Shown in pieces: positions 1 to 64,000 of a stretch of 64,000 nucleotides of DNA (within the stretch, counting starts at the first letter, position 1; every line of letters starts with the position of its first letter). The translations under genes and the position numbers were made by a program. The notes under the pieces were generated by a model. The model made no database searches. It was not told the origin of the DNA and saw only the letters and a program-made list of their open reading frames with translations. This stretch comes from Gaiellaceae bacterium (GTDB taxonomy: Bacteria; Actinomycetota; Thermoleophilia; Gaiellales; Gaiellaceae), in the NCBI GenBank assembly GCA_036522595.1, contig DATDFL010000288.1, forward strand, positions 10,414-74,413. The letters are read 5' to 3'.

Positions 1-1
1 C

Positions 2-3000
2 GCCTTCCACGAGGCCGCGCCCGTCGCGGTCTACGACATCGAGGCGTCGCCGCTCGTGAGCCGCCGCCTGGCGAAGGCGGCCGGCGCGAAGAGCGCTGCC
101 TTCGTGCCGCTCACCGTGGACGAGCGAGTGATCGGCGTGCTCGTCGCCGCGTGCACGAGCGAGAGGCGCGCCTTCTCGACGGAGGAGCTTCGCCTGATGC
201 AGGCGGTCGCCGGCGAAGCGGCAATCGCGCTCGATCGGACTCGCTCTGCGGCGGCTCTGGACGAGGCGCTCGCGCGCGAACGGCTCGTCGCCGAGATCTC
301 GCGCCGCGTGCGGTCGGTTCACGACCTCGACACCGTCACCCGCGTGGCCGTGACGGAGACCGGCCGCGCCCTGGGTGCGTCGCGCTGCTTCCTGCGGCTC
401 GGCGAGCCGGGAGAGCTTCCGATCCGGGCGGAGTGGTTCGCCGAAGGGCTCTCGCCCATCGGCGAGGACACCGTCGAGCGGCTGCCTGCCTCCAACCTCG
501 CGGCACGCGAGCGGCGGACGGTTGCGATCTCCGACGCGCGCGACTCCGCCGACCTGGACGATCCGCTGCTCGGCGGCAGGGAGGTTTTGGAGCAGCTCGG
601 CTCGCGTGCGGCGCTTGCGACGCCGGTGGTGGTCTTCGACCGGATGATCGGCGTGCTCGCGCTGCATCGCACGGAGCCGCGCCCATGGGCAGATAGCGAC
701 ATCTCCGTTGCGGAGGCCGTTGCGCACGAGATCGGCCTTGCAGTTCACTCGGCCGCGCTGCTCGAGGAGAACGAGCGCCGGCTCGGCGAGCAGGGCGCGC
801 TGTTGAAGGCCGCGCAGGTCGTCACCAGCGAGCTGGAGCTGAAGGCGGTCTTGCAGCGGCTGGTCGACGAGGTCGCCGGTCTGCTCCGCGCCGAGGCCGT
901 CGACTGCTATCTGCTCGACACCGAGCGCGGCGTGCTGCGCTGCGCCGCCGTCCACGGCTTGACCGAAGAGATGCTGGGCTTCGAGTTCCCCGCAGACCGC
1001 GGCCTGGCCGGCCGCGCGATCCGGCGAGGGCGTTCGGCGCTCGCGGACGACTACGCGCAGGTGCCCGAGACCGTGCCGCACGCCGCCTACGAGGGGTTTC
1101 GCAGCGCCGTCGTCGCGCCGATGCGCTGGTCGGGCGAGGTCAAGGGGGTGCTCGGCGTCGGCACGCGCGACGCGGGCCGCCGGCTCACGCACGCCGAGGC
1201 CGACCTGCTCGAGACGTTCGCGAATCTCGCCGCGCTCGCGCTGCGCAACGCGGAGAGCTTCGAAGAGCGCTCGCGCCAGGCGCGCGTGCAGCGTGGCTTC
1301 TACCGGATCGCCGCGGTGCTGGCGGAGCCGATCTCGCTGGAGGAGACCCTCGACGCGCTGGCCCAGGCCGCTGCCGAGGCCCTTGGCGGCGCGAGCGCGG
1401 CGGTGATCATGCCCGGCCCTGAAGACCTGAGCCTCGCCGGGCTTCATGGGCTGCCCGCGCCGCTGATCCGGTTCCTCGAGGACGGGCTCGCCGGGCCCGA
1501 CGACCCGCTACGAGCATCAGCCCGGAGGAGGCGCGTGCTCGCCGCCCCGAAGATCGCGGACGACGACCGCTTCGACGAGGACTGGCGTCGCATCGCGGAG
1601 GAGTGCGGGTACGGCTCGGTGCTCGCCGCTCCGGTCGAGAGCCCGCGCAGCGACGACGGCGGCCTCGTGCTCGTCTTCTTCGCGGAAGAGCGGCGCTTCG
1701 CGGACGACGACCTCGAGCTCGCGCGGAACCTGACCGCTGCGGCCCGCGGCGCACTTGAGCGCAGCGGCCTGTTCGAGGCCGAGCGGCGGCAGCGCGCCCT
1801 GGCGCAGGAGCTCGCCGAGACGTCCCGGATCCTCACCCCCGAGCTCGACCCGGCCGTCGTCCTGGACGAAGTCGTCCGCCGCGCGCCGAAGCTGCTCTCC
1901 GCAGACGCAGCCGTTCTTCGACTCCTCGAGGGCGACGAGCTGGCTCCCGGTGCCGCGAGCGGCGTCTCCGACGAGGCCGCGCTCGACGTGCGCCTGCCCT
2001 CCACCGCGAGGCTCGCCGGCGACGCGGTGCAGTCGCGAGGCCCGGTCGCGATCGCGGACGCCCGCGAGGACCAGCGCCTGCTGCAGGCCGACCCGGTCCT
2101 CGCCGCAGGCTACGCCGGCTACGCGGCGGCTCCGCTCGTCGGTCCGGAGGGCACCGTGCACGGCGTGCTCTCCGTCTACACCGAGGAGCCCAGGTTCTGG
2201 GCGGCCGACGAGGTCGACACGTTGGTGAGCTTCGCGCGCAACGTCTCGGCGGCGCTCTCGAGCGCCGAGCTCTACCAGCGCGTCGCCCTCGAGAGGGACC
2301 GCAGCGAGGCGATCCTCAAGAACATCGCCGACGGGATCGTGGCCGTCGACCGTGACGGGAAGGTCGTTCTCTGGAACGCCGCCGCGGAGGCGATCTCCGG
2401 CGTGCCGGCCGAGGAAGCGCTCGACCGCGCGCCGGCGGAAGTGCTGCAGCGCGAGCTCGAGTCGCCGGGCGACGCACCCAGCGGGGAGCGCCTCGTGTCG
2501 ATCCGGCGCGGCGCCGAGGAGATCTGGCTCTCGCTCACGGAGGCGGTGATGCGAGATCCGGCCGGCGCGGTCGCGGGCCGCATCTTCGCGTTCAGGGACA
2601 TCTCCGCCGAGCGCGTGGTCGAGCAGATGAAGCGCGAGTTCGTCTCGAACGTCTCCCGCGAGCTGCGCTCGCCGCTGACCTCCATCTACGGTTTCGGCGA
2701 GACGCTGCTCCGCGACGACGTGCTGTTCGGCGAGGAGGAGCGCGAGACGTTCCTCCGCTACATCACGTCGGAGGCCGGCCGGCTGACTGCGATCGTCGAC
2801 CGTCTGCTCGCGGTCGCGCGGCTCGACACCGGTGACCTGCAGGTGAACCTCGCAGCGACCGACGTGGGCGCCGTCGTCAGGGAGGTCGTCGGCACAGCGC
2901 AGTCCATCAGCGGGAGCGGACACGAGTTCGTGCTCGACCTGCCGCCGGAGCAGATCGAGGCCGACGCCGACCGCGACAAGCTGCGGCAGATCGTCACCGA

Positions 3001-3334
3001 CCTCGTGGAGAACGCGATCAAGTACTCGCCGGAAGGCGGCACGATCACGGTCTCGGTCAGCCGCCGCGAAGACGCGGTCGAGATCAGCGTCGACGACGAG
3101 GGCATCGGCATCCCGGAGTCCGAACGAGCCCGAATCTTCACCAAGTTCTACCGAGCCGAGTCGGAGGGGCGCGACCTCGCCAGCGGCGGCAGCGGCCTCG
3201 GCCTCTTCATCGCCAAGGAGCTCCTCGCGGCGATGCGGGGCCGGATCTGGGTGCGCCCTCGCGCCGGCAGGGGCTCGAGCTTTGTGTTCACACTCCCGGC
3301 GGCTGGGCAAGCACTACTCAGCGAGCGCGAGTAA
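2..3334 (+). CDS. multi-GAF / PAS sensor histidine-kinase-like protein; 5' end runs off the window and the H-box His is replaced by Arg
   Basis: The frame is open from nt 2 (first ATG at 56). The translation shows the tail of one GAF-like module plus four complete ones and a PAS segment (ILKNIADGIVAVDRDGKVVLWN). It also has a DHp H-box (FVSNVSRELRSPLTSI) and intact ATPase N/G1/F/G2 boxes (VENAIKYSPEGG, DDEGIGIP, FTKFYR, GSGLGLFIAKE). Confidence 0.85.
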   Translation, partial: AFHEAAPVAVYDIEASPLVSRRLAKAAGAKSAAFVPLTVDERVIGVLVAACTSERRAFSTEELRLMQAVAGEAAIALDRTRSAAALDEALARERLVAEISRRVRSVHDLDTVTRVAVTETGRALGASRCFLRLGEPGELPIRAEWFAEGLSPIGEDTVERLPASNLAARERRTVAISDARDSADLDDPLLGGREVLEQLGSRAALATPVVVFDRMIGVLALHRTEPRPWADSDISVAEAVAHEIGLAVHSAALLEENERRLGEQGALLKAAQVVTSELELKAVLQRLVDEVAGLLRAEAVDCYLLDTERGVLRCAAVHGLTEEMLGFEFPADRGLAGRAIRRGRSALADDYAQVPETVPHAAYEGFRSAVVAPMRWSGEVKGVLGVGTRDAGRRLTHAEADLLETFANLAALALRNAESFEERSRQARVQRGFYRIAAVLAEPISLEETLDALAQAAAEALGGASAAVIMPGPEDLSLAGLHGLPAPLIRFLEDGLAGPDDPLRASARRRRVLAAPKIADDDRFDEDWRRIAEECGYGSVLAAPVESPRSDDGGLVLVFFAEERRFADDDLELARNLTAAARGALERSGLFEAERRQRALAQELAETSRILTPELDPAVVLDEVVRRAPKLLSADAAVLRLLEGDELAPGAASGVSDEAALDVRLPSTARLAGDAVQSRGPVAIADAREDQRLLQADPVLAAGYAGYAAAPLVGPEGTVHGVLSVYTEEPRFWAADEVDTLVSFARNVSAALSSAELYQRVALERDRSEAILKNIADGIVAVDRDGKVVLWNAAAEAISGVPAEEALDRAPAEVLQRELESPGDAPSGERLVSIRRGAEEIWLSLTEAVMRDPAGAVAGRIFAFRDISAERVVEQMKREFVSNVSRELRSPLTSIYGFGETLLRDDVLFGEEERETFLRYITSEAGRLTAIVDRLLAVARLDTGDLQVNLAATDVGAVVREVVGTAQSISGSGHEFVLDLPPEQIEADADRDKLRQIVTDLVENAIKYSPEGGTITVSVSRREDAVEISVDDEGIGIPESERARIFTKFYRAESEGRDLASGGSGLGLFIAKELLAAMRGRIWVRPRAGRGSSFVFTLPAAGQALLSERE

Positions 3335-3343
3335 AGGGGAGGT

Positions 3344-3799
3344 ATGAATTCCGACCGGAACGTGAGGGTGCTGGTCATTGACGACGAGGCTCCGATCCGG
3401 CTGCTCTGCCGGGTCAACCTCGAGGCGGAGCAGATGGACGTCCTCGAGGCGAGCGACGGGCCGACTGGGCTGGAGAAGGCGCGCAACGGGGAGCCCGACG
3501 TGATCCTGCTCGACGTGATGATGCCCGGGCTCGACGGGTGGCAGGTCGCCGAGGAGCTGATCGGCGACGACCGAACGCGCTCCATCCCGATCGTCTTCCT
3601 GACAGCCCGCGCCGAGGCGCGCGACCGCGCGCGTGGGCTCGACCTCGGCGGGATCGACTACGTCACGAAGCCGTTCAACCCCGTCGAGCTGGCCCCGCTT
3701 GTCCGGGAGCTGATCCACCGGGTCGACCTCGGCGAGCGCGAGGACGTGCGCCGCGAGAAGATCGCCGAGCTTCGGGATCTGATCGATCCCAACGAATAG
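3344..3799 (+). CDS. stand-alone response regulator (receiver domain only)
   Basis: Starts 9 nt after the kinase stop behind an AGGGGAGG SD. VLVIDDE, DVILLDVMMPGLDG, VFLTA and YVTKPF give the full acidic pocket, phospho-Asp, Thr and Lys of a CheY-like receiver. There is no output domain. Confidence 0.9.
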   Translation: MNSDRNVRVLVIDDEAPIRLLCRVNLEAEQMDVLEASDGPTGLEKARNGEPDVILLDVMMPGLDGWQVAEELIGDDRTRSIPIVFLTARAEARDRARGLDLGGIDYVTKPFNPVELAPLVRELIHRVDLGEREDVRREKIAELRDLIDPNE

Positions 3800-3828
3800 C
3801 TAACCAGCTATCCAGCTATCGCTTTGCG

Positions 3829-4302
3829 TTACCGGCCCGCGAAGTCGGTCGTGATGACGGCCGCGCCGGCGTAGCCGCCGAAGGTGCCGACCCGTTCCCC
3901 GACGCCGACGGTGCGGTAGCCGGGCCGCAGGAGGTTCGCGCGGTGCTCCGGGCTAGCGAGCCAGAGGTTCACCACCGAATGCGCTTCGGAGAGTGCGCCG
4001 ACCGCCCACGCGAGATTCTCGCCGATGCGCCTCGCCCGCACGCCTGCCCGGCGGATGCGTCTGGCGAAGGCGCCGTGGCTGAACGTGTTCGTTCGCAGCA
4101 TTGCCAGTGAGTGCCTGCAAGCGGTGCGCTGGAGCCGCCCGTCGATCCGGAGCGGTGCGACCCCGTGCGCGTGCCGTGCTTCGTTCATCGCCTGGAGCAG
4201 TGCGAGCTCGGCCGCAGTGGGCGACGCCTTCGCCGGGCCGACCAAGGCCGAAAAAGCGAACGCGCAAACGACAACAACTACTGTCAGGACTCGCCGGGGC
4301 AC
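3829..4302 (-). CDS. secreted CAP/SCP (YkwD-like) domain protein
   Basis: N-terminal signal peptide (VVVVVCAFAFSALVGPAKA). CAP-type motifs are present: MNEARHAHGVAPL, FSHG, GENLAW, LWLASPEHRANLL. Confidence 0.8.
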   Translation of the reverse strand: MPRRVLTVVVVVCAFAFSALVGPAKASPTAAELALLQAMNEARHAHGVAPLRIDGRLQRTACRHSLAMLRTNTFSHGAFARRIRRAGVRARRIGENLAWAVGALSEAHSVVNLWLASPEHRANLLRPGYRTVGVGERVGTFGGYAGAAVITTDFAGR

Positions 4303-4403
4303 GAGTGCCGGGCATATAAGCAGACCTTCCGGACGGAAAGCTCCTTGAAACTTGAGTTTTTACACTTTTCAAACAGCCAAATTTCCCGCTGGGAGCGGGA
4401 AGT

Positions 4404-4431
4404 TTGCGATTTCTCACTTCAAAGTTAGACT
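4404..4431 (+). promoter_or_regulatory. sigma-70/SigA-like promoter for tRNA-Pro (TTGCGA-16 nt-TAGACT)
   Basis: Lies in the only strongly AT-rich stretch of the first 9 kb. The -35 TTGCGA is at 4404-4409 and the -10 TAGACT at 4426-4431, 14 nt before the mature tRNA 5' end. A 7-bp inverted repeat TTCCCGC/GCGGGAA (4383-4401) lies immediately upstream. Confidence 0.5.
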
Positions 4432-4444
4432 GAAAATCGCGTTT

Positions 4445-4519
4445 CGGGACGTAGCGCAGCCTGGTTAGCGCGCCTGCTTTGGGAGCAGGAGGCCGGCGGT
4501 TCGAATCCGCCCGTCCCGA
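4445..4519 (+). tRNA. tRNA-Pro (anticodon TGG)
   Basis: Cloverleaf read by eye: acceptor CGGGACG/CGTCCCG, D arm GCGC..GCGC, anticodon stem CCTGC/GCAGG with loop TTTGGGA, T arm GGCGG TTCGAAT CCGCC. No encoded CCA. Confidence 0.93.
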
Positions 4520-4634
4520 CTCATCCGTCGCGGAGAGCGGCTCCGAACGCCCAGGCGACGCTTCCGAGCAGGAGGGTCGTAGATGGCAGGATCTCCTTAG
4601 GAACGAAGTCCAACAGGGCACCAGAGGGAGCGGT

Positions 4635-5369
4635 GTGCTAGCGGTACGGCTGCACGATGACGGCTTGAAGGTTGAGGAGATCGAGACGCCGTCGCCGGAT
4701 CCGGGCGAGGTGCTGGTGCGCGTGCATGCGGCAGCGATTACACGTGACGAGCTCGAGTGGCCGGTCGATCGGCTGCCGGCGATTCCGTCCTACGAGCTTT
4801 CGGGCGTTGTCGTCGGCAGCGGTGACGAGGTATATGCGCTCACGCCTTTCGATCGCGACGGCGTGGCTGCCGAGTACGCCGTCCTCCCAGCCGATGTGCT
4901 TGCACCGAAGCCCATGCGGCTGAGCCACGTCGAGGCGGCAGCTCTGCCGATGGGCGGGCTGACCGCCTGGCAAGCACTGTTTGTGCACGGGCGGCTCGCC
5001 CGAGGCGAGCGGGTTCTGGTCACGGGTGCCTCGGGCGGGGTTGGGCACATCGCCGTCCAGCTCGCGCGACACGCCGGCGCAGCGGTCGTGGAGAGCGGTC
5101 CGGCCGATCTGGTCTTCGACACTCGCGGCGGCGACGTACCAGCCGGCGAGCGCGTGGTCACGATCGCAGAGGAGATGCCGGGCGCGACCTACTTCATCGT
5201 CGAACCCGACCACCAGCAACTGCTGGAGTTGAGAACGCTCGTGGACGCAGGCGAGCTTCGAGCGGAGGTCGACTCGGTGTTTCCGCTCACGGAGGCCCGG
5301 GCGGCGTTCGAACGAGTCGCGGGCCGCGGGAAGCGTGGCAAGGTCGTGCTCGACGTCGCCACTGACTAG
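4635..5369 (+). CDS. MDR-family NAD(P)H:quinone oxidoreductase / zinc-type alcohol dehydrogenase-like protein (short form)
   Basis: GTG at 4635 follows a GAGGGAG SD. The longer ORF from 4479 would overlap tRNA-Pro. Motifs: GEVLVRVHAAAITRDE, LTAWQAL, VLVTGASGGVGHIAVQLA, GKVVLDV. Confidence 0.8.
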   Translation: MLAVRLHDDGLKVEEIETPSPDPGEVLVRVHAAAITRDELEWPVDRLPAIPSYELSGVVVGSGDEVYALTPFDRDGVAAEYAVLPADVLAPKPMRLSHVEAAALPMGGLTAWQALFVHGRLARGERVLVTGASGGVGHIAVQLARHAGAAVVESGPADLVFDTRGGDVPAGERVVTIAEEMPGATYFIVEPDHQQLLELRTLVDAGELRAEVDSVFPLTEARAAFERVAGRGKRGKVVLDVATD

Positions 5370-5441
5370 CCGGCGGGTGCGGGCTCGACCTCTGCCGTGG
5401 GCTGGCTCCAACGAAGGCCTGCCACGTCTGAATGACCTGGA

Positions 5442-8400
5442 CTACAGAGGAATTACCGGAGTCGAGACGACTCCGAGCCGCGCCAGCAGCGCCTTCGCTT
5501 CCTTGGCTTCGGCGCTGCCGTCCGCGCCGCGTCTTTCCGCCAGTTGCGCCAGGGCGTCGAGGGTGAGCGCCAGCTCGTAGGTCTCGTCCTCTGCACGGGC
5601 GACGTCGAGGCTCCGGTGCAGCGCTTCCTCGGCGACTTCGAGATCGCCATGCTGCAGCAGCGCGTAGCCGCGCAGGCGGAGGACGAGGGCGTGTTGGAGG
5701 TAGCCGCTGCCCGTCTGCTCGATCTCGGCCAGTGTCTCGTCGGCGCGATGCAGCGCGCCTTCGGAGTCGCCCGCGAACAGGGCTGCTTCCGCGAGGCGGG
5801 TCTTCACCTCGAGGAGCAGGCTCCCCGCGCGGATCTCGTCGGCGGTCGAGAGTGCCTGTCCGAGGAGCTCGAGCGCGTCCCCCACCCGGCCCTCGCGCGC
5901 CGCCGTGCGGCCGAGGTTCGACAGCGCCGCCGTGGCGAGCAACCGGTGTCCCGAGGTCTCGAAGACCTCGCGCGCCTCTGTGAAGAGCTCGCCCGCCGTC
6001 GTCAGGTAGCCCTGGTCGGACTTGATCTCGCCGATGTTGCTCGTGATCGTCGCGGCGCCGACGACGTCGCCGATGCGCTCGCGCAGCGCCTTGCTCCGCT
6101 CGTAGCAGTCGAGCGCCTCGCGCCAGCGGCCTTCGTAGTACGCGTCCACGCCGAGGTTGTTGAGCGCGTTCGCCTGGCCGAGCAGATCGCCGATCTCCTC
6201 GTAGATCGGCAGCGCGATCCCGCGGAACGCCGCGCGCTCCGGGCTCCGGTTGGAGATGTACGCGTAGTGGAGCAGGTGGTAGGCGTGGGCAAGCGCGGGC
6301 AGATCGCCGACCTGGTTCGCCTCGTCGATGACGCGTCGGCACCACTCGGCGCCGGCGGCGAACTCGCCCTGCCGCACGCGCACTCCGGCGTACGCGAGCG
6401 AGAGCTCGAAGCGCATCCGCTGCTGCTCGGCCGGCTGCAGCGAGTCCAGCGATTGGAGCCCGCGGTTGTACCAGCGGAGCGCGGCCGAGTAGCGGCCGAA
6501 GCGTTCGCGGATGACGCCTTCCTTGTGCAGGAGCCGCGGGTGGCTTTCGAGCTTCCGTGCCTTCGAGTACGCCTCGGCCGCATCGGCATAGAGGCCGGCG
6601 AGCTCGCTCACGTCTCCGACCGACTCCCAGACGCGCGCAAGCTCCTCGGACGGCAGGTCGAGCTTCGGCGCGGCCCCGAGCGCGCGGCGGTAGAACGAGG
6701 CGGCTTCGACGTTGGCGAACTTCGCCTGCGCGCGCTCGCCCGCGACGAGGGAGTAGCGCCAGGTCTTGTCCACGTCGCCCGCGTGGGAGAAGTGCAGCGA
6801 GAGGAGCTCGGCGAACTCGCCGCGGCCTTCGTGCTCGATCCGTTCGTACGCCTCGCCGACCTTGGCGTGCAGCTCGCCGCGCCGCTTGTACGAGAGCCCC
6901 TCGTAAGCGGCGTCTCGGATGAGCGCGTGGCGGAAGCGGAAGGCGCCGGCCGCGTACGGGTCGCGCTCGATGAACTCCGTCAGCCGGTCCCAGGCCTGGG
7001 AATCCGCGGAGGCCTCCGGATCCTGCGCGAGGACGTCCGCGATCAGCTCTCCGCTGAAGGTCGCGCCGAGGACGGCCGCGTAGCGCAGCAGCGTCCGGTC
7101 GCCCGGCGGGAGCTTGTCGATCCGCGTCGCGACGACGGCCTCGACGCTCTCCGGCAGCGCCTCCTCCTCGGGCGCGCGCGAGGACACGACGAGCTCCTGC
7201 AGGAAGAGCGGGTTTCCGCCGGCCCGGTCGGCGATCGCGGCGACCTCGTGCTGGAGCATCCCGTCGGCAGCGGCGGCGCCGATCAGCTCGCGCGCCTCGT
7301 CGGCGGACAGCGGCTGGAGCTGGATCGTCATCGCCGGGATCGGCGGCACGCCGTCGGCCGCGGAGAAGCCGCCTTCGACCGGCCGCCGCGTCACGCAGAT
7401 CAGCCACGGCCGGGTCGGCACCTGGCCGCCCAGGTGGCGCAGGAGCTCGGACGACGCCTCGTCCATCCAGTGCGCGTCCTCCACGACGAGCAGCGTCGGA
7501 TCGGGCAGGAGCTTCGTCAGCAGGGTCTCCATGACGCCGTGCAGACGGGCGCGGCGGAAGGCAGGCTGCAGCTCGTCGACCTCCCGCGTCGCTTCGACCG
7601 GGAGGTCGAGGACCATCCCGACGAGCGGCAGCCACGGGACGAGCTCCGGATCGAGCGCTTCGACCTCCTCGCGGAGCCTCGTGAGATCCAGGAGGCTGTG
7701 GAGCAGCCCGCGGAACGCGAAGTACGGCGTCGAGGCCTCGTACTGCTCGCAGACGGCCGCGAGGGCGCGGAGGTCGGGCGCCCGCGTCTGCAGCTCTTCT
7801 ACGAGACGCGACTTGCCGAGGCCGGGCTCGCCGATCAGCTCGACCATGTTCCCGAATCCCATCCGCACGGGCCCGAGCGCCGCGGAGACGATCGTCAGCT
7901 CGCGCTCCCGGCCGACGAACGGCACGCGCTGCTCCGGAGCCTCCTCTGCAGGCGCCGTGACGGAGTGGACGTCGAGCGCCGTGACGAGCCCCTCGATCCC
8001 CTTGAGCGGGAACGGCTCGAGCTCGGTGGTCGCGAACGTGCTCCGGCAGCGTTCGAGGAACTCCGGGGTGGCGAGCAGCTGGCCCGGCTGCGCCTTGCCC
8101 ATCAGCCGCGCCGCCAGTGCGGCCGTCTTGCCGAGGATCGTGTACGTGCGCCTGAACCTGGCGCCGACCTCCCCTGCGAAGACCCGGCCGCGGCTGACCC
8201 CGATCCGTAGCGGCAGCCGGTGCCGGCCGGCGGCGATGCCGAGCACGGTCCGCAGGAGGCGCTCCTCGTCCTCGCCCTCGGTTCTCGGCGCCCCCGCGAC
8301 CAGGATCATCTTGACGCCGTCGCTGTCGATGTCGGTCTCGAGGAAGGTGACGCCGTGCTCTTCAGCCACGCGCTGCGCCGAGACGACGACCTCTTCGAGC

Positions 8401-9224
8401 GCTTCGCCCACAGCCTCCGCGCCCTCTGCGGCTAGCAGCGCGTCGACGCCGCCGACGTGGACGAACGCGACCGAAGCTTGGCGGTGCTCCGGCTCGGTGT
8501 CGCCGGCTTCGAGGTGACGGCGAACGCGCGCCGGCACAGAGGCCCCGAGGTCGAGGCCTTCCAGCGGCGGCAGCGGCTCGATTCCGGCGGGCCCGCCCGG
8601 TGCGGCCGTCAGATGGCGTCCGCCGCTGTCGGCCTCGCCGAACAACGCGTCCGGGAGGCGAGAAGCGGTCTCGTCGCTGACGAGGATCTCCCCGGCTTCA
8701 GCCGCGCTCTCCATCTCGACGGTCTTCGTGACACCGGGCCCCGCGAGCAGCAGCTCCCGGTGCGACTCCCCGACGAGGAAAAAGTCGTAGACGTCGCTGT
8801 GGATCCCGACGTGCATCTTCAGCGTCACCGGGCCGACCGAGGTCTGCGGCCGCCCGAGCTCTTTGAGGGCCGTCCTCATGCCGAATGCCGCGTCGCATGC
8901 CCGCTCCCTGTGGTCCTCGCCCGAGAAGAACAGCAGCAGCGCGTCGCCGCCGAACTTGAGCAACCCGCCGCCGAACGCGTACGCAACGTCGAGCAGGCGC
9001 GCGAAGACGAGGTTCATCACGTCCGTGACCTCCTCCGCGCCGAGCTTGCCCTTCGTGGCCAGCCGCTCCGACATCGCCGTGAAGCCGGAGATGTCCACGA
9101 AGGCAAGCGTCCCCTCGAGCTCGCGCCTGCGGGCGTCGGGAGCGTCCCGCAGCCAGTCGACGACGACTCGAGGGACGAACGGGGTGAGATCGACCGGCGG
9201 CGCGGTCTCAGGAGCCGCCATCAC
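5442..9224 (-). CDS. tandem class III nucleotidyl cyclase domains + AAA/STAND-type ATPase + TPR signalling protein
   Basis: CHD1 has LAFVDISGFT and KFGGDALLLFF. CHD2 has VAFVHVGG and RIGVSRGRVFAGEVG..ILGKTAALAARLM. The Walker A is GEPGLGKSRL, followed by about 500 aa of TPR-like helical repeats. Confidence 0.85.
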   Translation of the reverse strand: MMAAPETAPPVDLTPFVPRVVVDWLRDAPDARRRELEGTLAFVDISGFTAMSERLATKGKLGAEEVTDVMNLVFARLLDVAYAFGGGLLKFGGDALLLFFSGEDHRERACDAAFGMRTALKELGRPQTSVGPVTLKMHVGIHSDVYDFFLVGESHRELLLAGPGVTKTVEMESAAEAGEILVSDETASRLPDALFGEADSGGRHLTAAPGGPAGIEPLPPLEGLDLGASVPARVRRHLEAGDTEPEHRQASVAFVHVGGVDALLAAEGAEAVGEALEEVVVSAQRVAEEHGVTFLETDIDSDGVKMILVAGAPRTEGEDEERLLRTVLGIAAGRHRLPLRIGVSRGRVFAGEVGARFRRTYTILGKTAALAARLMGKAQPGQLLATPEFLERCRSTFATTELEPFPLKGIEGLVTALDVHSVTAPAEEAPEQRVPFVGRERELTIVSAALGPVRMGFGNMVELIGEPGLGKSRLVEELQTRAPDLRALAAVCEQYEASTPYFAFRGLLHSLLDLTRLREEVEALDPELVPWLPLVGMVLDLPVEATREVDELQPAFRRARLHGVMETLLTKLLPDPTLLVVEDAHWMDEASSELLRHLGGQVPTRPWLICVTRRPVEGGFSAADGVPPIPAMTIQLQPLSADEARELIGAAAADGMLQHEVAAIADRAGGNPLFLQELVVSSRAPEEEALPESVEAVVATRIDKLPPGDRTLLRYAAVLGATFSGELIADVLAQDPEASADSQAWDRLTEFIERDPYAAGAFRFRHALIRDAAYEGLSYKRRGELHAKVGEAYERIEHEGRGEFAELLSLHFSHAGDVDKTWRYSLVAGERAQAKFANVEAASFYRRALGAAPKLDLPSEELARVWESVGDVSELAGLYADAAEAYSKARKLESHPRLLHKEGVIRERFGRYSAALRWYNRGLQSLDSLQPAEQQRMRFELSLAYAGVRVRQGEFAAGAEWCRRVIDEANQVGDLPALAHAYHLLHYAYISNRSPERAAFRGIALPIYEEIGDLLGQANALNNLGVDAYYEGRWREALDCYERSKALRERIGDVVGAATITSNIGEIKSDQGYLTTAGELFTEAREVFETSGHRLLATAALSNLGRTAAREGRVGDALELLGQALSTADEIRAGSLLLEVKTRLAEAALFAGDSEGALHRADETLAEIEQTGSGYLQHALVLRLRGYALLQHGDLEVAEEALHRSLDVARAEDETYELALTLDALAQLAERRGADGSAEAKEAKALLARLGVVSTPVIPL

Positions 9225-9365
9225 TAGCCTTTCGAGTGCACTTGTGACCTCTCCTCTTCCTCGCGCGGCGTTGCCATTGTCGCATGGTTGACAAAGTCCT
9301 AGAACCTGTCACATTGGATCGGTTCCACGACAGGGATCGAGAGCGAACGGGGAGAGAGGTTAGTA

Positions 9366-12300
9366 GTGGCTCAAGCTGCGGCCGGCGCGGGCTTCAGGAA
9401 GGTGTGCCTGCGCCTTCTTCAATTGACGGTGGCGGGGCTTCTCGCCGTGGGCATCCTCGCCGGCGCGAGCGTCGGCGCTGACGGTTTTGACACGCAGAAC
9501 CAGAACTTCACCGTCAACCTCGGCCTCGGCAGCTCGAAGACGGTTCATCCGACGCTGCATCTCGACGCGCTCCCGCCCAGCGCTGACGTCCTGATTGCGC
9601 TCGACACGACGGGCAGCATGGGCGGCGCGATCACAGACGCGCGCACGGATGCGAACAGCATCGTCAACGACATCCAGGCGCAGATCCCGCACGCGCACTT
9701 CGCGGTGGCGGACTTCAAGGACTACCCCCAAGTCCCGTTCCAGGGGGTTTTCGGGATCGCCGGCGACTACCCCTGGCGCGTCGACCAGGACTTCACGGAG
9801 AACACGACCACTGCCCAGTGCGGCGACGGCACGGCGACCCCGATCGCGTGTGCGCTCAACGGTCTGACCGCTCCCTCGGGCAGCGGCGGTGACGGGCCGG
9901 AGGCCTACAACCGCGCTTTCTTCGAGGCGTACCACGACACCGGGCTGCATTGGACGCCAGGGGCGTCTCGCTTCATGGTCGTGCTCGGCGACGCACTGCC
10001 ACACGACGCCAACCTGGCCACTGACTTCCCCGACTGTCCGAACACCGCGCCGACCGATCCCGGGCCCGACGGCGTTCCCGGGAATGCGGACGACCTGCGC
10101 TCGGCGCCCACGCTGGCACAGCTCCGCGGAAACAACACGAATCTCTCGTTCGTCACTTACAACCAGCCGGCAGGCAGCCAGATCGCCAACTGCCACACGG
10201 CGCTCGCCCAGTTCACGGGTGGGACCGAGGTCGTCCACGGCAATGCCGACTCGTTGCGCAGCCAGATCGTCGCCCTGATCCAGGCCGCGGCAAAGCACGT
10301 CGACAAGCTCGACTTCAACATCACCGGGACGCTCTCGGATCACGAGACGCCGATCCAGAACGCGGCTTCCTGGTTCACCTTCGACCCACCGCTGCCGTAC
10401 GGACCGATCACGGCGCCCGCGGACATCAGCTTCGACGAAACGATCAAGGTGCCGGACGGCACACCGGCCGGTACGTACTACTTCCGGCTCGGCGCCGTGG
10501 CGGACGGCTCCGAGCGCGCCGTCCAGACGGTCACCGTCAACGTCACGAACACCGCGGTCAGCTCGGTGACGATGACCTCGGACGAGTCGACGGTTCCCGC
10601 AGGAATCAAGCAGGCGCCGTTCTCGTCGATCCCGTCATCGCGGCTTGCCTCCCTGACCCACGATCCGAACTCCGCGCCTGCCGGCTCCACGGCCCAGGGC
10701 TCGATCGCGCAGGGCTCGATCGCGCAAGGCTCCATCGCGACGGGCTCGATCGCGGTCGGCTCGATCGCGCAAGGGTCGATCGCGGTGGGCTCGATCGCCA
10801 CCGGCTCGATCGGGCTCGGCTCGACGGCGCAGGGCTCGATCGCGCAGGGCTCGATCCCGGGTGGAGCTGCCGTGCTGAGCGACGTCCTGCTCTCGCAGAT
10901 CCCGCTGTCCGGCGCGACGTGGGCGGACATCCTCAAGAACACGCCGTTCGCCAACCAGCCGCTTCAGGCTGTGTCGCTCGCCGACATCGCGACCTACAGC
11001 GTCCGCGACACGAGCACCGACAACAAGACTCCGTGGGAACGGCTGATGGCGCTGCCGCTCCGGCAGATGCCGCTGTTCACGACGCTGTGGCGCAACATCC
11101 CGCTCGGCGCGGTGTTGCTCGGCAACGCGCCGCTCTCATCGCTGCCGACGCCGCTGAAGCCCGACGGCACGGGGCGCTACCTTACCTGGGCCGACGCGCT
11201 GACGGCCAACGGCGGCAGCGCCACGGGTCTGAACCCTGCGACGAACACGGTCTTCGGCGTCGCCGTCGCCGGGCAGCTCGGCACGACGGCCGTCGGCTCG
11301 ATTGCTGTCGGCTCGATTGCCCAGGGATCGATCGCCCAGGGCTCGATCCGGGCCGACTCCACGGCCACCGGCTCGATCGCGGTCGGGTCGATCGACCTGC
11401 GGCTGACGAACCTCGCCTCGGTGCCGCTCGACCACGTGAGCCCGCTGGCGAGCATCGTCAACTGCACCGCGCTCGGCACGTGCACGGGCAAGACGCTGGG
11501 CGACGCGTCCGGGGCGAACGCGTTCCAGCCAGGTGTGACGCTGATCCAGCTGCTGAACGCGCTGCAGGCGCCATACGACACGAGGTTCATCTCGATCGAC
11601 GACCTCGCGCGGGCCATGCTCCCGCTGTCGGACTACCCGTGGGAGCAGATCCTGGTGCAGGGCCTCCAGGACGTCGCCGGCACCGGGCAGAACGTCCACT
11701 ACCACGTCGACTTCGACCTGGTCTGCTCCGTCGCGACGAGCTTCGGCGTCCACGTGAGCCTGCCGGCGGGCTTCTTCCCGGTCGCGGGAACGTCGACGTA
11801 TTCGTACGCCGGCGGCGCACCGGTCGCGGCGGCCAACCCGACCGGCCCGCCGAGCGACCCGGTCTGGACGATGGCGGGCGCGGGCCCGTGCGCGGGAGCC
11901 GGAGGCATCACTCAGCACGTCCGCCTCAACTTCCAGTCCTACGCGGGCCTCACCCTGGGCAGCCAGACCTCGAACGTCCAGGTCACCGTGAACGACGGCA
12001 GCTACGCGGCGAACGGCCAGGCCCCCGTGCTCGTGACGCAGAACTGGGAGCCGAACGACTCGCGCGACAGCGCGCCGACGATCGACAAGAACACGCTGAT
12101 CGTCGGGCACATCGCGACCTCGAGCGACACCGATTTCTTCCGCTTCCCGCTCGGGAACCTGGCGCCGAACACGAAGGTCGCCGTCTACCTCAAGGTTCCC
12201 GGCGACGGGACCGACCTCGACCTGGTGGTCAACAAGCCCGCACCGGCGGGCGTGCAGTCGAGCGCCCAGGGCTCGATCGCGCAGGGAAGCATTCCCATCG

Positions 12301-15300
12301 AGGACGTCGCGCCCGGCGTCGACAACTCGACCGGCGCGCTCCAGCCCGACGCGTCATCCGACCTCGCGGCCGGCTCGATCGCGCAAGGCTCGATCGCGCA
12401 GGGCTCGATCGCACAGGGAAGCATCTCGGCCAACCGCGGCTCCGTGAACGAAGTCGCGCAGATCGTCACGCATGGCGAGACCGGCGATGCCACGATCGGC
12501 GTCAGCGGCTACAACGGCGCGTTCAGCAACCAGCAGTACGTGCTGCGCGTCAAGGTCACGCCGCCGCCGGGGCTGCCGCCGTGCGATCCGATCACCGGCC
12601 TGAACACCGCGGCGGCCGGGACGCTGCCGGCGGTGACGTCGCTGCCGACGACCACGAAGGCGCTCTTCCTCGTCAATCGCCAGCGGCTGGCCGGCCTCTA
12701 CGGGGCGACGCGCACCGATGCGCTGATCAACTCCGACCCGTCGTCGCCGCTCAACGCGGTGGCGGCCTCGGTCGGGGGAGCAGTCCTGCCCGTCGACGGG
12801 AACGTGAACGTGCACAACGCCTACGTCACCTGGGACTCGAACCCGTGCAACGTCGAGTCTGCGAACGCAGTCGTCCGGTCGATCAACGACCTCGTCGCGA
12901 CCTACCGCACGCGGCTTCCGAACCTGAAGTACGTCGTCCTGCTCGGCACCGACACCGCCGTGCCGTCGTGGCGCCAGTTCGACCTCTCCAACGACTCGCC
13001 CGAGGTCGACGAGGCGAACGACCTCGCGTTCACGACGCGCAACTCCGCGGGGCAGCTCCTCACGAAGGGCAACGCCCTCTACGCGGCGGCCGCGCAGAAC
13101 ACGATCCTCACCGACGGCGCCTACGGTGCCTTCACCCAGCGCAACTGGCTCGGGCACGCGATCCCGCTTCCCGAGATCAGCGTCTCGCGCCTCGTCGAGA
13201 CGCCGGAGGACATCCTCGGACAGCTGAACCAGTACCTCGATCCGAGCGTGAACGGCCGGCTCGACCTGCATTCCGCGGTCACGACCGGCGACTCGTTCTT
13301 CGCGGACGGCGCGCAGGCCGCGGCGAACTCGCTCCTGACGCAGCTGGCGCCGCTGAACCAGACGACGCTGCTCCCGTCGATCTCGAGCTGGACGAAGCAG
13401 GACCTGCTCAACGACTACTTCAGCCTCAATCCGGTGCCCGACGTCGGTGCGCTCTGGGCGCACTACTCACACTGGCTCTCGCAGCCGGCAGGCGTTCCGG
13501 CCACGCCGACGCTCGCGGATCTCGTCTCTACCGGCGATGCGAACGCGACGCGCCGGAACGGGCAGCTCCTCTTCACCGTCGGCTGCCACAGCGGCCTCAA
13601 CGTGCCCGACCAGATCGCGTCGCTCGAGAACGGCGTGGTGTCGTCGGACGACCAGAAGCGGCTGCTCGACTGGGCGCAGGCCTACATGAGCTCGAAGACG
13701 GCGGTCTACGTCGCGAACACCGGCTATGGCTACGGCGACACGACCACGATCGACCTCTCCGAGCGGCTGATGGACCACTTCGCAGCCAACATCAACTCGG
13801 GTGGCACCATCGGCGAGCAGTGGGTGCGCGCGCTGCACCAGTACTACTCGGAGCCGGGGAACTACGACGTCCTCGACGAGAAGGTTATGGTCGAGGCGAA
13901 CATGTACGGACTGCCGTTCTACGGCTTCACGGGGAGCCCCGTGAACGTCCCGCAGGCGCCGACCCCGCCGGCAACCGTGGCCGACGGCAACTTCAGCACG
14001 GCGCATCTCGATGCGATCACCGCGAACGTCCAGCCGCAGAACCTGACCGACGGTTCCGGCCGCTCGCTGTTCGTGAACCAGGGCCATCCCGACGGCTCGA
14101 CGTTCCTCCAGGGCGGCGTGCCGCTGACGATGGGAACGCTCTCGGTCTTCTACCGGCCGGCGCAGCCCGAGATCTCGCGTGACGTCACCGTGCCGGGCAC
14201 GACCGCGAAGGGCGTGTGGATCCGCGCCCTGACGACGCACACGGTCAATGACGTGAAGCCCGTCAAGCCGTACCCGCTCGTGCGCTCGGGCGCGGACGCG
14301 CCGGCGAAGGACTACCCGAACATCTTCTTCCCGGCCACGATCGCGACCGTCAACCGTGACGCCTCCTTCGGCGCGGAGCACGACAACGTCGTCGTCAACC
14401 TCGGTCGGTTCTTCCCGAACGACACAGGGGACCACGGCAAGGAGCAGGTCGTCGACTCGGTCGGCCTCGACGTCGGCTACTCGAACTCGACCGACTGGAC
14501 CGCTCCCCAGATCACGCAGACCGGCGCAGTGGAGACCAGCGCCGGGCACTTCACCGCGTTCGTTCGCGTGACCGATGCTTCGGGCCTCCGCCGCGTGTCC
14601 GTGCTCTACAACGACGGGAACCCAGTCTGGACCGTCGTCCCGCTGACGCAGGCGGGCGGCGACCTCTGGACGGCTTCGTTCACGGCGACGAGCCCGATCG
14701 TCGTGGATTCCGAGGCGCAGGACAACGCCGGGATGGTCGGCTACAGCTTCAACAAGGCCGTCAACTTCCAGTCGGCCGTGGAGCAGGCCGGCTCGGCGCC
14801 GTCGATCCTGATCACGAACCCGCTTCCGGTTCCGTCCGGCACGTTCACCCTGAACCAGCAGGTGCCCACGAACTTCGTGTGCTCGTCGGCGCTCGGCGTG
14901 AGCAGCTGCTCGGGCGCGACCGACGGCGGCGCCTCCGTGCAGAGCGGCGGCCTGCTCGACACGAGTCGGCCCGGCACGCACACGTTCACGGTCACGGGCA
15001 CCGATCTCGCGGGCCATTCGGCGACGAAGAGCGTCAGCTACGTCGTCAACTTCGTCTTCGTCGGCTTCCAGCCGCCGGTCGATGCGCCGCCGATCCTCAA
15101 CACCGTCAATGCCGGTAGCACGGTGCCGATCAAGTGGACGCTCGCGAATGCCGCCGGCACGTTGTACGCCAACCTGGACGCCGTCCAGTCGCTATCGTCG
15201 AGGCAGATCCGGTGCCCAAGCGAGAACACCGACCCGGCGGGCCAGGACGTGCCCATCGGGACGACCGACTTCCTGAAGATCACCAACGGGACGGTCTTCC

Positions 15301-15404
15301 AGTTCAACTGGAAGACGAGCACCGCCTTCCGGAACACCTGCCGCCGGTTCTACATCCACCTGTCCGACGGCTCGACGCCGTACACCGACTTCAAGTTCAG
15401 GTAG
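9366..15404 (+). CDS. giant secreted multidomain protein: VWA, GSIAx pentapeptide arrays, PPC domain, clan-CD (gingipain/caspase-like) peptidase-like region, Ig-like and PxKF-like C-terminus
   Basis: GTG start behind GGAGAGAGG, with signal peptide LLAVGILAGASVGA. The VWA MIDAS-like motif is LIALDTTGSMGG. The PPC-like motif is WEPNDSRDSAPTI..GHI..SSDTDFFRF. The peptidase-like region has KYVVLLGTDTAVPSW, TDGAYG, ISVSRL, AHYSHW and FTVGCHSG. The C-terminus has VGFQPPVD..VNAGSTVPIKWTL. Confidence 0.85.
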   Translation: MAQAAAGAGFRKVCLRLLQLTVAGLLAVGILAGASVGADGFDTQNQNFTVNLGLGSSKTVHPTLHLDALPPSADVLIALDTTGSMGGAITDARTDANSIVNDIQAQIPHAHFAVADFKDYPQVPFQGVFGIAGDYPWRVDQDFTENTTTAQCGDGTATPIACALNGLTAPSGSGGDGPEAYNRAFFEAYHDTGLHWTPGASRFMVVLGDALPHDANLATDFPDCPNTAPTDPGPDGVPGNADDLRSAPTLAQLRGNNTNLSFVTYNQPAGSQIANCHTALAQFTGGTEVVHGNADSLRSQIVALIQAAAKHVDKLDFNITGTLSDHETPIQNAASWFTFDPPLPYGPITAPADISFDETIKVPDGTPAGTYYFRLGAVADGSERAVQTVTVNVTNTAVSSVTMTSDESTVPAGIKQAPFSSIPSSRLASLTHDPNSAPAGSTAQGSIAQGSIAQGSIATGSIAVGSIAQGSIAVGSIATGSIGLGSTAQGSIAQGSIPGGAAVLSDVLLSQIPLSGATWADILKNTPFANQPLQAVSLADIATYSVRDTSTDNKTPWERLMALPLRQMPLFTTLWRNIPLGAVLLGNAPLSSLPTPLKPDGTGRYLTWADALTANGGSATGLNPATNTVFGVAVAGQLGTTAVGSIAVGSIAQGSIAQGSIRADSTATGSIAVGSIDLRLTNLASVPLDHVSPLASIVNCTALGTCTGKTLGDASGANAFQPGVTLIQLLNALQAPYDTRFISIDDLARAMLPLSDYPWEQILVQGLQDVAGTGQNVHYHVDFDLVCSVATSFGVHVSLPAGFFPVAGTSTYSYAGGAPVAAANPTGPPSDPVWTMAGAGPCAGAGGITQHVRLNFQSYAGLTLGSQTSNVQVTVNDGSYAANGQAPVLVTQNWEPNDSRDSAPTIDKNTLIVGHIATSSDTDFFRFPLGNLAPNTKVAVYLKVPGDGTDLDLVVNKPAPAGVQSSAQGSIAQGSIPIEDVAPGVDNSTGALQPDASSDLAAGSIAQGSIAQGSIAQGSISANRGSVNEVAQIVTHGETGDATIGVSGYNGAFSNQQYVLRVKVTPPPGLPPCDPITGLNTAAAGTLPAVTSLPTTTKALFLVNRQRLAGLYGATRTDALINSDPSSPLNAVAASVGGAVLPVDGNVNVHNAYVTWDSNPCNVESANAVVRSINDLVATYRTRLPNLKYVVLLGTDTAVPSWRQFDLSNDSPEVDEANDLAFTTRNSAGQLLTKGNALYAAAAQNTILTDGAYGAFTQRNWLGHAIPLPEISVSRLVETPEDILGQLNQYLDPSVNGRLDLHSAVTTGDSFFADGAQAAANSLLTQLAPLNQTTLLPSISSWTKQDLLNDYFSLNPVPDVGALWAHYSHWLSQPAGVPATPTLADLVSTGDANATRRNGQLLFTVGCHSGLNVPDQIASLENGVVSSDDQKRLLDWAQAYMSSKTAVYVANTGYGYGDTTTIDLSERLMDHFAANINSGGTIGEQWVRALHQYYSEPGNYDVLDEKVMVEANMYGLPFYGFTGSPVNVPQAPTPPATVADGNFSTAHLDAITANVQPQNLTDGSGRSLFVNQGHPDGSTFLQGGVPLTMGTLSVFYRPAQPEISRDVTVPGTTAKGVWIRALTTHTVNDVKPVKPYPLVRSGADAPAKDYPNIFFPATIATVNRDASFGAEHDNVVVNLGRFFPNDTGDHGKEQVVDSVGLDVGYSNSTDWTAPQITQTGAVETSAGHFTAFVRVTDASGLRRVSVLYNDGNPVWTVVPLTQAGGDLWTASFTATSPIVVDSEAQDNAGMVGYSFNKAVNFQSAVEQAGSAPSILITNPLPVPSGTFTLNQQVPTNFVCSSALGVSSCSGATDGGASVQSGGLLDTSRPGTHTFTVTGTDLAGHSATKSVSYVVNFVFVGFQPPVDAPPILNTVNAGSTVPIKWTLANAAGTLYANLDAVQSLSSRQIRCPSENTDPAGQDVPIGTTDFLKITNGTVFQFNWKTSTAFRNTCRRFYIHLSDGSTPYTDFKFR
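10683..10862 (+). repeat. in-frame 15-bp tandem repeat, 12 units (GSTAQ GSIAQ GSIAQ GSIAT GSIAV GSIAQ GSIAV GSIAT GSIGL GSTAQ GSIAQ GSIPG)
   Basis: GGCTCGATCGCGCAG-type 15-mers lie head to tail, read directly from the sequence. Confidence 0.95.
11280..11399 (+). repeat. in-frame 15-bp tandem repeat, 8 units (GTTAV GSIAV GSIAQ GSIAQ GSIRA DSTAT GSIAV GSIDL)
   Basis: Same 15-nt period and the same GSIAx unit as the array at 10683. Confidence 0.9.
12255..12299 (+). repeat. in-frame 15-bp tandem repeat, 3 units (QSSAQ GSIAQ GSIPI)
   Basis: Same unit. It ends in GSIP like array 1. Confidence 0.8.
12372..12431 (+). repeat. in-frame 15-bp tandem repeat, 4 units (GSIAQ GSIAQ GSIAQ GSISA)
   Basis: Same unit, with three nearly identical DNA copies in a row. 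Confidence 0.9.
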
Positions 15405-16600
15405 CCGCAGCGCGGCGGGCGCTTCCCCGCAACGTCCGCGCGCTCAGCTGGGTCTCGTTCGCGAACGACGCCGCGAGCGAGCTCGCCTATCCGATCGTGC
15501 CGCTCTTCCTGACGGTGACGCTCGGGGCGCCGGTCGCCGCGGTCGGGCTGATCGAGGGGATCGCTGAGGGAATCGCCGTCGGCCTGCGCGGGGCGGCGGG
15601 CTGGCTTTCCGACCGCTGGGGCGAGCGGCGGTTGCCGTGGGTCGGTGGGGGCTACGGCGGCTCGGCCTTGGGGCGAATCGTCGTCGCGGCGGCTCCGCAC
15701 TGGGGCTGGGTGCTCGGCGGCCGGGTCGTCGACCGCCTCGGGAAGGGCGCCCGGACAGCTCCTCGCGACGCGCTGATCCGCGACTCGACCCCGCCGCCGC
15801 TCCTCGGAGCGGCGTTCGGCTACCACCGCGCGCTCGACACGGCCGGCGCGGTCGTCGGGCCGTTGATCGCGGTGGCGCTGCTGGCGGCCGGGCTGTCGTT
15901 CCGCAACGTGCTCTGGATCGCGATCGTCCCGGGGTTCCTTGCCTTGCTTCTGCTCCGGGCCGTCCGGGAGGCGCCGAGAGCCGCGGCGGAGCCAGTCGTC
16001 GCGACCGGCGGGGGGTCGCTGCCGCGCGCATTCTGGCCGGTGCTCGCGATCTGGGTCGTCTTCTCGCTCGGGAACTCGAGCGACGTCTTCCTGCTCCTGC
16101 GCGCGAAGGAGCTCGGCCTGGGCACGACGATGGTCGTACTCGCCTACGCGGCCTACAACGTCGTCTACTCCGGTCTCTCGTGGCCGCTGGGAGCGCTCTC
16201 CGACCGCTACCGGCGCGAGCTCCTGCTCGGTGGCGGGCTGCTCGTCTTCGGGCTCGTCTACCTCGGCTTCGCGGTCGCTCCGGGAAGCTGGGCGGTCTGG
16301 CCGCTGTTCGCCGTGTACGGGGCGTACATCGCGGCGACGGACGGTGTCGCCCGCGCCTGGGTCGCCGACCAGGTTCCAGGCCGCGCGATCGGTACTGCGT
16401 ACGGCGTGTTCTCGGCGGCTACGGGCGGTGCGCTCCTGCTGGCGAGCATCGCCGCGGGCCTGCTCTGGTCGCACGTCTCGCCCGCGGCGCCGTTCGTGCT
16501 CGGCGCGGCCGGGGCGGGGCTTGCGCTCGTGCTGCTCCTGCTCAGCTCGACCAAGACGGCGCGAGCGACCACGTCTCGAGATGCTCCACCGCCTGCGTGA
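15134..16600 (+). CDS. MFS transporter (start codon unresolved)
   Basis: The conserved MFS N-terminus (NVRALSWVSFANDAASELAYPIVPLFL) begins near 15431, and about 12 hydrophobic segments follow. No ATG/GTG/TTG lies in frame between the upstream stop (15404) and that point. The only canonical starts are ATG 15134 and GTG 15212, both inside the upstream gene. Confidence 0.75.
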   Translation: MDARECRRHVVRQPGRRPVAIVEADPVPKREHRPGGPGRAHRDDRLPEDHQRDGLPVQLEDEHRLPEHLPPVLHPPVRRLDAVHRLQVQVAAARRALPRNVRALSWVSFANDAASELAYPIVPLFLTVTLGAPVAAVGLIEGIAEGIAVGLRGAAGWLSDRWGERRLPWVGGGYGGSALGRIVVAAAPHWGWVLGGRVVDRLGKGARTAPRDALIRDSTPPPLLGAAFGYHRALDTAGAVVGPLIAVALLAAGLSFRNVLWIAIVPGFLALLLLRAVREAPRAAAEPVVATGGGSLPRAFWPVLAIWVVFSLGNSSDVFLLLRAKELGLGTTMVVLAYAAYNVVYSGLSWPLGALSDRYRRELLLGGGLLVFGLVYLGFAVAPGSWAVWPLFAVYGAYIAATDGVARAWVADQVPGRAIGTAYGVFSAATGGALLLASIAAGLLWSHVSPAAPFVLGAAGAGLALVLLLLSSTKTARATTSRDAPPPA

Positions 16601-17156
16601 GCTCCGCCGCCGAGAGGGGGAACGCCTCCGCGTAGGGCACCTGCTCCATCGCGGGCTTCGGAGATCCCCCTGCCGCCGCGTTCAGCGCGTAACGAATCGG
16701 CAGGCTGTGCGCGACCACGAGGATCGTCTGCTCGGGGCGTTCGAGAATCTTGTGGATGGCCGTGATGAAACGCCTGACGCTGTCGGCCCGGCTCTCGCCG
16801 CCGGGCACGACGTCCTCGGGCCCGTGCGCGCGCGCCCACGCCCGATAGTCCGCGAGGAGGCGGCCTTCGAACTCGCCGAAGCGGATGTCGTTCAGCTCCG
16901 GGAGGACTATTCGCGGGACGTCTCGGCCCTCGAGCGCCAGGTCCGCGGTCTCCTGCGTGCGCTGGAACTCGCTGACGGCGCAGAGGTCGATCTCGGTCTC
17001 GCCGAGGCTCCGCCCCAGGAGGCGCGCCTGCCCGCGGCCGCGCTCCGTGAGGGCCACCTCGAGCTCCGGGTCGCCGTTGGTCAACCCGCGGACAGAGAAC
17101 TCGCTCTCCGCATGCCGTGCCAGCAGTACGCGCTCCACGGGCGGCATTCTGTCCAT
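16542..17156 (-). CDS. histidine phosphatase (phosphoglycerate-mutase superfamily) protein
   Basis: N-terminal VLLARHAESE (RHG-type motif) and a later VAHSLPIRY motif. Its 3' end overlaps the convergent MFS gene by 59 nt. Confidence 0.8.
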   Translation of the reverse strand: MDRMPPVERVLLARHAESEFSVRGLTNGDPELEVALTERGRGQARLLGRSLGETEIDLCAVSEFQRTQETADLALEGRDVPRIVLPELNDIRFGEFEGRLLADYRAWARAHGPEDVVPGGESRADSVRRFITAIHKILERPEQTILVVAHSLPIRYALNAAAGGSPKPAMEQVPYAEAFPLSAAELTQAVEHLETWSLAPSWSS

Positions 17157-17295
17157 GGCGATTCCCCCGGGCGGGTGATAGCCGTTGTTGACTCGGCGCC
17201 GAGAATGTCAACTACAGACAACGCGGGGCCGATCCGAAGTGCCTGCCGCAGGGTCTCGGAACTGCTCGCCGCTGGGTCACCGCGTACTTAACTGA

Positions 17296-17329
17296 ACGGC
17301 CTCCCGCAAGGGAGGTCGTTCTTCGTTTC
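17296..17329 (+). terminator. intrinsic-terminator-like hairpin (10-bp stem, GCAA loop, T-rich tail)
   Basis: ACGGCCTCCC-GCAA-GGGAGGTCGT is followed by TCTTCGTTTC. The T-tract is on the + strand only. Confidence 0.55.
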
Positions 17330-17348
17330 GGGCTACAGTGAGTCGACT

Positions 17349-17419
17349 GCGGGCGTAGCTCAATGGTAGAGCCCTAGCCTTCCAAGCTAGTTATGCGGGT
17401 TCGATTCCCGCCGCCCGCT
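17349..17419 (+). tRNA. tRNA-Gly (anticodon TCC)
   Basis: Acceptor GCGGGCG/CGCCCGC, anticodon stem CTAGC/GCTAG with loop CTTCCAA, T arm GCGGG TTCGATT CCCGC, discriminator T. A TACAGT -10-like box lies 10 nt upstream. Confidence 0.93.
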
Positions 17420-17421
17420 CT

Positions 17422-17715
17422 TCAGCGCGGCTGGTCGGCGAGGGGCTCGAGCGCGGCCGCCGTCGGCTGGAGGTCGCCCGACTCGAGGCCGGCGACGATT
17501 TCCCGCGCGAGCTGGAGCGCCTGGCTTTCCTGGTCGGCGCTGAGAACGGTGTTCACCGCGGCCAGGTGCTGCCCGTCGGCGAACAACTCCACGTCGACGG
17601 TGTCCAGTTCGCGGCGCGGGATGTACGAGTCCTCCGGAATGCCGACGCGCACGTGCACCTCCCGCCCGTCGGGGAGCGACGCTGTCTTCTCGATCGGCCG
17701 CCCTCGCAGGCTCAC
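17422..17715 (-). CDS. hypothetical protein (97 aa)
   Basis: Clean ORF with non-Arg-biased composition (MSLRGRPIEKTASLPDGREVHVRVGIPEDSYIP...). I recognise no family. Its stop abuts tRNA-Gly. Confidence 0.5.
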   Translation of the reverse strand: MSLRGRPIEKTASLPDGREVHVRVGIPEDSYIPRRELDTVDVELFADGQHLAAVNTVLSADQESQALQLAREIVAGLESGDLQPTAAALEPLADQPR

Positions 17716-17778
17716 GGCGGGAGATTACTCCGGGGGCGGGGGTCCTAAACGTCCGGGCCGGGAGCCATCCTGGGCGGG

Positions 17779-18852
17779 GTGATCCAGGATCACATCCAGG
17801 AGCGCCTGGTGCGATTCCGCCTGCGGACGGTCCTGTCGATCCTGCTCACGATCATCGCCGTCGCGGTGGCCCTCGAGGTGATCTGGATCTCCCGGCACGT
17901 TCTCACATGGATCCTGATCTCGCTCTTCCTTGCTCTTGCGCTCAATCCGGCAGTCGAGTGGTTCATGCGGCATGGAGTCCGACGTCGCGGCTGGGCGACC
18001 GCGCTCACCTACTTCCTGACGCTCGCGTTCTTCGTGGGGATCGGCTTCACGTTCGTGCCGACGCTCGTCGACCAGGTCAACGAGTTCGTCCACAAGCTCC
18101 CGGACTACGTCCACGACGTCACGCACGGCCGGGGGCGCCTCGGCTTCCTCGAGACGAAGTACCACCTCCAGGAGCGCGTCGAGAAGGCGGTCAAGACGGG
18201 CGGCGCGACGAAGGTGCTCGGGCTTTCCGGAGTTGCGATCTCGGTGGCGAAGGGCGTGATCACGATCGTGGTCGCGTCGGTCACGATCGCGTTCATGACG
18301 TTCTTCATGCTCCTCGAGGGCCCGACCTGGGCAGACCGCCTCTACGGCCTGGTGCCCCAGCGCTCTCAGCCCCGGTGGCGCGCCGTGGGGCGCGACATCT
18401 ACCGCACCGTCGGCGGCTACGTGACCGGCAACCTCCTGATCAGCCTGATTGCCGGCGGGCTGACGACGGTGGTGCTCCTCATCATGGGCGTGCCGTATGC
18501 GGTCGCGCTCGGGTTGATCGTCGCGATCCTCGATCTCATCCCGCTGGCCGGCGCGACGATCGCCGCGATCCTGATCGGGGTCGTCGCCTTCCTGCACTCG
18601 ATCCCCGCCGGAATTGTGGTGGTCGTCTTCTTCGTCGTCTACCAGCAGGTCGAGAACCACCTCCTGCAGCCGGTCATCTACGGGCGGACGGTGCAGCTCT
18701 CGCCGCTAGCCGTGCTGGTCTCGATCCTGATCGGAGCGGAGCTCGCAGGCATCCTCGGGGCGCTGGCGGCGATTCCCGTCGCGGGCTCGATCCAGGTGCT
18801 GATCCTCGACTGGCGCAAGCACCGGCACGAGCGGCCGGAAGCAGCTCTTTAG
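17779..18852 (+). CDS. AI-2E family transporter (PerM/UPF0118)
   Basis: Multi-pass membrane protein with the family-typical GNLLISLIAGGLTTVVLLIMGVPYAVALGLIVAILDLIPLAGATIAA segment. Confidence 0.85.
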   Translation: MIQDHIQERLVRFRLRTVLSILLTIIAVAVALEVIWISRHVLTWILISLFLALALNPAVEWFMRHGVRRRGWATALTYFLTLAFFVGIGFTFVPTLVDQVNEFVHKLPDYVHDVTHGRGRLGFLETKYHLQERVEKAVKTGGATKVLGLSGVAISVAKGVITIVVASVTIAFMTFFMLLEGPTWADRLYGLVPQRSQPRWRAVGRDIYRTVGGYVTGNLLISLIAGGLTTVVLLIMGVPYAVALGLIVAILDLIPLAGATIAAILIGVVAFLHSIPAGIVVVVFFVVYQQVENHLLQPVIYGRTVQLSPLAVLVSILIGAELAGILGALAAIPVAGSIQVLILDWRKHRHERPEAAL

Positions 18853-18882
18853 AAACCGAACGAACCTGCCGATGGCCTCTTC

Positions 18883-19416
18883 GTGCTCCGAGGGATTCGC
18901 ATTGCCGCACTGGCCGGGATCGTGGCCGTGCTGCTCGTCCCGGCCAACGGTTCCGCCGGCCGGAACAGCGGCGTCAAGCGCGTCAGCACCCTCGACTCGG
19001 CCCTTCTCGTCCAGGTGAATTCCTTCCGCCTCGCGCACGGGCTTGCCCCGCTCCGCGTCTCGCCGTTCCTCGGCGCGGCCGCGCGAGCGCATTCGACCCA
19101 GATGGCCCGCCTCGGGTACTTCAGCCACAACTCGGCGAACGGCAGCGCCTTCTCGAGCCGGATCGCCACGTACTACCCCGCCCGCGGCTACCGCAGCTGG
19201 ACGGTCGGAGAGAACCTGCTCTGGGCCTCGCCGGACGTCGGCGCCGCCCGGGCGCTCAAGCTCTGGCTCGCGAGCCCGCCGCACCGCGCGAACCTCCTGA
19301 ACCCGCGCTGGCGCGAGATCGGCCTCGCCGCCGTTCACGCGAACCGCGCGCCCGGCGTCTACGGCAACAGCCCGACGACGATCGTCACCGCCGACTTCGG
19401 CGCCAGAACCCGCTAA
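18883..19416 (+). CDS. secreted CAP/SCP (YkwD-like) domain protein, paralog of 3829-4302
   Basis: Signal peptide is present. Motifs: FRLAHGLAPL, YFSHNS, VGENLLWAS, LWLASPPHRANLLNPRW, TADFG. Confidence 0.8.
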   Translation: MLRGIRIAALAGIVAVLLVPANGSAGRNSGVKRVSTLDSALLVQVNSFRLAHGLAPLRVSPFLGAAARAHSTQMARLGYFSHNSANGSAFSSRIATYYPARGYRSWTVGENLLWASPDVGAARALKLWLASPPHRANLLNPRWREIGLAAVHANRAPGVYGNSPTTIVTADFGARTR

Positions 19417-19419
19417 TCA

Positions 19420-19466
19420 ACCGTTGAAAGTCCGGCCGCTTCCCGGCCATGATGACTTTCAACGGT
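19420..19466 (+). terminator. long hairpin terminator after the CAP gene
   Basis: Perfect 13-bp arms ACCGTTGAAAGTC / GACTTTCAACGGT enclose an inner GGCCG/CGGCC stem and are followed by CTTT. Confidence 0.6.
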
Positions 19467-19561
19467 CTTTGGCTCCTACCGGAGTAGCCGGTGTGAGCCG
19501 CAGCCGCGTATGTCGGCTGCGGCGCCGAGAGCAGGGCGAACCGGCGGTACCCTTTGATTGC

Positions 19562-19633
19562 GCGCCCGTAGCTCAGAGGAAGAGCGGCGGCCTTCTAAGC
19601 CGTTGGTCGGGGGTTCGAATCCCTCCGGGCGCA
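19562..19633 (+). tRNA. tRNA-Arg (anticodon TCT)
   Basis: Acceptor GCGCCCG/CGGGCGC, anticodon loop CTTCTAA, T arm GGGGG TTCGAAT CCCTC. Confidence 0.9.
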
Positions 19634-19646
19634 TGGCGACCGAGCA

Positions 19647-19856
19647 TCAACGTGTCTGATGCTTCAAGATCTTGCGCGCCTCGGAAAGGTCGGTCTCGTC
19701 AACGATGATCTCCGTCGGCGATCCGGCGACCGGGTAGACGCTCGAGATCATCACGGTGTTCTGAGGAAAGGCCTTGATGCCGTGTTTCCTCAGCAGACCG
19801 CAGATGATCTGAGCCTCGGCTTCGCTCGAAACCGTCGTCAGCGTCGCAAGCCCCAC
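19647..19856 (-). CDS. small DUF2007-like (putative signal-transducing) protein, 69 aa
   Basis: SSEAEAQIICGLLRKHGIKAF ... DLSEARKIL matches my recollection of the DUF2007 pattern. Its GC content is lower than that of its neighbours. Confidence 0.55.
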   Translation of the reverse strand: MGLATLTTVSSEAEAQIICGLLRKHGIKAFPQNTVMISSVYPVAGSPTEIIVDETDLSEARKILKHQTR

Positions 19857-19915
19857 TGCCTCGAGCGTACCGCCACCACGTGTTTGAATCGTCGCGGCTG
19901 GGAAGTACGGCGGCG

Positions 19916-20215
19916 ATGGGATTCGTTATCAGCCTGATCCTGATCGCCTTCGGGGCGATCCTGGCCTGGGCCGTCAACTCGAACGGCGGCACCGTCGACC
20001 CGCAGGTCGTCGGCGTGATCCTGATGGTCATCGGGATCATCGTCTTCGCGCTCTCGATCGTGCTCTGGAACAGCTGGTGGGGCGCCGGCTTCTGGGGCGG
20101 CATGTACGACGAGGGTCCCGGTGCACCGGCGGTGCGCAGGCGCGTCTATCGGCCGTACACGAGGCGCCGCACGACGACGTACGTCGAGGACGAGCCCCCG
20201 CCGCCGGGGCCGTAG
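19916..20215 (+). CDS. small two-TM membrane protein (DUF6458-like) with a Pro/Arg-rich tail
   Basis: ATG at 19916 gives MGFVISLILIAFGAILAWAV ... VVGVILMVIGIIVFALSIVLW. The family name is from memory only. Confidence 0.6.
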   Translation: MGFVISLILIAFGAILAWAVNSNGGTVDPQVVGVILMVIGIIVFALSIVLWNSWWGAGFWGGMYDEGPGAPAVRRRVYRPYTRRRTTTYVEDEPPPPGP

Positions 20216-20246
20216 GACAAGGAACCGAGAGAAGGAGGGGTTTCCT

Positions 20247-20828
20247 GTGGCGAACAAGCTGCAAGGCAAGCGCGTGGCGTTTCTCGCCACCGACATGGTG
20301 GAGCAGGTGGAGCTGACCGAGCCCTGGCAGGCGGTCAAGGACGAGGGCGCGGAGGTCGAGCTGATCTCGCTCGAGGAGGGTGAGATCCAGGGCTTCAACC
20401 ACTACGACAAGGCCGACACGTTCAAGGTCGACCGCACCGTCGAGGAGGCGCGGGCCGACGACTACGACGCCCTCGTGATCCCGGGCGGCGTCGGCAACCC
20501 CGACACGATGCGGGCGAACGAGAACGCCGTTCAGTTCGTGCGCGACTTCTTCCAGCAGGGCAAGCCCGTCGGCGTGATCTGCCACGGGCCGTGGATGCTC
20601 GTCGAAGCGGGCGTCGTGCGCGACCGCAAGGTGACGTCGTGGCCGGGCATTCAGACCGACATCCGCAACGCGGGCGGCAACTGGGTCGACGAGGAGGTCG
20701 TCGTCGACCAGGGTCTCGTCACCAGCCGCAAGCCGGACGACCTGCCGGCGTTCAACGCGAAGATCGTCGAGGAGTTCTGCGAGGGGCGGCACGAGGAGCA
20801 GGCCGCCTCGGTGCAAGCCGACCGATGA
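20247..20828 (+). CDS. DJ-1/PfpI family protein (type 1 glutamine amidotransferase-like / intracellular protease)
   Basis: GTG at 20247 follows a GAAGGAGGGG SD. The nucleophile-elbow motif is PVGVICHGPW, followed by LVTSRKPDDLPAF. Confidence 0.88.
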   Translation: MANKLQGKRVAFLATDMVEQVELTEPWQAVKDEGAEVELISLEEGEIQGFNHYDKADTFKVDRTVEEARADDYDALVIPGGVGNPDTMRANENAVQFVRDFFQQGKPVGVICHGPWMLVEAGVVRDRKVTSWPGIQTDIRNAGGNWVDEEVVVDQGLVTSRKPDDLPAFNAKIVEEFCEGRHEEQAASVQADR

Positions 20829-20879
20829 GCCCGCCGGTCGGCCGGCGTCTATCTTCTGGATCGACAGAAGGAGGAAGAG

Positions 20880-21617
20880 ATGCCGGAGCACAAGACCGGA
20901 ACGCGCGCTGAGTGGCAGGCCGCCCGGGACGAGCTCGCGAAGCTCGAGGGCGAGCAGGCGCAGCTGAACGAGAAGGTCACCCAGAAGCGGCGCGAGCTGC
21001 CCTGGGTGCCCGTCGAGAAGGAGTACGAGCTCGACACCGAGGACGGCAAAAAGACCCTCGCGGAGCTCTTCGACGGTCGCTCGCAGCTCCTCGCCTACAA
21101 CGTGATGTTCGGGCCCGACTACGAGAACGGGGCCTGTCCGGGCTGCACGAGCCTCGCCGACGAGCTGAGCGGCGGGCTCGTCCATCTGAACCACCGTGAC
21201 GTGACCCTGATCTGCTTCTCGCGGGCGCCGATCGAGCGCCTCGCTGCCTACAAGAAGCGGATGGGCTGGGAGTTCCCCTACGTCTCGACCTACAACAGCG
21301 ATTTCCCCTTCGACTTCGGGCTCGCGCTGACGGAAGAGCAGGCGCAGGAAGTTCCCGAGGTGAAGGAGATGATCGAGAATCCGCCGGAGTTCCTCGAGGA
21401 GTGGTCGAAGCAAGTCGGCGCGGAGCTCAAAGACGGGCTGCGGGAAGCTCCGAGCTGGATCGCGTTCGCCCGGGAGAACGGAACCGTCTACCACACGTAC
21501 ACGGTGATGGCACCCGACCCGTTCGTCGCGCCGTACTTCAGCTTTCTGCTCGAACGTACCCCGATCGCCCCGCCCGAAGAGCCCCGAGCCTGGCGCAAGG
21601 ACGAGTACCCGGACTAA
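20880..21617 (+). CDS. DUF899 thioredoxin-fold protein
   Basis: REEW-type N-terminus (TRAEWQAARDELAKLE), RRELPWVPVEKEYELDTEDGKKTLAELFDGRSQLLAYNVMFGPD and CPGC. An AAGGAGGAAG SD precedes the start. Confidence 0.85.
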   Translation: MPEHKTGTRAEWQAARDELAKLEGEQAQLNEKVTQKRRELPWVPVEKEYELDTEDGKKTLAELFDGRSQLLAYNVMFGPDYENGACPGCTSLADELSGGLVHLNHRDVTLICFSRAPIERLAAYKKRMGWEFPYVSTYNSDFPFDFGLALTEEQAQEVPEVKEMIENPPEFLEEWSKQVGAELKDGLREAPSWIAFARENGTVYHTYTVMAPDPFVAPYFSFLLERTPIAPPEEPRAWRKDEYPD

Positions 21618-21643
21618 CTGCTCGCGACTAGATCCAAGGACGT

Positions 21644-21672
21644 GCGCGAGGGCGGCGGTGCCGCCCTCGCGC
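21644..21672. terminator. bidirectional hairpin between convergent genes
   Basis: Perfect 13-bp stem GCGCGAGGGCGGC / GCCGCCCTCGCGC with a GGT loop. Confidence 0.55.
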
Positions 21673-21683
21673 GTGAAACGGCG

Positions 21684-22202
21684 TTACTGGTGCTTGACCT
21701 TGCCCGAGACGCACTTGCCGAACGCGTTCGACTTGTTCTTGTTCGTCCCGTAGTGGTCCTTGAAAGCGGCCGGGTCGGCCTGACGCTCGGCCCAGCACTG
21801 CTTGGCGGCGTTCTCGGTCGCCTGCTGCTGCGCGTGCGATGCGGCCTTGGCCTTCTGGGACACGCACCTGCCGAACGCATTGGCGTGGTTTTTGCCCGTG
21901 CCGTACTGGGCCGCGAAGGCGGCCGGATCGGCGGAGCGCTCGGCGCGACACTGCGAGGCCGCATTCGAGCGATTCTGCTCATTCTGCTGCGCGAGCTTCG
22001 AGACGCACTTGCCGAAGGCGTTCGAGCGGTTTGCGTTCGTGCCGTAGAGCAGCTTGAACGACGGGGTGCCCATCGCCGTGCGCTCGGCGCGGCACTGAGT
22101 CATCGCGGCGGCATGGTCGGCCGCGCTGGGCTGCGATTTCGCCGCCGCCCAAGCCGGAACGGCCAGTGCGACAACGAGGGGGATAAAGATGAGTTTCCGC
22201 AT
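21684..22202 (-). CDS. secreted protein made of three ~50-aa Cys-bracketed repeats
   Basis: ATG at 22202 (GGAGA SD) gives the signal peptide MRKLIFIPLVVALAVPAWAA. Then the unit QC(R/W)AER..F...YGT(N/G).N..NAFG(K/R)CVS occurs three times. The longer ORF to 22367 would overlap tRNA-Arg. Confidence 0.7.
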   Translation of the reverse strand: MRKLIFIPLVVALAVPAWAAAKSQPSAADHAAAMTQCRAERTAMGTPSFKLLYGTNANRSNAFGKCVSKLAQQNEQNRSNAASQCRAERSADPAAFAAQYGTGKNHANAFGRCVSQKAKAASHAQQQATENAAKQCWAERQADPAAFKDHYGTNKNKSNAFGKCVSGKVKHQ

Positions 22203-22309
22203 GGAGGGTCTCCTTTTGGGGTGTCCTCCAAAGGAACCCGCCGGGCGCTGATTCCTGCGGTGTGCAGGAAAAACCCCTCGTTCGAGTTCTCTCGCCCGGG
22301 GCTTATCGA

Positions 22310-22381
22310 TGGCCCCGGGAGGAGTCGAACCTCCGCACACGGATTCGAAGTCCGTCGCTCTATCCACTGAGCTACGGGGCC
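22310..22381 (-). tRNA. tRNA-Arg (anticodon TCG)
   Basis: The reverse complement reads GGCCCCG TA GCTC AGTGGATA GAGC G ACGGA CTTCGAA TCCGT .. GGAGG TTCGACT CCTCC CGGGGCC A. Confidence 0.9.
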
Positions 22382-22430
22382 GGCCGAGACCAGTTTGCCA
22401 CGCGAGGCGAGCTATCCTGTCTCCGCTCGC

Positions 22431-22504
22431 GGTGGCGGTAGCTCAGTTGGTAGAGCCCCGGGTTGTGGTCCCGGTGGTCGGGGGTTCGAGTCCCCTCCGC
22501 CACC
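22431..22504 (+). tRNA. tRNA-His (anticodon GTG) with encoded G-1
   Basis: G-1 plus acceptor GTGGCGG/CCGCCAC, anticodon stem CCGGG/CCCGG with loop TTGTGGT, discriminator C. A TATCCT box lies 13 nt upstream. Confidence 0.92.
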
Positions 22505-22513
22505 CTCGCGGCG

Positions 22514-22720
22514 CTAGGCGGCGCTGAGGTCAGCAGGCAAGTAGCGCCTGATCAAGGCGTCAACGAGATCCTGCTGCCGCTGGACCAGCTCGACCCGGTT
22601 CCGCTCGAGCGCGTCGCGCTCCGCACCGACGGTGCGAAGGGTCTGGCGCTCGTAGACCAGCCCGCGAATGTCCTCCGCGAGCGACTCGACCGTTGGGAGA
22701 TGAATGACTTCAGCAGACAT
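22514..22720 (-). CDS. hypothetical small protein (68 aa, predicted helical)
   Basis: ORF MSAEVIHLPTVESLAEDIRGLVYERQTLRTVGAERDALERNRVELVQRQQDLVDALIRRYL. I recognise no family. Confidence 0.4.
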   Translation of the reverse strand: MSAEVIHLPTVESLAEDIRGLVYERQTLRTVGAERDALERNRVELVQRQQDLVDALIRRYLPADLSAA

Positions 22721-22795
22721 CGACGAGATAGACGCGCTCGCCGAGGGATGGTTAGAGACAACTTCGCAAAGTTTTTGTGAAGCTTGTCCGGCGCT

Positions 22796-22945
22796 CTAGC
22801 TGTCTTCGTCGTCGCGTTCCGGGAGCCGTTCCTTGACGTCCTCGGCGAGCTCGCGGCGCTCGGCCGATTCCTGCTCGTTGAGCTCCTCGTACTTCGTCTG
22901 GTCGGACTCCTGGCTCTCGCGCTCGCGTTCGGCTGGATTGCTCAT
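22796..22945 (-). CDS. hypothetical highly acidic micro-protein (49 aa)
   Basis: ATG at 22945 behind GAGGG gives MSNPAERERESQESDQTKYEELNEQESAERRELAEDVKERLPERDDEDS. The longer ORF to 23164 would run through tRNA-Leu on the opposite strand. Confidence 0.4.
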   Translation of the reverse strand: MSNPAERERESQESDQTKYEELNEQESAERRELAEDVKERLPERDDEDS

Positions 22946-22980
22946 GGCACCCTCGTTCTCGGATCTATCCTTCTCGAAAC

Positions 22981-23066
22981 GCGGGCGTGGCGGAACTGGC
23001 ATACGCGATGGGTTTAGGTCCCATTGGAGCGCAAGCTCCTTGGAGGTTCGAGTCCTCTCGCCCGCA
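22981..23066 (+). tRNA. tRNA-Leu (anticodon TAG), long variable arm
   Basis: Acceptor GCGGGCG/CGCCCGC, anticodon stem ATGGG/CCCAT with loop TTTAGGT, variable arm TGGAGCGCAAGCTCCTTG. A TATCCT box lies 9 nt upstream. Confidence 0.9.
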
Positions 23067-23069
23067 TCG

Positions 23070-24005
23070 ATGATCGCGCACTGGGACGAGGTCGAGAGCA
23101 ACCGCCGCGAGAAGGGGCCGATGGCTGCAACCTGGCAGCGGCTCGGGGACGCGGCGGGCGCCACCGGTTTCGGGCTGAACCGTGTCCGGGTCGAGCCAGG
23201 GCGGCTGCCGACGCCGCCGCACTCGCACGGGCTCTCCGAGGAGATCTACTTCGTCCTCAACGGCTCCGGGCTGCTCTGGCAGGACGAGCAGGTCTGCGAG
23301 GTTCGGGCCGGGGACACGATCGTCCAGACGGCCGACCACTACGAGCACACGTTCAAGGGCGGGCCCGACGGGCTCGACTATCTCGTCTTCGGCACGCGGC
23401 ATCCGGTCGAGTACGGCTGGCTGCCCCGGTCGCGCGCGATCCGGCTGAGCTACCCCTGGGTCGAAGGACGCGCGGACGATCCGTGGGACGTCGAGGCGAT
23501 GGTCGGCGACCTCGAGTTCGGCGAGCCGGGCGAGCGGCCGGCCAACGTCGTCGCACTCGAAGACGTTCCGTTCGACGAGTACGGCGACCGGGCTCTCGGC
23601 GCGGCCGCCGGTTCCGAGGCGAGCGGGCTGAACTGGATCCCGCGCGAAGAGGGAAAGCGTGGCTGCCCGCCTCACTGCCACTCGGCCGAGACGGAAGGGT
23701 TCGTCGTGCTCGAGGGGGGCGGCACGCTCGAGCTCCTGCCGGCGAACGTGGCGGCGGCGCGGGGCGGGAAACGCGAGGAGCACGAGCTGCGGACAGGCAG
23801 CGTCTTCGCGCGGGCGCCGGGCTCCCGGATCGCCCACTCGATCATCGCGGGCTCGGAAGGGATCACCTACCTTGCCTACGGCACACGCGAGCCGAACGAC
23901 ATCGCGTACTACCCGCGCTCGAACAAGGTCTACTTCCGCGGCGTCGGCCTGATGACCCGGCTGGAGCACCTCCCGTACGAGGACGGCGAGCCCGACGATT
24001 GGTAG
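23070..24005 (+). CDS. bicupin (two cupin domains) protein
   Basis: MIAHWDEVE... then PHSHGLSEEIYFVLNGSG and a second PPHCHSAETEGFVVLEGGG barrel. The ATG is only 4 nt after the tRNA-Leu 3' end. Confidence 0.75.
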   Translation: MIAHWDEVESNRREKGPMAATWQRLGDAAGATGFGLNRVRVEPGRLPTPPHSHGLSEEIYFVLNGSGLLWQDEQVCEVRAGDTIVQTADHYEHTFKGGPDGLDYLVFGTRHPVEYGWLPRSRAIRLSYPWVEGRADDPWDVEAMVGDLEFGEPGERPANVVALEDVPFDEYGDRALGAAAGSEASGLNWIPREEGKRGCPPHCHSAETEGFVVLEGGGTLELLPANVAAARGGKREEHELRTGSVFARAPGSRIAHSIIAGSEGITYLAYGTREPNDIAYYPRSNKVYFRGVGLMTRLEHLPYEDGEPDDW

Positions 24006-24051
24006 CCCCGAGCCCGGCAGCCCCAATCGCTTTGCTTGAATGGGCCGGGCG

Positions 24052-25404
24052 ATGGCGACGCAGGTCGAGGAGCTTTCGGACAATCGGGTTCGGCTGACGG
24101 TCGAGGTCCCCCAGGCCGACCTTCAGCACGCGCTGGAGCATGCCTTTTCCGACCTCGCGCGCTCGGTCAAGGTTCCCGGGTTCCGGAAGGGCAAGGTGCC
24201 GACGCAGGTGCTCGAAGCGCGGATCGGCAAAGAGCGGATCTTCAGCGAGGCGGTCGAGAGCCACATCGGCGGCTGGTTCCTGAACGCCGCCGCGAGCACG
24301 CGCATCCGGCCGGTTGCGGCGCCCGAGTACGACTACGACCTACCCGAGTCCGACGACCAGCAATTCAGCTTCACAGCGACCGTCTCCGTTCAGCCGAAGC
24401 CCGAGCCGGCCGACTGGACGAAGCTCGAGGTCGGCTACGCGGAGCCGGAGATCCCGGCCGAGGTCGTCGACGGGGAGCTCGAGGAGCTGCGCTCGTCCGT
24501 CGCCGAGCTCGCCCCTGTCGAGGACCGTCCCGCCCGGACCGGGGACGTGGTCGTGATCGACGTCCTCAACCCGGACGGCGAGGGCCAGCGCGACCTGGTG
24601 GTCGAGCTCGGAGCCGGTCGTCTCGTCGAGGAGCTCGAGCGCGCGCTCATCGGAACTTCGCCCGGTGAGGCGAAGGAGGTCGACCTCCCGCAGCCCGACG
24701 GCTCGTCGATCGCGGCGAGCATCGCGCTCAAGGAGCTGAAGGAGAAGGTGCTGCCCCCGCTCGACGACGAGCTGGCGCGCGCCGCGAGCGAATTCGACAC
24801 GCTCGAGGAACTGCGCGGGGACATCGAGCAGCGCATCCGTGACGTGCTCGAGGAGGAGGCCGAGACCGCCTTCCGGGCGGACGCCGTGGACTCGCTGGTG
24901 CGGGAGAGCGGCGTCGAGGCCGCGGGGCCGCTCGTCGAGGCGCGGACTCGCGAGCTTCTGAACGCGCTCGTCCGCTCGCTCGAGCGGCGCGGGATCAGCG
25001 CCGACGCCTACCTCCAGCTGACCGGGCAGACCGGCGACCAGCTCGTGGAGCAGATTCGCACCGAGGCGCAGCTCTCGGTCGGACGTGAGCTCGTGCTCGA
25101 GGCCGTCGCCGACAAGCTCGAGCTCGACGTGGACGACGCCGAGATCGAGGAGCTGATCCGCGAGCAGGCCGAGACGCACGGCGACGACGCCGACGAGGCC
25201 ATCGCGCGGGTCTTCGAGAGCGACGGCGTCGAGACGCTGCGCGCCGACCTCCGCCTGCGCAAGGCACTCGACCGCGTGGCCGCCGAGGCGCAGCGCGTCC
25301 CCGCAGAGGTCGCGCGTGCGCGCGAGAGCATTTGGACCCCCGACAAGGAATCCCAACCGACCGAGACGAAACTGTGGACCCCCGGCAGCAAGGAGCCAGC
25401 ATGA
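24052..25404 (+). CDS. tig: trigger factor
   Basis: [20 protein letters not shown] ... [12 protein letters not shown] signature, followed by PPIase-like and C-terminal arm regions. An alternative ATG lies at 24040. Confidence 0.93.
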
Positions 25405-26012
25405 GCCCGTTGATCCCGATGGTGATCGAGCAGACCTCGCGCGGCGAGCGCGCGTTCGACATCTACTCGCGACTCTTGAACGAGCGCATCATCTTTCTCG
25501 GCACGCCCGTCGACGACCAGATCGCCAACCTGATCATCGCCCAGCTTCTCCACCTCGAGTCCGAGGACCCGGACAAGGACGTCAGCATCTACATCAACTC
25601 GCCGGGCGGCTCCGTGTACCACGGGCTCGCGATCTACGACACGATGCAGTTCATCAAGCCCGACGTGCAGACCATCTGTGTCGGCACCGCGATGTCGATG
25701 GGCGCGCTCCTTCTTGCCGGCGGCGCGAAAGGAAAGCGGATGGCGCTGCCGAACGCCAAGATCCTCATCCACCAGGTTTGGGGCGGCTTCCAGGGGCAGG
25801 CGACCGATATCGAGATCCACGCCCGAGAGACGATCGCCCTCAAGCGCCGACTCGAGGAGATCATGAGCGAGCACACCGGCCAGAACATGGACAAGGTCAG
25901 CAAGGACATGGAGCGCGACTACTTCATGACGCCGCAAGAGGCCCAGGAGTACGGCATCATCGACAACGTCATCATTCACCGCGACAGTTCGAAGGACGGG
26001 GCGAAAGCCTAG
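25401..26012 (+). CDS. clpP: ATP-dependent Clp protease proteolytic subunit
   Basis: ATGA overlap with the tig stop and an [26 protein letters not shown], catalytic Ser context [11 protein letters not shown] and DMERD. Confidence 0.96.
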
Positions 26013-26049
26013 CCTGGCAAGTAGGCCGATTCCGAGGTAAAAGAAGACA

Positions 26050-27324
26050 GTGGCGAGAGCATCCGACGGTAACGAACAGCTTCTCTGCAGCTTCTGCGGG
26101 AAGAGTCAGCGCCAGGTCAAAAAGCTGATCGCAGGCCCTGGGGTCTACATCTGCGACGAGTGCATCGATCTCTGCAACGAGATCATCGACGAGGAGCTCA
26201 CCGCTCCGGCGCAGCTCGACCTCGACAACCTGCCGCGGCCGAAGGACATCTACGCCGTCCTGAACGATTACGTCGTCTCGCAGGAAGAGGCGAAGCGCAC
26301 CCTGGCGGTCGCGGTCTACAACCACTACAAGCGCGTGCAGATGGCGGCCGACGAGGACGACGTCGAGCTGCAGAAGTCGAACATCCTCCTGCTCGGCCCG
26401 ACCGGCTGCGGGAAGACGCTGCTGGCCCAGACGCTGGCGCGGATCCTGAACGTGCCCTTCGCGATCGCCGACGCGACCGCGCTGACGGAGGCGGGCTACG
26501 TCGGGGAAGACGTCGAGAACATCCTCCTGAAGCTGATCCAGGCGGCGGACTTCGACATCAAGAAGGCCGAGACCGGGATCATCTACATCGACGAGGTCGA
26601 CAAGATCGCGCGCAAGGCGGACAACCCGTCGATCACGCGCGACGTCTCAGGTGAGGGCGTCCAGCAGGCGCTGCTGAAGATTCTCGAGGGGACGGTGGCC
26701 TCCGTGCCGCCGCAGGGCGGGCGCAAGCACCCGCACCAGGAGTTCCTCTCGATCGACACGACGAACATCCTCTTCATCTGCGGCGGCGCGTTCGCCGACC
26801 TGGAGAAGATCATCGGCAAGCGGATCGGCAAGCACGCCATGGGGTTCGGCGCCGAGATCCGCTCGCGCAACTCGTACGAGGCCTCGGAGATGCTCTCGCA
26901 GGTCATGCCCGAGGATCTGCTCTCCTACGGGCTGATCCCCGAGTTCATCGGCCGCCTCCCGGTGGTCTCCGCGGTGCACCAGCTGCAACGCGAGGATCTC
27001 GTCCAGATCCTGACCGAGCCAAAGAATGCGTTGACCCGGCAGTACCAGCGCTTCTTCGCCTACGACAACATCGAGCTCGTCTTCACCGAGGAGGCGCTCT
27101 GGGAGATCGCGGAGAAAGCGTTGGCGCGCGAGACCGGGGCACGCGGTTTGCGCTCGATCATCGAGGGCGCGCTGCTGGATGTCATGTTCGAGCTTCCGTC
27201 GCGCAAGGACGTCGTCAAGTGCGCGATCACGAAGGAGACGATCGAGCGTGGCATCAAGCCGACGCTCGTGACCTCCGCCGGCGCGGACGACGAGTCCGAA
27301 GAGCTGGCCGAAGAGTCCGCTTAG
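26050..27324 (+). CDS. clpX: ATP-dependent Clp protease ATP-binding subunit ClpX
   Basis: Zinc ribbon CSFCGK..CDEC, Walker [18 protein letters not shown] and the GYVGEDVE pore loop. Confidence 0.97.
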
Positions 27325-27339
27325 AGACCTGACACCGGG

Positions 27340-28167
27340 TTATCTCTGCAGCAACTCGAGCGCCTCGGTGACCCAGCGCTTCGCGCGGTCGACGTTCGGG
27401 CCGCCCGGTGCCAGCGCCAGCGCGTCCAGCTGCAGCTCGCACAGCACGATCAGCGCGCGGAACGGATCGGGCTCGGTGAGCACCTCCTCGATCCGTTCGG
27501 CCAGGCGCTCCGGCTTCACCGATAGCTCTTGCACCCTCTCGGCCAGGCGCTTGGTGGTCGGCGGCCAGACCCTGTTCACCGCGTAGACGATCTGCAGCAC
27601 CCGCAGGCAGGCGTCCAGGAGCCATTCGACGAGCTGGAGCCTGTCCCCCGGCCTCGTGACGGTGAGCAGCCCCGAGGCGTGGAAGCCGCCCCAGGGCAGC
27701 GCCGCATCCTCGATGCGCGCCGCCGCGAGGTCGTCCGGGTAGACGCGAAGGCGCTCCTGCCAGTCCTCCAGCAGCCCGACGCTCCGCAGGGAAACGCCGT
27801 TCACGAGCGCCTCGGCGGAACCGGAGGGCTGCCCGGCCACGATGGAGTCGACCGAAGCTTCCGCGAACTCGCGCGACCACCAGATCGTCTCCACCGGTAC
27901 GCCGTCCACAAAACCGAAAACGCGGTTGGTCGGGACCCCCTGGGGGCCCCAGGTGTCCACCTGCTCGAACCCGAGCCGGCGCGCGTGCTCGAAGCACTCG
28001 GCGAGCTCGAGCTGTTCGGTCGTGACGAAGAGCATCTCGATGTCGGAGATCTCGTCCGCAACGCCGCGCGAGACGCTGCCGGTCAACACGACCTCCTCGA
28101 CAACCGGCGGGAGCGCGTCGGCGACACGCTGTGCAAGCTCACGCAGCTCGCGCGTGCGATCTGGCAT
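27340..28167 (-). CDS. nucleotidyltransferase-fold protein (minimal NTase N-domain + helical C-domain)
   Basis: The GSVSRGVADEISDIEMLFV motif (G-S-x9-12-D-h-D) is typical of pol-beta-superfamily NTases. The start at ATG 28167 avoids overlap with the upstream gene. An alternative ATG lies at 28215. Confidence 0.6.
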   Translation of the reverse strand: MPDRTRELRELAQRVADALPPVVEEVVLTGSVSRGVADEISDIEMLFVTTEQLELAECFEHARRLGFEQVDTWGPQGVPTNRVFGFVDGVPVETIWWSREFAEASVDSIVAGQPSGSAEALVNGVSLRSVGLLEDWQERLRVYPDDLAAARIEDAALPWGGFHASGLLTVTRPGDRLQLVEWLLDACLRVLQIVYAVNRVWPPTTKRLAERVQELSVKPERLAERIEEVLTEPDPFRALIVLCELQLDALALAPGGPNVDRAKRWVTEALELLQR

Positions 28168-28177
28168 CGGGCGAATC

Positions 28178-29128
28178 CTACGAGCGCTCCGGCTCGGCGG
28201 CTTTCGCGCGGCCAATGATCTCTCGCAGCCGCAGCGTCCTCAACATCAGGAAGATCACGAGGGCCCCGATCGCCACATTGAAAATCGTGACCGCTACGTA
28301 CTGACCGACGCTGAAGGCGAGCAGGCGCGAGGTCGGCGCCTGCCCGTGCAGGATCGCGACCAGGAACCCTTGCTTCGTCCCGGCGCCGCCCGGGGAGAAC
28401 GGCAGCAGCGTCGAGAGGCTGTCCACGACCTGGCAGAGCAGCGCGTTGTGGATCGTCGCGTGCACGTGGAAGGCCTTCAGGAACCAGTAGAGCGATGCGA
28501 TCCGCAGGACCCAGCTCAAGAGCTGCCAGCTCGCGACCTCACGCAGATAGCGCCGCCGGTCGCGGAGGATTGCGAAGCCCCGGCCGAACCGCTGCTTCAG
28601 GTCGGCGTTCTGCGCGAGCCTCCACGAGAGCCAGATCACAGCGAGCGTGACCGCCGCAACGACCGTCGCCGTGGTCTTGCCGTGATCGAGGAGCCAGCCC
28701 CAGTCGAAGGCAGGCGTGTGGATGCTCGGAACCACGCCCTGGGAGAGCGCCCAGAGGAAGAACGCCGTCGCGAGGACAAAGTCGAGCAGCGTCTCCGCGA
28801 CGAGCGTCGTGCCCAGTGTCGTGTAAGTGGTGTCCGGATAGCGGTGCCGGACGAGGTAGAGCTTGACCAGGTCGCCCGCCCGGCCCGGAACGATCGAGTT
28901 GATCCCCACGCCCGCGACATACGCGCCGCAGACCGGCGCCCAGCGGATGCGGATCTCCGGAAACGATGCCCGGAGGATGTTCCGCCAGGCGACTGTCCGC
29001 AGCAGCACCTTGCCGAAGTGGAGCCCGAGTGCGATCGCGAGCGCGCCCCAGCCGACCCCGGCGAGCTCGTCGAAGAACACCTTGACCGCGTGAAAGAACT
29101 CACCCACGTCCTCGTAAACTTGCCTCAT
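28178..29128 (-). CDS. flippase-like / lysylphosphatidylglycerol-synthase TM-domain (UPF0104) membrane protein
   Basis: Family-typical LRTVAWRNIL ... YVAGVGINSIVPGRAGDLVKLYL and about 8 TM segments. The start is uncertain (29128 or 29176). Confidence 0.7.
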   Translation of the reverse strand: MRQVYEDVGEFFHAVKVFFDELAGVGWGALAIALGLHFGKVLLRTVAWRNILRASFPEIRIRWAPVCGAYVAGVGINSIVPGRAGDLVKLYLVRHRYPDTTYTTLGTTLVAETLLDFVLATAFFLWALSQGVVPSIHTPAFDWGWLLDHGKTTATVVAAVTLAVIWLSWRLAQNADLKQRFGRGFAILRDRRRYLREVASWQLLSWVLRIASLYWFLKAFHVHATIHNALLCQVVDSLSTLLPFSPGGAGTKQGFLVAILHGQAPTSRLLAFSVGQYVAVTIFNVAIGALVIFLMLRTLRLREIIGRAKAAEPERS

Positions 29129-31538
29129 GGAGCCGCTGTACGACCACAAGGCCGTCGAAGAGCGCTGGCAGCGCACCTGGGAAGAGGAGGGTCTCTACAA
29201 CGCCGATCCGGATTCGGGCGGCGAAACCTTCGTGATCATGCACCCGCCGCCGAACATCTCCGGCTCGCTCTCGATCGGCCACGCGCTGCAGCTCTCGCTG
29301 GAGGACGCGCTGATCCGGTGGCACCGGATGCGCGGCTTCGACACGCTCTTCCAGCCCGGCTACGACCACGGCGGAATCTCGACCTGGGCCGCGATCGGGC
29401 GCGAGCTCGCGAAGGACGGCAAGACGCAGCGCGACCTCGGCCGCTCGGGCTTCGACGCCTACGCCGAAGAGTGGCTCCAGAAGTACGGCGGCACGATCAT
29501 GAGCCAGTTCCGGCTGCTGGGCGCGTCGCTCGACTACCGGCGCGAGCGGTTCACCATGGACCCCGGTTACTACCGCGCCGTGATCCGCTGGTTCGTCCAC
29601 CTCTACGAGCGCGGCTGGATCTACCAGGCGAGCCGCATCGTCAACTGGTGCCCGCGCGACCAGACCGCGCTCTCCGACCTCGAGGTCGAGCACCAGGAGA
29701 CCGACGACAGGCTCTCGTACATCCGCTACCCGCTGGCGGACGGCTCCGGCCATGTGACGATCGCGACCGTGCGGCCGGCGACCATCCTGGCCGACGTCGC
29801 CGTCGCCGTGCATCCGGAGGACGAGCGCTACAAAGATCTCGTCGGCAAGGAGGCGGTCGTGCCCTTCGTGGAGCGACACGTCCCCCTGATCGCGGACGAG
29901 CGGGTCGACCCGGAGTTCGGAACCGGCGCGCTGAAGGTCACGCCCGGGCACGACCCGATGGACTTCGAGATCGGCCAGGACCACCACCTGCCCGAGGTGA
30001 CAGTGATCGGGGAGGACGGTCTCATGAGCGAGGAGGCCGGCGAGCTCGCAGGGCTCACGCAGGAGGAGGCGGGCGAGCGCGTCATCGCCTGGGCGCGGGA
30101 CCGCGACCTCCTCGACCGGCAGGAGCCGTACCGGCACTCGGTCGGCCACTGCAGCCGCTGCAAGACGCGGATCGAGCCGCTCGTGGTGCCGCAGTGGTGG
30201 GTCGCGATGGAGGAGCTGGCCGCGCCGGCGATCGCCGCGATCCGCGAAGGGCGCGTTCGCTTCACGCCCGAGCGCTTCTCGCGCGTGTGCCTCGACTGGC
30301 TCGAGAACGTCCGCCCGTGGTGCATCTCGCGGCAGATCTGGTGGGGCCATCGCATCCCCGTCTGGTACTGCCCCGACGGACACGTGACCGTTGCCGAGGA
30401 CACACCGGACGCCTGCGCGGAGTGCGGCTCGACGGAGCTGCGCCAGGACGAGGACGTGCTCGACACCTGGTTCTCGTCGGCGCTCTACCCGTTCGCGACG
30501 CTTGGCTGGCCTGACCAGACCCCGGAGCTCGAGTGCTACTACCCGGGCGACGTGCTCACGACCGCGCGGGACATCATCTTCCTCTGGGTCGCGCGGATGA
30601 TCTTCGCCGGGCTCGAGCTGCTCGGCGAGGACCCGTATCACGACGTCGTCATCCACTCCTACCTTCTGAACCCGGAGGGCAAGCGCATGGGGCGGACGCT
30701 CGGGACGGTGGTCGACCCCGAGGAGGTGCTCGAGCCGTACGGCGCCGACGCCACCCGCTACGGACTGCTCTGGATGACCTCGAGCCAGGACCCCCGCTTC
30801 TCGTTCGGCTCGATCGAGGAGGGCCGCAAGCTCGCGATCAAGCTCTGGAACGTGTCACGGCTGCTCCTGCAGAATGCCGGCGGCGAGAGCCCCGACCTGC
30901 GCCCGCGGGATCTCGAGGAACGCTGGGTGCTCGCCCGGATCGACGCCGGCCGCGCGGAGCTCGAGCAGCTGCTCTCGCGCTGCGACTTCGCCGCAGCGGT
31001 GCGGCTGCTCTACCGCCTGACCTTCGACGATTTCTGCGACTGGTACGCCGAGGCGATCAAGCCCCGGCTCTACGACGGCGACCTCGACGCGCGCGCAACT
31101 GCCCTCGCCGCGCTCGAGCGGCTGCTGAAGCTCCTCCATCCGGTGATGCCGCACGTGACCGAGGAGATCTGGTCGCAGTTCCACGACGACCGGCTGATCG
31201 TCGCCCCCTGGCCCGAGCCCGACGAGCGGTTCGCCGCAGACGCGGCCGCACTCGACCGCGTCCAGCAGCTGGCGCGGACCTTCCGGCGCAGCGGCGTCCT
31301 CGTCGAGCTCGAAGGGGACGAGCGGCGGATCTTCGACGCGGTGGTCAAGCCTGGCCGCGCCAAGGCCGACGGCGGGAATCTGGAGGCCGAGGTCGAGCGG
31401 CTTCGCGGCGAGATCGCCCGCGCCGAGGGGATGCTGGCCAACGACCGCTTCGTCCAGAACGCTCCGGGCGATGTCGTCGAGGCGGAGCGCGAGAAGCTGG
31501 AGCGCTACCGCCGCGAGCTCGATGCGCTCTCCACTTGA
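29127..31538 (+). CDS. valS: valine--tRNA ligase (variant signature motifs)
   Basis: YDHKAVEERWQRTWEEEGLY, PPPNISGSLSIGHAL, editing-domain TVRPATILADVAVAVHP and GTGALKVTPGHDPMDFEIG, WCISRQIWWGHRIP, and a C-terminal coiled coil with NDRFVQNAP. Confidence 0.93.
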   Translation: MEPLYDHKAVEERWQRTWEEEGLYNADPDSGGETFVIMHPPPNISGSLSIGHALQLSLEDALIRWHRMRGFDTLFQPGYDHGGISTWAAIGRELAKDGKTQRDLGRSGFDAYAEEWLQKYGGTIMSQFRLLGASLDYRRERFTMDPGYYRAVIRWFVHLYERGWIYQASRIVNWCPRDQTALSDLEVEHQETDDRLSYIRYPLADGSGHVTIATVRPATILADVAVAVHPEDERYKDLVGKEAVVPFVERHVPLIADERVDPEFGTGALKVTPGHDPMDFEIGQDHHLPEVTVIGEDGLMSEEAGELAGLTQEEAGERVIAWARDRDLLDRQEPYRHSVGHCSRCKTRIEPLVVPQWWVAMEELAAPAIAAIREGRVRFTPERFSRVCLDWLENVRPWCISRQIWWGHRIPVWYCPDGHVTVAEDTPDACAECGSTELRQDEDVLDTWFSSALYPFATLGWPDQTPELECYYPGDVLTTARDIIFLWVARMIFAGLELLGEDPYHDVVIHSYLLNPEGKRMGRTLGTVVDPEEVLEPYGADATRYGLLWMTSSQDPRFSFGSIEEGRKLAIKLWNVSRLLLQNAGGESPDLRPRDLEERWVLARIDAGRAELEQLLSRCDFAAAVRLLYRLTFDDFCDWYAEAIKPRLYDGDLDARATALAALERLLKLLHPVMPHVTEEIWSQFHDDRLIVAPWPEPDERFAADAAALDRVQQLARTFRRSGVLVELEGDERRIFDAVVKPGRAKADGGNLEAEVERLRGEIARAEGMLANDRFVQNAPGDVVEAEREKLERYRRELDALST

Positions 31539-32550
31539 GTGGCTCGAATCGCTCTCGCCCTGGCCCGAGGAGTTCGGGCTGGGGCGGATGCACGCGCTGC
31601 TGACCGAGCTCGGCGAGCCGCAGCGCGCCTACCCGGCGATCCATGTCGTCGGTACGAACGGCAAGTCGACGGCGACGCGCCGCGCCGCCGCGTTCCTGCA
31701 GCGCGAGGGCCTCAGCGTCGGCGCCTACACCTCGCCCCACGTCGCCGGCTGGAGCGAGCGGATTCAGGTCGACGGCGAGGACGCGAACCTCGAAGGCGCA
31801 CTCGAGCGCGTTCGCGGGGCCGCCGAGCGGGTGGGCGCCACGCAGTTCGAGGTGCTCACAGCGGCCGCGCTCGCGGAGTTCGCGGCGGCCCAGGTCGACG
31901 TTGCCGTCGTCGAGGCCGGCCTCGGCGGACGGCTCGATGCCACGAACGTCCTCGACGCGCGCATCGTCGTGCTCACCAACGTCGGGCTCGACCACACCGA
32001 CGTCCTCGGCGAGACGCGCGAGCAGATCGCGGCCGAGAAGCTGGCAGTCGTCTCGCCCGAGGCGACGCTGATCGTCGGCGAGGCGGAGTGGGGCGGCTGC
32101 TACGCACAGGACGTGGGACGGGCCGCCGCCGAGGCGTTCCTCGGCCGCGAGCTGGACGGGGACGTCGAGATCTCGCTCCCGGGCCGGTTCGACGTCGTCG
32201 GCGACGACGTCTTCTCGGGCGCGCACAATCCAGCCGGGATCGAATGGCTCCTCGAGCGCCTGCCCCGAAACGACTACACGATCGTCGCGTCGATCCTCGC
32301 GGACAAGCACGCCGCGGAGATGCTGCGCCTGCTGGCGCGGGCCGGCCGGACGCTCATCGCGACCTCGTCGAGGAGCGCGCGCGCACTGCCCGCCGACGAG
32401 CTCGCGCGCGCCGCCGAGCCGTTCTTCGACTCCGTCGGAGTGGAGGCCGATCCCGAGCGGGCGCTCGACCGCGCCGAGAGCCCCGTCCTCGTCACCGGCT
32501 CGCTGTACCTGCTCTCGGACCTCTCCGTCCGCCTCCAGCGCATACCATGA
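31522..32550 (+). CDS. folC: folylpolyglutamate synthase / dihydrofolate synthase
   Basis: Mur-ligase P-loop HVVGTNGKSTATR, YTSPHV and EAGLGGRLDATNV. The classic valS-folC adjacency is present. The start is uncertain (31522 or 31471). Confidence 0.88.
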   Translation: MRSPLEWLESLSPWPEEFGLGRMHALLTELGEPQRAYPAIHVVGTNGKSTATRRAAAFLQREGLSVGAYTSPHVAGWSERIQVDGEDANLEGALERVRGAAERVGATQFEVLTAAALAEFAAAQVDVAVVEAGLGGRLDATNVLDARIVVLTNVGLDHTDVLGETREQIAAEKLAVVSPEATLIVGEAEWGGCYAQDVGRAAAEAFLGRELDGDVEISLPGRFDVVGDDVFSGAHNPAGIEWLLERLPRNDYTIVASILADKHAAEMLRLLARAGRTLIATSSRSARALPADELARAAEPFFDSVGVEADPERALDRAESPVLVTGSLYLLSDLSVRLQRIP

Positions 32551-32660
32551 GAAAACTCGGCGAGAAGCTGAGCGTCTTCGCAGTCGCCGCGGTCGTCGTC
32601 CTGATGATCGTCGGCCTCGCGTTTGGCGCCGGGTATCTCGTCGGAAAGGTCCTCCTCTGA
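32547..32660 (+). CDS. possible 37-aa single-TM micro-protein translationally coupled to folC
   Basis: ATGA overlap with the folC stop. MRKLGEKLSVFAVAAVVVLMIVGLAFGAGYLVGKVLL is one clean hydrophobic helix. Confidence 0.45.
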   Translation: MRKLGEKLSVFAVAAVVVLMIVGLAFGAGYLVGKVLL

Positions 32661-33189
32661 CGGAGGGGTTGCGACGCTAGCCGACAACGGAATCTTCGAT
32701 TTCTTCAGTTCCAGCACGTGGGCTGTGATCCGGAACTTGTCGCTGTTCGTGGTCGCGGTCTTCTGGCTGTCGGTCGCGTTCTGGGTTTTCAAGGATGCGC
32801 GCCGCCGGATCGAAGATCCCTGGCTCGTCGGCATGTCGACGGTGCTGGGGCTCGTGCCGTTCATCGGCCCGCTGATCTACATGCTCTTCCGGCCGCCCGA
32901 GTACCTCGAGGACGTGCGGGAGCGTGAGCTCGAGATCAAGGCGATGGAGGAACGGCTCTCCCGGCGCGACCTGCACTGCCCCGTCTGCCGCGCCGACGTC
33001 GATCCCGCATTCCTCGTCTGCCCGGTCTGCACCACGCGCCTGCGCCAGTCGTGCCGGAACTGCAAGGCGCCGCTCGAGGCGCTCTGGCAGGTCTGCCCGT
33101 ACTGCGAGACCGCGGTCGAGCCGGCCGCCGTGGAGCAGCTCGACCAGACGCAGGCCTTGGCGCCCCCGCGGCGCGAGCGCCGCGCTTAG
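32623..33189 (+). CDS. membrane-anchored double zinc-ribbon protein (PLD-N-terminal-like TM hairpin)
   Basis: LFVVAVFWLSVAFWVFKDARRR ... LGLVPFIGPLIYMLFRPP, then CPVC..CPVC and CRNC..CPYC. Confidence 0.65.
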   Translation: MAPGISSERSSSDGGVATLADNGIFDFFSSSTWAVIRNLSLFVVAVFWLSVAFWVFKDARRRIEDPWLVGMSTVLGLVPFIGPLIYMLFRPPEYLEDVRERELEIKAMEERLSRRDLHCPVCRADVDPAFLVCPVCTTRLRQSCRNCKAPLEALWQVCPYCETAVEPAAVEQLDQTQALAPPRRERRA

Positions 33190-33213
33190 GCGTCGCTCGC
33201 GATGCCGTCATCA

Positions 33214-33240
33214 GGACGTGCGGGCTTTGCCCGTGCGTCC
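33214..33240 (+). terminator. hairpin after the zinc-ribbon gene
   Basis: GGACGTGCGGGC-TTT-GCCCGTGCGTCC forms 12 bp, including two G-T pairs. Confidence 0.4.
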
Positions 33241-33264
33241 GTCTGAAATGACCGGTCGATCCGC

Positions 33265-33293
33265 TGCGAAGACAGCCGTCCAGCTCTTAGACT
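33265..33293 (+). promoter_or_regulatory. putative ndk promoter (CTGCGA-18 nt-TAGACT), predicting a near-leaderless mRNA
   Basis: TAGACT at 33288-33293 ends 9 nt before the ndk ATG (33303). No SD lies between them. Confidence 0.35.
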
Positions 33294-33302
33294 CGGCGCG
33301 GC

Positions 33303-33710
33303 ATGGCAGCCGAGCGGACGCTGGTCCTGATCAAGCCTGACGCGATGCGGCGGCAGCTCGCGGGCGAGATCCTCGCGCGCTTCGAGCGCCGGGGCCTCCT
33401 CGTGCGCGAGGCGAAGCTTTTGACCGTGGATCGCGGTCTCGCGGAGACGCACTACGCCGAGCACGCGGAGAAGCCGTTCTTCGGCGAGCTCGTCGAGTTC
33501 ATCACCTCGGGGCCGACGCTGGCGCTCGTCCTCGAGGGCGAAGGCGCAATCGCGACCGTGCGCCGGACAATGGGCGCGACCAATCCGGCCGACTCGGAGC
33601 CCGGCTCGATCCGCGGCGACTTCGCGCTCTCGATGCCCGACAACCTCGTCCACGGCTCCGACTCCCCCGAGTCGGCCGGGCGCGAGATCGGGCTCTGGTT
33701 CGGTGGCTGA
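33303..33710 (+). CDS. ndk: nucleoside-diphosphate kinase
   Basis: [35 protein letters not shown] and NLVHGSDS (catalytic His). Confidence 0.97.
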
Positions 33711-33733
33711 GGCGGTCGCTTGCGACGCCGATA

Positions 33734-34591
33734 ATGGAGGCCGTGCCCGCTTGGCCGGCGCGGCCGTTTAACGCACTGTCTGGGATGACGAACAAAGACT
33801 CAGCTCGCCGCGACCTCGCCTCTGAGCCGGATTACGTCGCGGTCAACCGCGAGGGCTGGACGCAGGCGAACGCGGAGTACACAGACCGGCAGGCAGAGGG
33901 CGCCTGGGCCCAGGAGGAGATCACGTGGGGCAAGTGGTCGATCCCGGAGCGCGAGGTGCAGATCCTTCCCGACTTCACGGGTGTGGACGTCGTCGAGCTC
34001 GGCTGCGGCACCGGGTACTTCGGCTCCTGGCTGAAGCGGGCCGGCGCGCAACGCGTCGTCGGCGTCGACGTCACGCCCGCGCAGCTCGAAACCGCTCGCA
34101 GGCTGAACGACCAGCATGGCCTCGGGCTGGAGCTCGTCGAGGCAAACGCGGAGGAGACCGGGTTGCCGGGCGAGTCCTTCGACGTGGCCTTCTCAGAGTA
34201 CGGCGCCTCGATCTGGTGCGACCCGGCGAAGTGGATCCCCGAGGCGGCGCGCCTCCTGCGGCCGGGCGGTGAGCTCATCTTCATGCGGGGGGCGACGCTG
34301 CAGCTGCTCTGCATGCCGGACACCGGCCCGGTCAGCGAGCGGCTCGTGCGCCCGCAGAAGGGCCTCTACAAGCTCGAGTGGTACGACGACGATCCCGGCG
34401 TCGAGTTCCACCCGGGCTTCGGCGAGATGTTCCGGATCCTCCGCGAGAACGGCTTCGAGCTGCTCGACTTCCGCGAGCTCTACGCGCCCGAGGACGCCGT
34501 CGACCACGAGTACTACGACACGGTTCCAGCCGCTTGGGCCAAGCAGTGGCCCGACGAGGAGATTTGGCGGCTCCGCCTGCGCCCCCGCTGA
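33734..34591 (+). CDS. class I SAM-dependent methyltransferase
   Basis: Motif I VVELGCGTGYFGSWL and a post-I acidic residue VVGVDVT. An alternative start lies at 33785 (MTNKD). Confidence 0.8.
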   Translation: MEAVPAWPARPFNALSGMTNKDSARRDLASEPDYVAVNREGWTQANAEYTDRQAEGAWAQEEITWGKWSIPEREVQILPDFTGVDVVELGCGTGYFGSWLKRAGAQRVVGVDVTPAQLETARRLNDQHGLGLELVEANAEETGLPGESFDVAFSEYGASIWCDPAKWIPEAARLLRPGGELIFMRGATLQLLCMPDTGPVSERLVRPQKGLYKLEWYDDDPGVEFHPGFGEMFRILRENGFELLDFRELYAPEDAVDHEYYDTVPAAWAKQWPDEEIWRLRLRPR

Positions 34592-35133
34592 TCCTCGCCT
34601 CGACGTCGCCGCGGCGGCGGGAGATCCTCGAGCAGCTGCGGATCCCATTCGAGGTGGTGGCACCGCAGTACGAGGAGGTCTCGGGAGACCCCGTCGAGCA
34701 CGCCGTGGGTAAGGCAAGGTCGGTCGGGCCGTTCGACGAGCGGCCGGTGCTCGGCTGCGACACGGAGGTGATCTGCGAGGGGCGGGTCTACGGGAAGCCC
34801 GAGAACGAGGCGGCCGCGGAGGAGATGCTCGATTCGCTTTCGGGCAGGACGCACGAGGTCGTCTCGGGGCTCGCGCTGATCACGCCGGCGTGGGAGGAAG
34901 TGCACCGCGAGGTGACGCAGGTGGCGTTCCGCCCGCTGGACGCGCGCGAGCTTGCGCACTACCTCGCGAGCGGCGAGTGGGAAGGCCGCGCCGGCGCGTA
35001 CGCGATCCAGGGGCTCGGCGCGTCGCTGGTCGAGCGGATCGAGGGCGACTACCTGAACGTCGTCGGCCTGCCGGGTGCGCTGCTCGTCCGGCTGCTCGCG
35101 GAACGCTTCCCAGGCACCTACGGATTCGGTTAA
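34588..35133 (+). CDS. maf: Maf-like nucleoside-triphosphate pyrophosphatase (septum formation protein)
   Basis: The conserved N-terminus LILASTSPRRREIL begins exactly at a CTG that overlaps the upstream TGA (CTGA). Canonical alternatives are TTG 34564 and GTG 34546. GCDT, GKP and AGAYAIQG motifs are present. Confidence 0.8.
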   Translation: MILASTSPRRREILEQLRIPFEVVAPQYEEVSGDPVEHAVGKARSVGPFDERPVLGCDTEVICEGRVYGKPENEAAAEEMLDSLSGRTHEVVSGLALITPAWEEVHREVTQVAFRPLDARELAHYLASGEWEGRAGAYAIQGLGASLVERIEGDYLNVVGLPGALLVRLLAERFPGTYGFG

Positions 35134-35145
35134 AAGACTCGGGTC

Positions 35146-37587
35146 GTGAGGCGCGAGCTTCCGGCCGGGACCGTGACCTTCCTCTTCACCGACGTCGAGG
35201 CATCGACGCAGCTGCTGCACGGCCTCGGCGAAGAGCGCTACGCGGAGGCGCTCGCGGAGCACCGCCGCGTGCTGCGAGATGCCTTTGGCCACCACGGCGG
35301 CGTTGAGGTCGACACCCAGGGCGACGCCTTCTTCGTCGCCTTCGCGACCGCGCCGAGCGCGATCGCTGCCGCGTGCGAGGCCCAGGAGGCCCTGAAGGTC
35401 CCCGTGCGAATGGGCCTCCACACCGGCACGCCCCTCGTGACCGACGAGGGCTACGTCGGGACCGATGTTCACCGAGCCGCGCGGATCGCCGCAGCCGGCC
35501 ACGGACGGCAGGTCCTCGTCTCCGCATCGACCGCTTCCCTCCTCGAGCCAAGTAACAGTCTGTTACTTGACCTCGGGGAGCACCGCCTCAAGGACCTAAG
35601 CGCTCCCGAGCGGATCTTTCAGCTCGGCGAGGAGGAGTTTCCTCCACTCAAGACGCTCTACCGGACGAACCTTCCGGTGCCGGCGACGCCGTTCCTGGGC
35701 CGCGAGCAGGAGCTGGCGCAGGTCGTGGAGCTGCTCGTCGGCACGCGACTACTGACGCTCACCGGGCCGGGCGGAACCGGCAAAACCAGGCTCGCGTTGC
35801 AGGCCGCCGCCGCGAGCTCGGACCGCTACCCCGACGGCGTGTTCTGGGTGCCGCTGGCGTCCCTTCGCGACCCACGGCTCGTACTCGAGCAGGCCGCGCA
35901 GGCCGTCGGTGCTAGGAACGGGCTCGCCGAGCATGTCGCGGACAAACGCCTTCTGCTTCTACTCGACAACTTCGAGCACCTCATCGAGGCGGCAACCGAC
36001 CTCGCCGCGCTCACGGCCTCCTGCCCGAAGCTCCAGCTGCTCGTCACGAGCCGCGAGGTCCTGCGCCTGCCAGGGGAGCAGGTTTACCCCGTGCCGCCGC
36101 TCGAGGCCGAAGATGGAATGCAGTTCTTCCTCGCCCGCGCGCGGGAGGCCGACCCGAGCTTCGAGCCGGACGAGGCCGTGCCCGAGGTCTGCGCGCGATT
36201 GGAGCACTTGCCGCTCGCCCTCGAGCTCGCCGCGGCGCGCGTTCGGCTGCTCTCCCCGGCCCAGCTGCTCGAGAGGCTCACAGGCCGCCTCGACTTGCTC
36301 AAGGCCGGCCGCGGCGTCGATCCTCGCCAACACACGCTGAGGGCCACGATCGAGTGGTCGCACGACCTTCTCGACGCCGACGAGCAACGCCTGTTCGCCC
36401 GCCTTGGAGTGTTCGCCGGAGGCTGCACGCTCGAGGCAGCCGAGGGGATCTGCAATGCCGACCTCGACACGCTTCAGTCGCTCGTCGACAAGAGCCTCGT
36501 CCGCGTCCGCAAGGGGAATCGCTTCTGGATGCTCGAGACGATCCGCGAGTATGCGCTCGACCGGCTCCAGGCCTCGGGCGAGGGGCGCGACCTGTGGGAT
36601 CGCTACGCCGACTTCTTCCTCGCCCTTGCGGAGGAAGCCGAGCCGCTCATGCAGGAGAACTCGCCGGAATGGCTCGACCGAGCCGGGGACGAATTGCCGA
36701 ATATGCGCGGGGCACTCGACCATTTCGAGGCGTCCGGGCGGAACCAAGACGTGCTTCGGCTCGCTGGCGCGATCGGGCCTCTCTGGGGGGTCAGGGGGTC
36801 GATGACCGAAGGCGCTCGGCGGCTCGAAGCCGCGCTCGCCGCGGACGATCGGCCCACCTCGGCGCGCGCTAAGGCGCTCACGGCCGCTGCCAATCTCGCG
36901 CTGGGACAGGGCGACGACGAGAGGGTCGACGAGCTTGCGGGGGCGGCGCTTCCGCTTCACCGCGCCAGCGGGAACGAGTGGTTCGTCGTGGAGTCCTTGC
37001 TCCTCATGGCGCATGCGGCCGCAGATCGGGAAAACTTTGAGCGCGCACGCGACCTGGCCGAGGAAGCCGCAGAAGCGACGAAGTCTGACCCGCACTCGGC
37101 ACAGGCGATCCAAGCGACTTGGCAGCTCGGCTGGGCCCATGGCGGACTCGGTGAGCGTGAGCAAGGACGCGAGCTCTACGAAGAGGCGCTTCGACGGGCT
37201 CGCGCCGCAGGCTCGACGCACCTGCAGTCTCTCGTGCTGAGCGGGCTTTCCCGTCTTCTGATCACCGACGGTCGGCCGGCTGACGCTCTTCCACTGCTCC
37301 TCGAATCCTTTCGCCTGAACGTGGCCACGGGTGATCGCTGGCGCCTCGCGATCGACGCAACGCGCATCGCCCGCGCGCTGGCAGCGCTCGGCGAGGCGAG
37401 GAGAGCGGCTCGGCTGCTTGCGAGCGGCAGGGCCTTGTTCGAAGAGATCGGCGGCGCGCCCAGCTGGCGAGTGGGCGAGGACCAAGAGACGCTTGCGCTC
37501 CTCAGGGAGCAGCTGACCGAGGCCGAGCTCGCAGAGGAAACCGAACTCGGGTCGACGCTTTCTCCGGAGGAGATCCTCGGTGAGTGA
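35146..37587 (+). CDS. class III nucleotidyl cyclase + NB-ARC/AAA-type ATPase + TPR signalling protein
   Basis: VTFLFTDVEASTQL, TQGDAFFVAF, RMGLHTG..GTDVHRAARI, Walker A GPGGTGKTRL, hhhhDNFEH, then TPR-like repeats. Confidence 0.85.
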   Translation: MRRELPAGTVTFLFTDVEASTQLLHGLGEERYAEALAEHRRVLRDAFGHHGGVEVDTQGDAFFVAFATAPSAIAAACEAQEALKVPVRMGLHTGTPLVTDEGYVGTDVHRAARIAAAGHGRQVLVSASTASLLEPSNSLLLDLGEHRLKDLSAPERIFQLGEEEFPPLKTLYRTNLPVPATPFLGREQELAQVVELLVGTRLLTLTGPGGTGKTRLALQAAAASSDRYPDGVFWVPLASLRDPRLVLEQAAQAVGARNGLAEHVADKRLLLLLDNFEHLIEAATDLAALTASCPKLQLLVTSREVLRLPGEQVYPVPPLEAEDGMQFFLARAREADPSFEPDEAVPEVCARLEHLPLALELAAARVRLLSPAQLLERLTGRLDLLKAGRGVDPRQHTLRATIEWSHDLLDADEQRLFARLGVFAGGCTLEAAEGICNADLDTLQSLVDKSLVRVRKGNRFWMLETIREYALDRLQASGEGRDLWDRYADFFLALAEEAEPLMQENSPEWLDRAGDELPNMRGALDHFEASGRNQDVLRLAGAIGPLWGVRGSMTEGARRLEAALAADDRPTSARAKALTAAANLALGQGDDERVDELAGAALPLHRASGNEWFVVESLLLMAHAAADRENFERARDLAEEAAEATKSDPHSAQAIQATWQLGWAHGGLGEREQGRELYEEALRRARAAGSTHLQSLVLSGLSRLLITDGRPADALPLLLESFRLNVATGDRWRLAIDATRIARALAALGEARRAARLLASGRALFEEIGGAPSWRVGEDQETLALLREQLTEAELAEETELGSTLSPEEILGE

Positions 37588-38170
37588 CGTCGTCCGCGGC
37601 CCGGACGGGAAGCCGCGTTGCGGTTGGGGCGACAGCTCCGACCAGTACCGCGACTACCACGATACGGAGTGGGGGCGGCCGGTCCTCGACGAGCAAGGCC
37701 TCTACGAGCGGCTCTGCCTGGAGCTGATGCAGAGCGGCCTCTCCTTCGCGCTGATCCTGCGCAAGCGCGACGGCATGCGCGAGGCCTTTGCGGGATTCGA
37801 TCCAGAGAAGGTCGTCGGCCTCGACGTGGAGCGATTGCTCAAGGACGAGCGCGTGATCCGCAACCGGGCGAAGCTCGAGGCGATCGTCCAGAACGCGAAG
37901 GCGACCGTCGCCATGCGCGACGAGACGCCGCTCCCCGAGCTGATCTGGAGCTTCCGCCGCCGCGACAAGCGCGCGCCGCGCAACTACGGCGAGATGGTGT
38001 CGTTCAACGACGAGTCGAAGGAGCTGGCGAAGGAGCTGAAGCGCCGAGGCTTCTCGTTCGTCGGCCCGACGACGGTCTACTCGACGCTGCAAGCGGTCGG
38101 CGTCGTCAACGACCACATGGCCGGCTGCTTCGTCCGGTCCGAGGTGGAGGCCGAGCGCCGCCGCCTATAG
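37580..38170 (+). CDS. tag: DNA-3-methyladenine glycosylase I
   Basis: CGWGDS..YRDYHDTEWGRPV, LCLELMQSGLS and VGPTTVYSTLQAVGVVNDH. The GTG start overlaps the cyclase stop by 8 nt (GTGAGTGA). Confidence 0.92.
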   Translation: MSDVVRGPDGKPRCGWGDSSDQYRDYHDTEWGRPVLDEQGLYERLCLELMQSGLSFALILRKRDGMREAFAGFDPEKVVGLDVERLLKDERVIRNRAKLEAIVQNAKATVAMRDETPLPELIWSFRRRDKRAPRNYGEMVSFNDESKELAKELKRRGFSFVGPTTVYSTLQAVGVVNDHMAGCFVRSEVEAERRRL

Positions 38171-38216
38171 ACAGCGCTCGTGCGATCTGCGACGATCCTC
38201 TCGGGAGGGGATCGGG

Positions 38217-40184
38217 ATCAAGACCCGCCGGGCTCTCAGCGCAGCAGTCGTCGTCGGGTTCGTGCTTGCGCTCGCCGGCGCCGCCGTCTCTGCGTCCCAG
38301 CGGCCGGCGGTCTCGTCGGCAGGGACGTTCCGAGCGGACGTCGTCGGCGCGTCGTGGTCGCCAGACCCCGCCTTGGCCTATCTCACGACCGCCTGGCAGC
38401 TCGAGTACGCAACGTGCGCGAAGCTCGTCAACTACCCGGATGCGCCGCCTCCCGAAGGATCGCGACTCAGGCCCGAGATCGCGACGGCGATGCCGGAGGT
38501 CACTGACGGAGGGCTGACCTACACCTTCCAGATCCGAAACGACTACGCCTTCTCGCCTCCCGCGACCGGCGTCGTGACTGCGGAAAGCATGAAGTGGACG
38601 TTCGAGCGGACGCTGAGCCCGAGCCTGGCTGGGCCGGGCGCCGCGTTCTACACGAACATCGTCGGGGCCCAGGAATACATGAGCGGCCAGGCGCAGCACA
38701 TCAGCGGCATCGCGGCTAGTGGGGACGCCCTCACGATCCACCTGATCCAGCCGCAGGGCGACTTCCTGACCCTCCTCGCAATGCCATTCCTCTGCGCCGT
38801 CCCGACGACGCTTCCCGCAGTGGAGCAGACGACGGGGCCCATCCCTTCCGCCGGCCCCTACTACATCTCCGAGGCGGTGGTGAACGACCACTTCACGGTC
38901 AGCCGCAATCCGAACTACACGGGCCCGAGGCCGCAGCCGTTCGACGTGTTCGATTACCACTTCGGCGGCAACGAGGAGACCGTCCGGCAGCTGGTGGAGT
39001 CCGGGGTTTCCGACGACGGCTTCGGCGTCGGCCCGTGGGACGAGCTCAACCAGCTCTACGGCCCGGACAGCGACGCTGCCCACAACGGATACCAGCAGTG
39101 GTTCCCGGGTCCCTTCCAGTGCACCGGTTACCTGCCGCTGAACGCGGAGCGGCCGACGTTCGCGGACGTGAACATGAGGAAGGCCGTCAACTACGCCATC
39201 GATCGTGCCGCGCTTTCGGCGACCGTTTCTCCCTACCAGGCGCCCACGACCGACCAGTACCTACCGCAGGGGATGCCGGGATACGAAGACATTGCCGCAT
39301 ATCCCGACCACCCTGACATCGAGCAGGCTCGCGACCTGGCAGGTTGGCATCCGGGCGATCCTCTGCGTCCGCTCACCGTCTACTACCGGACGAACAGCAC
39401 GGCCAACATTGAGCAGTACCAGCTCATCCGGGATGAGCTGGCGCAGATCGGCTTCGACGTGACCGGTGTGGGCTTCGCCGGTGGCGACATCTACACGGCG
39501 ATCGGCACGCGGGGCGAGCCCTTCGACCTCGCGGTCAGCGTCGGCTGGTGCGGGGACTACTACGACCCCGCGAACTTCATGCAGCTCTTCGACGGGTCGA
39601 CGATCCACGACGGTGGCGGCAATCTCGACTCCTCGTACTTCAACGACCCCGTCTTCAACGATCGAATCCACGCAGCCGAGCAGCTCGTCGGCGACGAGCG
39701 CTACGACACTTTCCAGCAGATCGAGCACGACCTCGTCCTTGACGCAGCTCCGTGGGCGGCGTGGCGGCTGTATGGCACCAGCGAGTTCACGTCCCACCGG
39801 ATCGGCTGCCAGCTCTGGCAGTACGCCTACAGCAGCATGGACATCGTCCACCTCTGCCTGCGGTCACCACCGCCCCCACCACCTCCGCCTCCGCATCCAC
39901 CACCGCCGCCACCGCCACCAACCCCGCCGCCGCCGCCACCAGCCCCGCCGCCGCCTCCACCGCCCCCGTCGTTCAATCCGCCGAAATGCGTCGTCCCGAA
40001 TGTGCTCCACCTGAAGCTCGCCAAGGCGAAGTCCCGGCTGAAGGCGCGCCATTGCCGCGCGGGCACGATCAGCCGCAAACACTCGTCTCGCGCAGACCGG
40101 GGCCGCGTGATCAAGCAAGTCCCGAAGGCCAGCCGAAAGAAGCGCCCGAACGGCTTCAGGGTCCGGCTCACGATCGGCCGCTAG
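38217..40184 (+). CDS. orphan family-5 (peptide/nickel-type) solute-binding protein fused to a polyproline linker and a PASTA-like C-terminal domain
   Basis: SBP_bac_5-like body (PDPALAYLTTAWQLEYATCAKLVNYPD ... DHFTVSRNPNYTG ... MRKAVNYAIDR). Then 30 Pro in 33 residues, then CVVPNVLHLKLAKAKSRLKARHCRAGTI..GRVIKQVPKA..GFRVRLTIG. The first canonical start is GTG 38262. An ATC at 38217, 8 nt after GGAGG, would add a KTRRALS twin-arginine n-region. Confidence 0.8.
   Translation: MKTRRALSAAVVVGFVLALAGAAVSASQRPAVSSAGTFRADVVGASWSPDPALAYLTTAWQLEYATCAKLVNYPDAPPPEGSRLRPEIATAMPEVTDGGLTYTFQIRNDYAFSPPATGVVTAESMKWTFERTLSPSLAGPGAAFYTNIVGAQEYMSGQAQHISGIAASGDALTIHLIQPQGDFLTLLAMPFLCAVPTTLPAVEQTTGPIPSAGPYYISEAVVNDHFTVSRNPNYTGPRPQPFDVFDYHFGGNEETVRQLVESGVSDDGFGVGPWDELNQLYGPDSDAAHNGYQQWFPGPFQCTGYLPLNAERPTFADVNMRKAVNYAIDRAALSATVSPYQAPTTDQYLPQGMPGYEDIAAYPDHPDIEQARDLAGWHPGDPLRPLTVYYRTNSTANIEQYQLIRDELAQIGFDVTGVGFAGGDIYTAIGTRGEPFDLAVSVGWCGDYYDPANFMQLFDGSTIHDGGGNLDSSYFNDPVFNDRIHAAEQLVGDERYDTFQQIEHDLVLDAAPWAAWRLYGTSEFTSHRIGCQLWQYAYSSMDIVHLCLRSPPPPPPPPPHPPPPPPPPTPPPPPPAPPPPPPPPSFNPPKCVVPNVLHLKLAKAKSRLKARHCRAGTISRKHSSRADRGRVIKQVPKASRKKRPNGFRVRLTIGR
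39867..39965 (+). repeat. polyproline-coding C-rich tract (P9-H-P8-T-P5-A-P8)
   Basis: Read directly: 99 nt of CCN codons interrupted by only three other codons. Confidence 0.95.
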
Positions 40185-41258
<1,074 letters not shown>

Positions 41259-41419
41259 CTCGAGCGACGTGCGGATCGACCGGTCATTTCAGACGAAAGC
41301 ACCGGCAAAGCCGGTCCTTCCTGAGGTCGGCACCGCAAGCGGTGCAGACGGCCCTTAACCGCGGGTAAACGGACCCTATTCGCCGCTCGCCGCTTTCTTT
41401 CCTACACTAGGTCGTTCTC

Positions 41420-42355
41420 GTGCCAAGGAACCGCGACGCACGACTTGCGGTCTTGGGGTCACCCGTTCCTCGCTCCAGGCCCGCCGGGTACTCCTCGCGT
41501 AGTGCCACCGCTCTCCGGCGGCGGCTCGTCGCAGGGGTGCTCGTCTTCGTTTCGATCGTGTTGATCACGATCTACTTCCGCGAGCCTTCAGGCGGGAGCC
41601 TGCACGGCATCCAGAGCGGCGGTGCGGCGGTTCTGCGCCCCTTCGAGGTCGGTGCGGAGCGTGTCGCGAGGCCTTTCCGTGACGCCTACGGGTGGTTCGC
41701 CGGGCTCGTCCACGCGAAGTCCGAGAACGCGCGCCTGCGCAGCGAGGTCGACCAGCTCAGCCGGGAGGTGATCGCGAACCAGAACGCGGTCCAGGCGAAC
41801 AGCGACCTGCGGCGCCAGCTCCACTACGTCGGCCTGCCGACGTTTCCGAGCGGCTACGACCCCGTGAACACGGAGATCATCGGCCGCCCCGCGAGCGAGT
41901 TCCAGCAGCAGGTCGACATCGCGGCGGGCTCGGTCAACGGGATCCGAAAGAACGACCCCGTCGTCAGCCCGGACGGCCTGGTCGGGCTCGTCACCGAGGT
42001 CGCCCACAACCAGGCGCAGGTGACGCTCCTGACCGATCCCGGGCTGAACGTCTCCGCGTACGACCTGACCACGAAGGCATCGGGGCTGGTCGACCACGGC
42101 CAGGGGCCGGGGACGCTGATCCTCGACCGGGTGCAGAAGTCCCAGACGGTCCGCGCGGGCGAATGGATCGTGACCTCGGGCTTCAAGTCGCACGGCCTCT
42201 CGTCGCTCTACCCAAAGGGAATCCCGATCGGCGTGGTCTCGGGCGCGTCGCTGAGCGACCTCGACCTCTACTGGCAAATCCAGGTGCGGCCACTGGTCGA
42301 CTTCGGGTCGCTCCAGTCCGTGACCGTGCTCGTCCCGAAAACCCGCCCCCGGTGA
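41420..42355 (+). CDS. mreC: rod shape-determining protein MreC
   Basis: Position between mreB and mreD, an N-terminal TM, a coiled-coil ENARLRSEVDQL, and beta-barrel motifs GIRKNDPVVSPDGLVGLV and SLYPKGIPIG. Confidence 0.9.
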   Translation: MPRNRDARLAVLGSPVPRSRPAGYSSRSATALRRRLVAGVLVFVSIVLITIYFREPSGGSLHGIQSGGAAVLRPFEVGAERVARPFRDAYGWFAGLVHAKSENARLRSEVDQLSREVIANQNAVQANSDLRRQLHYVGLPTFPSGYDPVNTEIIGRPASEFQQQVDIAAGSVNGIRKNDPVVSPDGLVGLVTEVAHNQAQVTLLTDPGLNVSAYDLTTKASGLVDHGQGPGTLILDRVQKSQTVRAGEWIVTSGFKSHGLSSLYPKGIPIGVVSGASLSDLDLYWQIQVRPLVDFGSLQSVTVLVPKTRPR

Positions 42356-42885
42356 GCCGCTACCTGATCGAGCCCGCGAAGGTCTGCGCGGTGATCTTCG
42401 TCGCAGCGATCCTGCAGGTGACGATCTTCTCGTCGGTCGACATCCTCGGCGGAACGCCCGACGTCCTCCTCCTGACGCTGATGGGCGTCGCGCTGCTGCG
42501 CGGCTCGATCTACGGCGCGGCTGCCGGCTTCGCGGCCGGCCTGATCGTCGACACCGCGAACCTCGCGACCCTGGGCGTGACGTCGCTGCTCCTGACGATC
42601 GCCGGTTACTGGATCGGGCGCTACGGCGAGACGACCGGCCGCGACCGTGCCCACGCGCCGTTCGTGTCGGTCGCGGTCGCGACGATCCTCGTCCAGTTCG
42701 GCGCGCTGTTCCTGCACTACATGCTCGGCGACGCCGTGTCGGCGCGGGTCGTCCTGCTCGACGCGCTCTTCCCGAAGGTCGCGCTGAACCTGCTCCTGAC
42801 TCTTCCGGTCTACGCGCTCGTGCGGCGCGTGCTCGCGTGGGCGACCGAGCCGGAGGGCGCGAGGGAGGTGCAGCTCCTTGGCTAG
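42352..42885 (+). CDS. mreD: rod shape-determining protein MreD
   Basis: GTGA overlap with the mreC stop and a 5-TM small protein (PDVLLLTLMGVALLRG ... GLIVD). Confidence 0.85.
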   Translation: MSRYLIEPAKVCAVIFVAAILQVTIFSSVDILGGTPDVLLLTLMGVALLRGSIYGAAAGFAAGLIVDTANLATLGVTSLLLTIAGYWIGRYGETTGRDRAHAPFVSVAVATILVQFGALFLHYMLGDAVSARVVLLDALFPKVALNLLLTLPVYALVRRVLAWATEPEGAREVQLLG

Positions 42886-44929
42886 CACCGGCGCGCGCGC
42901 TCGTAGGCCCGGCTCCAACCGCTTCCTGCCGCCCGACCCGCGCGTCGAGGAGCCGTACCGCTTCACGCCGCAGCTCGCCCTGAGGCTCGGGATCCTCGGC
43001 GCCGTTGCGCTGGTCGCGTTCGGGATCCTCTTCTTCCGGCTCTGGGCGCTGCAGGTGCTCTCGGGCCCGCAGTACCTGCAGGCGGCGCTCGACAACCAGG
43101 TGCGCTCGGTCCGCATCGAGGCGCAGCGCGGCGAGATCCTCGACCGGAACGGCGTGCCGCTGGTCGCGACCGTGCCGGGCACGGCCGTCCAGCTCTGGCC
43201 CTCCGACATGGCCAAGAGCTCCTGGCACGCGCAGCGCGACGAGCTCCGGCGGCTCTCGCGGGTGCTCAAGGTCCCGGTTCGCCAGATGCTGGCCGACATG
43301 AGCAAGCACAAGGGCGACCCCGTGACGCCGGTCGTCGTGCGGGAATCGGTCAACCGCGACGCGCCGATCCTCTACCTGAGCGAGCATGCGGAGGAGTTCC
43401 CGGGTGTGCAGATCGTGCACACGTACCTGCGGAGCTACCCGCAGGGCACGCTGGCCGCCCAGCTGCTCGGCTACGTCTCGGAGATCTCGCCCCCGCAGCT
43501 CAAAGACCTCCAGCGCAAGGGTTACGAGCCCGGCGACAAGATCGGCCAGGCCGGGCTCGAGGCGACCTACGACTCGTACTTGCGCGGGCGGCCCGGCCTG
43601 AAGCAGCTGCGCGTCGACTCGCTCGGCCGCGCGCGGAGCCAGCTCGTCCTCAAGCGCGACCCGGCACCAGGCGAGTCGATCCAGACGACGCTCGACATCA
43701 AGCTGCAGCGCGTCGCCCAGCAGGCGATCCAGGACGGGATCCAGCTCGCGCGGAACAACCATCACTGGGCCGCCAATGCCGGCTCGATCGTCGCCCTGAA
43801 CCCGAACGACGGCTCGGTCCTCGCCATGGCGTCCTACCCGAGCTACAACCCCGCGGTCTACACAGGCCAGGTGACGACGAAGCGCCTTGCCTCCTACGGC
43901 CTGACGCCGTCGACCGCCGAGGCGCACAACTACCCATCGCTGAACCGCGCGATCAGCGGCCTCTATCCGGCCGGCTCGACCTTCAAGCCCGTCACGGCCC
44001 TGGCCGCGCTGCAGACGCACACCATCTCTCCGTCGACGGTGCTCGAGTGCACGGGCTCATACACCGTCTACAAAAGCGACGGGACGGTTGCCCAGGTCTT
44101 CCACAACGTCGACCCCGGGGCTTTCGAGGCGATGACGCTCCCGACCGCGCTCGGCCAGTCGTGCGACACCTGGTTCTACCAGGTGGGCGACATGTTCTAC
44201 AACGCGCCCCCGAGCGCAGGCCATCCGTTGCAGGCCTGGGCAGCGCGGTTCGGCATCGGGCACAAGACCGGCCTCGATGTCGGCCCGGAGTCGGCGGGAT
44301 TGCTCCCGACCCCCGAGTGGCGCCACCAGCGGTTCACGGCGAAGACCGATCCGCGCAACTGGCAGATCGACCGCCTCTGGAAGCCTGGTGACTCGATCCA
44401 GCTCGCGATCGGCCAGAAGGACCTGCTCGTGACGCCGCTGCAGATGACGCGCTTCTACGCGCTGCTCGCGAACGGCGGCAAGCTCGTCAAGCCGCATCTC
44501 GTCGAGGACGTCCAGGAGGGCGGCGGCGGGCGTTCCGCGCCGCGGGTCGTTCACCGCTTCACGGCTCCGGCGCCGGTCTCGGTCGGGCTCGACCCGAGCA
44601 ACCTCGCGGTCGTGCAGGACGGGCTCTACCAGGCGACCCACGCTTCCTACGGAACCGCCTACAACGTGTTCGGCAACTACCCCATCCCGATCGCCGGCAA
44701 GACCGGGACGGCGCAGAAGATCGTCAGCATCCCGGGCGCGGGTTTCCTCGGTGAGCAGGATCAGTCCTGGTGGTGCGGCTACGGCCCGGTGAACGAGCCA
44801 GAGCCGCCGCAGATCGTCGTGTGCGCGCTGATCGAGAACGGCGGCTTCGGCGCCGAGGCGGCCGCTCCCGCAGCGCTGCAGGTCTTCAAGCAGTTCTTCA
44901 GGGAGCAGGGAGGCGCTGCGGGCGGATGA
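42878..44929 (+). CDS. mrdA: penicillin-binding protein 2 (elongation transpeptidase)
   Basis: TTG start overlapping the mreD stop. Motifs: SGPQYLQAALDNQVR, GSTFKP (SxxK), SCD and KTGTAQ. Confidence 0.93.
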   Translation: MASTGARARRPGSNRFLPPDPRVEEPYRFTPQLALRLGILGAVALVAFGILFFRLWALQVLSGPQYLQAALDNQVRSVRIEAQRGEILDRNGVPLVATVPGTAVQLWPSDMAKSSWHAQRDELRRLSRVLKVPVRQMLADMSKHKGDPVTPVVVRESVNRDAPILYLSEHAEEFPGVQIVHTYLRSYPQGTLAAQLLGYVSEISPPQLKDLQRKGYEPGDKIGQAGLEATYDSYLRGRPGLKQLRVDSLGRARSQLVLKRDPAPGESIQTTLDIKLQRVAQQAIQDGIQLARNNHHWAANAGSIVALNPNDGSVLAMASYPSYNPAVYTGQVTTKRLASYGLTPSTAEAHNYPSLNRAISGLYPAGSTFKPVTALAALQTHTISPSTVLECTGSYTVYKSDGTVAQVFHNVDPGAFEAMTLPTALGQSCDTWFYQVGDMFYNAPPSAGHPLQAWAARFGIGHKTGLDVGPESAGLLPTPEWRHQRFTAKTDPRNWQIDRLWKPGDSIQLAIGQKDLLVTPLQMTRFYALLANGGKLVKPHLVEDVQEGGGGRSAPRVVHRFTAPAPVSVGLDPSNLAVVQDGLYQATHASYGTAYNVFGNYPIPIAGKTGTAQKIVSIPGAGFLGEQDQSWWCGYGPVNEPEPPQIVVCALIENGGFGAEAAAPAALQVFKQFFREQGGAAGG

Positions 44930-46122
44930 TCGAGGCCGTCGACACCCGCGCGCGAGGCCTGCGGCCGGTCAGGGCCGAGCGCCTCGAGATCGCCGCGTTC
45001 GTCCGGAGGCTCGACTGGATCCTGCTCCTCGGGGTCGGCGCGCTCCTCGGATACGGGCTCTGGGCGATCGCCGGGATCACGAAGAGCGACATCGCAGGCA
45101 ACCCGAACTACTACGTCGTGCGGCAGGGCGTCTACGCGGCGGTCGGGCTGCTCGGCATGACGATCGCCGTCGCGATCGACCCGGACTACTACCGCCGCTT
45201 CAAGCGCGTCATCTACGGCGGCACGCTGAGCGTGATGATGCTCGTGCTGCTGGCCGGCACGGTCTCGCGGCACTCGAAGCGCTGGCTCGACCTCGGCTTC
45301 TTCCGCTTCCAGCCGTCGGAGTTCGGGAAGCTGCTGTTCGTCCTGTTCCTCGCAGGCTTCCTCGCCGACCGGGCGAAGCGCATGAACGAGAGCAGCGTCG
45401 TGCTGCAGGCGATCGGCTTCGCCGCCGGGCCGATCCTGCTCGTCTTCGTGCAGCCGGACGTCGGCACGGCGATGGTCTACGCAGTCGCTCTCGCGGGAGT
45501 CCTGTTCGTCGCGGGGACTCGCTGGACGCATCTCGCCGCGCTGGCGACCGGCGCGCTGGTTTTGATCCTGACCGTGCTCTGGCTCCTGCCGGCCGCGGGC
45601 GTGCAGGTGCTGAAGCCCTACCAGCAGGCGCGCTTGACGCACTTCACGCATCCGAGCGCCGATCCCTCGGGTGCGACCTTCAACGTCGCGCAGTCGATCA
45701 ACGCGGTCGGTGCGGGGCGCTTCAAGGGACGCGGCGTCGCGGGGGCGACGCAGACGAACTACCACTTCCTGCCGGAGCACGCGACCGACTTCGCCTTCGC
45801 CTCGCTCGCAGAGGAGCGCGGCTTCGTGGGCGTCTCGATCCTGCTGCTGCTCTACCTGCTGGTCGTCTGGCGCGGTCTGAGGATCGTCGCGTCGGCGCGG
45901 GACGCCTTCTCGGCCATCGCGGCAGGCGGGATCGTGGTCGCGTTCCTGTTCCAGATCTTCGTCAACGTCGGCATGTCGATCGGAATCGCCCCGGTCACGG
46001 GTATCCCGCTGCCGTTCGTCTCCGTCGGCGGCTCGGCGATGATCGCCAACCTGCTCGCAATCGGCGTGCTGGAGGCGATCCACGCGCGCGGCCACGTACG
46101 CCGCCGCGGCGTCCTTCGCTGA
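44926..46122 (+). CDS. rodA: SEDS-family peptidoglycan polymerase RodA
   Basis: ATGA overlap with the mrdA stop. FQPSEFGKLLFVLFLA, TDFAFASLAEERGFVG and GIPLPFVSVGGSAM. Confidence 0.94.
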   Translation: MIEAVDTRARGLRPVRAERLEIAAFVRRLDWILLLGVGALLGYGLWAIAGITKSDIAGNPNYYVVRQGVYAAVGLLGMTIAVAIDPDYYRRFKRVIYGGTLSVMMLVLLAGTVSRHSKRWLDLGFFRFQPSEFGKLLFVLFLAGFLADRAKRMNESSVVLQAIGFAAGPILLVFVQPDVGTAMVYAVALAGVLFVAGTRWTHLAALATGALVLILTVLWLLPAAGVQVLKPYQQARLTHFTHPSADPSGATFNVAQSINAVGAGRFKGRGVAGATQTNYHFLPEHATDFAFASLAEERGFVGVSILLLLYLLVVWRGLRIVASARDAFSAIAAGGIVVAFLFQIFVNVGMSIGIAPVTGIPLPFVSVGGSAMIANLLAIGVLEAIHARGHVRRRGVLR

Positions 46123-46216
46123 CTTACGTGGATCCAGACGACGTCGACCCGCGCTTGATCTCGAACTCGACGAAGTTCGCTGACGAGTCAAAGCCCGCTT
46201 CCCATTCGCCGCCGGA

Positions 46217-46233
46217 GCCGGGCTTTGCCCGGC
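46217..46233 (+). terminator. GC hairpin downstream of rodA
   Basis: GCCGGGC-TTT-GCCCGGC is a perfect 7-bp stem. There is no T-tail, as is common in high-GC actinobacteria. Confidence 0.35.
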
Positions 46234-46352
46234 GGGAGGCACACCAACGCTGGCTCCTTCGAGACGAGAGACAGTCGCCGGATCGTGGAACAGGGGTAGC
46301 TCGCATCCGGGTCCCCCGTGACTCCGTCCGGAGGCGGTCCTACGCTTCCGCC

Positions 46353-46550
46353 ATGGCACCCAGACGTGAAGCCGAGGAGCTGCTGCTGATCGAGGAGGCC
46401 GACGCCTGGTTCGAGTACCTCGAAGCGACGCGCGGGCAGTCCGCGCTTCGGTACGGCGAGGTCGAGCCGTGGGCCTGGGCCCGCCTCTCCCAGCGGCTGC
46501 GAGCGGTCAGAGCAAAGCGCGCCAGGCTGCGGCCCGCGGCTGCCGCGTAG
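46353..46550 (+). CDS. hypothetical small protein (65 aa)
   Basis: ATG at 46353 gives MAPRREAEELLLIEEADAWFEYLEATRGQSALRYGEVEPWAWARLSQRL.. with a basic tail. I recognise no family. Confidence 0.4.
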   Translation: MAPRREAEELLLIEEADAWFEYLEATRGQSALRYGEVEPWAWARLSQRLRAVRAKRARLRPAAAA

Positions 46551-46610
46551 TCGTGTCGGCACCTCAGGTTGCTAGCCTGTGGGTGTGACCGAGTTTGCTT
46601 TCAACCTGCT

Positions 46611-46650
46611 GCGCGCGCTCCATCCGACTCGGGATGAACGCAGCGCGCGC
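46611..46650 (+). promoter_or_regulatory. stem-loop in the rne 5' leader
   Basis: GCGCGCGCT (46611-19) pairs with AGCGCGCGC (46642-50) and encloses an inner CATCC/GGATG stem. The AAGGAG SD and TTG start follow 10 to 24 nt later. Confidence 0.5.
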
Positions 46651-46673
46651 GCTACCGACCAAGGAGATTCCAC

Positions 46674-49208
46674 TTGCTTCGATTGTTCCGACGGCGCAAG
46701 CCGTCCCGTGACGAGCGCGCCGCCCAGCCGAGCGCGCCGCCTACCCCGACCCAGCCCGTAACGACCAAGCCCGCCACGCAGGCGGGCGCAACCGAGACCT
46801 CACCAGCACGCAAGCGTCGACGGCGCGGAAGCCGTGGCGGTCGAAACCGCAAGCGCCCGGCCGGTGCCGCGACGCAAACCCAGCCCGAGCAGCCCACGGC
46901 CAAGGCAGAGACGAAGCCCGAGCGGAAGTCGGCCGAGCGAAAGCCGGCCGAGCGCAAGCAACGGCAACCGCGCCGAAAGCCGCCGCCGCGCCGCCCGCCG
47001 CTCCCACCCGCGAAGCGCGAGCTCCTGATCTCCGTCGACGTCGGCGAGCAGCGCGTCGCCGTGCTCGAGGACGACCGCGTCGCCGAGGCCTACCTCGAGC
47101 GGCCGGAGCGCCGCTCGATCGCGGGGAACATCTACCTGGGCAGCGTCGACAACGTCCTGCCCGGGATGGAGGCGGCGTTCATCGAGATCGGCCTCGAGAA
47201 GAACGGCTTCCTGTACGTGGACGAGGTGGTCGTCCCCGAGCTCGAGGGGCGCTCCCACGGGCGCAAGATCCAGGACCTGCTGAGCCGCGGCCAGCAGGTG
47301 CTCGTCCAGGCGGTCAAGGATCCGATGAAGTCGAAGGGCGCGCGGCTGACCACGGAGATCTCGCTGCCGGGCCGCTTCGTCGTCTTCGTCCCGAGCGGCG
47401 AGGGCCTCGGCGTCTCGCGCCGGCTCGAGGACGCCGAGCGAACGCGCCTACGGGACATCCTCAAGAACCTCGACGTGAAGAAGGGCGGCGTGATCGTCCG
47501 CACCGCGGCCGAGGGCGCTTCCGCCGAGGACATCGAGCGCGACCTCGTCTTCCTGCAGCGCCTCTGGAAGACGATCGAGACGCGTGCGAAAAGCGCCAAG
47601 GCACCCGCTCTCGTCTACCAGGAGTCCGAGCTCCCGCTCCGTGTCGTGCGCGACCTCTTCACGGACGACTTCGAGAAGGCGGTGGTCGACCAGGAGCGCA
47701 CCTTCAAGCGCATCGTCGGGTACCTGAAGAAGACCTCGCCGCACATGGTCGAGCGCGTCCAGCGCCACCGCGAGAAGACGCCGCTGATGGAGGCGCGCGG
47801 AGTCGACGAGGAGATCCGCTCCACGCTCTCCCGACGCGTCGACCTGCCGTCCGGCGGCTACCTCGTCTTCGACTACGCCGAGGCGTTCACGGTGATCGAC
47901 GTCAACACGGGCCGCTTCGTCGGCTCGCGCGGCAAGTCGGCAGGCGGGCGGCTCGAGGACACGATCACGAAGAACAACCTCGAGGCGGTCAAGGAGGTCG
48001 TCCGCCAGCTGCGGCTGCGCGACATCGGCGGGATCATCGTCATCGACTTCATCGACATGGCGAACCCGAAGAACCGCGCGACGGTGGAGGAGGCGCTGAA
48101 GACCGAGCTCGAGCGCGACCGGACGAAGACCTACGTCGTCGAGATCTCGCCGCTCGGCCTCGTCGAGATGACGCGCCAGAACGTCACCGACGGGCCGCGC
48201 GAGATCCTGACGCGCAAGTGCACGATCTGCGGCGGCGACGGGGTCGTGCTCTCGGAGGCGTCGGCCGCGGTCGACGCTGAGCGTCATCTGCGCGAGCTCG
48301 CGGCCAGCGCGCCGCGCACGAAGGCGTTCAAGGTCGAGCTCAACGCCAAGGTCGCGAGCATCCTGATCGGCCCGGGCGCCGCTCGCCTTGCGGACATCGA
48401 AGAGGAGACGAAGCGGCGGTTCCTGGTCGAGTCGCGCGAGGACGCGCCGACCAACCACTTCGAGGTGCTCGGCAAGGGCACCTTCGAGAGCCTCGCGCCG
48501 GAAGGCGCGGCCCGGGAGGGCAAGCAATTCGACCTGAAGCTCGTCGAGGTCGGCCTGCACGACCTGAACGCCGGAGTCGGCTCGCTGGACGGGCTGGCCG
48601 TCTGCGTCGGCGGCGGCGCCAAGCTCGTCGGCAAGAAGGCGAAGGTGCGGATCGAACGCGTGGTCAACGGCACCGCCTACGCGACTCTCGTCGGAGGCGC
48701 CAAGGCTCCCGAGGCGCCGATCACCGCGGAGGGTGAGGCCGAGAAGCCGACCCGCAAGCCTCCTGCGCGGAAGGGCAAGACGGCCGTGAAGGAGCCGGAC
48801 GCAGTCGAAGAGGAAACCGTCGACGCCGATGCCGAAGCCGAGGCCGAGGCCGAAGCGCAGGCCGAAGCCGAGGCCGAGGCCGAAGAGACCGCGGCGCCCG
48901 GGGAAGCGACGCCCAAGAAGAAGACGCGCCGAGGCTCGCGCGGAGGCCGCCGCCGGAAGAAGAAGCCTGCCACTGCGACTGCCGCGGAGACGAACGGCGA
49001 GGCCCCGAAGATCCATCTTCCGGACCCTGGCCTCGGCCGCGAGGAGCCGGAGCCGGAGCCAGAGCCAGAGCCGGAGCCCAAAGCCGAGGCTGTCGCCCAG
49101 GACGGTGCCGAGGCGCCGAAGCCCAAAAAGAAGACGCGCCGAGGCTCGCGCGGAGGGCGCCGCCGGAAGAAGAAGCCGGCGGAGACGAGCTCAACGCCGT
49201 CCGAGTAA
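46674..49208 (+). CDS. rne: ribonuclease E/G family endoribonuclease with Arg-rich N- and C-terminal extensions
   Basis: S1 domain IAGNIYLGSVDNVLPGMEAAFIEIG and catalytic core VIDVNTG and GGIIVIDFIDM. Low-complexity tails contain three RRGSRGGR(R/N)RK motifs. Confidence 0.92.
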   Translation: MLRLFRRRKPSRDERAAQPSAPPTPTQPVTTKPATQAGATETSPARKRRRRGSRGGRNRKRPAGAATQTQPEQPTAKAETKPERKSAERKPAERKQRQPRRKPPPRRPPLPPAKRELLISVDVGEQRVAVLEDDRVAEAYLERPERRSIAGNIYLGSVDNVLPGMEAAFIEIGLEKNGFLYVDEVVVPELEGRSHGRKIQDLLSRGQQVLVQAVKDPMKSKGARLTTEISLPGRFVVFVPSGEGLGVSRRLEDAERTRLRDILKNLDVKKGGVIVRTAAEGASAEDIERDLVFLQRLWKTIETRAKSAKAPALVYQESELPLRVVRDLFTDDFEKAVVDQERTFKRIVGYLKKTSPHMVERVQRHREKTPLMEARGVDEEIRSTLSRRVDLPSGGYLVFDYAEAFTVIDVNTGRFVGSRGKSAGGRLEDTITKNNLEAVKEVVRQLRLRDIGGIIVIDFIDMANPKNRATVEEALKTELERDRTKTYVVEISPLGLVEMTRQNVTDGPREILTRKCTICGGDGVVLSEASAAVDAERHLRELAASAPRTKAFKVELNAKVASILIGPGAARLADIEEETKRRFLVESREDAPTNHFEVLGKGTFESLAPEGAAREGKQFDLKLVEVGLHDLNAGVGSLDGLAVCVGGGAKLVGKKAKVRIERVVNGTAYATLVGGAKAPEAPITAEGEAEKPTRKPPARKGKTAVKEPDAVEEETVDADAEAEAEAEAQAEAEAEAEETAAPGEATPKKKTRRGSRGGRRRKKKPATATAAETNGEAPKIHLPDPGLGREEPEPEPEPEPEPKAEAVAQDGAEAPKPKKKTRRGSRGGRRRKKKPAETSSTPSE

Positions 49209-50102
49209 CGGCCTGCGCGCCAGGAACGCGGCGTAGACCACCCCCGCCGCGAGCAGCATCGCGGCCCAGGCGAGCGAGAGGCTCGGCTGCAGCACATCGG
49301 GCACTTCCCAGCTCGTCCAGCCGCGCTTCACGACCTGCTCGATCCAGAGGTCGTTGACCATGTTGGTCAGCGCGTAGACGAGCATCAGCGAGAGGATCGC
49401 GGCCGTCAGCGTCCGCAGCCGGCGCATGCCGCCGAGCAGGCGCGAGAGCAGCAGCGCCGTCGTGGCCAGCAGGAACCCGTCCAGGCCGTGGTGGTGGCCG
49501 TAATGGACTGCCGCATGAAGGTCACCTGACCCGGGCTCGGGCTTGATCACGCCGGTCTGGAAGAACCAGCCGAAGAACGGCACGCCATCCAGGTGGAAGC
49601 CCATCTCCGCGGCGATGTACGGCGTGGCCCAGAAGAGCACGACCAGCCAGAGGGCCAACCGCGCTCGGTCGCCGGTTCGGCTCGTCCGCACGCGCTCGGG
49701 CCTTCCGCGGGCGCTCGCCCACGCGGTGAGCGCGACCGCCAGCGCGACGCCGATCACGGGGAGCACGTTCGTCCACTTCGGGTCGAGGTGGCTCGGGGTC
49801 TGCACGAACGCCACCGTGGCGCAGAACCCCGCCGCGACGAGGGCGAGGAGGTCTGCGCGCCGTTCCTCCAGCCGGTCGGCGACGACAGGCAGGACGCCCA
49901 GGGCCGCGACCGCGGGCGAGAAGCCGACGAACACGAGCGCTCGCCCGATCCCGCCGACGAAGCCCGAGTTGTGCACCTTCCAGAGCTCGGCCGGCGGGAT
50001 GCGCCAGTAGGTCTCGAAGACGGCGACCGTGGCGAGCGCGCAAAGCAGCCAGACGAGCCAGATACCCCGCAAACCCGCTCTTTGCGACCGGCGTGCGATC
50101 AC
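49191..50102 (-). CDS. hypothetical polytopic membrane protein
   Basis: About 8 hydrophobic segments with non-spurious composition. The 3' end overlaps rne by 18 nt. I recognise no family. Confidence 0.55.
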   Translation of the reverse strand: MIARRSQRAGLRGIWLVWLLCALATVAVFETYWRIPPAELWKVHNSGFVGGIGRALVFVGFSPAVAALGVLPVVADRLEERRADLLALVAAGFCATVAFVQTPSHLDPKWTNVLPVIGVALAVALTAWASARGRPERVRTSRTGDRARLALWLVVLFWATPYIAAEMGFHLDGVPFFGWFFQTGVIKPEPGSGDLHAAVHYGHHHGLDGFLLATTALLLSRLLGGMRRLRTLTAAILSLMLVYALTNMVNDLWIEQVVKRGWTSWEVPDVLQPSLSLAWAAMLLAAGVVYAAFLARRPLLGRR

Positions 50103-50118
50103 CGCTACACTGCTTCCT

Positions 50119-50137
50119 CGCGGGCGACATGCCCGCG
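50119..50137 (+). promoter_or_regulatory. hairpin in the short rplU leader
   Basis: CGCGGGC-GACAT-GCCCGCG followed by TTT, 10 nt before the rplU ATG. A TACACT -10-like box lies at 50106-50111. No SD is visible. Confidence 0.4.
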
Positions 50138-50147
50138 TTTCGGTGCC

Positions 50148-50678
50148 ATGGCTGGCTACGCGATCATCTCACTCGGCGGCAAGCAGTACCGCGTCCAGGA
50201 GGGCGAGCGGCTGCTGGTGGACCGCGTAGCGACCGAGGAGGGCAAGACCTTCCATCCGGAAGTGCTGCTGCTCGGCGGCGACGGCAAGTTCGAGCTCGCG
50301 CCCAAGGGCACGCCCGTGACGCTGAAGGTCGTCGGCTCCACGCTTGGGAAAAAGGTCACGATCGGGAAGTACAAGCCGAAGTCGGGCTACCGCCGCAAGA
50401 CGGGTTTCCGCGCGAAGCTCTCGCAGATCGAGGTTCAGACGATCGGCGGCAAGAAGGCTGCTGCTCCCAAGAAGGAGGCCCCCGCGAAGAAGGAGGAGGC
50501 CGCGGAGGCACCGTCGAAGCTGCCGGCCGGCTACGCGGACATGACCGTCAAGGACATCACCGCGAACGCCGAAAAGTGGTCAGCGGACGAAGTGGCTGCG
50601 GCACTCGAGTACGAGCAGGCGCACGCCAAGCGCAAGGGCGCGCTGGGCGCGCTCGAGGCGCAGGAGAAAGAGGACTAG
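50148..50678 (+). CDS. rplU: 50S ribosomal protein L21 with a ~70-aa C-terminal extension
   Basis: MAGYAIISLGGKQYRVQEGERLLVD ... GKYKPKSGYRRKTGFRAKLSQIEV is a full L21. It is followed by a Lys/Ala/Glu linker and a helical tail. Confidence 0.93.
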   Translation: MAGYAIISLGGKQYRVQEGERLLVDRVATEEGKTFHPEVLLLGGDGKFELAPKGTPVTLKVVGSTLGKKVTIGKYKPKSGYRRKTGFRAKLSQIEVQTIGGKKAAAPKKEAPAKKEEAAEAPSKLPAGYADMTVKDITANAEKWSADEVAAALEYEQAHAKRKGALGALEAQEKED

Positions 50679-50933
50679 ATGGCTCACAAAAAAGGGCTCG
50701 GCTCATCCAGGAACGGGCGCGACTCAGCGCCCAAGATGCTCGGCGTCAAGATCTTCGACGGCCAGGGCGTGACCGCTGGGACGATCATCGTCCGCCAGCG
50801 CGGCACGCGCTTCCGGCCGGGGCCCGGCACCGGGATCGGCCGCGATGACACGATCTACGCCAAGCGCGACGGGCGGGTTGTTTTTCGCTCGAGCGGCGAG
50901 CGTCGGCTGATCTCCGTAGTCGAACACCAGTAG
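50679..50933 (+). CDS. rpmA: 50S ribosomal protein L27
   Basis: [24 protein letters not shown] ... [13 protein letters not shown]. Confidence 0.97.
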
Positions 50934-50937
50934 CTCG

Positions 50938-52119
50938 ATGTTCACCGATCGCGCCCGCATCCACGTGCAGGCGGGGCGCGGCGGCGACGGCGCGCTCAGC
51001 TTTCGGCGCGAGAAGCACGTCCCGAAGGGCGGGCCCGACGGCGGCGACGGCGGCCCGGGTGGCGACGTGGTGCTCTTCGCGGATTCCGACCTGCGCGACC
51101 TCTCGGAGTTTCAGCGCCGCCAGTGGTTCAGCGCGGGCAAAGGGGGTGCGGGCGGGGGCTCGGGAAGGCACGGCGCCGCAGGTGCGGACGTCGAGCTGCG
51201 TGCGCCCGCCGGGACGCAGGTTCTCGACCTCGACGGGAACCTGGTCGCGGACTTGACCGGCGGCGGCGTCCGGGTCGTCCTGGCGCGCGGTGGGCCCGGC
51301 GGCCGAGGCAACAAGCGCTTCGCGAACTCGATCCGGCAGACGCCGCGCTTCGCGGAAACGGGCCTGCCCGGTGAGGAGGCGGACTTCGAGCTGCGGCTGA
51401 AGCTGCTCGCCGATGCCGCGCTCGTCGGCCTCCCGAACGCGGGCAAGTCGTCGCTCCTGCGCCGGATCTCGAACGCGAAGCCGAAGGTCGCCGAGTACCC
51501 GTTCACGACGATCCAGCCGGTGCTCGGGACGGTCGACTCGGACGAGCGCCAGCTGGTCGTGGCCGACGTGCCCGGACTGATCGAGGGCGCGAGCGAGGGC
51601 GCCGGCCTCGGCCACGAGTTCCTGGCCCACCTCGAGCGGGCACGGGTGCTCGTGCACGTGATCGATTCGTCCGAAGGCGATCCGGCCGACCGTTTCCGGC
51701 AGATCGACCACGAGCTCGATGCCTACGGCGCCGGCCTCGCGGAGCGGCCTCAGGTCATCGTGCTGAACAAGGTCGACCTGCTCCCGTCGACGCCGGCCCT
51801 AGACGTGGACGACGAGCGGATCGTGGGCGTCTTCGAGACCTCCGCGGCGACCGGTGCGGGGATCGACCGCTTTCGGCGGAGCCTGTTCGAGCTGATCCCG
51901 CCGGCGGAGGCTCCGGCCGAGACCTCGCTGCCCGACTTTCTCGTCTACCGGCCCCAGCCCGACCCTCGGCGGGCCTTCCGGATCTTTCGCACCGATCGCG
52001 GCTTCCGGGTCGTGGGGCGGCCTCCCGGCGAGGAAGAGCTCGAACGCGCGCTGCGCGAAGCGGGAGTGAAGCGCGGCGACGAGGTCGAGGTCGCCGGCGA
52101 GGCGCTCGAGTTCCAGTGA
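50938..52119 (+). CDS. obg: GTPase Obg/CgtA
   Basis: MFTDRARIHVQAGRGGDGALSFRREKHVPKGGPDGGDGGPGGDV, G1 GLPNAGKSSLL, DVPGLIEGA and NKVD. Confidence 0.97.
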   Translation: MFTDRARIHVQAGRGGDGALSFRREKHVPKGGPDGGDGGPGGDVVLFADSDLRDLSEFQRRQWFSAGKGGAGGGSGRHGAAGADVELRAPAGTQVLDLDGNLVADLTGGGVRVVLARGGPGGRGNKRFANSIRQTPRFAETGLPGEEADFELRLKLLADAALVGLPNAGKSSLLRRISNAKPKVAEYPFTTIQPVLGTVDSDERQLVVADVPGLIEGASEGAGLGHEFLAHLERARVLVHVIDSSEGDPADRFRQIDHELDAYGAGLAERPQVIVLNKVDLLPSTPALDVDDERIVGVFETSAATGAGIDRFRRSLFELIPPAEAPAETSLPDFLVYRPQPDPRRAFRIFRTDRGFRVVGRPPGEEELERALREAGVKRGDEVEVAGEALEFQ

Positions 52120-52694
52120 CGACGGGAATCCTCGGCGGCATCTTCGATCCGCCGCACAACGGGCACCTCGCCCTCGCGCGGGCGGCGCTCCAGCAGCTGG
52201 CGATCGACAAACTCGTGGTGCTGGTGGCCGCCGACCCGGGCCACCGTCGCGTCTTCGCCGCGCCCGAGGACCGCCTGCGCCTTGCGCAGGCAACGTTCGA
52301 GGATCTCCCGGCGGAGGTCGCGCTCGACGACAACGCCTTCACGGTGGATGCGGTCCGCGACGGGCGCTTCGGCGATGCGCTGTTCATCGTCGGGGCGGAT
52401 GAGGGCGCCGCGTTCCCGACCTGGAAGGATCCCGAGGAAGTGCTTCGTTGGGTGCGCCTCGCGGTCGGGACGCGCTCGGGCTTTCCACCGCCCGACCTGA
52501 GCCGGTATGGCGACCGCATCGTGTCGTTCGAGCTCGACTCGCCTCCTGTTTCGTCGACGCAAGTGCGGGAACTGGCCTCTCGAGGCGCGCCCCTCGCCGG
52601 GCTCGTCACGCCCGCGGTGGAGGCCGCGATTCTCGAGACCGGCCTCTACCGTGGCTACACTACGAACGCACCCGAGGACAGAAAGAGCCACTGA
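52116..52694 (+). CDS. nadD: nicotinate-nucleotide adenylyltransferase
   Basis: GTGA overlap with the obg stop. GILGGIFDPPHNGHL and SSTQVRE are present. Confidence 0.92.
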   Translation: MTTGILGGIFDPPHNGHLALARAALQQLAIDKLVVLVAADPGHRRVFAAPEDRLRLAQATFEDLPAEVALDDNAFTVDAVRDGRFGDALFIVGADEGAAFPTWKDPEEVLRWVRLAVGTRSGFPPPDLSRYGDRIVSFELDSPPVSSTQVRELASRGAPLAGLVTPAVEAAILETGLYRGYTTNAPEDRKSH

Positions 52695-53047
52695 CACCAC
52701 TCGAACACGCCCGCCGAATCGCCGGCCTCGCTCAGGAGAAGCTGGCGCAGGACGTTCTCATTCTCGACATGCGGCCCGTGTGCTCCTACACGGACTTCTT
52801 CGTGCTCGCCACGGGGCAGAACCCGCGCCAGACGAAGGCGATCTGGGACGAGGTGCACGAGCGCCTGAAGCACGACGAGCGCTCGCTGCCGGCCTCGGTC
52901 GCGGGCGAGCCTGAGGGCCGCTGGATCGTCGCGGACTACCTCGACGTGGTCCTGCACGTCTTCACCCCCGAGGCGCGCGAGTACTACCGGCTCGAAGAGC
53001 TTTGGGGCGACGTCCCCAGCATCGAGCTGGACGCCGCAGCCGTTTAG
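52691..53047 (+). CDS. rsfS: ribosome silencing factor RsfS (apparent CTG start)
   Basis: DVLILDMRPVCSYTDFFVLATGQNPRQTKAI ... WIVADYLDVVLHVF. The conserved N-terminus begins at a CTG overlapping the nadD TGA (CTGA). The nearest canonical in-frame start is more than 150 nt upstream inside nadD. Confidence 0.8.
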   Translation: MTPLEHARRIAGLAQEKLAQDVLILDMRPVCSYTDFFVLATGQNPRQTKAIWDEVHERLKHDERSLPASVAGEPEGRWIVADYLDVVLHVFTPEAREYYRLEELWGDVPSIELDAAAV

Positions 53048-53083
53048 TCGTTCGCCTCGTTCGCGGCTAGACTGAGGGCGCTT

Positions 53084-53156
53084 GGGGCCGTAGCTCAGCT
53101 GGGAGAGCGTTTGGCTGGCAGCCAAAAGGTCACGGGTTCGATCCCCGTCGGCTCCA
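53084..53156 (+). tRNA. tRNA-Ala (anticodon GGC)
   Basis: Acceptor GGGGCCG/CGGCTCC with the G3:U70 alanine identity pair, anticodon loop CTGGCAG, and a TAGACT box 11 nt upstream. Confidence 0.93.
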
Positions 53157-53162
53157 CTCTTT

Positions 53163-54008
53163 CTAGGCCAGCGCGCGCTCGAAAAATGTGGTGACGCGCT
53201 CGCCGGTCGTGGGCCCACCTGGCGCAAGCGTCTCCCCGTGCTTCGCGCCCGGAATTCGCCAGAGCTCCGCACCCGGCGCTGCAGAGAGGAGCGCGTCCGA
53301 GTCCTCCGGCAAGACCACGTCGTCGTCTGACCCGTGGATCAAGAGCACCGGCCGTCCGGCCAGCCGCTGCATCGCCTCCACCGGCCGGAGCTTGTCCAGG
53401 TCGATCCCGGTGCGCCACTCCGCGAACTTGAGAGACAGCCGGGAAAAGTGATCCCGAGGGTTCCAGCTGGGCCGCAGCCAGCTCTTCGCGGTCCGCCACG
53501 CGGAGTCGGCAACGACCGCCTTGATCCGTGGCTCGCGGGCCGCCGCCAAGAGCGTCGTCGCGCCCCCCATCGAGAACCCGAGCGCCCCGATCCGTTCCGC
53601 GTCCACGTCGTCTCGCCCGCTGAGGTAGTCGACGACCGAGACGAGATCGTCCTGCTCCTTCGCGCCGAAGGTCACCTGGCCGCGCAGGTTGTACGTGAAG
53701 ACCGTGAAGCCGCTCTTGTGGAGCGCGTCGGCGACCGGCAGCATCTCGTCCTGGCTGCCGCCGTAGCCATGGGTCAGCACGACCGTCGCGCGCTCGCGGC
53801 CCGGGAAGAAGCGGCCGGCAAGGGTCGCGCCGGTGCTCGTCTCGACCCGAACGTCCTCCGGTTTGAGCTGCTGGTAATCGGCGAGGCTCCACGCGTACTG
53901 CGGCGGTCCTGGGTGGATCGCCCGGGACGAGGCCCGCCAGGCGAGCGCCGTCAGGCCGGCGGCCACGACGAGCACCAGCACGACGACGACCGCGATCGCG
54001 ATCTTCAT
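53163..54008 (-). CDS. membrane-anchored alpha/beta hydrolase
   Basis: N-terminal [27 protein letters not shown] oxyanion motif VVLTHGYGG and nucleophile elbow [10 protein letters not shown] overlap with the upstream acetyltransferase. Confidence 0.8.
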
Positions 54009-54499
54009 CGCGCCTGTGCGAGGACGCGGGCCGGGCTTCCCGCAACGGTTGCCCCTGCCGGCACGTCGCGCGTCACGACCGCGCCGGCGCCGACGATGGC
54101 GCCCTCGCCGATCCGGATCCCGCCGAGGATGACCGCACCCGACCCGAGCGAGGCGCGCCGTTCGACGATCGTCGGCAGCAGCTCCCAGTCGTCGTCCGTC
54201 TGCAGCGCGCCCTCGTCGGTGGTCGCGTGGGGCCGCTTGTCGTTGATGAACATCACGCCGTGGCCGACGAAGACCTCGTCGGCGATCTCGACCCCGGTGC
54301 AGATGAACGTGTGGCTCTGGACCTTGCAGCGGGCGCCGACGGTCACGCCGCGCTGGATCTCGACGAACGGGCCGACGCGGGTCTCGTCGCCGATCGCGCA
54401 GCCGTAGAGGTTCGTGAACGCCTGCACGACGACGCCGTCGCCGAACTGGACGTCGTTGAGCAGCCGGTAGGGAGCGTCGTTGACGGGCCCGTCAGCCAT
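54005..54499 (-). CDS. left-handed beta-helix sugar N-acetyltransferase (WbpD/PglD/WxcM-C-like)
   Basis: Hexapeptide repeats ([53 protein letters not shown]). The start overlaps the aminotransferase stop by 8 nt. Confidence 0.8.
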
Positions 54500-55622
54500 C
54501 GAAGAACGCCGACACGGCCGCAACGACCGCCTCCGCGTCGTCGATCGACATCCCGGGAAACATCGGCAGCGAGAGCACGCGTTCCCCGTGACGCTCCGCG
54601 AGCGGGAACGAGCCGGGGCCGTAGCCGAGCCAGCGATAGGCCTGCGTCAGGTGCACGGCGTCGGGATAGTGCCTGCCGGTGCCGATCCCGCGCGAGCGGA
54701 GGAACTCCCCCAGCGCTGCCGGGTCGGCCGTGCGCACGACGAAGAGGTGCCACACCGGCGAGCTGTTCAGTGGGACCGGCGGCAGCTCGAGGTCGCCCAC
54801 GCCGGCGAGGCGCTCGAGGTAGTACGACGCAATCGCCCGGCGCTGGTCGTTCCAGTCGTCCAACCGTGCGAGCTTCGCGAGGAGCACGATCGCCTGGATG
54901 GTGTCCAGGCGGCCGGTCCAGCCCTCGCGCTCGTGCTCGTACTTCGCTCGCTGCCCGTGCTCGCGCAGCGACTTCAGGGCTGCCGCGAGCTCGGGATCGT
55001 TCGTCGTCACCGCACCCGCGTCCCCGAACGCGCCCAGGTTCTTGCCCGGGTAGAAGCTGAATGCCGACCACGCGCCCTTCGTGCCGGCGCGGATGCCGTC
55101 GCGGTCGGCCCCGTGCGCCTGGCAGGCGTCCTCGACGAGGATCAGCCCACGGCGCTCGGCGAGCTCGGCCAGCGGGCGCAGGTCGGCCATCTGGCCGTAG
55201 AGGTGCACCGGCATCAGGAAGCGCGTGCGCTCGCCGACGGCCGCCTCGGCGGCGGAGACATCGATGTTCCAGTCCGCCTCCGACATTTCGACCGGCACCG
55301 GGCGCCCGCCCGCCTGCGTCACGGCCTCGAGGGTCGCGACGAAGGTGTTCGCCGGGACGATCACCTCGTCGCCCGGCTCGATCCCGGAGGCGATCAGCCC
55401 GAGACGCAGTGCGTCGAGCCCGCTCGCGAGCCCGATCGCGGTCGACGTGCCCACGTACTCGGCGAATGCCTCCTCGAACTCGCGCACGGCCGGGCCGTTG
55501 ATGAACGCGTTCGAGTCGATCAGCGCCGAAAAGGACTCGAGCAGCTCCTCCTTCAGGGCGCCGTGCATCGCGCCCAGGTCGAGAAAGGGCACGCGGATCT
55601 CGACGGTCTCAGCCATTGCCAT
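54492..55622 (-). CDS. DegT/DnrJ/EryC1/StrS-family PLP-dependent sugar aminotransferase
   Basis: [33 protein letters not shown] and [16 protein letters not shown] (PLP Lys). Confidence 0.92.
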
Positions 55623-55635
55623 CAGCGTATCCCGG

Positions 55636-56715
55636 TTAGCCGACGAGCTCGCTGACGTCGACGCGCGCGCCGTCGGCCTCGAGCGACTCGTCCACGGACT
55701 CGATGATGCGCACGACGTCGAGCCCGATCTGCGCGCTGGAGCGAGGCGTCTCGCCCGTCCGGATTGCGGAGCAGAAGTCGCCGAGCTCGATGAAGAGCGG
55801 CTCCGCGGCCGGCACGTTCGGCGAGACGATGTCGCCGGTGCGGTAGCTGAGCCGGTACTCGCCGAAGGTCTCGGGGTTCGGCAGGTCGACGCCGCTGTCG
55901 AAGACGCGCACGGGCTCGTTGCTCGTGTCGTCGTAGACGACCATCTTCTGCGAGCCCACGATCGTCGTGCGCCTGAGCTTGCTCGGCGCGAGCCAGGAGA
56001 GCTCGACGTGGGCGATCGTGCCCGAGGGGAACTCGAGGTTGATGAACGCGACGTCGGGCATGTTCGGGATCACGCAGCTGCGGCTGAGCGCGCTGACGTG
56101 CCGCGGGGTCTCGTCGAGCCAGTAGCGCAGGATCGAGAAGTCGTGCGGGCCGAGGTCCCACGCGACGCTGACGTCGCTCTGGTGCAGGCCGAGGTTCACG
56201 CGGCTCGTCGAGATGAAGTAGATGTCGCCGAGGTCGCCGTTCGTGATCAGGTCCCGGATCGTGTTGACCGGCGGGCTGTAGAGGAAGGTGTGGCCGGGCA
56301 TCAGGACGAGGTTGCGCTCGGCTGCGCGCTCCAGGAGGTCGCGCGCCTCCACGGCCGATGCGGCGAGCGGCTTCTCGATGAAGACGTGCTTGCCGGCGTC
56401 GAGTGCCTTGACGGCGAGTGGGTAATGCGTCGAGACGGGCGTCGCCAGTGCGATCGCGTCGATCGAGTCGTCGGCGATCACCTCGTCGAAGGAGGTAGTC
56501 GTGGCGACGGCCGGATAGCGCCGGGAGATCGCGTCCAGCGCCTCCTGGCGCATGTCGCAGACCGCCGACAGCTCGGAGTCCGGCAGCTCGTGCAGGTTGC
56601 GGACGAGGTTCGGCCCCCAGTAGCCGAGGCCGACGACCGCGACGCGCGGCGTCAAGGGCATCCGCACCAGCGGAAAATGCTCGTTCACGTGGCCGTTTCC
56701 GTTGCCGTCGCTCAC
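55636..56715 (-). CDS. Gfo/Idh/MocA-family NAD-dependent sugar oxidoreductase (WbpB-like)
   Basis: Rossmann motif RVAVVGLGYWGPNL, plus EKPLA and GDLGDIYF. The GTG at 56715 has a GGAGGG SD and a GTGA overlap with the upstream stop. An alternative ATG lies at 56661. The 742-aa ORF in the track is a read-through artefact. Confidence 0.85.
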   Translation of the reverse strand: MSDGNGNGHVNEHFPLVRMPLTPRVAVVGLGYWGPNLVRNLHELPDSELSAVCDMRQEALDAISRRYPAVATTTSFDEVIADDSIDAIALATPVSTHYPLAVKALDAGKHVFIEKPLAASAVEARDLLERAAERNLVLMPGHTFLYSPPVNTIRDLITNGDLGDIYFISTSRVNLGLHQSDVSVAWDLGPHDFSILRYWLDETPRHVSALSRSCVIPNMPDVAFINLEFPSGTIAHVELSWLAPSKLRRTTIVGSQKMVVYDDTSNEPVRVFDSGVDLPNPETFGEYRLSYRTGDIVSPNVPAAEPLFIELGDFCSAIRTGETPRSSAQIGLDVVRIIESVDESLEADGARVDVSELVG

Positions 56716-58307
56716 GCGGTGGCCCTCCGGTTGAGAACCTGGAGCGGCGTCCGGCAGAGGAGCCGCAGGTCGAGCCCGAGCGACCAGCCGCGCGCGTAGG
56801 CGACGTCCATGTCGAGCGCCTCCTTGAACGTCGACTGGGCGCGGGCGGTGACCTGCCACAACCCGGTGATCCCGGCCGGGACGAGGAAGCGGTCGTAGTG
56901 GTGCGGCTCGAAGTGCTCGGTCTCCCAGTCGATGCACGGCCGCGGGCCGACGAGCGACATGTCGCCGCGCAGCACGTTGATCAGCTGCGGCAGCTCGTCG
57001 AGGCTCGTCGCTCGGAGCCAGCGGCCGGAGCGGGTGACGGCGTCGCCGCGGTCGAGCTTGTACATGCCGTTGGTCGTCTTCGCGGTCGTCGGGTCCATCA
57101 GCGTCTTGATGAACTCGCGGTGGGCGGAGTCGTCGTTGTCGACCTTCATCGTCCGGAACTTGAGAACCTCGAACTCGCGCTGGTCCTGGCCGAGCCGCTT
57201 CTGGCGGAAGAAGATCGGGCCCGGCGAGTCGAGCTTGACCCGCAGCGCGATGAACGCGAACAGCGGCGCGGTCAGCAGCAGCGCGACGCCTGCGACGGTG
57301 GCGTCGATCGCGCGCTTGATCCAGCGCGAGGAGCGGGTGAGGCTCGGCGGAGGCAGCTCGACGAGCGGCAGGCCCTCGAGCGTGTCCACCTTGACGCCCG
57401 GGCCGACGAGCTCGAAGAGGCGCGGGACGATGTCGATCTGGACGTTGTGCTCGTTCAGCGAGCGGACGACCTCGAGGGTTTCCTCGGCGGAGTTGTTCGA
57501 GAAGGCGACGATCACGCGCTCGACGTCGAAGAGGCTGATCAGCTCGGGCAGATGGGCGGGAGCGCCGAGCACGGAGACGTGGCCGAGGCCCTCCTGCATC
57601 GCCTTCGGAGCCGTGTCGACGAAACCGACGAGGTTGATGCCGTACTCGGAGTGGCGCTGGAGCTTGCGTGCGACGCTCTGGCCCACGTCGCCGGCGCCGA
57701 CGATGATCGTGTTCTGGATGTACGTGATCCTGCTCCGGCACCAGGCGCGCGCACAGGCCCTGGTGATGCCGATCAGCGCGACCGCGAGGAACCAGAACGC
57801 GATGACCTTCGCCGTTTCCGGGTTCGCGATGTTCGTCACCGTGACCAGGGCGTAGAAGAGCCACGTGCAGACGGTCACGAGGTGGAAGACGCCGACGAGG
57901 TCGTCGGTCGTCGGGTGGTGCGTCCGCTCCTCGTCCTGGTCGTAGAGGCTGTAGAGGCGCGCGATCACGATCCAGCCCGGGAGCGTCGCCAGCAGCAAGG
58001 CGTACTCGACGGCGGGGTGGAGCACGTTGCCGGTGCCGCTGCCCGGACCGAACACGAGCTCGATCGTCAGGAACGCAACGGCGAGCCCGACCACGTCGGC
58101 GAGCACGAGCATGCGCCGGACGAGCCAGCCGCGGCGCCGCGGCGTGCGGCTCGCGTGCCGGTGGCGGAGCACCTCGAGCGTGCGCGGATCCGCGTTCGAG
58201 AACAGCTCGAACACGGAACGCGGTCGACGTACCGCAACAGGTGCTTCGATCCCGATTTCAGTCATTGCCGCTAAGTTCTCTCCCTCGTGGCCCAAGGCAC
58301 GCAGCAA
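56712..58307 (-). CDS. polyprenyl-phosphate hexose/HexNAc-1-phosphate transferase (WbaP/PglB-class large PGT, initiating enzyme)
   Basis: Four N-terminal TM segments and a CoA-binding-like Rossmann region (IIVGAGDVG). The C-terminal bacterial sugar-transferase domain has RFLVPAGITGLWQV and GPRP. An alternative start lies at 58265. Confidence 0.88.
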   Translation of the reverse strand: MLRALGHEGENLAAMTEIGIEAPVAVRRPRSVFELFSNADPRTLEVLRHRHASRTPRRRGWLVRRMLVLADVVGLAVAFLTIELVFGPGSGTGNVLHPAVEYALLLATLPGWIVIARLYSLYDQDEERTHHPTTDDLVGVFHLVTVCTWLFYALVTVTNIANPETAKVIAFWFLAVALIGITRACARAWCRSRITYIQNTIIVGAGDVGQSVARKLQRHSEYGINLVGFVDTAPKAMQEGLGHVSVLGAPAHLPELISLFDVERVIVAFSNNSAEETLEVVRSLNEHNVQIDIVPRLFELVGPGVKVDTLEGLPLVELPPPSLTRSSRWIKRAIDATVAGVALLLTAPLFAFIALRVKLDSPGPIFFRQKRLGQDQREFEVLKFRTMKVDNDDSAHREFIKTLMDPTTAKTTNGMYKLDRGDAVTRSGRWLRATSLDELPQLINVLRGDMSLVGPRPCIDWETEHFEPHHYDRFLVPAGITGLWQVTARAQSTFKEALDMDVAYARGWSLGLDLRLLCRTPLQVLNRRATA

Positions 58308-58394
58308 GGGCCGCTACGAAGGAGACTACGGCCGTCGCTCCGGCCGTCCAAGACCAGAAAGGCCAGGAACGAAGCGGGTTTGCGGCTCCGAACC

Positions 58395-58775
58395 CTAGCC
58401 TTTTCGACGGGAAGTCCAGGTTCTGCGAACGCGGGTGCTGTGCCGGGTGATTGCGGACAGCGCCAGGACCGCCGTGGCCGAGTCCGCGAGCTCGTCGTCG
58501 CGGCGCACGAAGGCGTCTGCGTCGACCTCCGCGCCGAGCTCGAGCGCCTCGGAGTCGACGTCCCGCGCGACGAGCACGACGAACGCGGACGGGTACGTCT
58601 TCCGGATTTCACTCGGCAGCGAGGCGGGCGCCGGCGGGCCCGCGTCCACGAACACGACGTCCGGGTCAGGCTTCAGCAGGCGTGGCCGGCGACCGTTCTC
58701 GGCCGGCAGGTTCTCGCCGAGGTCGCAGTGCAACTCGGGGTCGTCGCTGTGAACTGTGATGAGCAGCCTGCGCAC
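58395..58775 (-). CDS. degenerate stand-alone receiver-like protein
   Basis: The GTG at 58775 lies 14 nt after the giant gene stop. LLITVHSDDP ... PDVVFVDAG ... FVVLVARDV ... VDADAFVRRDD aligns with the receiver beta1/beta3/beta4/beta5 motifs, but Thr and Lys are substituted. Confidence 0.45.
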   Translation of the reverse strand: MRRLLITVHSDDPELHCDLGENLPAENGRRPRLLKPDPDVVFVDAGPPAPASLPSEIRKTYPSAFVVLVARDVDSEALELGAEVDADAFVRRDDELADSATAVLALSAITRHSTRVRRTWTSRRKG

Positions 58776-58789
58776 CGGATGCGGGTCCC

Positions 58790-61700
58790 CTATTGCCCGG
58801 TGAAGCGATCGAGGATGTTCTGCGTGATGCGCTGGGTCGCCGCGTTGGTGTAGTTGTGGAAGCAGCCGCAGTAGCCGTCGTTGTAGCCGTCGTCCACGCC
58901 CCAGCTCCACTGGATGGTTCCGGCGGAGAAGATCATCGCGCCGCTCGGGTGGTTCCAAAGCACCGCGTCAGACCAGACGTTGGTCGCGTTGCCGTCACCG
59001 GCGGGCACGAACGAATGGCCGACGGTGGTTGTGCCCGCGGGCTCGAATCCCGCCCACTGTGAGAGGTTCTGCGTGGTCGAGGCCCGCGAGTCGAACTCGT
59101 AGCCGATGACGCCCGGCAGCGCGTTCTGCCCCGCGCCGCTCGTGACGACGCCGCTCGTGCCGTTCCCGGTGTAGTTGGCGAGGCCGGTGCCGGCGTAAAT
59201 CCAGCTCGAGTTGTTGGTGACGAGGTACGGCCGGTCGTTGGCCACGCCCTCGAGCATGACGCCGCCGATCTGGTTCTCCGGCTGCTGCGGCGTCAGAAGC
59301 CGCCATTCGAAGGTGGTGGAGCCTGCCAGCGCGTTCTTGTCGCAGTGGATGCGGCGATTGGCCGTGCCGCTCGCGTTCGGAGCCCAGGTGATCCGGTAAT
59401 AGAAGTTGTTTGCGCTGAAGAGGGCCATGTCGACCCCGCTTGAGATGCCGTTCAGCAGGTTGTTGCGCATGTTGTCGGAGTAGTACTCGTCGTGGCCGGT
59501 GTTCATGAAGACCCGGTGACCGTTGAGCAGGGTCGGGTTCGACTCCAGGTCGACCGAGGTGACGTACGTGATGTCGTAGCCCTTCGACTCCAGGAAGCGG
59601 AGCATCGGGAAGTCCCAGTTGAAGAAGGCGCCGGCGCCGTCGGAGGCGGGCTCGCCGTCGTACGGACGGTCGAAGGAGACCGTGTAGGCGCGGCCGCCGG
59701 TGCTGTTGCCGGTGACGTCGTTGAAGCGGCCGTAGAGGTCGTAGCCGACGTTCTGGTTGTCCGAGCCGCCCCAGAAGTTGTAGGCCTGCCACGTCGTGAC
59801 GTCCATCGAGTAGACGATGGCCGCCGTGCTCGAGTCGTCGCGGACGACGAAGGTCATGTAACTCTCGAGCGTCTGGCCGTCGAGGCGGCGCAGCTTGACG
59901 ATGTAGTTGCCGGTCGTCCACGTCGTCGGGACATTGAGCGTGTAGCTCGGTGTCCAGCTGCACTCCGTGAGGCCGAAGTTCGGGTCGTTCTGCGTTGTCA
60001 CCTGCGGGCAGGTCGCCTGGTGGACGCCGTTCAGCGGGCCGACGTGCTGCATGAGGCGGCCGCCGCAGGACGGGGCGCACGAGGTGCCGTCCGGGTTCGT
60101 GCCCTGCGGGTACCAGCCCATCCGGTAGATGTCCATCGTGTACTGCGCGTTCGACGAGAGCGAGACCATGAAGTTGATCGAGCCGCCCCTGTTGACGCTC
60201 GTGGCGCTCGCGTAGCCCTCGATCTCGTGGTTCGTCGCCTTGTGATCGATGTCGAGCTGCCAGCTCGTGGTGCCCTGGTTGCGGTTCTCGAGCACGATCG
60301 GGTTCGCCGGCGGGACGGCCGGAGTGACCGGCGGTGAGGGTGCGGAGTCGGGGCCGGTGCCGATCGCGTTGATCGCGGCGACCGTGAATGTGTACGTGGT
60401 GCCGTTCGTCAGGCCGGTGACCGTGAAGCCGGTCGCTGCGCCCGGCGTGGTGACCGGAGTCCGCGCGGAGCCACCGACGTACGGCGTGATGCGGTAGTTC
60501 GTGATCGAGCTGCCGCCATCCGAGCTCGGGGCGCTCCAGGTCAGCGCGACGCCGCTATCGCGGGGCAGGCCGCTGACGCTGGTCGGCGCACCTGGCACCG
60601 CCGGGGGCGCAGGCGTTACTGGGTTGGAGGGCTGTGACTCTGCGCCGTAACCGGACGAGTTCGACGCCGCGACGGTGAACGTATAGGTCGTCCCGTTGGT
60701 GAGGCCGCTGACTGTGTAGCTCGTCTGCGTCGAGCCGGTCGCGATCGGCGTCTGCGCAACGCCGTTGATGTACGGCGTGACGCGGTAGTTGGTGATCGGG
60801 CTCCCGCCGTCGGACGCAGGCGCAGTCCAGGTGAGCGAGGCAGACTGGTTTCCGGCCGTCGCGTTCACGCCGCTCGGCGGGCCCGGAGGCGGCGCGGGAA
60901 TCGGCGTGACAGCATTGGAGGGCGAGGAGTCGGGTCCGGGTCCGGCCGCGTTCTGCGCCGCGACGGTGAAGGTGTAGGTCGTCCCGTTCGTCAGCCCGCC
61001 GAACCGGAAGCTCGTCGCCGTCGAGCCGGTCGGCAACGTCGTCTGCGCGACGCCGTTGACGTACGACGTGACCCGGTAGCCGTTGATCGGGCTGCCGCCG
61101 TCGCTCGCTGGTGCATCCCATGTCACCTGCGCGGCGCCGTCGAGCGGCGACGCCACCACGTTCTGGGGCGCGCTGGGTGGCACGGCGCCCGCCGGCGAGA
61201 CGGTGGCGACCGAGACGTCGTCGAAGTCGTTGTTGCTCAGGCCCTCGTTCCAGAGCTGGACGATCTGCAGGTTGGCGGTGTGGCTGTAGTTGCCCGTCAA
61301 GCCCCACGCCGGCTGGGACACGCCGTTCAGGTAGAGCCGCGCCGCGCCGTTCGCCGCGCCCGTGTACTGGACGCCGACCTGCACCCACGTGCTCGCGGCG
61401 GCGCTGTTGGTGCCGGTGAAGATCTCGGTGCTGGCCCCGGCGCTGTTGTACGGGTAGAAGAGGAACCCGTGGCGCGTGCCGTCGTACATCAGCAGCCACA
61501 TGTTGATGCTCGACGAGCCGTCGCGCGCCTGGGCGACCGTCACCACGCGTGAGCCGGTGCCGGGGCGGATCCAGAAGGTCGTGACGCTGTCGGAGACCGA
61601 CCCCGAGAGGACCTTGACGTCGTAGGCGTACTGCGTCTCGAGCGTTGCGATCCGGAGGCCGTACCCGCCGGTGTGGGCCGCAGCCGCGACAACCGTGCTC

Positions 61701-63976
61701 GACCCAGTGCCCTGCGAGGTGTTCCAGTTGCTTAGCCCGCCCGACTCGAAGCCGTCCGAGAAGATCGTGTACGTGTACTGCGAGAGGGCTGCGCGCGGTG
61801 TCAGCGGCGGTGTCTGGCTCGAGCTCGGCCCCTGCCCGACGGCGTTCACGGCAGCGACGCTGAAGGTGTAGGAGACGCCGTTGGTGAGCCCGCTGACCGT
61901 GTACGTCGTCGAGGTCGAGCCTGTCGAAATCGGCGCCTGCGCGGCGCCGCCGACGTATGGCGTGACGAGGTAGTTCGTGATCGGCGAGCCGCCGTCGGAA
62001 GGCGCAGTCCAGCTCAACGCGACTTGCCCATCGCCGGCCGTGCCGGTGAGCCCCGTAGGTGCGCCGGGAGCCGTTGCGGCGGCAGGCGTTACCGGCGGCG
62101 ACTGCGCCGAGTTGGCCCCGGTGCCCACGCCGTTGATCGCGGCGACCGCGAACGTGTAGGCGGTCCCGTTCGTCAGGCCGCTGACGGTGTAGCTCGTGAC
62201 CGGGTAGTCGGTCGTGATCGGCGTCTGGGCGGTGCCGCCGATGTACGGCGTGATCCGGTAGGCGCTGACCGCGCTGCCGCCGTCCGAGGCTGGAGGCGTC
62301 CAGTTCAGGGCCACCGCGTGGTCGCGTGGAATCCCGGTGACGCCAGTGGGCGCGCCGGGCACCTGAGCGCCCGGAGGCGGCGGAGTCGCGACCCGCACGT
62401 CGTCGAAGTCGGTCGTGCCCGTTGCGTCGTTCCACAGCTGGAGCACCTGCAGAGCGCCGGAGGCGTGCGAGTAGTCGCCGGCTGCGTTCCAGCCGGCCTG
62501 CGTCGCGCCGTTCAGGAAGAGCGTCGCGCCGCCGCTGGTCGTCGCGGTGTACTGGACCGTGACCTTGTTCCAGGTGCCGGGCAGCACGCTCCCGTTACCA
62601 GTGAAGAACTCGTCGATGCCGCTGTTACGCCACGCGTCGAGGACTATGCCTTGCCTGTTCCAGTCGTAGTACAGATCCCACATGTGGGCGGCTGACGAGC
62701 CGTCGCGGGCCTGGGCGATGGTCTCGACCCCGCTGCCGGTCGTCGGGCGCACCCAGAGGCTGGTCGCGCTGTCCGTCAGAGCGCTCGGCAGCGCTTTGAC
62801 GGCGAAGCTGTACTGGCCCGAAGCGTTCGTCATCCTGAGGCCGTAGCTGCCCGCCCTGGCAGCGGCCGCGAGAACGGAGACGGCGCCGGTGCCGGGTGTG
62901 CCATTCCAGGCCAGCGTCCCCGACTCGAAGCCGTCCGCGAAGACGACGTTCGAGTACCCGGGGCCTGGAGTGACGGGCGGGGAGGCCGAGGAGTCCGGCC
63001 CGGTGCCCACAGAGTTGATCGCGGCGACCCTGAAGGTGTACGCGGTGCCGTTCGTCAGCCCGGTGACGGTGTAGCTGGTCGCAGCCGACCCCGTCAGCAC
63101 GGCCGGCTGTGCGGTGCTGCCGATGTAAGGAGTGATCCGGTAGCCGGTGATCGGGCTACCGCCGTCGGAGGCCGGAGCCGTCCAGGTCAATGCGGCCGAG
63201 CGGTCGCCCGCGGTTCCCGCGACGTTCGTGGGCGCGCCCGGCACCGTCGGAGGCACGAAGGGGCTCGCGACCTTGACGTCGTCGAAGTCGGCCGCGACCG
63301 TGCCGTCGTTCCAGAGCTGGAGGCGCTGGAAGTTCGTGGCGCGCGTGTAGTTCCCCGTGACGGTCCAGGAGGGCTGCGTCTGGTCGTTGATGTACAGGCG
63401 TGCGCCGCCCGTGGCCGTCGCCGTGTACTGGACCTCGATCTTTACCCACGTGTTGAGCGGCGCGGTGTTGTTGCCGGTGAAGATGTCGGGTGCGCCGCCC
63501 GTGGCGGGGTACGGATAGAAGTGGATGCCGTGCCCACGCCCGTCGTAGGCGAGGTCCCACATGTGCGCGCTCGAGGCGCCGTCCCGCGCCTGGGCAACCT
63601 GCTGGAAGCCGTTTCCGTTCCCGAAGCGCACCCAGAACGTGACCGAGCTGTCCGGAAGCGGGTTCGGGAGCGCCTTGACGACGACCTGGAACTGGCCGCT
63701 CGCGTTCGTCATCCGCAGGCCGTAGGTGCCGGTGTGGGCGGCCGCGGTCGTGACGGTCGCGGCGCCGTTTCCGAGGAGGCCGTTCCAGTTAACGAGCGAG
63801 CCGCTCTCGAAGCCGTCCGAGAAGACCGTCGTCGTGTAGCTGTTCGCGGGCCCGATTGCCGAGCTCTTCGTCACGCCGAGGATCAGCGCGAGCGCCAGCA
63901 GGGCCGCGAAGGCCAGGCTGGACCGACGAATGACGTAGTTGTGCCTCATGTCAGGCGTACCGAGAAGAAGAATCAC
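58790..63976 (-). CDS. giant secreted protein: 3x LamG/concanavalin-like modules, 6x fibronectin type III, C-terminal N,N-dimethylformamidase-large-subunit-like domain
   Basis: Signal peptide RRSSLAFAALLALALILGV. The module FSDGFESG.L..WN...G.G...V...AH(T/A)G.YGLR......AQARDG(S/A)S..MW.L.YD...LQ..QLWN....DFDDV.VA occurs three times. The FN3 signature L.WT.P..DGGS.I..Y...PY......TYTF.VAA.N..G occurs six times. The C-terminal ~505 aa (58790-60310) starts NPIVLENRNQGTTSWQL..EIEGYA..SVNRGGSI.F....YTMDIYRMGWY. The start is 63976 (GTG) or 63949 (ATG). Confidence 0.88.
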   Translation of the reverse strand: MILLLGTPDMRHNYVIRRSSLAFAALLALALILGVTKSSAIGPANSYTTTVFSDGFESGSLVNWNGLLGNGAATVTTAAAHTGTYGLRMTNASGQFQVVVKALPNPLPDSSVTFWVRFGNGNGFQQVAQARDGASSAHMWDLAYDGRGHGIHFYPYPATGGAPDIFTGNNTAPLNTWVKIEVQYTATATGGARLYINDQTQPSWTVTGNYTRATNFQRLQLWNDGTVAADFDDVKVASPFVPPTVPGAPTNVAGTAGDRSAALTWTAPASDGGSPITGYRITPYIGSTAQPAVLTGSAATSYTVTGLTNGTAYTFRVAAINSVGTGPDSSASPPVTPGPGYSNVVFADGFESGTLAWNGTPGTGAVSVLAAAARAGSYGLRMTNASGQYSFAVKALPSALTDSATSLWVRPTTGSGVETIAQARDGSSAAHMWDLYYDWNRQGIVLDAWRNSGIDEFFTGNGSVLPGTWNKVTVQYTATTSGGATLFLNGATQAGWNAAGDYSHASGALQVLQLWNDATGTTDFDDVRVATPPPPGAQVPGAPTGVTGIPRDHAVALNWTPPASDGGSAVSAYRITPYIGGTAQTPITTDYPVTSYTVSGLTNGTAYTFAVAAINGVGTGANSAQSPPVTPAAATAPGAPTGLTGTAGDGQVALSWTAPSDGGSPITNYLVTPYVGGAAQAPISTGSTSTTYTVSGLTNGVSYTFSVAAVNAVGQGPSSSQTPPLTPRAALSQYTYTIFSDGFESGGLSNWNTSQGTGSSTVVAAAAHTGGYGLRIATLETQYAYDVKVLSGSVSDSVTTFWIRPGTGSRVVTVAQARDGSSSINMWLLMYDGTRHGFLFYPYNSAGASTEIFTGTNSAAASTWVQVGVQYTGAANGAARLYLNGVSQPAWGLTGNYSHTANLQIVQLWNEGLSNNDFDDVSVATVSPAGAVPPSAPQNVVASPLDGAAQVTWDAPASDGGSPINGYRVTSYVNGVAQTTLPTGSTATSFRFGGLTNGTTYTFTVAAQNAAGPGPDSSPSNAVTPIPAPPPGPPSGVNATAGNQSASLTWTAPASDGGSPITNYRVTPYINGVAQTPIATGSTQTSYTVSGLTNGTTYTFTVAASNSSGYGAESQPSNPVTPAPPAVPGAPTSVSGLPRDSGVALTWSAPSSDGGSSITNYRITPYVGGSARTPVTTPGAATGFTVTGLTNGTTYTFTVAAINAIGTGPDSAPSPPVTPAVPPANPIVLENRNQGTTSWQLDIDHKATNHEIEGYASATSVNRGGSINFMVSLSSNAQYTMDIYRMGWYPQGTNPDGTSCAPSCGGRLMQHVGPLNGVHQATCPQVTTQNDPNFGLTECSWTPSYTLNVPTTWTTGNYIVKLRRLDGQTLESYMTFVVRDDSSTAAIVYSMDVTTWQAYNFWGGSDNQNVGYDLYGRFNDVTGNSTGGRAYTVSFDRPYDGEPASDGAGAFFNWDFPMLRFLESKGYDITYVTSVDLESNPTLLNGHRVFMNTGHDEYYSDNMRNNLLNGISSGVDMALFSANNFYYRITWAPNASGTANRRIHCDKNALAGSTTFEWRLLTPQQPENQIGGVMLEGVANDRPYLVTNNSSWIYAGTGLANYTGNGTSGVVTSGAGQNALPGVIGYEFDSRASTTQNLSQWAGFEPAGTTTVGHSFVPAGDGNATNVWSDAVLWNHPSGAMIFSAGTIQWSWGVDDGYNDGYCGCFHNYTNAATQRITQNILDRFTGQ

Positions 63977-64000
63977 ACCGGGGCCCCCGGAGGCCTACTA

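Follow-up and report, generated by a model that had tools for sequence, protein, structure and literature searches.

The window, which is the whole 64,000-nucleotide stretch of DNA that we analysed, carries a large gene from a Gaiellaceae MAG (an uncultured soil actinobacterium), whose product is a secreted 'PxKF domain-containing protein' with several domains. The protein begins with RK..R followed by a hydrophobic segment and ..ASVGA/DG, which looks like a Sec signal peptide, and continues with a weak vWA domain, repeat arrays together with an IPL-rich region, a beta sandwich, a PPC-like (pre-peptidase C-terminal) domain, a gingipain-fold (C25-like) peptidase and a PxKF domain (Table 1). A homologue search with the protein returned the identical P0001 and 79 homologues, and a cluster member with 99.9% identity is named 'PxKF domain-containing protein [Gaiellaceae bacterium]'. 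The divergent cyclase/AAA_16/TPR gene next to it is a conserved partner gene: of 80 related loci, at least 61 have it beside the large gene, with identities of 31-77%.

Table 1 Features of the repeat-bearing gene and its neighbour (positions counted from the first nucleotide of the window).
Feature	Nucleotides	Residues	Strand	Description
Divergent neighbour	5442..9224		-	Adenylate/guanylate cyclase + AAA_16 + TPR protein (Pfam domains)
Whole gene	9366..15404	2012 aa	+	Single long ORF spanning the arrays
vWA / integrin beta I-like domain	9540..10360 (approximate limits)		+	PF25106 VWA_4 weak match, aa 77-119
Array 1	10683..10862	440-499	+	12 units of GS(I/T)Ax
Period past array 1	10863..10907		+	GAAVL SDVLL SQIPL
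Cryptic fifth array, putatively of ancestral type	11046..11150	561-595	+	MALPL RQMPL FTTLW RNIPL GAVLL GNAPL SSLPT
Array 2	11280..11399	639-678	+	8 units; first and two internal units degenerate
Period past array 2	11400..11429		+	RLTNL ASVPL
Beta-sandwich domain	11694..12038	~777-891	+	AF2 strands, fragment residues 383-497, pLDDT ~90
PPC-like beta sandwich	12042..12563	~893-1066	+	Carries the ~68-aa loop insertion
Array 3	12255..12299		+	QSSAQ (degenerate) GSIAQ GSIPI; within the PPC loop
Conserved middle of the PPC loop	12300..12371		+	EDVAPGVDNSTGALQPDASSDLAA; family consensus IPxEDxxxxVDNSxxALxPDTLAD
Array 4	12372..12431		+	GSIAQ x3 + GSISA; within the PPC loop
C25-like (gingipain-fold, clan CD) peptidase domain	12648..13910		+	AF2 pLDDT >90
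C-terminal PxKF domain	15063..15401	1900-2012	+	NCBIfam NF038114, E 2e-24

PF25106, the basis of the vWA assignment, is also precomputed for many homologues, and the family profile matches integrin beta I-like domains (E 0.002). Foldseek matches of the beta sandwich were Ig-like pilin and adhesin domains. The PPC-like domain was modelled by AlphaFold2 (AF2), run with a 73-sequence alignment, as an eight-strand sandwich with four strands on each side of the insertion. PF04151 gave no profile match to this domain, also when the loop was removed; the homologous domain of P0083 exceeds the Pfam threshold (26.4 bits vs 25.9), and putative EPND...YVLRV motifs of the domain were read by eye. The PxKF domain scored 86.1 bits with NF038114 (cut-off 35). 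In the peptidase domain, a dyad of His1366 (nt 13461-13463) and Cys1407 (nt 13584-13586, in GCHSG) is invariant in all 73 sequences, and the best PDB match by Foldseek was RgpB (4ief_D; E 5e-10, TM 0.53). The protein has both the caspase-like alpha/beta fold and the conserved His...Cys dyad by which clan CD is recognised. A Pfam search of it gave no PF01364 match above threshold; two relatives carry PF01364 (Peptidase_C25), namely P0080 (precomputed) and P0132 (26.1 bits vs a cut-off of 23).

The first-pass annotation had described four in-frame 15-bp arrays of 12, 8, 3 and 4 units inside one gene, two of them terminating in GSIP. Tandem Repeats Finder, which placed period-15 arrays at 10683-10856, 11292-11348, 12258-12286 and 12372-12418, and the translated ORF, from which the units were read, confirmed this anatomy. 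Array 1 reads GSTAQ, GSIAQ x2, GSIAT, GSIAV, GSIAQ, GSIAV, GSIAT, GSIGL, GSTAQ, GSIAQ, GSIPG, so that GSIP closes array 1 (GSIPG) as well as array 3 (GSIPI). The eight units of array 2 include the degenerate GTTAV, GSIRA and DSTAT, and seven clean units are counted from nt 11295. With 3 mismatches or fewer allowed, the window contains the 15-mer GGCTCGATCGCGCAG 35 times; shuffling gives 17.9 +/- 4.2, and none of 100 shuffles reached 35. Of the 35 matches, 16 fall in register within the four arrays.

All four arrays were found at matching sites in about 70 orthologues, down to about 40% identity and with similar unit counts (9-17 in array 1, 5-9 in array 2). They are conserved at the level of the protein in a family of large secreted vWA/PPC/gingipain-like proteins from Gaiellaceae and related Actinomycetota. 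The unit is uniform inside each protein and specific to the lineage, for example GSIAQ, GSIAA, GSIPA, GAIPA, GSIPG, GGIPG, GSVPV, GSTPV or GS/GA/GG-TP-(F/Y/W), including GATPF; I-P-A-G-S is the family majority. The Gly at position 1 is conserved at 90% or more and the units are 20% Ile. Irregularities keep their position across orthologues that are about 45% identical, among them GSIGL and Trp at units 6 and 11, and array 4 ends in GS(I/V)S(A/Q)NRG in nearly all orthologues.

Codon identity between units was 0.65 in the window, where the codon usage of the gene predicts 0.57, and averaged 0.54 over 38 genes, where 0.50 is predicted. Because codon identity is near the expected value and synonymous sites are scrambled, the arrays are old and maintained by selection at the peptide level, rather than recent products of slippage. 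Between the orthologues L012 (GAIPA) and L021 (GSIPA), which are 86% identical, Ser was replaced by Ala in 22 of 26 units, and the Ala codon of L012 is GCG in 20 of the 22 switched units, including sites with AGC in relatives; from the sequences, this switch appears to be a concerted change. At position 2, S also gave way to A and then to G in all units, with differing codons (GGG, GGC, GGA), the F/Y/W pattern at position 5 being retained. Selection keeps the units alike, with Gly at 1, a small residue at 2, a beta-branched one at 3 and either Pro or Ala at 4. It may have shifted all of them jointly in different lineages, perhaps with occasional templated conversion from one unit to another.

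Length differences between orthologues at the arrays were multiples of 5 aa in 68% to 94% of cases, usually one or two whole units, and 20-aa (four-unit) steps were not preferred. The lengths of arrays 3 and 4 were negatively correlated (r = -0.54) and the total of the loop was conserved, with a median of 68 aa. In the comparison of unit counts that had been proposed earlier, counts differed between orthologues and near-identical copies were stable, with one exception. Within the cluster of the window at 90% identity or more, 7 of 8 full-length copies had identical counts, as did the full-length members (7/7 and 4/4) of two other such clusters, if a single unit substitution is set aside. The exception, P0099, is 99.8% identical and is missing exactly six of the units in array 1; its sequence was assembled from short metagenomic reads, and the shortening may be repeat collapse. 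The length change in 5-aa steps suggested by the first-pass annotation is seen as whole units between orthologues but not as hypervariability between strains.

The segments between the arrays had been described as IPL/APL-rich and apparently periodic, and this was borne out by the runs after arrays 1 and 2 and by the cryptic array at aa 561-595, which follows an x-x-(I/L/M)-P-L pattern as in the arrays of distant relatives. The corresponding region of these relatives contains GSIPL, GAIPL, GSIPV, NSIPL, ANVPL and SQIPL arrays, and SQIPL, which occurs after array 1, makes up the arrays of the distant homologue P0077. Positions 3 and 5 of the unit are hydrophobic throughout the superfamily, and position 3 is Thr where position 5 is aromatic. 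Judging from these patterns, the segments between the arrays are probably relics of a pentad ancestral to the arrays, which themselves would descend from the x-S-I-P-(L/V) pentads filling the corresponding region in distant relatives.

AF2 predicted the arrays as coil with a pLDDT of 24-48 and the flanking domains with 80-97. Within array 1 the initial ~7 units scored 24-41 and the final ~5 scored 52-70; array 2 had 34-48 and array 3 28-42, and the conserved middle of the PPC loop was also modelled with low confidence. The region between the arrays contained many short strand and 3-10-helix elements at 70-90 (60-84 in the cryptic array), the arrays themselves being unmodelled. No pentapeptide repeat protein (PRP) was among the best Foldseek matches. 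A low pLDDT does not prove disorder, since AF2 can fail on perfect repeats and on novel folds. The earlier idea that 12 and 8 units, as multiples of four, make complete coils of a beta-helix found no support, since the arrays are predicted as coil, orthologues change by single units, and arrays 3 and 4 have only 2-5 units and lie inside a loop of a beta sandwich. Models without a repetitive fold together with an invariant copy number had been named as one outcome that would refute the earlier reading; the former is what AF2 gave, but copy number is neither invariant nor variable between strains.

Our tentative interpretation is that the arrays are selected and probably flexible arms derived from LRR-like pentads. 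They would be extended, flexible and non-globular, with a calibrated length, rather than a rigid beta-helix. Arrays 1 and 2 would flank an inserted IPL-rich domain, and arrays 3 and 4 would form the two arms of the 68-residue loop, whose conserved tip may project from the PPC domain beside the peptidase. We infer both the flexibility and the role as tether or arm. Several points speak against flexible arms. The conservation goes far beyond that of ordinary linkers and, with the fixed irregularities, is easier to reconcile with a structure that is ordered or specifically recognised; the flanks that AF2 did model carry on the 5-residue period without interruption, and arrays of the GSIPL type appear to resemble a solved LRR solenoid.

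One alternative, which we consider unlikely though well worth weighing, is that the arrays are ordered and that AF2 fails on them: stacked pentads, four to each 20-residue coil, would build a beta-solenoid that runs on into the IPL-rich region, as a homogenised LRR or as a helix resembling that of pentapeptide repeats. The GSIPL arrays of the distant relative P0086 match the LRR beta-solenoid of Vibrio FlrP (PDB 8z5u) with E 3e-7, and this match depends on residue order: among 120 within-unit permutations, the native order, its rotations and the I/L swap scored 27-37 bits and the rest 17 or less. Junction units GSIDL-xxTPL match GNLNI-SQTPI of FlrP and mimic the LRR signature. The hydrophobic residues at positions 3 and 5 with the Thr-aromatic pairing, the strong purifying selection and positional conservation, and the extension of the period into modelled flanks are in line with a solenoid as well. 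However, the window arrays were predicted as low-confidence coil despite a good alignment, and the GSIPL arrays of P0083 reached a pLDDT of 30-47, in a model that is poor overall. The clade of the window has lost the hydrophobic residue at position 5 (now Q, A, G or S), and neither the window arrays nor the inter-array profile showed similarity to FlrP or any PDB chain. Pfam searches gave no pentapeptide or LRR match, unit counts shift one by one, and the loop arrays of 2-4 units are too short to make coils alone.

It is rather improbable that the arrays instead serve as multivalent short linear motifs recognised by a single partner, with unit and partner specificity co-evolving. The partner might most obviously be the protein's own gingipain-like peptidase, with autoprocessing as in gingipain polyproteins, or else a modifying enzyme or receptor. 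The gingipain fold with its intact, invariant dyad is present in cis, the arrays lie where domains meet and in a loop beside the peptidase, and the joint switching of uniform units by lineage is what a single reader would be expected to produce. Yet the units would also shift jointly if flexible arms were under directional selection for some bulk property. Known C25 enzymes cleave after Arg or Lys, whereas the units are uncharged; GAIPA and GGIPG have no Ser or Thr, so that O-glycosylation or phosphorylation cannot be universal; and no conserved modifying enzyme adjoins the gene. Contingency repeats, in which slipped-strand mispairing of near-identical 15-mers would vary the length of the exposed protein between strains, are very improbable: exact 15-mers do recur, orthologues differ by whole units and P0099 has lost units, but counts are constant within the three clusters apart from this one possible assembly artefact, synonymous sites are scrambled between units and irregular units hold their position.

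We also compared the unit with described repeats. Pfam and NCBIfam searches of the protein found no repeat family that covers GSIAx, in agreement with the earlier failure to recognise a named family, and we regard it, with moderate to low confidence, as an undescribed repeat variant. PF00805, PF13599 and PF13576 gave no match (whole protein, E<=1; array 1, E<=10; GSIPL-rich relatives), as anticipated from the difference between the unit and the classical A(D/N)LXX consensus. The sole Pfam response came from PF01469 (Pentapeptide_2, of mycobacterial PPE-MPTR proteins) at 12.5-17.4 bits, below the cut-off of 26.4; this model responds to the Gly at each fifth residue, but the consensus and the protein context are different. 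With pentapeptide repeat proteins (PF00805 clan; MfpA, Qnr, Rfr), which form a right-handed quadrilateral beta-helix, the arrays share a tandem 5-residue period over many units and a fixed-position aliphatic residue amid small ones, and the A-N-V-P-L units of the distant relative P0075 even read like A(D/N)LXX. They differ in the Pro or Ala at each fourth position, the lack of a profile match, the shortness of the arrays (2-12 units, broken by other domains), the absence of a beta-helix in the AF2 model and counts that are not tied to four-unit coils.

Bacterial 20-residue LRRs, with LxxLxL / xxTPI / xxLPx coils, include those of the YopM/IpaH type. GSIPL arrays of distant relatives align to the coils of such an LRR, FlrP, at four pentads each, but the likeness is limited to these relatives and the period here is 5, not 20. 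The FlrP coils are 20 residues long, as in GNLNI SQTPI KKLPK GLDVG (bioRxiv 10.64898/2025.12.04.692373). As for the whole protein, gingipain-type (C25) polyproteins similarly place a gingipain-fold His/Cys domain between Ig-like or adhesin-like domains of a very long secreted protein; they belong to another phylum and are without pentad arrays, whereas the window protein falls below the Pfam C25 threshold and has PxKF in place of the T9SS C-terminal domain. Finally, elastomeric pentapeptide repeats include VPGVG of elastin and GPGGX of flagelliform silk. The arrays here are much shorter, have no obligatory Pro-Gly turn and, in the window, carry Ala in place of Pro, but they share with these repeats the pentapeptide period, the Gly, Pro and beta-branched hydrophobic residues, the predicted non-globular character and the tolerance of whole-unit insertions and deletions.

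The four in-frame arrays of GS(I/T)Ax pentads that the first-pass annotation had placed within one gene were recovered by Tandem Repeats Finder as period-15 arrays at the same places in the window, and translation confirmed that a single ORF holds all of them. The terminal GSIP that had been read in two of the arrays belongs to arrays 1 and 3. With up to three mismatches allowed, the consensus 15-mer has 35 matches in the window, where shuffles give 17.9 ± 4.2, and 16 of the 35 lie in register within the arrays. The IPL/APL-rich segments had also been described as periodic and indeed are: the 5-residue period runs on immediately past arrays 1 and 2, and a cryptic array occupies residues 561-595 (MALPL RQMPL FTTLW RNIPL GAVLL GNAPL SSLPT). 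When all frames were examined, no further 5-periodic array was detected in the rest of the window, and reverse-strand or other-frame ORFs across the arrays (AIEP... and others) were rejected as artefacts of the high G+C content.

Positions of the arrays, their host gene and other features in the window
Feature	Position (nt)	Strand	Description
Sensor histidine kinase ORF	56-3334	+	1092 aa; five GAF domains and one PAS domain
Cyclase-AAA-TPR gene	5442-9224	-	Cyclase (two catalytic-domain stretches), AAA_16 and TPR; divergent from the big gene
Big (array-bearing) gene	9366-15404	+	2012 aa
Array 1	10683-10862	+	12 units GS(I/T)Ax, in-frame translation
Array 2	11280-11399	+	8 units, 3 degenerate
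Array 3	12255-12299	+	3 units, first degenerate
Array 4	12372-12431	+	4 units
His1366 codon	13461-13463	+	
Cys1407 codon	13584-13586	+	In GCHSG
Fibronectin-rich ORF	58790-63976	-	1728 aa; at least six fibronectin type III domains; C-terminal DMFA2_C domain (N,N-dimethylformamidase beta-subunit-like)

By its sequence, the N-terminus of the array-bearing protein looks like a Sec signal peptide. The sole Pfam match of the protein was a weak one to VWA_4, the family profile weakly matched integrin beta I-like domains, and NCBIfam recognised a C-terminal PxKF domain. With a 73-sequence alignment as input, AlphaFold2 (AF2) gave a model of residues 395-1590 (mean pLDDT 78, pTM 0.71) that contains many short strand and helix elements followed by a beta sandwich, an 8-strand sandwich and a well-modelled alpha/beta domain; we read the second, 8-strand sandwich of the model as a putative PPC domain. 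The best PDB match of the model was gingipain RgpB (4ief_D, E 5e-10), and His1366 and Cys1407 are invariant in 73 homologues. In relatives, matches to Peptidase_C25 and PPC pass the Pfam thresholds, and the His/Cys domain looks like an active clan CD peptidase in Actinomycetota that the Pfam models miss in the window protein. The cyclase-AAA-TPR gene immediately adjoins the big peptidase gene, usually divergently, in at least 61 of 80 related loci (L001-L080), suggesting that the two genes form a conserved module; the pairing spans two phyla (Gaiellaceae, Acidimicrobiia, Dehalococcoidia and Nocardioides, at 31-77% identity).

The protein collection contained 80 homologues and the genomes, with one representative per species, 204 relatives; clustering at 50% identity gave 327 clusters that match the array-bearing module. 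The four array sites are shared, with similar counts, by about 70 orthologues whose identity goes as low as ~40%. The unit is lineage-specific, yet common to all four arrays within one protein: GSIAQ in the window clade, GSIPA in the majority, and in other lineages GSIAA, GAIPA, GSIPG, GGIPG, GSIAG, GSVPV, GSIPV, GSTPV, GSIP(M/I) or GSTP-/GATP-/GGTP-(F/Y/W). Irregular units keep their positions, with GSIGL near the end of array 1 and GS(I/V)S(A/Q)NRG closing array 4. In every protein of the G(S/A/G)TP(F/Y/W) clade, Trp residues stand five units apart in array 1 (units 6 and 11, or 7 and 12), and this spacing holds though position 2 varies (homologues P0055, P0058-P0062, P0066 and P0067). Distant relatives from Acidimicrobiia, Dehalococcoidia, other Thermoleophilia and Nocardioides have more arrays, with the units GSIPL, GAIPL, GAVPL, GSIPV, NSIPL, DSIPV, RSIPL, ASLPV, ANVPL and SQIPL, and some relatives have as many as 79 GSIPL units spread over 14 arrays, or ~29 units in one run (GSIPL-rich examples are P0132, of 3075 aa, P0083 and P0086, and loci L047, L067 and L068); such arrays are similar to the 20-residue LRR of Vibrio FlrP. 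Across the superfamily the consensus reads x-[SA]-[IVT]-P-[LVI], and the GSIAQ of the window is a rare derived form in which both the Pro and the hydrophobe at position 5 were lost. The array family is large, distributed over two phyla and mostly uncultured soil bacteria, and its array region is without a curated domain model.

Across 38 genes, the probability that two units share a codon for the same residue was 0.54 on average, compared with 0.50 predicted from the codon usage of the gene concerned (0.65 and 0.57, respectively, in the window gene), and unit-by-unit codon tables showed that synonymous variation is free among units. This near-expected codon identity and free synonymous variation indicate that the units are old and kept alike by strong selection at the peptide level; recent DNA homogenisation as the main cause of unit uniformity was rejected on the codon comparison. 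Much of the DNA likeness of the 15-mers follows from identical peptides and strong codon bias. Concerted, selection-driven switching of units in arrays is an unusual pattern. When locus L012 (GAIPA) was compared with L021 (GSIPA; 86% identity), Ser was replaced by Ala at position 2 in 22 of 26 units, while Tyr at units 8 and 10 was unchanged despite this sweep. The Ala codon is GCG in 20 of the 22 switched units, even where relatives use AGC, and this prevalence points to templated conversion, both among units and across arrays that lie 1.5 kb from each other. Every unit in the aromatic clade changed from S to A to G at position 2, with mixed codons and with the F/Y/W pattern retained, which looks like parallel directional selection.

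In the AF2 model the arrays are coil, with pLDDT of 24-41 in array 1 (climbing to 52-70 in its final units), 34-48 in array 2 and 28-42 in the loop with arrays 3 and 4; the domains beside the arrays have 80-97. In the PPC-like sandwich, a loop of ~68 residues is inserted after strand 4 and before strand 5; arrays 3 and 4 form its two arms, with a conserved 24-residue segment between them, and among orthologues these two arrays swap units (r = -0.54) while the loop total stays at ~68 aa. The array-1 region is 5 aa longer than that of the window protein in 21 orthologues, equal in 14 and 10 aa shorter in 5; at the four arrays, 68%-94% of the differences in length are multiples of 5 aa, and steps of 20 are not favoured. 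This pattern fits arms of constrained total length better than coils. The earlier proposal that unit counts in multiples of four correspond to complete beta-helix coils is unsupported, because AF2 gave coil and relatives break the pattern. Paired hairpins (arrays 1 with 2, and 3 with 4) were rejected because array 3 tends to be shorter where array 4 is longer, and arrays 1 and 2 show hardly any correlation in length (r = 0.24). We tentatively favour the interpretation that the arrays are conserved, selected and probably flexible pentad arms of calibrated length, of which two would flank the IPL-rich domain and the other two would bear the conserved loop tip beside the peptidase.

A rather unlikely alternative to flexible arms is a genuine pentad solenoid overlooked by AF2; the coil model and the length differences speak against it, and a likeness to LRR proteins speaks for it. 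The GSIPL arrays of P0086 match the Vibrio flagellar protein FlrP (PDB 8z5u) with E 3e-7, and FlrP is a beta-solenoid LRR (bioRxiv 10.64898/2025.12.04.692373), each 20-residue coil of which consists of four pentads (GNLNI SQTPI KKLPK GLDVG). When all 120 within-unit permutations were scored, the native order and its rotations gave 31-37 bits and the I/L swap gave 27-28, with no other order above 17, indicating that residue order matters for the match. From the P0086-FlrP match and this control, the pentads plausibly descended from LRR-like coils, a descent that the flexible-arm interpretation also includes. FlrP likeness was absent from the window arrays and from the inter-array profile of the window clade (A4), for which hhalign against FlrP gave a probability of 0.2% and a search of the PDB gave only noise. 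An AF2 model of the GSIPL-array relative P0083, based on a 15-sequence alignment, was poor overall (pLDDT 46) and hence weighs neither for nor against the folding of ancestral-type arrays.

It seems improbable that the pentads are arrays of motifs recognised by a single partner, for which the peptidase in cis would be the simplest candidate. Of all the facts, the sameness of the units inside each protein is explained least well; it could come from one reader of all units, from ladder stacking in a solenoid or from selection that acts additively on some bulk property of the arms. A bolder view, to which we give slightly less credence still, is that the pentads would be a new "homogenised LRR" structural or recognition repeat with a true 5-residue period, whose ~27 units in four arrays would have one reader (e.g., the in-cis gingipain-like peptidase) and switch jointly by lineage, and that the protein and its cyclase-AAA-TPR (STAND-like) neighbour would constitute a two-gene signalling or conflict module of Actinomycetota and Chloroflexota. 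Contingency repeats are very improbable. Hypervariable length between strains, a possibility raised earlier from the similarity of adjacent 15-mers, was largely refuted, as unit counts agree among full-length members of three clusters at ≥90%, bar one unit substitution. The exception is P0099, a metagenomic protein that shares 99.8% identity with the window protein but is short of exactly six array-1 units (30 aa of residues 440-499, including the GSIGL unit); this deletion may be a real allele produced by slippage or a collapse in the assembly. Universal Ser/Thr O-glycosylation was rejected as a general explanation because the units of the GAIPA and GGIPG lineages contain neither Ser nor Thr.

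As a rule, tandem pentads are classed either with the pentapeptide-repeat beta-helices or with junk linkers, and the GSIAx arrays fit neither. Neither the whole protein nor array 1 by itself nor relatives rich in arrays drew a response from the classical pentapeptide profiles, in agreement with the initial judgement that the unit lies outside that family; PF01469 alone responded to arrays, with sub-threshold scores. For the array region of the window clade, no PDB match was found by sequence or profile, and profile A3 returned only noise from the PDB. A profile of array-1 variants (A2) run against 5.8 billion proteins yielded 871 word-sharing candidates, none of which, its own family included, had E ≤ 1e-3; this search is uninformative because a model of such shortness and low complexity is inadequate. 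A literature search on PxKF proteins or unit strings found only unrelated papers. The array-region search also caught unrelated-looking proteins (P0186, P0214, P0226, P0232, P0233 and P0254) with acidic pentads (GDVPD x54, GDDAN x116, GEVKE x44 and GDMSD x43), which probably match solely via Gly at each fifth residue. An answer as to whether the pentads act as springs, build a new solenoid or serve as cleavage/recognition sites would help to annotate hundreds of giant secreted peptidases, could show how a gingipain-fold enzyme is regulated outside Bacteroidota, and would provide a clean natural example of concerted evolution by selection rather than by DNA homogenisation. The GSIAx arrays, while outside every described repeat family, belong among tandem pentads of the LRR or pentapeptide type.

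What the first reader, a model, noticed from the sequence alone, without database searches (positions are those of the whole stretch)
9366..15404. 2012-aa secreted protein combining VWA, novel repeats, PPC, a caspase/gingipain-like region and a PxKF-like tail
The signal peptide is followed by a VWA domain with a DxTxS MIDAS-like motif (LIALDTTGSMGG), then the GSIAx arrays and a PPC-type motif (WEPNDS..A..I..GHI..SSDTDFFRF). Next comes a region whose landmarks resemble clan CD peptidases of the gingipain type: KYVVLLGTDTAVPSW, TDGAYG, ISVSRL, a His in AHYSHW and a Cys in FTVGCHSG (TGC at 13584-13586). The protein ends with Ig-like modules and a PxKF-like domain (VNAGSTVPIKW). I cannot match this combination of an adhesion domain and a putative protease on one extracellular polypeptide to a described protein. 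It could be a self-processing adhesin or a surface-remodelling protease.
Basis: partly seen in the sequence, partly recalled or inferred. Interest (0 to 1): 0.7.

Follow-up and report, generated by a model that had tools for sequence, protein, structure and literature searches.

The report
Giant secreted gingipain-like protease with integrin-like head
This gene encodes a 2012-residue secreted protein of a soil actinobacterium that joins an integrin-like binding head to a distant relative of the gingipain proteases, and across two phyla it sits beside the same cytoplasmic signalling gene, but nobody has studied the family.

Summary
ORF 9366-15404 (+) encodes a 2012-aa protein with one N-terminal hydrophobic signal segment.

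- **Head:** a VWA domain that is specifically like the integrin-beta headpiece (Foldseek E 8e-15), with D80-x-T82-x-S84 invariant.
- **Repeats:** four pentapeptide arrays, which AlphaFold2 predicts to be disordered.
- **PPC:** a PPC-type sandwich with a large inserted loop.
- **Protease:** a clan CD domain whose best structural matches are the gingipains RgpB and Kgp (E 4e-11). His1366 and Cys1407 are invariant and align to RgpB His211 and Cys244.
- **Tail:** Ig-like modules and a C-terminal PxKF domain (86 bits).

New findings:

- The C25-like domain occurs in at least 564 loci of Actinomycetota and Chloroflexota genomes.
- 44 of 48 loci with full flanks also carry an orthologous cyclase-STAND ATPase-TPR gene, so this is a conserved two-gene module.
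- The pentapeptide unit differs between species (29 units in 48 loci) but is uniform within each protein.

Most likely this is an active extracellular cysteine protease that is targeted by its binding modules. Its substrates, any self-processing and the role of the neighbouring gene are untested. It is a new variant of a known kind.

The parts
9366..15404 (+). Whole gene: 2012-aa secreted multidomain protein
   Evidence: ORF; GC3 0.92; about 70 full-length homologues
9350..9359 (+). Shine-Dalgarno-like GGGAGAGAGG, 6 nt upstream of the GTG start
   Evidence: Read directly from the sequence
9276..9317 (+). Conserved intergenic block ATTGTCGCATGG-TTGACA-N14-GTCACATTGG. It is promoter-like, with a perfect -35 hexamer at 9288-9293
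   Evidence: The same block is present in most intergenic regions printed for homologous Gaiellaceae-type loci (L006-L016; degenerate in L009; absent from the more distant L018). The strict sigma-70 scan found no full promoter
9366..9479 (+). Signal peptide, residues 1-38: R/K n-region, hydrophobic core 13-35, then SVGA|DG
   Evidence: Hydropathy; it is the only hydrophobic segment in the protein. SignalP was not run
9480..10625 (+). Integrin-beta-like headpiece, residues about 39-420: a VWA/betaI domain (about 72-312) flanked by beta-sandwich strands
   Evidence: AF2 pLDDT is about 90. All top 50 Foldseek hits are integrin beta chains, E 8e-15, about 390 aligned columns. The family profile hits integrin beta-8 at E 7e-4. 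Pfam VWA_4 is matched by 23 of 24 members
9603..9617 (+). MIDAS-type motif D80-T-T82-G-S84, followed by M85
   Evidence: D80, T82, S84 and M85 are invariant in 24 and in 46 homologues. The motif aligns to the integrin DxSxSM
10683..10856 (+). Pentapeptide array 1, residues 440-497, about 11 GSIAx units
   Evidence: TRF period 15; AF2 pLDDT 23-35
10857..11279 (+). Middle region, residues 498-638, with degenerate period-5 motifs (LSQIP, ANQPL and similar)
   Evidence: AF2 pLDDT mostly 70-86, dipping to 52-57 around residues 565-585, with short helices. Conserved in 51 of 84 loci. No family match
11280..11399 (+). Pentapeptide array 2, residues 639-678
   Evidence: TRF; low pLDDT
11400..12032 (+). 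Linker segment plus beta-sandwich, residues 679-889, with conserved Cys700/706 and Cys787/842
   Evidence: AF2 strands, pLDDT about 90 for residues 776-891; invariant Cys residues
12033..12563 (+). PPC-type beta-sandwich, residues 890-1066, interrupted by a disordered loop of about 55 residues
   Evidence: The loop-deleted profile hits the ColG collagen-binding domains 5iku at E 2.8e-4 and ColH 3jqw at 0.065. P0077 gives a weak Pfam PPC hit. The query itself has no Pfam hit
12258..12299 (+). Pentapeptide array 3, residues 965-978, inside the PPC loop
   Evidence: TRF; pLDDT below 50
12372..12431 (+). Pentapeptide array 4, residues 1003-1022, inside the PPC loop
   Evidence: TRF; pLDDT below 50
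12648..13925 (+). Divergent C25 (gingipain-like, clan CD) peptidase domain, residues about 1095-1520
   Evidence: AF2 pLDDT 84, pTM 0.85. Foldseek hits RgpB at 4e-11 and Kgp at 4e-9, then CHAT, separase and caspases. PF01364 is matched by 5 of 13 homologous domains, best 1e-14
13461..13463 (+). His1366, the proposed catalytic histidine
   Evidence: Invariant in 33 sequences, including 28-36% identical relatives. It lies 3 residues after a beta-strand. It aligns to RgpB His211
13584..13586 (+). Cys1407 (TGC), the proposed catalytic nucleophile, in the invariant G-C-H
   Evidence: It aligns to RgpB Cys244. It is the only mature Cys without a nearby partner Cys
14043..14795 (+). Conserved region after the protease domain, residues about 1560-1810; fold not modelled
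   Evidence: Conserved together with the C25 domain in 73 of 84 loci. It aligns to P0080 and P0077. It was not modelled
14796..15056 (+). Ig-like module, residues about 1811-1897
   Evidence: Weak Big_13, He_PIG and Bact_surface_Ig-like hits. The family profile hits the KIAA0319L PKD domain at E 0.013
15063..15401 (+). C-terminal PxKF domain, residues 1900-2012
   Evidence: NCBIfam NF038114, 86.1 bits against a cut-off of 35. The domain lies at the extreme C-terminus in nearly all of the best 150 of 4517 relatives
5442..9224 (-). Conserved partner gene, divergently transcribed: a 1260-aa cytoplasmic protein with two cyclase-homology domains, an AAA_16 (STAND-type) ATPase and TPR repeats
   Evidence: Pfam; no TM segment. 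An orthologue lies next to the C25 gene in 44 of 48 loci with at least 9 kb of flank, and its identity tracks that of the C25 domain with r 0.83-0.89

Best explanation
The gene encodes an extracellular, catalytically competent cysteine endopeptidase of a very divergent branch of family C25 (gingipain-like, clan CD). The protease sits inside a long modular polypeptide.

A Sec-type signal peptide exports the protein (inferred). The N-terminal integrin-beta-like VWA head would use its metal-ion site (D80/T82/S84) to dock onto an acidic residue of a protein ligand (inferred). Ig-like and PPC-type sandwiches, together with disordered pentapeptide linkers, would give the catalytic domain reach. In that domain His1366 and Cys1407 cleave the bound or neighbouring protein (dyad shown by homology; activity inferred). 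The C-terminal PxKF domain is a module shared by thousands of other secreted proteins. It probably retains or sorts the protein at the cell surface (inferred).

The invariant core of the family is the pentapeptide arrays, the PPC domain, the C25 domain and the segment that follows it. The N- and C-terminal modules are swapped between lineages, as expected for targeting modules. The protein forms a conserved two-gene module with a cytoplasmic cyclase-STAND ATPase-TPR protein. The most economical role for that partner is to control when the protease is made, through cyclic nucleotide signalling (inferred).
For: **Protease domain.**
- The AF2 model is confident (pLDDT 84, pTM 0.85).
- Its best PDB matches are RgpB (4ief, E 4e-11) and Kgp (E 4e-9). 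All further significant hits are clan CD enzymes.
- P0077 scores 33.9 bits against Pfam PF01364, above the cut-off of 23, and aligns to query residues 560-1805 at E 5e-81. Five of 13 trimmed domains match PF01364, best 1e-14.
- His1366 and G1406-C1407-H1408 are invariant in 33 sequences down to about 30% identity.
- hhalign over 308 columns places them on RgpB His211 and Cys244. The RgpB sequence was verified against 1cvr.
- The NSD motifs YVVLLGTD.AVP, TDGAYG and VSRLVETPEDI align to RgpB YVLLVGDHKDIP, SDQVYG and IGRFSCESKEDL.

**Extracellular location.**
- There is a single N-terminal hydrophobic segment.
- The 14 non-catalytic mature Cys form 7 near-neighbour pairs, and only Cys1407 is unpaired.
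- The domain types are those of extracellular proteins.

**Head domain.**

**Disordered arrays.** pLDDT is below 50.

**Modularity.** Among 84 loci, VWA is present in 27, PxKF in 52, PPC in 74 and C25 in all 84. Other lineages carry beta-helix, lectin, PD40 or Kelch modules instead.

**Partner gene.**
Against: - The query itself does not reach any Pfam threshold for C25, VWA or PPC.
- Sequence profiles alone find no C25 chain in the PDB.
- The catalytic-half alignment to RgpB appears only at a permissive hhalign setting, with probability 64%. The default run aligns only the N-terminal subdomain.
- The clan CD 'His-Gly' motif is replaced by an invariant His-Tyr.
- The RgpB S1 residue Asp163 falls in a gap, so specificity is unknown.
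- No prodomain of the gingipain type was detected.
- His-Cys distance could not be measured.
- No experimental data exist.
- The link to the cyclase gene is genomic only. No CRP-type site was found in the shared intergenic region.
Confidence: 0.55

Rival explanations
1. Self-processing polyprotein. The main substrate of the C25-like domain is its own chain. It cuts within the disordered pentapeptide arrays, which lie between domains and inside the PPC loop. This releases or rearranges the integrin-like head and the other modules, as gingipain and HagA polyproteins are cut into adhesin domains. This reading is compatible with the best explanation and could be one part of it.
For: The arrays are predicted to be disordered and therefore accessible. 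They sit at the same four positions in all homologues. Within one protein all arrays share one unit, which would suit a single cleavage specificity. Family C25 has a precedent in prodomain autoprocessing (PMC4357240).
Against: No residue of the unit is conserved across the family, although the catalytic domain is well conserved: there are 29 units in 48 loci. Clan CD enzymes usually have a strict P1 preference. Two arrays lie inside a folded PPC sandwich, where cleavage need not separate anything. Array homogeneity can also be explained by slippage and gene conversion of 15-bp repeats.
Confidence: 0.2
2. PorU-like sorting transpeptidase. The C25-like domain processes the C-terminal PxKF domains of many other secreted proteins, in the way PorU (family C25) removes the C-terminal domains of type IX secretion cargo.
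For: PxKF lies at the extreme C-terminus of thousands of otherwise unrelated proteins. PorU belongs to C25 and is detected from RgpB (6za2). PorU also carries the C-terminal domain that it processes in others (from my own knowledge).
Against: Among the 84 loci examined, 32 C25-like genes show no detectable PxKF. No co-occurrence test of PxKF cargo with this gene was possible. The large binding modules and the PPC domain are more typical of degradative proteases. Foldseek ranks RgpB and Kgp first, not PorU.
Confidence: 0.07
3. Non-catalytic adhesin. The C25-like fold is a structural or binding module (a pseudo-protease), and the protein acts only as a surface adhesin or matrix component.
For: The His-Gly motif is replaced by His-Tyr, and the S1 Asp is missing. 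The protein has many binding-type modules.
Against: His1366 and Cys1407, and the G-C-H context, are invariant across Actinomycetota and Chloroflexota relatives down to about 30% identity. The search pattern [FY][TS][MIV]GCH[SGA]G recovered at least 564 loci. Pseudo-enzymes normally lose such residues.
Confidence: 0.08
4. Intracellular STAND-controlled caspase-like effector of a conflict or cell-death system. The adjacent STAND ATPase senses an invader and activates the clan CD protease.
For: There is tight, co-evolving linkage of a clan CD protease gene with a STAND-type ATPase-TPR gene. The cyclase domains resemble Pycsar-type cyclases only generically.
Against: The protease has a signal peptide, paired cysteines and extracellular domain types. 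It has no PADLOC match. The partner has no membrane segment, so the two proteins would be in different compartments.
Confidence: 0.04

Closest known systems
Gingipains RgpB and Kgp of Porphyromonas gingivalis (MEROPS family C25, clan CD; PDB 1cvr, 4ief, 4rbm)
   Same: They are the best structural matches. The His/Cys dyad is aligned. The N-terminal-subdomain motifs are shared. Both are secreted multidomain proteases accompanied by adhesin-type modules.
   Different: - About 12% identity over the Foldseek structural alignment to RgpB/Kgp, and the query is below the Pfam threshold.
- His-Tyr in place of His-Gly.
- No equivalent of the Arg-binding Asp163.
- No PF08126 propeptide and no type IX C-terminal domain.
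- The host is a monoderm-type actinobacterium.
- It has an integrin-like head, pentapeptide arrays, a PPC domain and a PxKF tail.
- It has a conserved cyclase-STAND partner gene.
PorU (C25-family sortase of the type IX secretion system; PDB 6za2)
   Same: It belongs to family C25. It is a large multidomain surface protein. Conceptually, it pairs with a C-terminal domain that is shared by many secreted proteins.
   Different: It does not appear in the 50 listed Foldseek hits. No evidence for transpeptidation was obtained. PxKF is unrelated to the type IX C-terminal domain as far as tested here.
Integrin beta-subunit headpiece (betaI domain inserted in the hybrid domain)
   Same: All top 50 Foldseek hits are integrin beta chains, with about 390 aligned columns. 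The shared motifs are DxSxSM against DxTxSM, G-x-D-x-P-E, and LxVxxD..H.
   Different: There is no alpha-subunit partner, PSI or EGF domain, or membrane anchor. Thr replaces the first Ser of the metal-ion site. The domain is fused to a protease. It is present in only 27 of the 84 loci examined.
PPC / collagen-binding domains of clostridial collagenases ColG and ColH (Pfam PF04151; PDB 5iku, 3jqw)
   Same: The E-P-N-D...G.i....D.D.y.f motif is shared, and the region is a predicted beta-sandwich. PPC domains typically accompany secreted proteases.
   Different: This domain carries a disordered insertion of about 55 residues that holds two pentapeptide arrays. It does not reach the Pfam threshold.
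Actinobacterial cyclase-ATPase-TPR proteins (Rv0386 type of Mycobacterium tuberculosis; named from my own knowledge) and TIGR03903 kinase/cyclase fusion proteins
   Same: The partner gene has class III cyclase-homology domains, an AAA_16/STAND ATPase and TPR repeats. It is partly similar to TIGR03903 (183 bits, far below that model's cut-off).
   Different: No DNA-binding domain was detected. It has two cyclase domains. Its fixed pairing with a secreted C25-like protease gene was not found in any paper searched here.

Membership tests
Peptidase family C25 (gingipain family), clan CD | Caspase-haemoglobinase alpha/beta/alpha fold, with an extended sheet as in gingipains | tested here: met
   The AF2 model has pLDDT 84. 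Foldseek gives probability 1.00 to RgpB and Kgp, with E 4e-11 to 7e-9 and TM 0.45-0.53. CHAT, separase and caspases follow.
Peptidase family C25 (gingipain family), clan CD | Catalytic His then Cys at the C-terminal ends of two successive sheet strands (PMC4357240) | tested here: met
   His1366 lies 3 residues after strand 1360-1363, and Cys1407 lies 3 residues after strand 1400-1404. Both are invariant. They align to RgpB His211 and Cys244 (permissive setting, probability 64%).
Peptidase family C25 (gingipain family), clan CD | His and Cys side chains juxtaposed in three dimensions | not testable with these tools
   Model coordinates are not exposed.
Peptidase family C25 (gingipain family), clan CD | Score above the Pfam PF01364 gathering threshold | tested here: not met
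   The query has no hit. Homologues do: P0077 scores 33.9 bits against 23, and 5 of 13 domains match, best E 1e-14. Membership therefore rests on transitive homology plus fold.
Peptidase family C25 (gingipain family), clan CD | Gly on both sides of the catalytic His (G-H-G), and Ala before the Cys | tested here: not met
   Canonical C25 proteins have G210-H211-G212 invariant and A243-C244. This family has an invariant A-H-Y and G-C-H.
Peptidase family C25 (gingipain family), clan CD | Acidic S1 residue that gives Arg or Lys specificity (RgpB Asp163) | tested here: not met
   Asp163 falls in a 14-residue gap of the query in the profile alignment. Specificity is therefore unknown.
Peptidase family C25 (gingipain family), clan CD | N-terminal inhibitory propeptide (PF08126) and type IX C-terminal domain | tested here: not met
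   Neither was detected. Canonical relatives carry PF08126.
VWA / integrin-beta I-like domain | Rossmann-like alpha/beta fold | tested here: met
   AF2 shows alternating strands and helices with pLDDT about 90. Foldseek matches integrin beta at E 8e-15.
VWA / integrin-beta I-like domain | MIDAS motif DxSxS plus distal acidic ligands | tested here: met
   D80-x-T82-x-S84 is a Thr variant. D176, E179 and D209 are also invariant. The motif aligns to the integrin beta-8 DxSxSM, D-x-P-E and TD motifs. Metal binding was not tested.
VWA / integrin-beta I-like domain | Pfam gathering threshold (VWA_4, VWA) | tested here: not met
   The query scores 16.9-22.2 bits against a cut-off of 27. Twenty-three of 24 family members match at E <= 0.1, best 7.6e-9.
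PPC, bacterial pre-peptidase C-terminal domain (PF04151) | Profile match to PPC or collagen-binding domains | tested here: inconclusive
   There is no Pfam hit, even with the loop removed. P0077 scores 18.2 bits against 25.9. The loop-deleted family profile hits ColG 5iku at E 2.8e-4, ColH 3jqw at 0.065 and Tk-SP 3afg at 0.013.
PxKF domain (NCBIfam NF038114) | Score above the curated cut-off, and position at the C-terminus | tested here: met
   The score is 86.1 bits against 35, over residues 1900-2012, which run to the last residue. Relatives carry the domain at their extreme C-terminus.
Pentapeptide-repeat proteins (right-handed quadrilateral beta-helix, A(D/N)LXX) | Period-5 repeat that folds into a beta-helix and matches the family consensus | tested here: not met
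   The period of 5 is present. The unit is P/A-x-G-S-[ITV]. There is no PF00805 hit, and Pentapeptide_2 is matched by only 2 of 24 members at E 0.015. AF2 gives pLDDT 23-35.

The most novel reading that the evidence does not exclude
The pentapeptide arrays may be precursors of a diffusible signal. The protein's own C25-like domain, or another protease, would release the repeated five-residue unit outside the cell. The peptide would be taken up and bound by the TPR domain of the co-inherited cyclase-STAND protein, which would answer with a cyclic nucleotide. This would be a self-contained peptide-signalling module, analogous in logic to the Phr pentapeptide and Rap-TPR systems of Bacillus. The species-specific units (29 in 48 loci) would act as 'pherotypes'. 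It would explain three otherwise unconnected facts: the strict gene pairing, the uniformity of the unit within a protein, and its rapid change between lineages.
Probability: 0.06. Interest if true: 0.85.

Novelty: new variant of a known kind. Interest (0 to 1): 0.55.

Why it matters
Family C25 is known almost entirely from Porphyromonas gingipains and the type IX sortase PorU. This protein belongs to a large, deeply divergent branch, with at least 564 loci among species-representative genomes of Actinomycetota and Chloroflexota. These phyla include abundant soil lineages such as Gaiellaceae that have hardly been cultured.

The branch has its own hallmarks:
- an altered active-site context;
- positionally fixed pentapeptide arrays whose sequence changes freely between lineages;
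- exchangeable targeting modules, including a bacterial integrin-beta-like headpiece;
- a cytoplasmic cyclase-STAND-TPR partner that has stayed next to it across phyla.

If the protease is active, it is a candidate major extracellular protease of these soil bacteria. The gene pair also offers a tractable case of how a cytoplasmic STAND-type sensor is coupled to a secreted enzyme. One cultured organism, Nocardioides marmorisolisilvae KIS18-7, carries the module, so experiments are possible.

Tried and rejected
- **Direct sequence searches.** Searches of the whole protein, the family profile, the trimmed protease profile and the P0080 domain against PDB sequences found no C25 chain. The link needed Pfam hits on remote homologues, structure prediction and profile-profile alignment.
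- **Default hhalign.** The run against RgpB alone, and the run against a canonical C25 alignment, aligned only the N-terminal subdomain. The dyad alignment required -mact 0.01.
- **Dyad geometry.** It could not be measured, because no coordinates are available.
- **PPC by Pfam.** This failed for the native sequence and for loop-deleted sequences.
- **Beta-helix reading of the arrays.** Rejected on AF2 disorder and the absence of a PF00805 match.
- **Defence-system reading.** The large protein has no PADLOC match.
- **cAMP-receptor site.** A search of 26 intergenic regions for TGTGA-N6-TCACA found two chance-level matches and none in the window.
- **Peptide-ligand idea.** TPR identity does not differ between pairs with the same unit and pairs with different units once C25 divergence is matched: 52.0 against 51.5% in the 50-60% bin. 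In the >=70% bin all three regulator segments drop together, which is phylogenetic confounding. The idea therefore has no support.
- **Literature.** Searches for PxKF, and for C25 or gingipain-like proteins in Actinobacteria, Chloroflexi or Gaiella, found nothing relevant.
- **Second giant ORF.** The ORF at 58790-63976 (-) is unrelated.

Full report
**1. The observation**

The ORF at 9366-15404 (+) exists as described. It starts with GTG and encodes 2012 aa. Its codon-position bias is that of a real gene in this 69% G+C genome, with GC3 of 0.92. A Shine-Dalgarno-like GGGAGAGAGG ends 6 nt before the start codon.

Cys1407 is encoded by TGC at 13584-13586. The 'GSIAx' arrays are true 15-bp tandem repeats at four places: 10683-10856, 11292-11348, 12258-12286 and 12372-12418.

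The only hydrophobic stretch long enough to be a signal or anchor is residues 12-40. It is preceded by Arg and Lys and followed by SVGA|DG. Of 16 cysteines, one lies in the signal peptide. Fourteen form seven near-neighbour pairs, most of them invariant in homologues. Only Cys1407 is left over. This is the pattern expected of a disulfide-bonded extracellular protein with one free active-site thiol. That last point is my inference.

**2. Homologues and host**

A database search found about 70 full-length homologues of 1870-2150 aa with 41-87% identity, plus one exact copy in a metagenome. The few named ones are 'PxKF domain-containing protein' from Gaiellaceae MAGs (Actinomycetota, Thermoleophilia). 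The window therefore most likely comes from a Gaiellaceae-type soil actinobacterium.

More distant relatives, at 26-41% identity, keep the central part of the protein but carry other N- and C-terminal modules. These include beta-helix repeats, legume-lectin, PD40/TolB, Kelch and PKD domains.

**3. Protease region**

The query gives no Pfam or PDB sequence hit for this region. Four independent lines nevertheless place it in family C25.

- **Transitive homology.** P0077 aligns to query residues 560-1805 at E 5e-81. Its equivalent segment scores 33.9 bits against Pfam Peptidase_C25, whose threshold is 23. Among 13 trimmed homologous domains, 5 match PF01364, the best at E 1e-14.
- **Fold.** An AlphaFold2 model of residues 1071-1585 is confident (pLDDT 84, pTM 0.85). 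Its best PDB matches are RgpB (4ief, E 4e-11) and Kgp (6i9a and 4rbm, E 4e-9 and 7e-9). SAVED-CHAT, Csx29, separases and caspases follow, and all of these are clan CD.
- **Conservation.** His1366 and Gly1406-Cys1407-His1408 are invariant in 33 sequences, including relatives with only about 30% identity. In the model each residue lies three positions after a beta-strand. That is the clan CD arrangement described in PMC4357240.
- **Residue-level alignment.** I wrote RgpB's catalytic domain from memory and verified it against 1cvr_A. I then collected canonical C25 proteins and aligned them. Default hhalign aligned only the N-terminal subdomain: YVVLLGTDTAVP with YVLLVGDHKDIP, TDGAYG with SDQVYG, and VSRLVETPEDILGQ with IGRFSCESKEDLKTQ. 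A permissive run (mact 0.01) gave a 308-column alignment with probability 64% and E 6e-5. In it, His1366 falls on RgpB His211 and Cys1407 on Cys244.

One discrepancy in the literature needs a note. The review prints 'His221'. In the 1CVR sequence the His in the G-H-G motif is residue 211. In the canonical C25 alignment it is G210-H211-G212 that is invariant.

There are real differences from gingipains:
- His is followed by an invariant Tyr, not Gly.
- Cys is preceded by Gly and followed by His.
- The Arg-binding Asp163 of RgpB lies in a gap of the query, so P1 specificity cannot be inferred.
- No gingipain propeptide or type IX C-terminal domain is present.

**4. N-terminal region**

A profile of 24 family members hits integrin beta-8 and beta-3 betaI domains at E 7e-4. 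The alignment pairs DxTxSM with DxSxSM, G-x-D-x-P-E with the integrin D-x-P-E, and VVLGD..H with LLVMTD..H.

The AlphaFold2 model of residues 36-1075 has pLDDT of about 90 over the first 385 residues. All 50 best PDB matches are integrin beta chains, with E from 8e-15 and about 390 aligned columns. The match therefore covers more than the VWA domain. It also includes the flanking beta-sandwich, as in the integrin hybrid domain plus betaI headpiece.

The VWA call is confirmed and sharpened. D80, T82, S84, M85, D176, E179 and D209 are invariant.

**5. PPC**

Pfam does not detect a PPC domain here, even after the inserted loop is removed in silico. A loop-deleted profile of eight family members does hit related structures:
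- the tandem collagen-binding (PPC-family) domains of ColG, 5iku, at E 2.8e-4;
- the ColH domain, 3jqw, at E 0.065;
- the C-terminal jelly-roll of the subtilisin-like protease Tk-SP, at E 0.013.

P0077 gives a weak Pfam PPC hit, and the model shows a beta-sandwich. I accept a PPC-type domain. It is interrupted by a disordered loop of about 55 residues that holds arrays 3 and 4.

**6. C-terminal region**

Residues 1900-2012 match NCBIfam NF038114 (PxKF) with 86 bits, against a cut-off of 35. An exhaustive search found 4517 cluster representatives at E <= 0.001. In nearly all of the best 150, the domain ends at the last residue of proteins ranging from 97 to over 2000 aa. That is the behaviour of a shared C-terminal sorting or anchoring module. 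No publication on it was found.

The Ig-like module at about residues 1811-1897 is supported only weakly.

**7. The pentapeptide arrays**

The arrays occupy the same four positions in all homologues, but the unit differs between lineages. Examples are GSIAQ, GSIAA, GSIPA, GAIPA, GSTPF/Y/W, GATPY, GSVPV, GSTPV, PLGAI, PLANV, PLSSI, QLSSI, PLKDI and PLRAT. I counted 29 different units in 48 loci. Within one protein, all arrays use the same unit.

The common pattern is [P/A]-x-G-S-[I/T/V]. AlphaFold2 gives the arrays pLDDT of 23-35. They do not match the classical pentapeptide-repeat family. I read them as disordered linkers and loops that are homogenised by slippage and gene conversion. Their fixed positions over such evolutionary distances are not explained by that alone.

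**8. Genomic context: the main new finding**

The divergently transcribed neighbour at 5442-9224 (-) encodes a 1260-aa protein. It has two cyclase-homology domains, an AAA_16 (STAND-type) ATPase and TPR repeats, and no membrane segment.

The same kind of gene lies next to homologues that are 56%, 47%, 41% and 28% identical to the query. A scan of species-representative genomes with the protease-domain patterns found at least 564 confirmed loci. They come from Gaiellaceae, other Thermoleophilia, Acidimicrobiia, Nocardioidaceae, Frankiales and several Chloroflexota classes, plus one Pirellulales MAG. One cultured organism is among them: Nocardioides marmorisolisilvae KIS18-7.

I examined 84 loci in detail:
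- Of the 48 loci with at least 9 kb on both sides, 44 contain all three parts of the partner gene. In three of the other four, a partial match is cut off by the end of the locus.
- The partner's identity to the window's copy correlates with that of the C25 domain, with r of 0.83-0.89.
- The orientation is usually divergent (51 loci). It can also be convergent (9) or co-directional (3), so the linkage is not just a shared promoter.
- In the same set, PPC is present in 74 loci, the post-protease segment in 73, PxKF in 52 and the integrin-like head in only 27.

The conserved core is therefore the arrays, PPC, C25 and the segment that follows, together with the partner gene.

Most of the Gaiellaceae-type intergenic regions printed share a block, ATTGTCGCATGG-TTGACA-N14-GTCACATTGG, at window 9276-9317. 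It was degenerate in L009 and absent from the more distant L018. No CRP-like site was found, and the strict promoter scan is negative.

**9. Interpretation**

The best-supported reading is an exported, active C25-type cysteine protease whose exchangeable end modules target it to ligands or to the cell surface. It is made under the control of, or in functional concert with, a cytoplasmic cyclase-STAND-TPR sensor.

- **Shown here:** the homology, the fold, the conserved dyad, the modular architecture and the gene pairing.
- **Inferred:** export, activity, ligand binding, the role of PxKF and the regulatory link.

The rival readings are self-processing at the arrays, a PorU-like sorting enzyme for PxKF proteins, a pseudo-protease adhesin, and an intracellular STAND-controlled effector. 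They are weighed in the Rival explanations section.

I also tested a more speculative idea, that the repeat unit is a released peptide sensed by the partner's TPR domain. The test looked for TPR-specific divergence between proteins with different units. It found none: 52.0 against 51.5% identity at matched C25 divergence.

**10. Novelty**

No paper describes this family. Public annotation stops at 'PxKF domain-containing protein' or 'hypothetical'. The parts belong to known kinds: C25, VWA, PPC and PxKF. What is new is:
- the deep C25 branch with its altered active-site context;
- the integrin-beta-like head fused to a protease;
- the positionally fixed but sequence-fluid pentapeptide arrays;
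- the conserved cyclase-STAND partner.

I therefore rate it a new variant of a known kind, of moderate-to-good interest.

Noticed in passing
window 5442-9224 (-), and loci L001-L084: A cyclase-AAA_16-TPR gene lies next to the C25-like gene in 44 of 48 loci with full flanks, across Actinomycetota and Chloroflexota. Its divergence tracks that of the protease (r 0.83-0.89). This conserved two-gene module was not part of the original finding.
   Followed up: yes
window 9276-9317: An intergenic block, ATTGTCGCATGG-TTGACA-N14-GTCACATTGG, is conserved in most of the intergenic regions printed for homologous Gaiellaceae-type loci. It is probably the promoter or operator of the large gene. It has no CRP-type palindrome.
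   Followed up: partly
window 10683-10856, 11280-11399, 12258-12299, 12372-12431, and the homologues: The pentapeptide unit is uniform within a protein but differs between lineages (29 units in 48 loci). The arrays keep the same four positions, and two of them lie inside the PPC domain. Concerted evolution by gene conversion explains the uniformity but not the positional conservation.
   Followed up: partly
window 10478-10954 (-): A 158-aa antisense ORF with high GC3 runs across array 1 ('EPCAIEPCAV...'). It is a mechanical by-product of the repeat on the opposite strand and not a gene.
   Followed up: no
window 58790-63976 (-): A second giant ORF of 1728 aa carries six fibronectin type III domains, a weak CBM_4_9 match and a C-terminal DMFA2_C (dimethylformamidase-beta-like) domain. 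A Bac_transf sugar transferase gene (56715-58307, -) lies next to it. It is unrelated to the finding.
   Followed up: partly
window 2-3799 (+) and 15350-19413: Upstream lie a multi-GAF/PAS histidine kinase and a response regulator. Downstream lie an MFS transporter, a histidine phosphatase, an AI-2E-family transporter and a CAP-domain protein. Much of this set recurs around the 56%-identical homologue in L002, so it is local synteny. It is absent from L001 and L004.
   Followed up: partly
protein P0115: A 4336-aa protein has 23 separate matches to the PxKF query. It is an exception to the otherwise strictly C-terminal, single-copy occurrence of the domain.
   Followed up: no
PMC4357240, section on family C25: The review prints the RgpB dyad as His221/Cys244. 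In the 1CVR sequence and in the canonical C25 alignment, the invariant G-H-G histidine is residue 211. Residue 221 is another, non-conserved His.
   Followed up: yes
locus L060 (Nocardioides marmorisolisilvae KIS18-7, NZ_RJSG01000001.1): This is the only cultured organism among the 80 best loci. It carries a 35%-identical C25-like domain with the partner gene convergent downstream. The large ORF contains a masked run of N in the stored copy.
   Followed up: no

Follow-up and report, generated by a model that had tools for sequence, protein, structure and literature searches.

An orphan family-5 solute-binding protein with a polyproline-PASTA tail upstream of mreB in a Gaiellaceae bacterium

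Introduction

What does a peptide-type solute-binding protein (SBP) do when no transporter genes lie beside its gene, when its chain ends in a PASTA domain, and when only 24 nt separate the end of that gene from mreB? The question is raised by an open reading frame in a 64-kb stretch of DNA from a Gaiellaceae bacterium (contig DATDFL010000288.1), here called the window. The gene occupies 38217..40184 of the + strand (655 codons plus a stop) and was delimited from its reading frame and translation, Pfam matches and an AlphaFold2 model. An earlier, sequence-only reading had proposed that it encodes a tethered sensor of muropeptides or cell-wall peptides attached to the elongasome locus. The architecture described in that reading is largely confirmed below, whereas the sensor is not.

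To our knowledge, work on PASTA domains has dealt almost exclusively with sensors that form part of penicillin-binding proteins (PBPs) and Ser/Thr kinases. Their classical position, after a PBP transpeptidase or a Hanks-type kinase, is not the one found here, where the domain follows a family-5 SBP (SBP5) body. The reading that we favor, with a probability of about 60%, is that the gene encodes an orphan binding protein of the peptide type, which a portable cationic PASTA module tethers to the envelope and which works with a distant permease; its adjacency to mreB would be incidental.

A peptide-type solute-binding body

The body of the protein, a family-5 (cluster C) solute-binding domain, is encoded at 38322..39860 (+ strand) and is acidic (pI 4.3). 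Its limits come from Pfam, PDB neighbors and alignment. Its assignment to the Opp/Dpp/MppA type, already suggested by the sequence-only reading, is secure: SBP_bac_5 (PF00496) matches residues 84-462 with 170.4 bits against a cut-off of 32.4. The AlphaFold2 model has a mean pLDDT of 90.6 and shows the bilobal SBP fold, and its top PDB neighbors are all cluster C SBPs (8UPI, MppA, OppA2, GbpA, OppA and DppA).

Two residues bear on the ligand. W444 (39546-39548) and D447 (39555-39557), each at least 90% conserved in 61 homologs, align with Trp410 and Asp413 of 8UPI and also with the GWCADY motif of OppA. Trp410 and Asp413 bind the free amine of the 8UPI ligand (bioRxiv 10.1101/2024.02.22.581678). 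The position equivalent to Trp34, which binds the amide in 8UPI, is a Thr in the window protein. On these alignments the body most likely captures a peptide or an amino-acid derivative, and the Trp/Asp pair would clamp the free amino group of a peptide-like ligand.

A narrower choice of ligand from the PDB neighbors was rejected, because identity to any characterized member of the family is only about 20% and the cluster C SBPs all score alike at that level. The same applies to any special likeness to MppA, a family member that the sensor proposal had cited. MppA stands second among the fold neighbors on account of its open conformation, and at about 20% identity it resembles the window protein no more closely than do OppA, DppA, GbpA, OppA2 or the amino-acid-amide binder 8UPI. 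Among the NCBIfam models there was no MppA match, and the OppA model reached 50.5 bits against a cut-off of 947.

The window protein thus shares with other cluster C SBPs, of which 8UPI (MeAmi_SBP) is the nearest solved structure, the PF00496 body, the bilobal fold and the amine-binding Trp/Asp pair. It differs from the cluster C SBPs of ABC importers in having no adjoining permease or ATPase, no lipobox, and an added polyproline-PASTA C-terminus.

A polyproline spacer and a hyper-cationic PASTA domain

The body is followed by a polyproline linker, RSPPPPPPPPPHPPPPPPPPTPPPPPPAPPPPPPPPSFNPPK (39861..39986, + strand). The linker had been recognized before, with a count of 30 prolines; the count is in fact 33 in 42 residues. 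In the closest orthologs its place is taken by a Calx-beta domain plus a polyproline segment.

The last 65 residues (39987..40181, + strand) form a PASTA domain, as the sequence-only reading had surmised from their pattern. PF03793 matches residues 593-654 at 27.6 bits when the whole protein is scored and at 32.9 bits when the tail is scored by itself, both above the cut-off of 23.2 bits, and phmmer finds the PASTA region of Staphylococcus aureus Stk1 (E 1.6e-7). The AlphaFold2 model of the tail (pLDDT 88.5) contains a helix and three strands (H21-30, E33-41, E50-55, E67-74), and the first 29 PDB fold matches are without exception PASTA domains, the best being S. aureus PrkC (TM 0.75, rmsd 1.7 Å).

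The remark that this tail is very basic and holds two cysteines also stands. It contains 21 Lys/Arg against one Asp/Glu (pI about 12), and the net charge over 93 homologous modules averages +20.5 (range 12-28). Cys591 (39987-39989) and Cys613 (40053-40055) are both invariant in 18 aligned modules, and the second is invariant again in the 93-sequence alignment. A C591-C613 disulfide probably staples the domain.

PASTA domains of Ser/Thr kinases (PknB, PrkC/Stk1, StkP) and class B PBPs (PBP2x, PBP1) belong to the same Pfam family, lie likewise at an extracytoplasmic C-terminus and share the alpha-plus-three-strand fold. The domain described here differs from them in being a single copy that ends a secreted protein which is neither kinase nor PBP, in its net charge of about +20, in its two invariant cysteines, and in the polyproline rod before it. 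A role in retention is more likely here than one in signaling.

The same tail on unrelated proteins

The fusion is not confined to one strain. PF00496 and PF03793 occur together in about 46 of the best 120 homologs, and the tail extends well beyond SBPs. In the related loci that were fetched there are 33 distinct tail modules, 31 of which lie within four residues of the end of their reading frame; 24 of the 33 come after a Pro-rich segment, in which as many as 44 Pro may stand in a row. The passengers include Kelch repeats, an S8 subtilase with Kelch repeats, a CarboxypepD_reg-DUF11-Kelch protein, PD40 and FG-GAP proteins, and SBP5-Calx-beta proteins. One locus (L013) encodes six PASTA-tailed proteins in tandem. 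The related metagenome-assembled genomes are mostly labeled Gaiellales or Gaiellaceae, and the module has so far been seen only in Gaiellales-like Actinomycetota.

Because it recurs at the end of many unrelated secreted proteins, the tail is read as a tag for envelope retention or display. In the mechanism proposed here, the exported cluster C SBP would carry a two-part tail, a rigid polyproline spacer followed by a strongly cationic single PASTA domain, which would hold or display the protein at the cell envelope non-covalently. Peptidoglycan, lipid II or some other anionic polymer of the wall would be the target of the PASTA domain, with the proline rod keeping the passenger about 10 nm away. 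Not all PASTA domains bind muropeptides, an exception being those of Mycobacterium tuberculosis PonA2.

A wider proposal, put forward tentatively and at somewhat less than even odds, is that the proline rod together with the strongly cationic, Cys-stapled single PASTA domain constitutes an undescribed general non-covalent surface anchor of Gaiellales-like Actinomycetota, comparable to LysM, SLH or GW modules, which tethers exoproteins (proteases, Kelch and FG-GAP proteins, SBPs) to peptidoglycan or lipid II at sites of wall synthesis. Measured against the familiar features of the LysM, SLH, GW, CWB2 and LPXTG systems, the module resembles the first four in being a stereotyped terminal unit reused on unrelated exported proteins, and its Pro-rich spacer before a cationic tail recalls the proline-rich wall-spanning segments of LPXTG proteins. 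It differs from LysM, SLH, GW and CWB2 in its unrelated PASTA fold, and its wall binding is putative.

A literature search on SBP-PASTA fusions, on PASTA domains in Gaiella or Thermoleophilia and on PASTA as an anchor found no description of such a system; one passage mentions PASTA among peptidoglycan-associating domains, in other architectures (PMC7159879). What is at hand is a PASTA variant that recurs as a stereotyped C-terminal tag in an abundant, almost uncultured soil lineage. If the tag does anchor proteins to the wall, it would be a new class of wall-binding module, would help to predict which proteins make up the surface proteome of Gaiellales, and might serve as a small portable tag for surface display. 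For SBPs it would add a third mode of retention in a monoderm-type envelope, besides the lipid anchor and fusion to a permease.

Two database searches speak less clearly. A search of a large protein database with a tail profile returned mainly 'PASTA-only' calls of 60-120 residues, which are uninformative on architectures; some are fragments of frameshifted genes, as one locus (L150) shows. A search of all representatives brought up mostly giant proteins with multiple PASTA repeats and yielded no census of the single C-terminal module.

Transport or surface binding

The absence of flanking transporter genes, noted in the sequence-only reading, extends to the whole window: neither a motif scan nor tblastn with OppB, OppC, OppD and OppF of a related genome found an ABC ATPase or an Opp-type permease in the 64 kb. 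Elsewhere, related SBPs do have permease genes as neighbors, which counts against the sensor reading. In one related locus (L019) a PASTA-tailed SBP5 paralog is directly followed by OppC-like and OppB-like permease genes, and PASTA-less paralogs sit in full oppC-SBP-oppB-oppD-oppF operons. The idea that the PASTA domain substitutes for a lipoprotein anchor draws no support from the contrast with these PASTA-less paralogs in ABC operons, most of which also have no lipobox Cys.

Closest to the favored reading is a rival in which the SBP-like body has left transport altogether and works as a surface-displayed binding or scavenging protein, for instance an adhesin-like protein or a signaling receptor, as other tagged passengers may. 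The closest orthologs fit this well: in at least 15 species-representative genomes the gene is conserved on its own, divergently flanked, and no permease is encoded within 10 kb of it. In other homologs, related SBP5 bodies are joined to BTAD, Trans_reg_C or beta-propellers, and the proteins that share the tag are enzymes and repeat proteins rather than transporter parts. However, one PASTA-tailed SBP5 does share an operon with two permease genes, and the window protein has kept both the clamp for the ligand amine and the closed/open bilobal fold. Orphan SBPs that use a distant permease are, moreover, well known; MppA of Escherichia coli, which works with OppBCDF, is an SBP5 gene without transporter genes of its own in the same way, although the window protein is not its ortholog and carries an added anchor module. 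On balance, a non-transport body is unlikely.

Under the favored reading of a tethered orphan binding protein, the body would pass its ligand to an Opp/Dpp-type permease encoded elsewhere, acting as an orphan receptor. Because neither the closest orthologs nor the window copy has a permease within 10 kb, a transport role is putative for this subfamily.

Start codon, signal peptide and integrity of the gene

The open frame that begins at 38217 runs to the TAG at 40182-40184. Its first codon is ATC, a non-canonical start; the first canonical in-frame start is GTG 38262, which would cut off the charged N-region of the signal peptide, so that the protein starts at either ATC 38217 or GTG 38262. 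A Shine-Dalgarno-like stretch read from the sequence, GGGAGGGG (38202..38209, + strand), lies 7 nt before the ATC and is identical in a soil contig (L004) that is 99.8% identical to the window. Starting at ATC 38217 restores a signal-peptide-like N-terminus resembling those of the orthologs, and starting at GTG 38262 leaves it truncated. The putative signal peptide, IKTRRALSAAVVVGFVLALAGAAVSA (38217..38294, + strand), was delimited from the sequence and from the similar N-termini of orthologs, with a predicted cleavage site. It contains an RR pair and no lipobox Cys, so export could be by Sec or Tat.

The unusual start is one of several features that would suit a second rival, in which the window copy is a relocated paralog turning into a pseudogene and has no present function. 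No canonical start codon precedes the signal peptide, the Calx-beta domain of all close orthologs has been lost, and the copy is about 63% identical to orthologs that are 70-81% identical to one another. The gene has also been lost in sister lineages, and in a contig of the same species (L077) its stop codon is missing. Against this, the frame of 655 codons is unbroken, the two domains give models of high confidence, and the Shine-Dalgarno-like run stands at the right spacing before ATC 38217. The window protein further keeps all 35 columns that are invariant in 60 homologs, 85 of 90 near-invariant family columns, and all 14 tail columns conserved at 95% or more. Because the invariant and near-invariant columns are retained in this way, the gene appears functional, and decay of the window copy is improbable.

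Adjacency to mreB

The position that had suggested a link with the elongasome is as first described. The SBP5-PASTA gene stops 24 nt before the ATG of mreB (40209..41258, + strand), which is followed by mreC (41420-42355), mreD, a PBP2 homolog (42878-44929) and rodA (to 46122). An exact look-up of the MreB encoded here matched no record. The neighborhood is, however, not a conserved one, which is a caution against reading much into a spacing as tight as 24 nt. Among 72 related SBP loci, not one has a mreB, mreC or PBP2 gene within 10 kb; one distant paralog locus has a rodA fragment at its edge. The closest orthologs lie instead in a conserved dprA-comM-Mtase-[SBP]-yraN-rplS-lepB-trmD context, between the DNA methyltransferase gene and yraN-rplS-lepB-trmD, in the same set of at least 15 species-representative genomes. 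Conversely, the gene directly before mreB in relatives is mostly tag or maf, and most of these loci have no SBP5-PASTA gene.

Within the lineage the association comes apart as well. Two sister lineages (L078; L085/L086) retain only remnants of the PASTA tail, 11 and 36 codons long, beside mreBCD genes that remain 97-99% conserved. In addition, mreB appears to have an upstream signal of its own. A TAGACT hexamer (40192..40197, + strand) within the conserved element GCTAGACTCG ends 11 nt before the mreB ATG and is a candidate -10 box (TANNNT) of a promoter belonging to mreB itself; it lies outside the SBP gene but bears on whether the two genes are co-transcribed. In 25 of 26 related mreB loci the element is found equally far from mreB, whichever gene lies upstream.

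The least probable reading is therefore the original one, a tethered muropeptide or cell-wall-peptide sensor working with the MreBCD-PBP2-RodA elongasome, in which the MppA-like body and the PASTA domain both sense fragments of peptidoglycan and exert feedback on elongation: its co-orientation with mreB, the same arrangement in the same-species contig L077, the rank of open-form MppA and an amine clamp that would suit the free L-Ala amine of the murein tripeptide are outweighed by the missing synteny, the decay of the gene beside intact mreBCD, the generic tail found also on Kelch, protease, FG-GAP and PD40 proteins, the unspecific likeness to MppA and the separate element before mreB, which leave it very little chance.

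Returning to the tethered orphan binding protein, its place beside mreB is best described as a relocation, specific to this lineage, into the variable interval between maf and mreB, with no functional link. The 24-nt gap and the lack of a predicted + strand terminator still allow read-through into mreB in this genome; the consensus scan for promoters and terminators gave nothing on the + strand, the sigma-70 consensus being of little use at 68% GC.

An assembly artifact was considered as well. The L004 assembly breaks, and is chimeric, at the polyproline run. A chimera at the same run in the window was rejected: the orthologs share the SBP-polyproline-PASTA order, and three contigs (L077, L085 and L078) independently join the PASTA tail to mreB, so the join in the window is accepted as real. 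In L085/L086 the remnant of the tail lies beside an IS200-like transposase gene.

Domain architecture and functionality

The gene directly upstream of mreB is read, with a probability of roughly 0.6, as encoding an envelope-tethered orphan binding protein of the peptide type without a functional link to mreB. It occupies a single open frame on the forward strand, from 38217 to a TAG stop at 40182-40184, which is followed after 24 nt by the mreB ATG at 40209 and then by mreC, mreD, a PBP2 homologue and rodA. The product consists of a family-5 solute-binding protein (SBP5) body (Pfam SBP_bac_5, residues 84-462, 170.4 bits against a cut-off of 32.4), a 42-residue linker with 33 Pro, and a C-terminal PASTA domain (residues 593-654, 27.6 bits in the whole protein and 32.9 bits alone against a cut-off of 23.2). 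NCBIfam models of NikA, OppA, DppA and the Stk1-type kinase PASTA region match the protein weakly and below threshold only. The body is acidic (pI 4.3), and the 65-residue tail contains 21 Lys/Arg vs 1 Asp/Glu (pI about 12) and two Cys. The domain plan, the basic tail with its Cys pair and the distance to mreB thus stand as the sequence-only reading had them, and both family memberships hold. The codon at 38217 is ATC, and the first in-frame canonical start is a GTG at 38262, use of which would remove the charged N-region of the signal peptide. GGGAGGGG ends 7 nt before the ATC, and a start there gives the N-terminus KTRRALSAAVVVGFVLALAGAAVSA, resembling those of orthologues.

A pseudogene would be suggested by an identity to the orthologues (about 63%) below that among the orthologues themselves (70-81%), together with the missing Calx-beta domain and canonical start of this copy. 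However, the copy keeps all 35 columns invariant in the other 60 sequences, 85 of the 90 columns conserved at ≥95%, and 14 of 14 such columns in the tail, and both domains are modelled at high confidence (full-length pLDDT 90.6, two well-folded domains with a less confident proline linker). Decay is thus improbable, and conservation and modelling indicate that the copy is probably functional.

A portable polyproline-PASTA tail

The tail is a true PASTA domain by both sequence and predicted structure, as its residue pattern had led the sequence-only reading to propose. It matches the PASTA repeats of Staphylococcus aureus Stk1 (phmmer, 3m9g, E 1.6e-7), and an AlphaFold2 model built with 93 homologous tails has one helix and three main strands at a mean pLDDT of 88.5. 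In a PDB fold search with this model, ranks 1-29 were PASTA without exception (PrkC/Stk1, StkP, PknB, PBP1, PonA2 and PBP2x), the best match having a TM of 0.75 and an rmsd of 1.7 Å.

The chief interest of the protein lies in this tail as a portable unit rather than in the elongasome proposal considered below. A profile of the tail found 33 distinct instances in the fetched loci, 31 of them ending within 4 residues of the end of the ORF and 24 preceded by proline-rich sequence in which runs reach 44 Pro. Its passengers include Kelch-repeat proteins, an S8 subtilase with Kelch repeats, a CarboxypepD_reg-DUF11-Kelch protein, a PD40 beta-propeller protein, an FG-GAP repeat protein and SBP5-Calx-beta proteins. 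The 93 homologous tails carry a mean net charge of +20.5 (range 12-28). PASTA is listed with peptidoglycan-associating modules in other architectures (PMC7159879). A small, extremely cationic, terminal fold of this kind, carried on a rigid spacer by many unrelated exported passengers, is what would be expected of a tag for non-covalent retention or display at the envelope, and the polyproline-PASTA module may act as one. The tail would bind the wall and its Cys pair would form a disulfide; we infer the topology likewise. A run of forty prolines forming a polyproline II helix (about 3.1 Å per residue) would span roughly 12 nm. The module is a candidate wall-anchoring system of a poorly known soil lineage. 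In one locus (L013:3-20358, CAWBFX010000003.1), six consecutive genes end in the module, and in four of them the Pro run is 40 or longer. The products of the six comprise Kelch-repeat proteins, an S8 subtilase, SBP5-Calx-beta and CarboxypepD_reg-DUF11-Kelch, and the array looks like a surface-protein island.

Genomic context and the elongasome

The sequence-only reading tentatively placed a tethered muropeptide or cell-wall-peptide sensor at the elongasome (MreBCD-PBP2-RodA) locus. Five lines of evidence agree that the gene is not tied to the elongasome. In none of the 72 SBP loci does mreB, mreC or PBP2 occur within 10 kb; a rodA fragment lies at the edge of one distant paralogue locus (L065). 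The closest orthologues (53-66% identity) share another, conserved context: dprA, a comM-like Mg-chelatase gene, a hypothetical gene, an N6/N4 DNA methyltransferase gene, SBP5-Calx-PASTA, yraN (UPF0102), rplS, lepB and trmD, with RNase HII also after yraN in L003 and L150. This order occurs in L002/L007, L005, L006, L009, L010, L012, L022, L031, L048, L070 and metagenome contig L150, and in a variant form in L015, L055, L061, L067 and L071; none of these neighbour genes is present in the window.

The mreB side gives the same picture. With MreC as the anchor, 73 loci were obtained from metagenomes, their usual layout being ndk, methyltransferase, maf, (tag), mreB, mreC, mreD and PBP2. Directly 5′ of mreB lies tag in L078, L082 and L100, and maf in L084, L099, L101 and L102; elsewhere the content of the maf-to-mreB interval varies. 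This interval is a variable insertion spot. Among these loci the SBP-PASTA gene precedes mreB only in a same-species contig (L077, 96.5% nucleotide identity), and with adjacency absent from the 72 SBP loci and most mreB loci, a conserved elongasome component is rejected. Remnants are all that two sister lineages retain. Homology to the window restarts at 40077 in L085 and L086, so that no more than the final 36 codons of the tail persist, and an IS200-like Y1 transposase ORF (PF01797; L085:5179-5802, reverse strand; also in L086) lies between tag and mreB in place of the SBP body. In L078 the tail is reduced to 11 codons (ANGFKVRLIVGR*). A gene ending in PASTA was thus inserted before mreB in a single small clade and subsequently lost on at least two occasions, while MreB remains 97-99% identical.

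The mreB gene probably has its own promoter and a leaderless or very-short-leader mRNA, judging from GCTAGACTCG at 40187-40197. Its TAGACT, which fits the actinobacterial -10 pattern TANNNT, ends 11 nt before the mreB ATG; GCTAGACTCG keeps a fixed distance from that ATG in 25 of 26 related mreB loci regardless of the upstream gene, and in most relatives it is not followed by a Shine-Dalgarno sequence.

In L077:1-120 (window 40100-40211) the SBP-PASTA stop reads TCG, not TAG, and the frame continues for 27 nt, in frame, into the mreB ATG; a sequencing error, a pseudogene or a nominal frame fusing PASTA to MreB might explain this. Between maf and tag, the window encodes an 813-residue adenylate/guanylate cyclase, STAND-type NTPase and TPR protein (35146-37587, forward strand) that is missing from most relatives. 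At 46674-49208 (forward strand) lies an 844-residue RNase E/G-like ORF whose long N- and C-terminal tails are repetitive and highly charged, with runs of EAEA and EPEP and a recurring KKKTRRGSRGGRRRKKKPA motif.

Ligand and transport

By sequence, the solved structure nearest to the body is 8UPI (E 1.5e-33), followed by OppA, OppA2, OppAIV, PrgZ, GbpA, DppA and NikA. Its fold neighbours (8UPI, MppA in the open form, OppA2, GbpA, OppA, DppA, YliB and NikA) score similarly at about 15-23% identity and therefore cannot narrow the ligand class. The suggested link to the murein-tripeptide binder MppA is accordingly not supported, MppA being no closer than 8UPI, OppA or DppA; murein peptides would be conceivable ligands, though nothing favours them. 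8UPI is MeAmi_SBP, a binder of L-amino acid amides whose Trp410 and Asp413, conserved in DppA-type proteins, bind the free amine of the ligand (bioRxiv 10.1101/2024.02.22.581678). By alignment, the counterparts of these residues in the window protein are W444 and D447, which lie within GWCGDY (GWCADY in OppA) and are each ≥90% conserved in 61 homologues. Most probably, then, the body binds a peptide or amino-acid derivative bearing a free amino group.

The lack of flanking transporter genes proposed from sequence extends to the whole 64-kb window, where neither a scan for Walker A and LSGGQ motifs nor tblastn with OppB/C/D/F of a related genome found an ABC ATPase or Opp-type permease. Like its closest orthologues, the window copy is an orphan. 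MppA, which works with OppBCDF, is a known orphan SBP that shares a distant permease, and by analogy the window protein would use a permease encoded elsewhere. Evidence that a tailed SBP5 can serve ABC importers comes from L019, where OppC-like and OppB-like permease genes come immediately after an SBP5-IG_AIR9-PASTA gene. Paralogues that lack the tail and are more distant (34-36% identity) lie in complete oppC-SBP-oppB-oppD-oppF operons. One such operon (L036:6181-17388) is flanked by ATP synthase genes: those on its upstream side encode alpha and gamma, and the one on its downstream side encodes a second member of the alpha/beta family, probably beta. About 12 other loci (L030-L052) share the Opp arrangement; ATP synthase genes beside it are annotated in L036 only.

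Distribution of the fusion

The fusion extends well beyond this strain. The window protein has 1725 homologues at E ≤ 1e-5, and about 46 of the best 120 combine PF00496 with PF03793. The majority of the 46 have a length of about 755 residues and an additional Calx-beta domain between body and polyproline that is cleanly missing from the window copy. The aligned plan is body, (Calx-beta), polyproline and C-x-VP-x-V...C-x-x-G...Q-x-P...V-x-L, with both tail Cys invariant. The 72 loci, from a scan of one genome per species, are nearly all from MAGs labelled Actinomycetota, Actinomycetes, Gaiellales, Gaiellaceae or Thermoleophilia. Judged by these best hits and by a near-identical soil contig (L004, below), the window most likely comes from a soil-dwelling representative of the Gaiellales. 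No description of the SBP5 and polyproline-PASTA combination was found in the searchable literature, and the only names under which such proteins appear in databases are 'ABC transporter substrate-binding protein' and 'beta-lactam-binding protein with PASTA domain'.

Long polyproline-coding runs break assemblies and gene calls. A soil-metagenome contig (L004) with 99.8% identity to window 28262-39937 becomes chimeric inside the run (L004:11676-11956), and in L150:5581-6345 the gene is split into a Calx-beta piece and a PASTA piece. Such fragmentation probably accounts for many 60-120-residue 'PASTA-only' proteins in metagenome catalogues. Of the 32,017 cluster representatives matched by the PASTA profile, those ranked highest are giant proteins of many PASTA repeats, with up to 32 matched stretches in one 2187-residue protein, a setting far removed from the classical one of PBPs and kinases.
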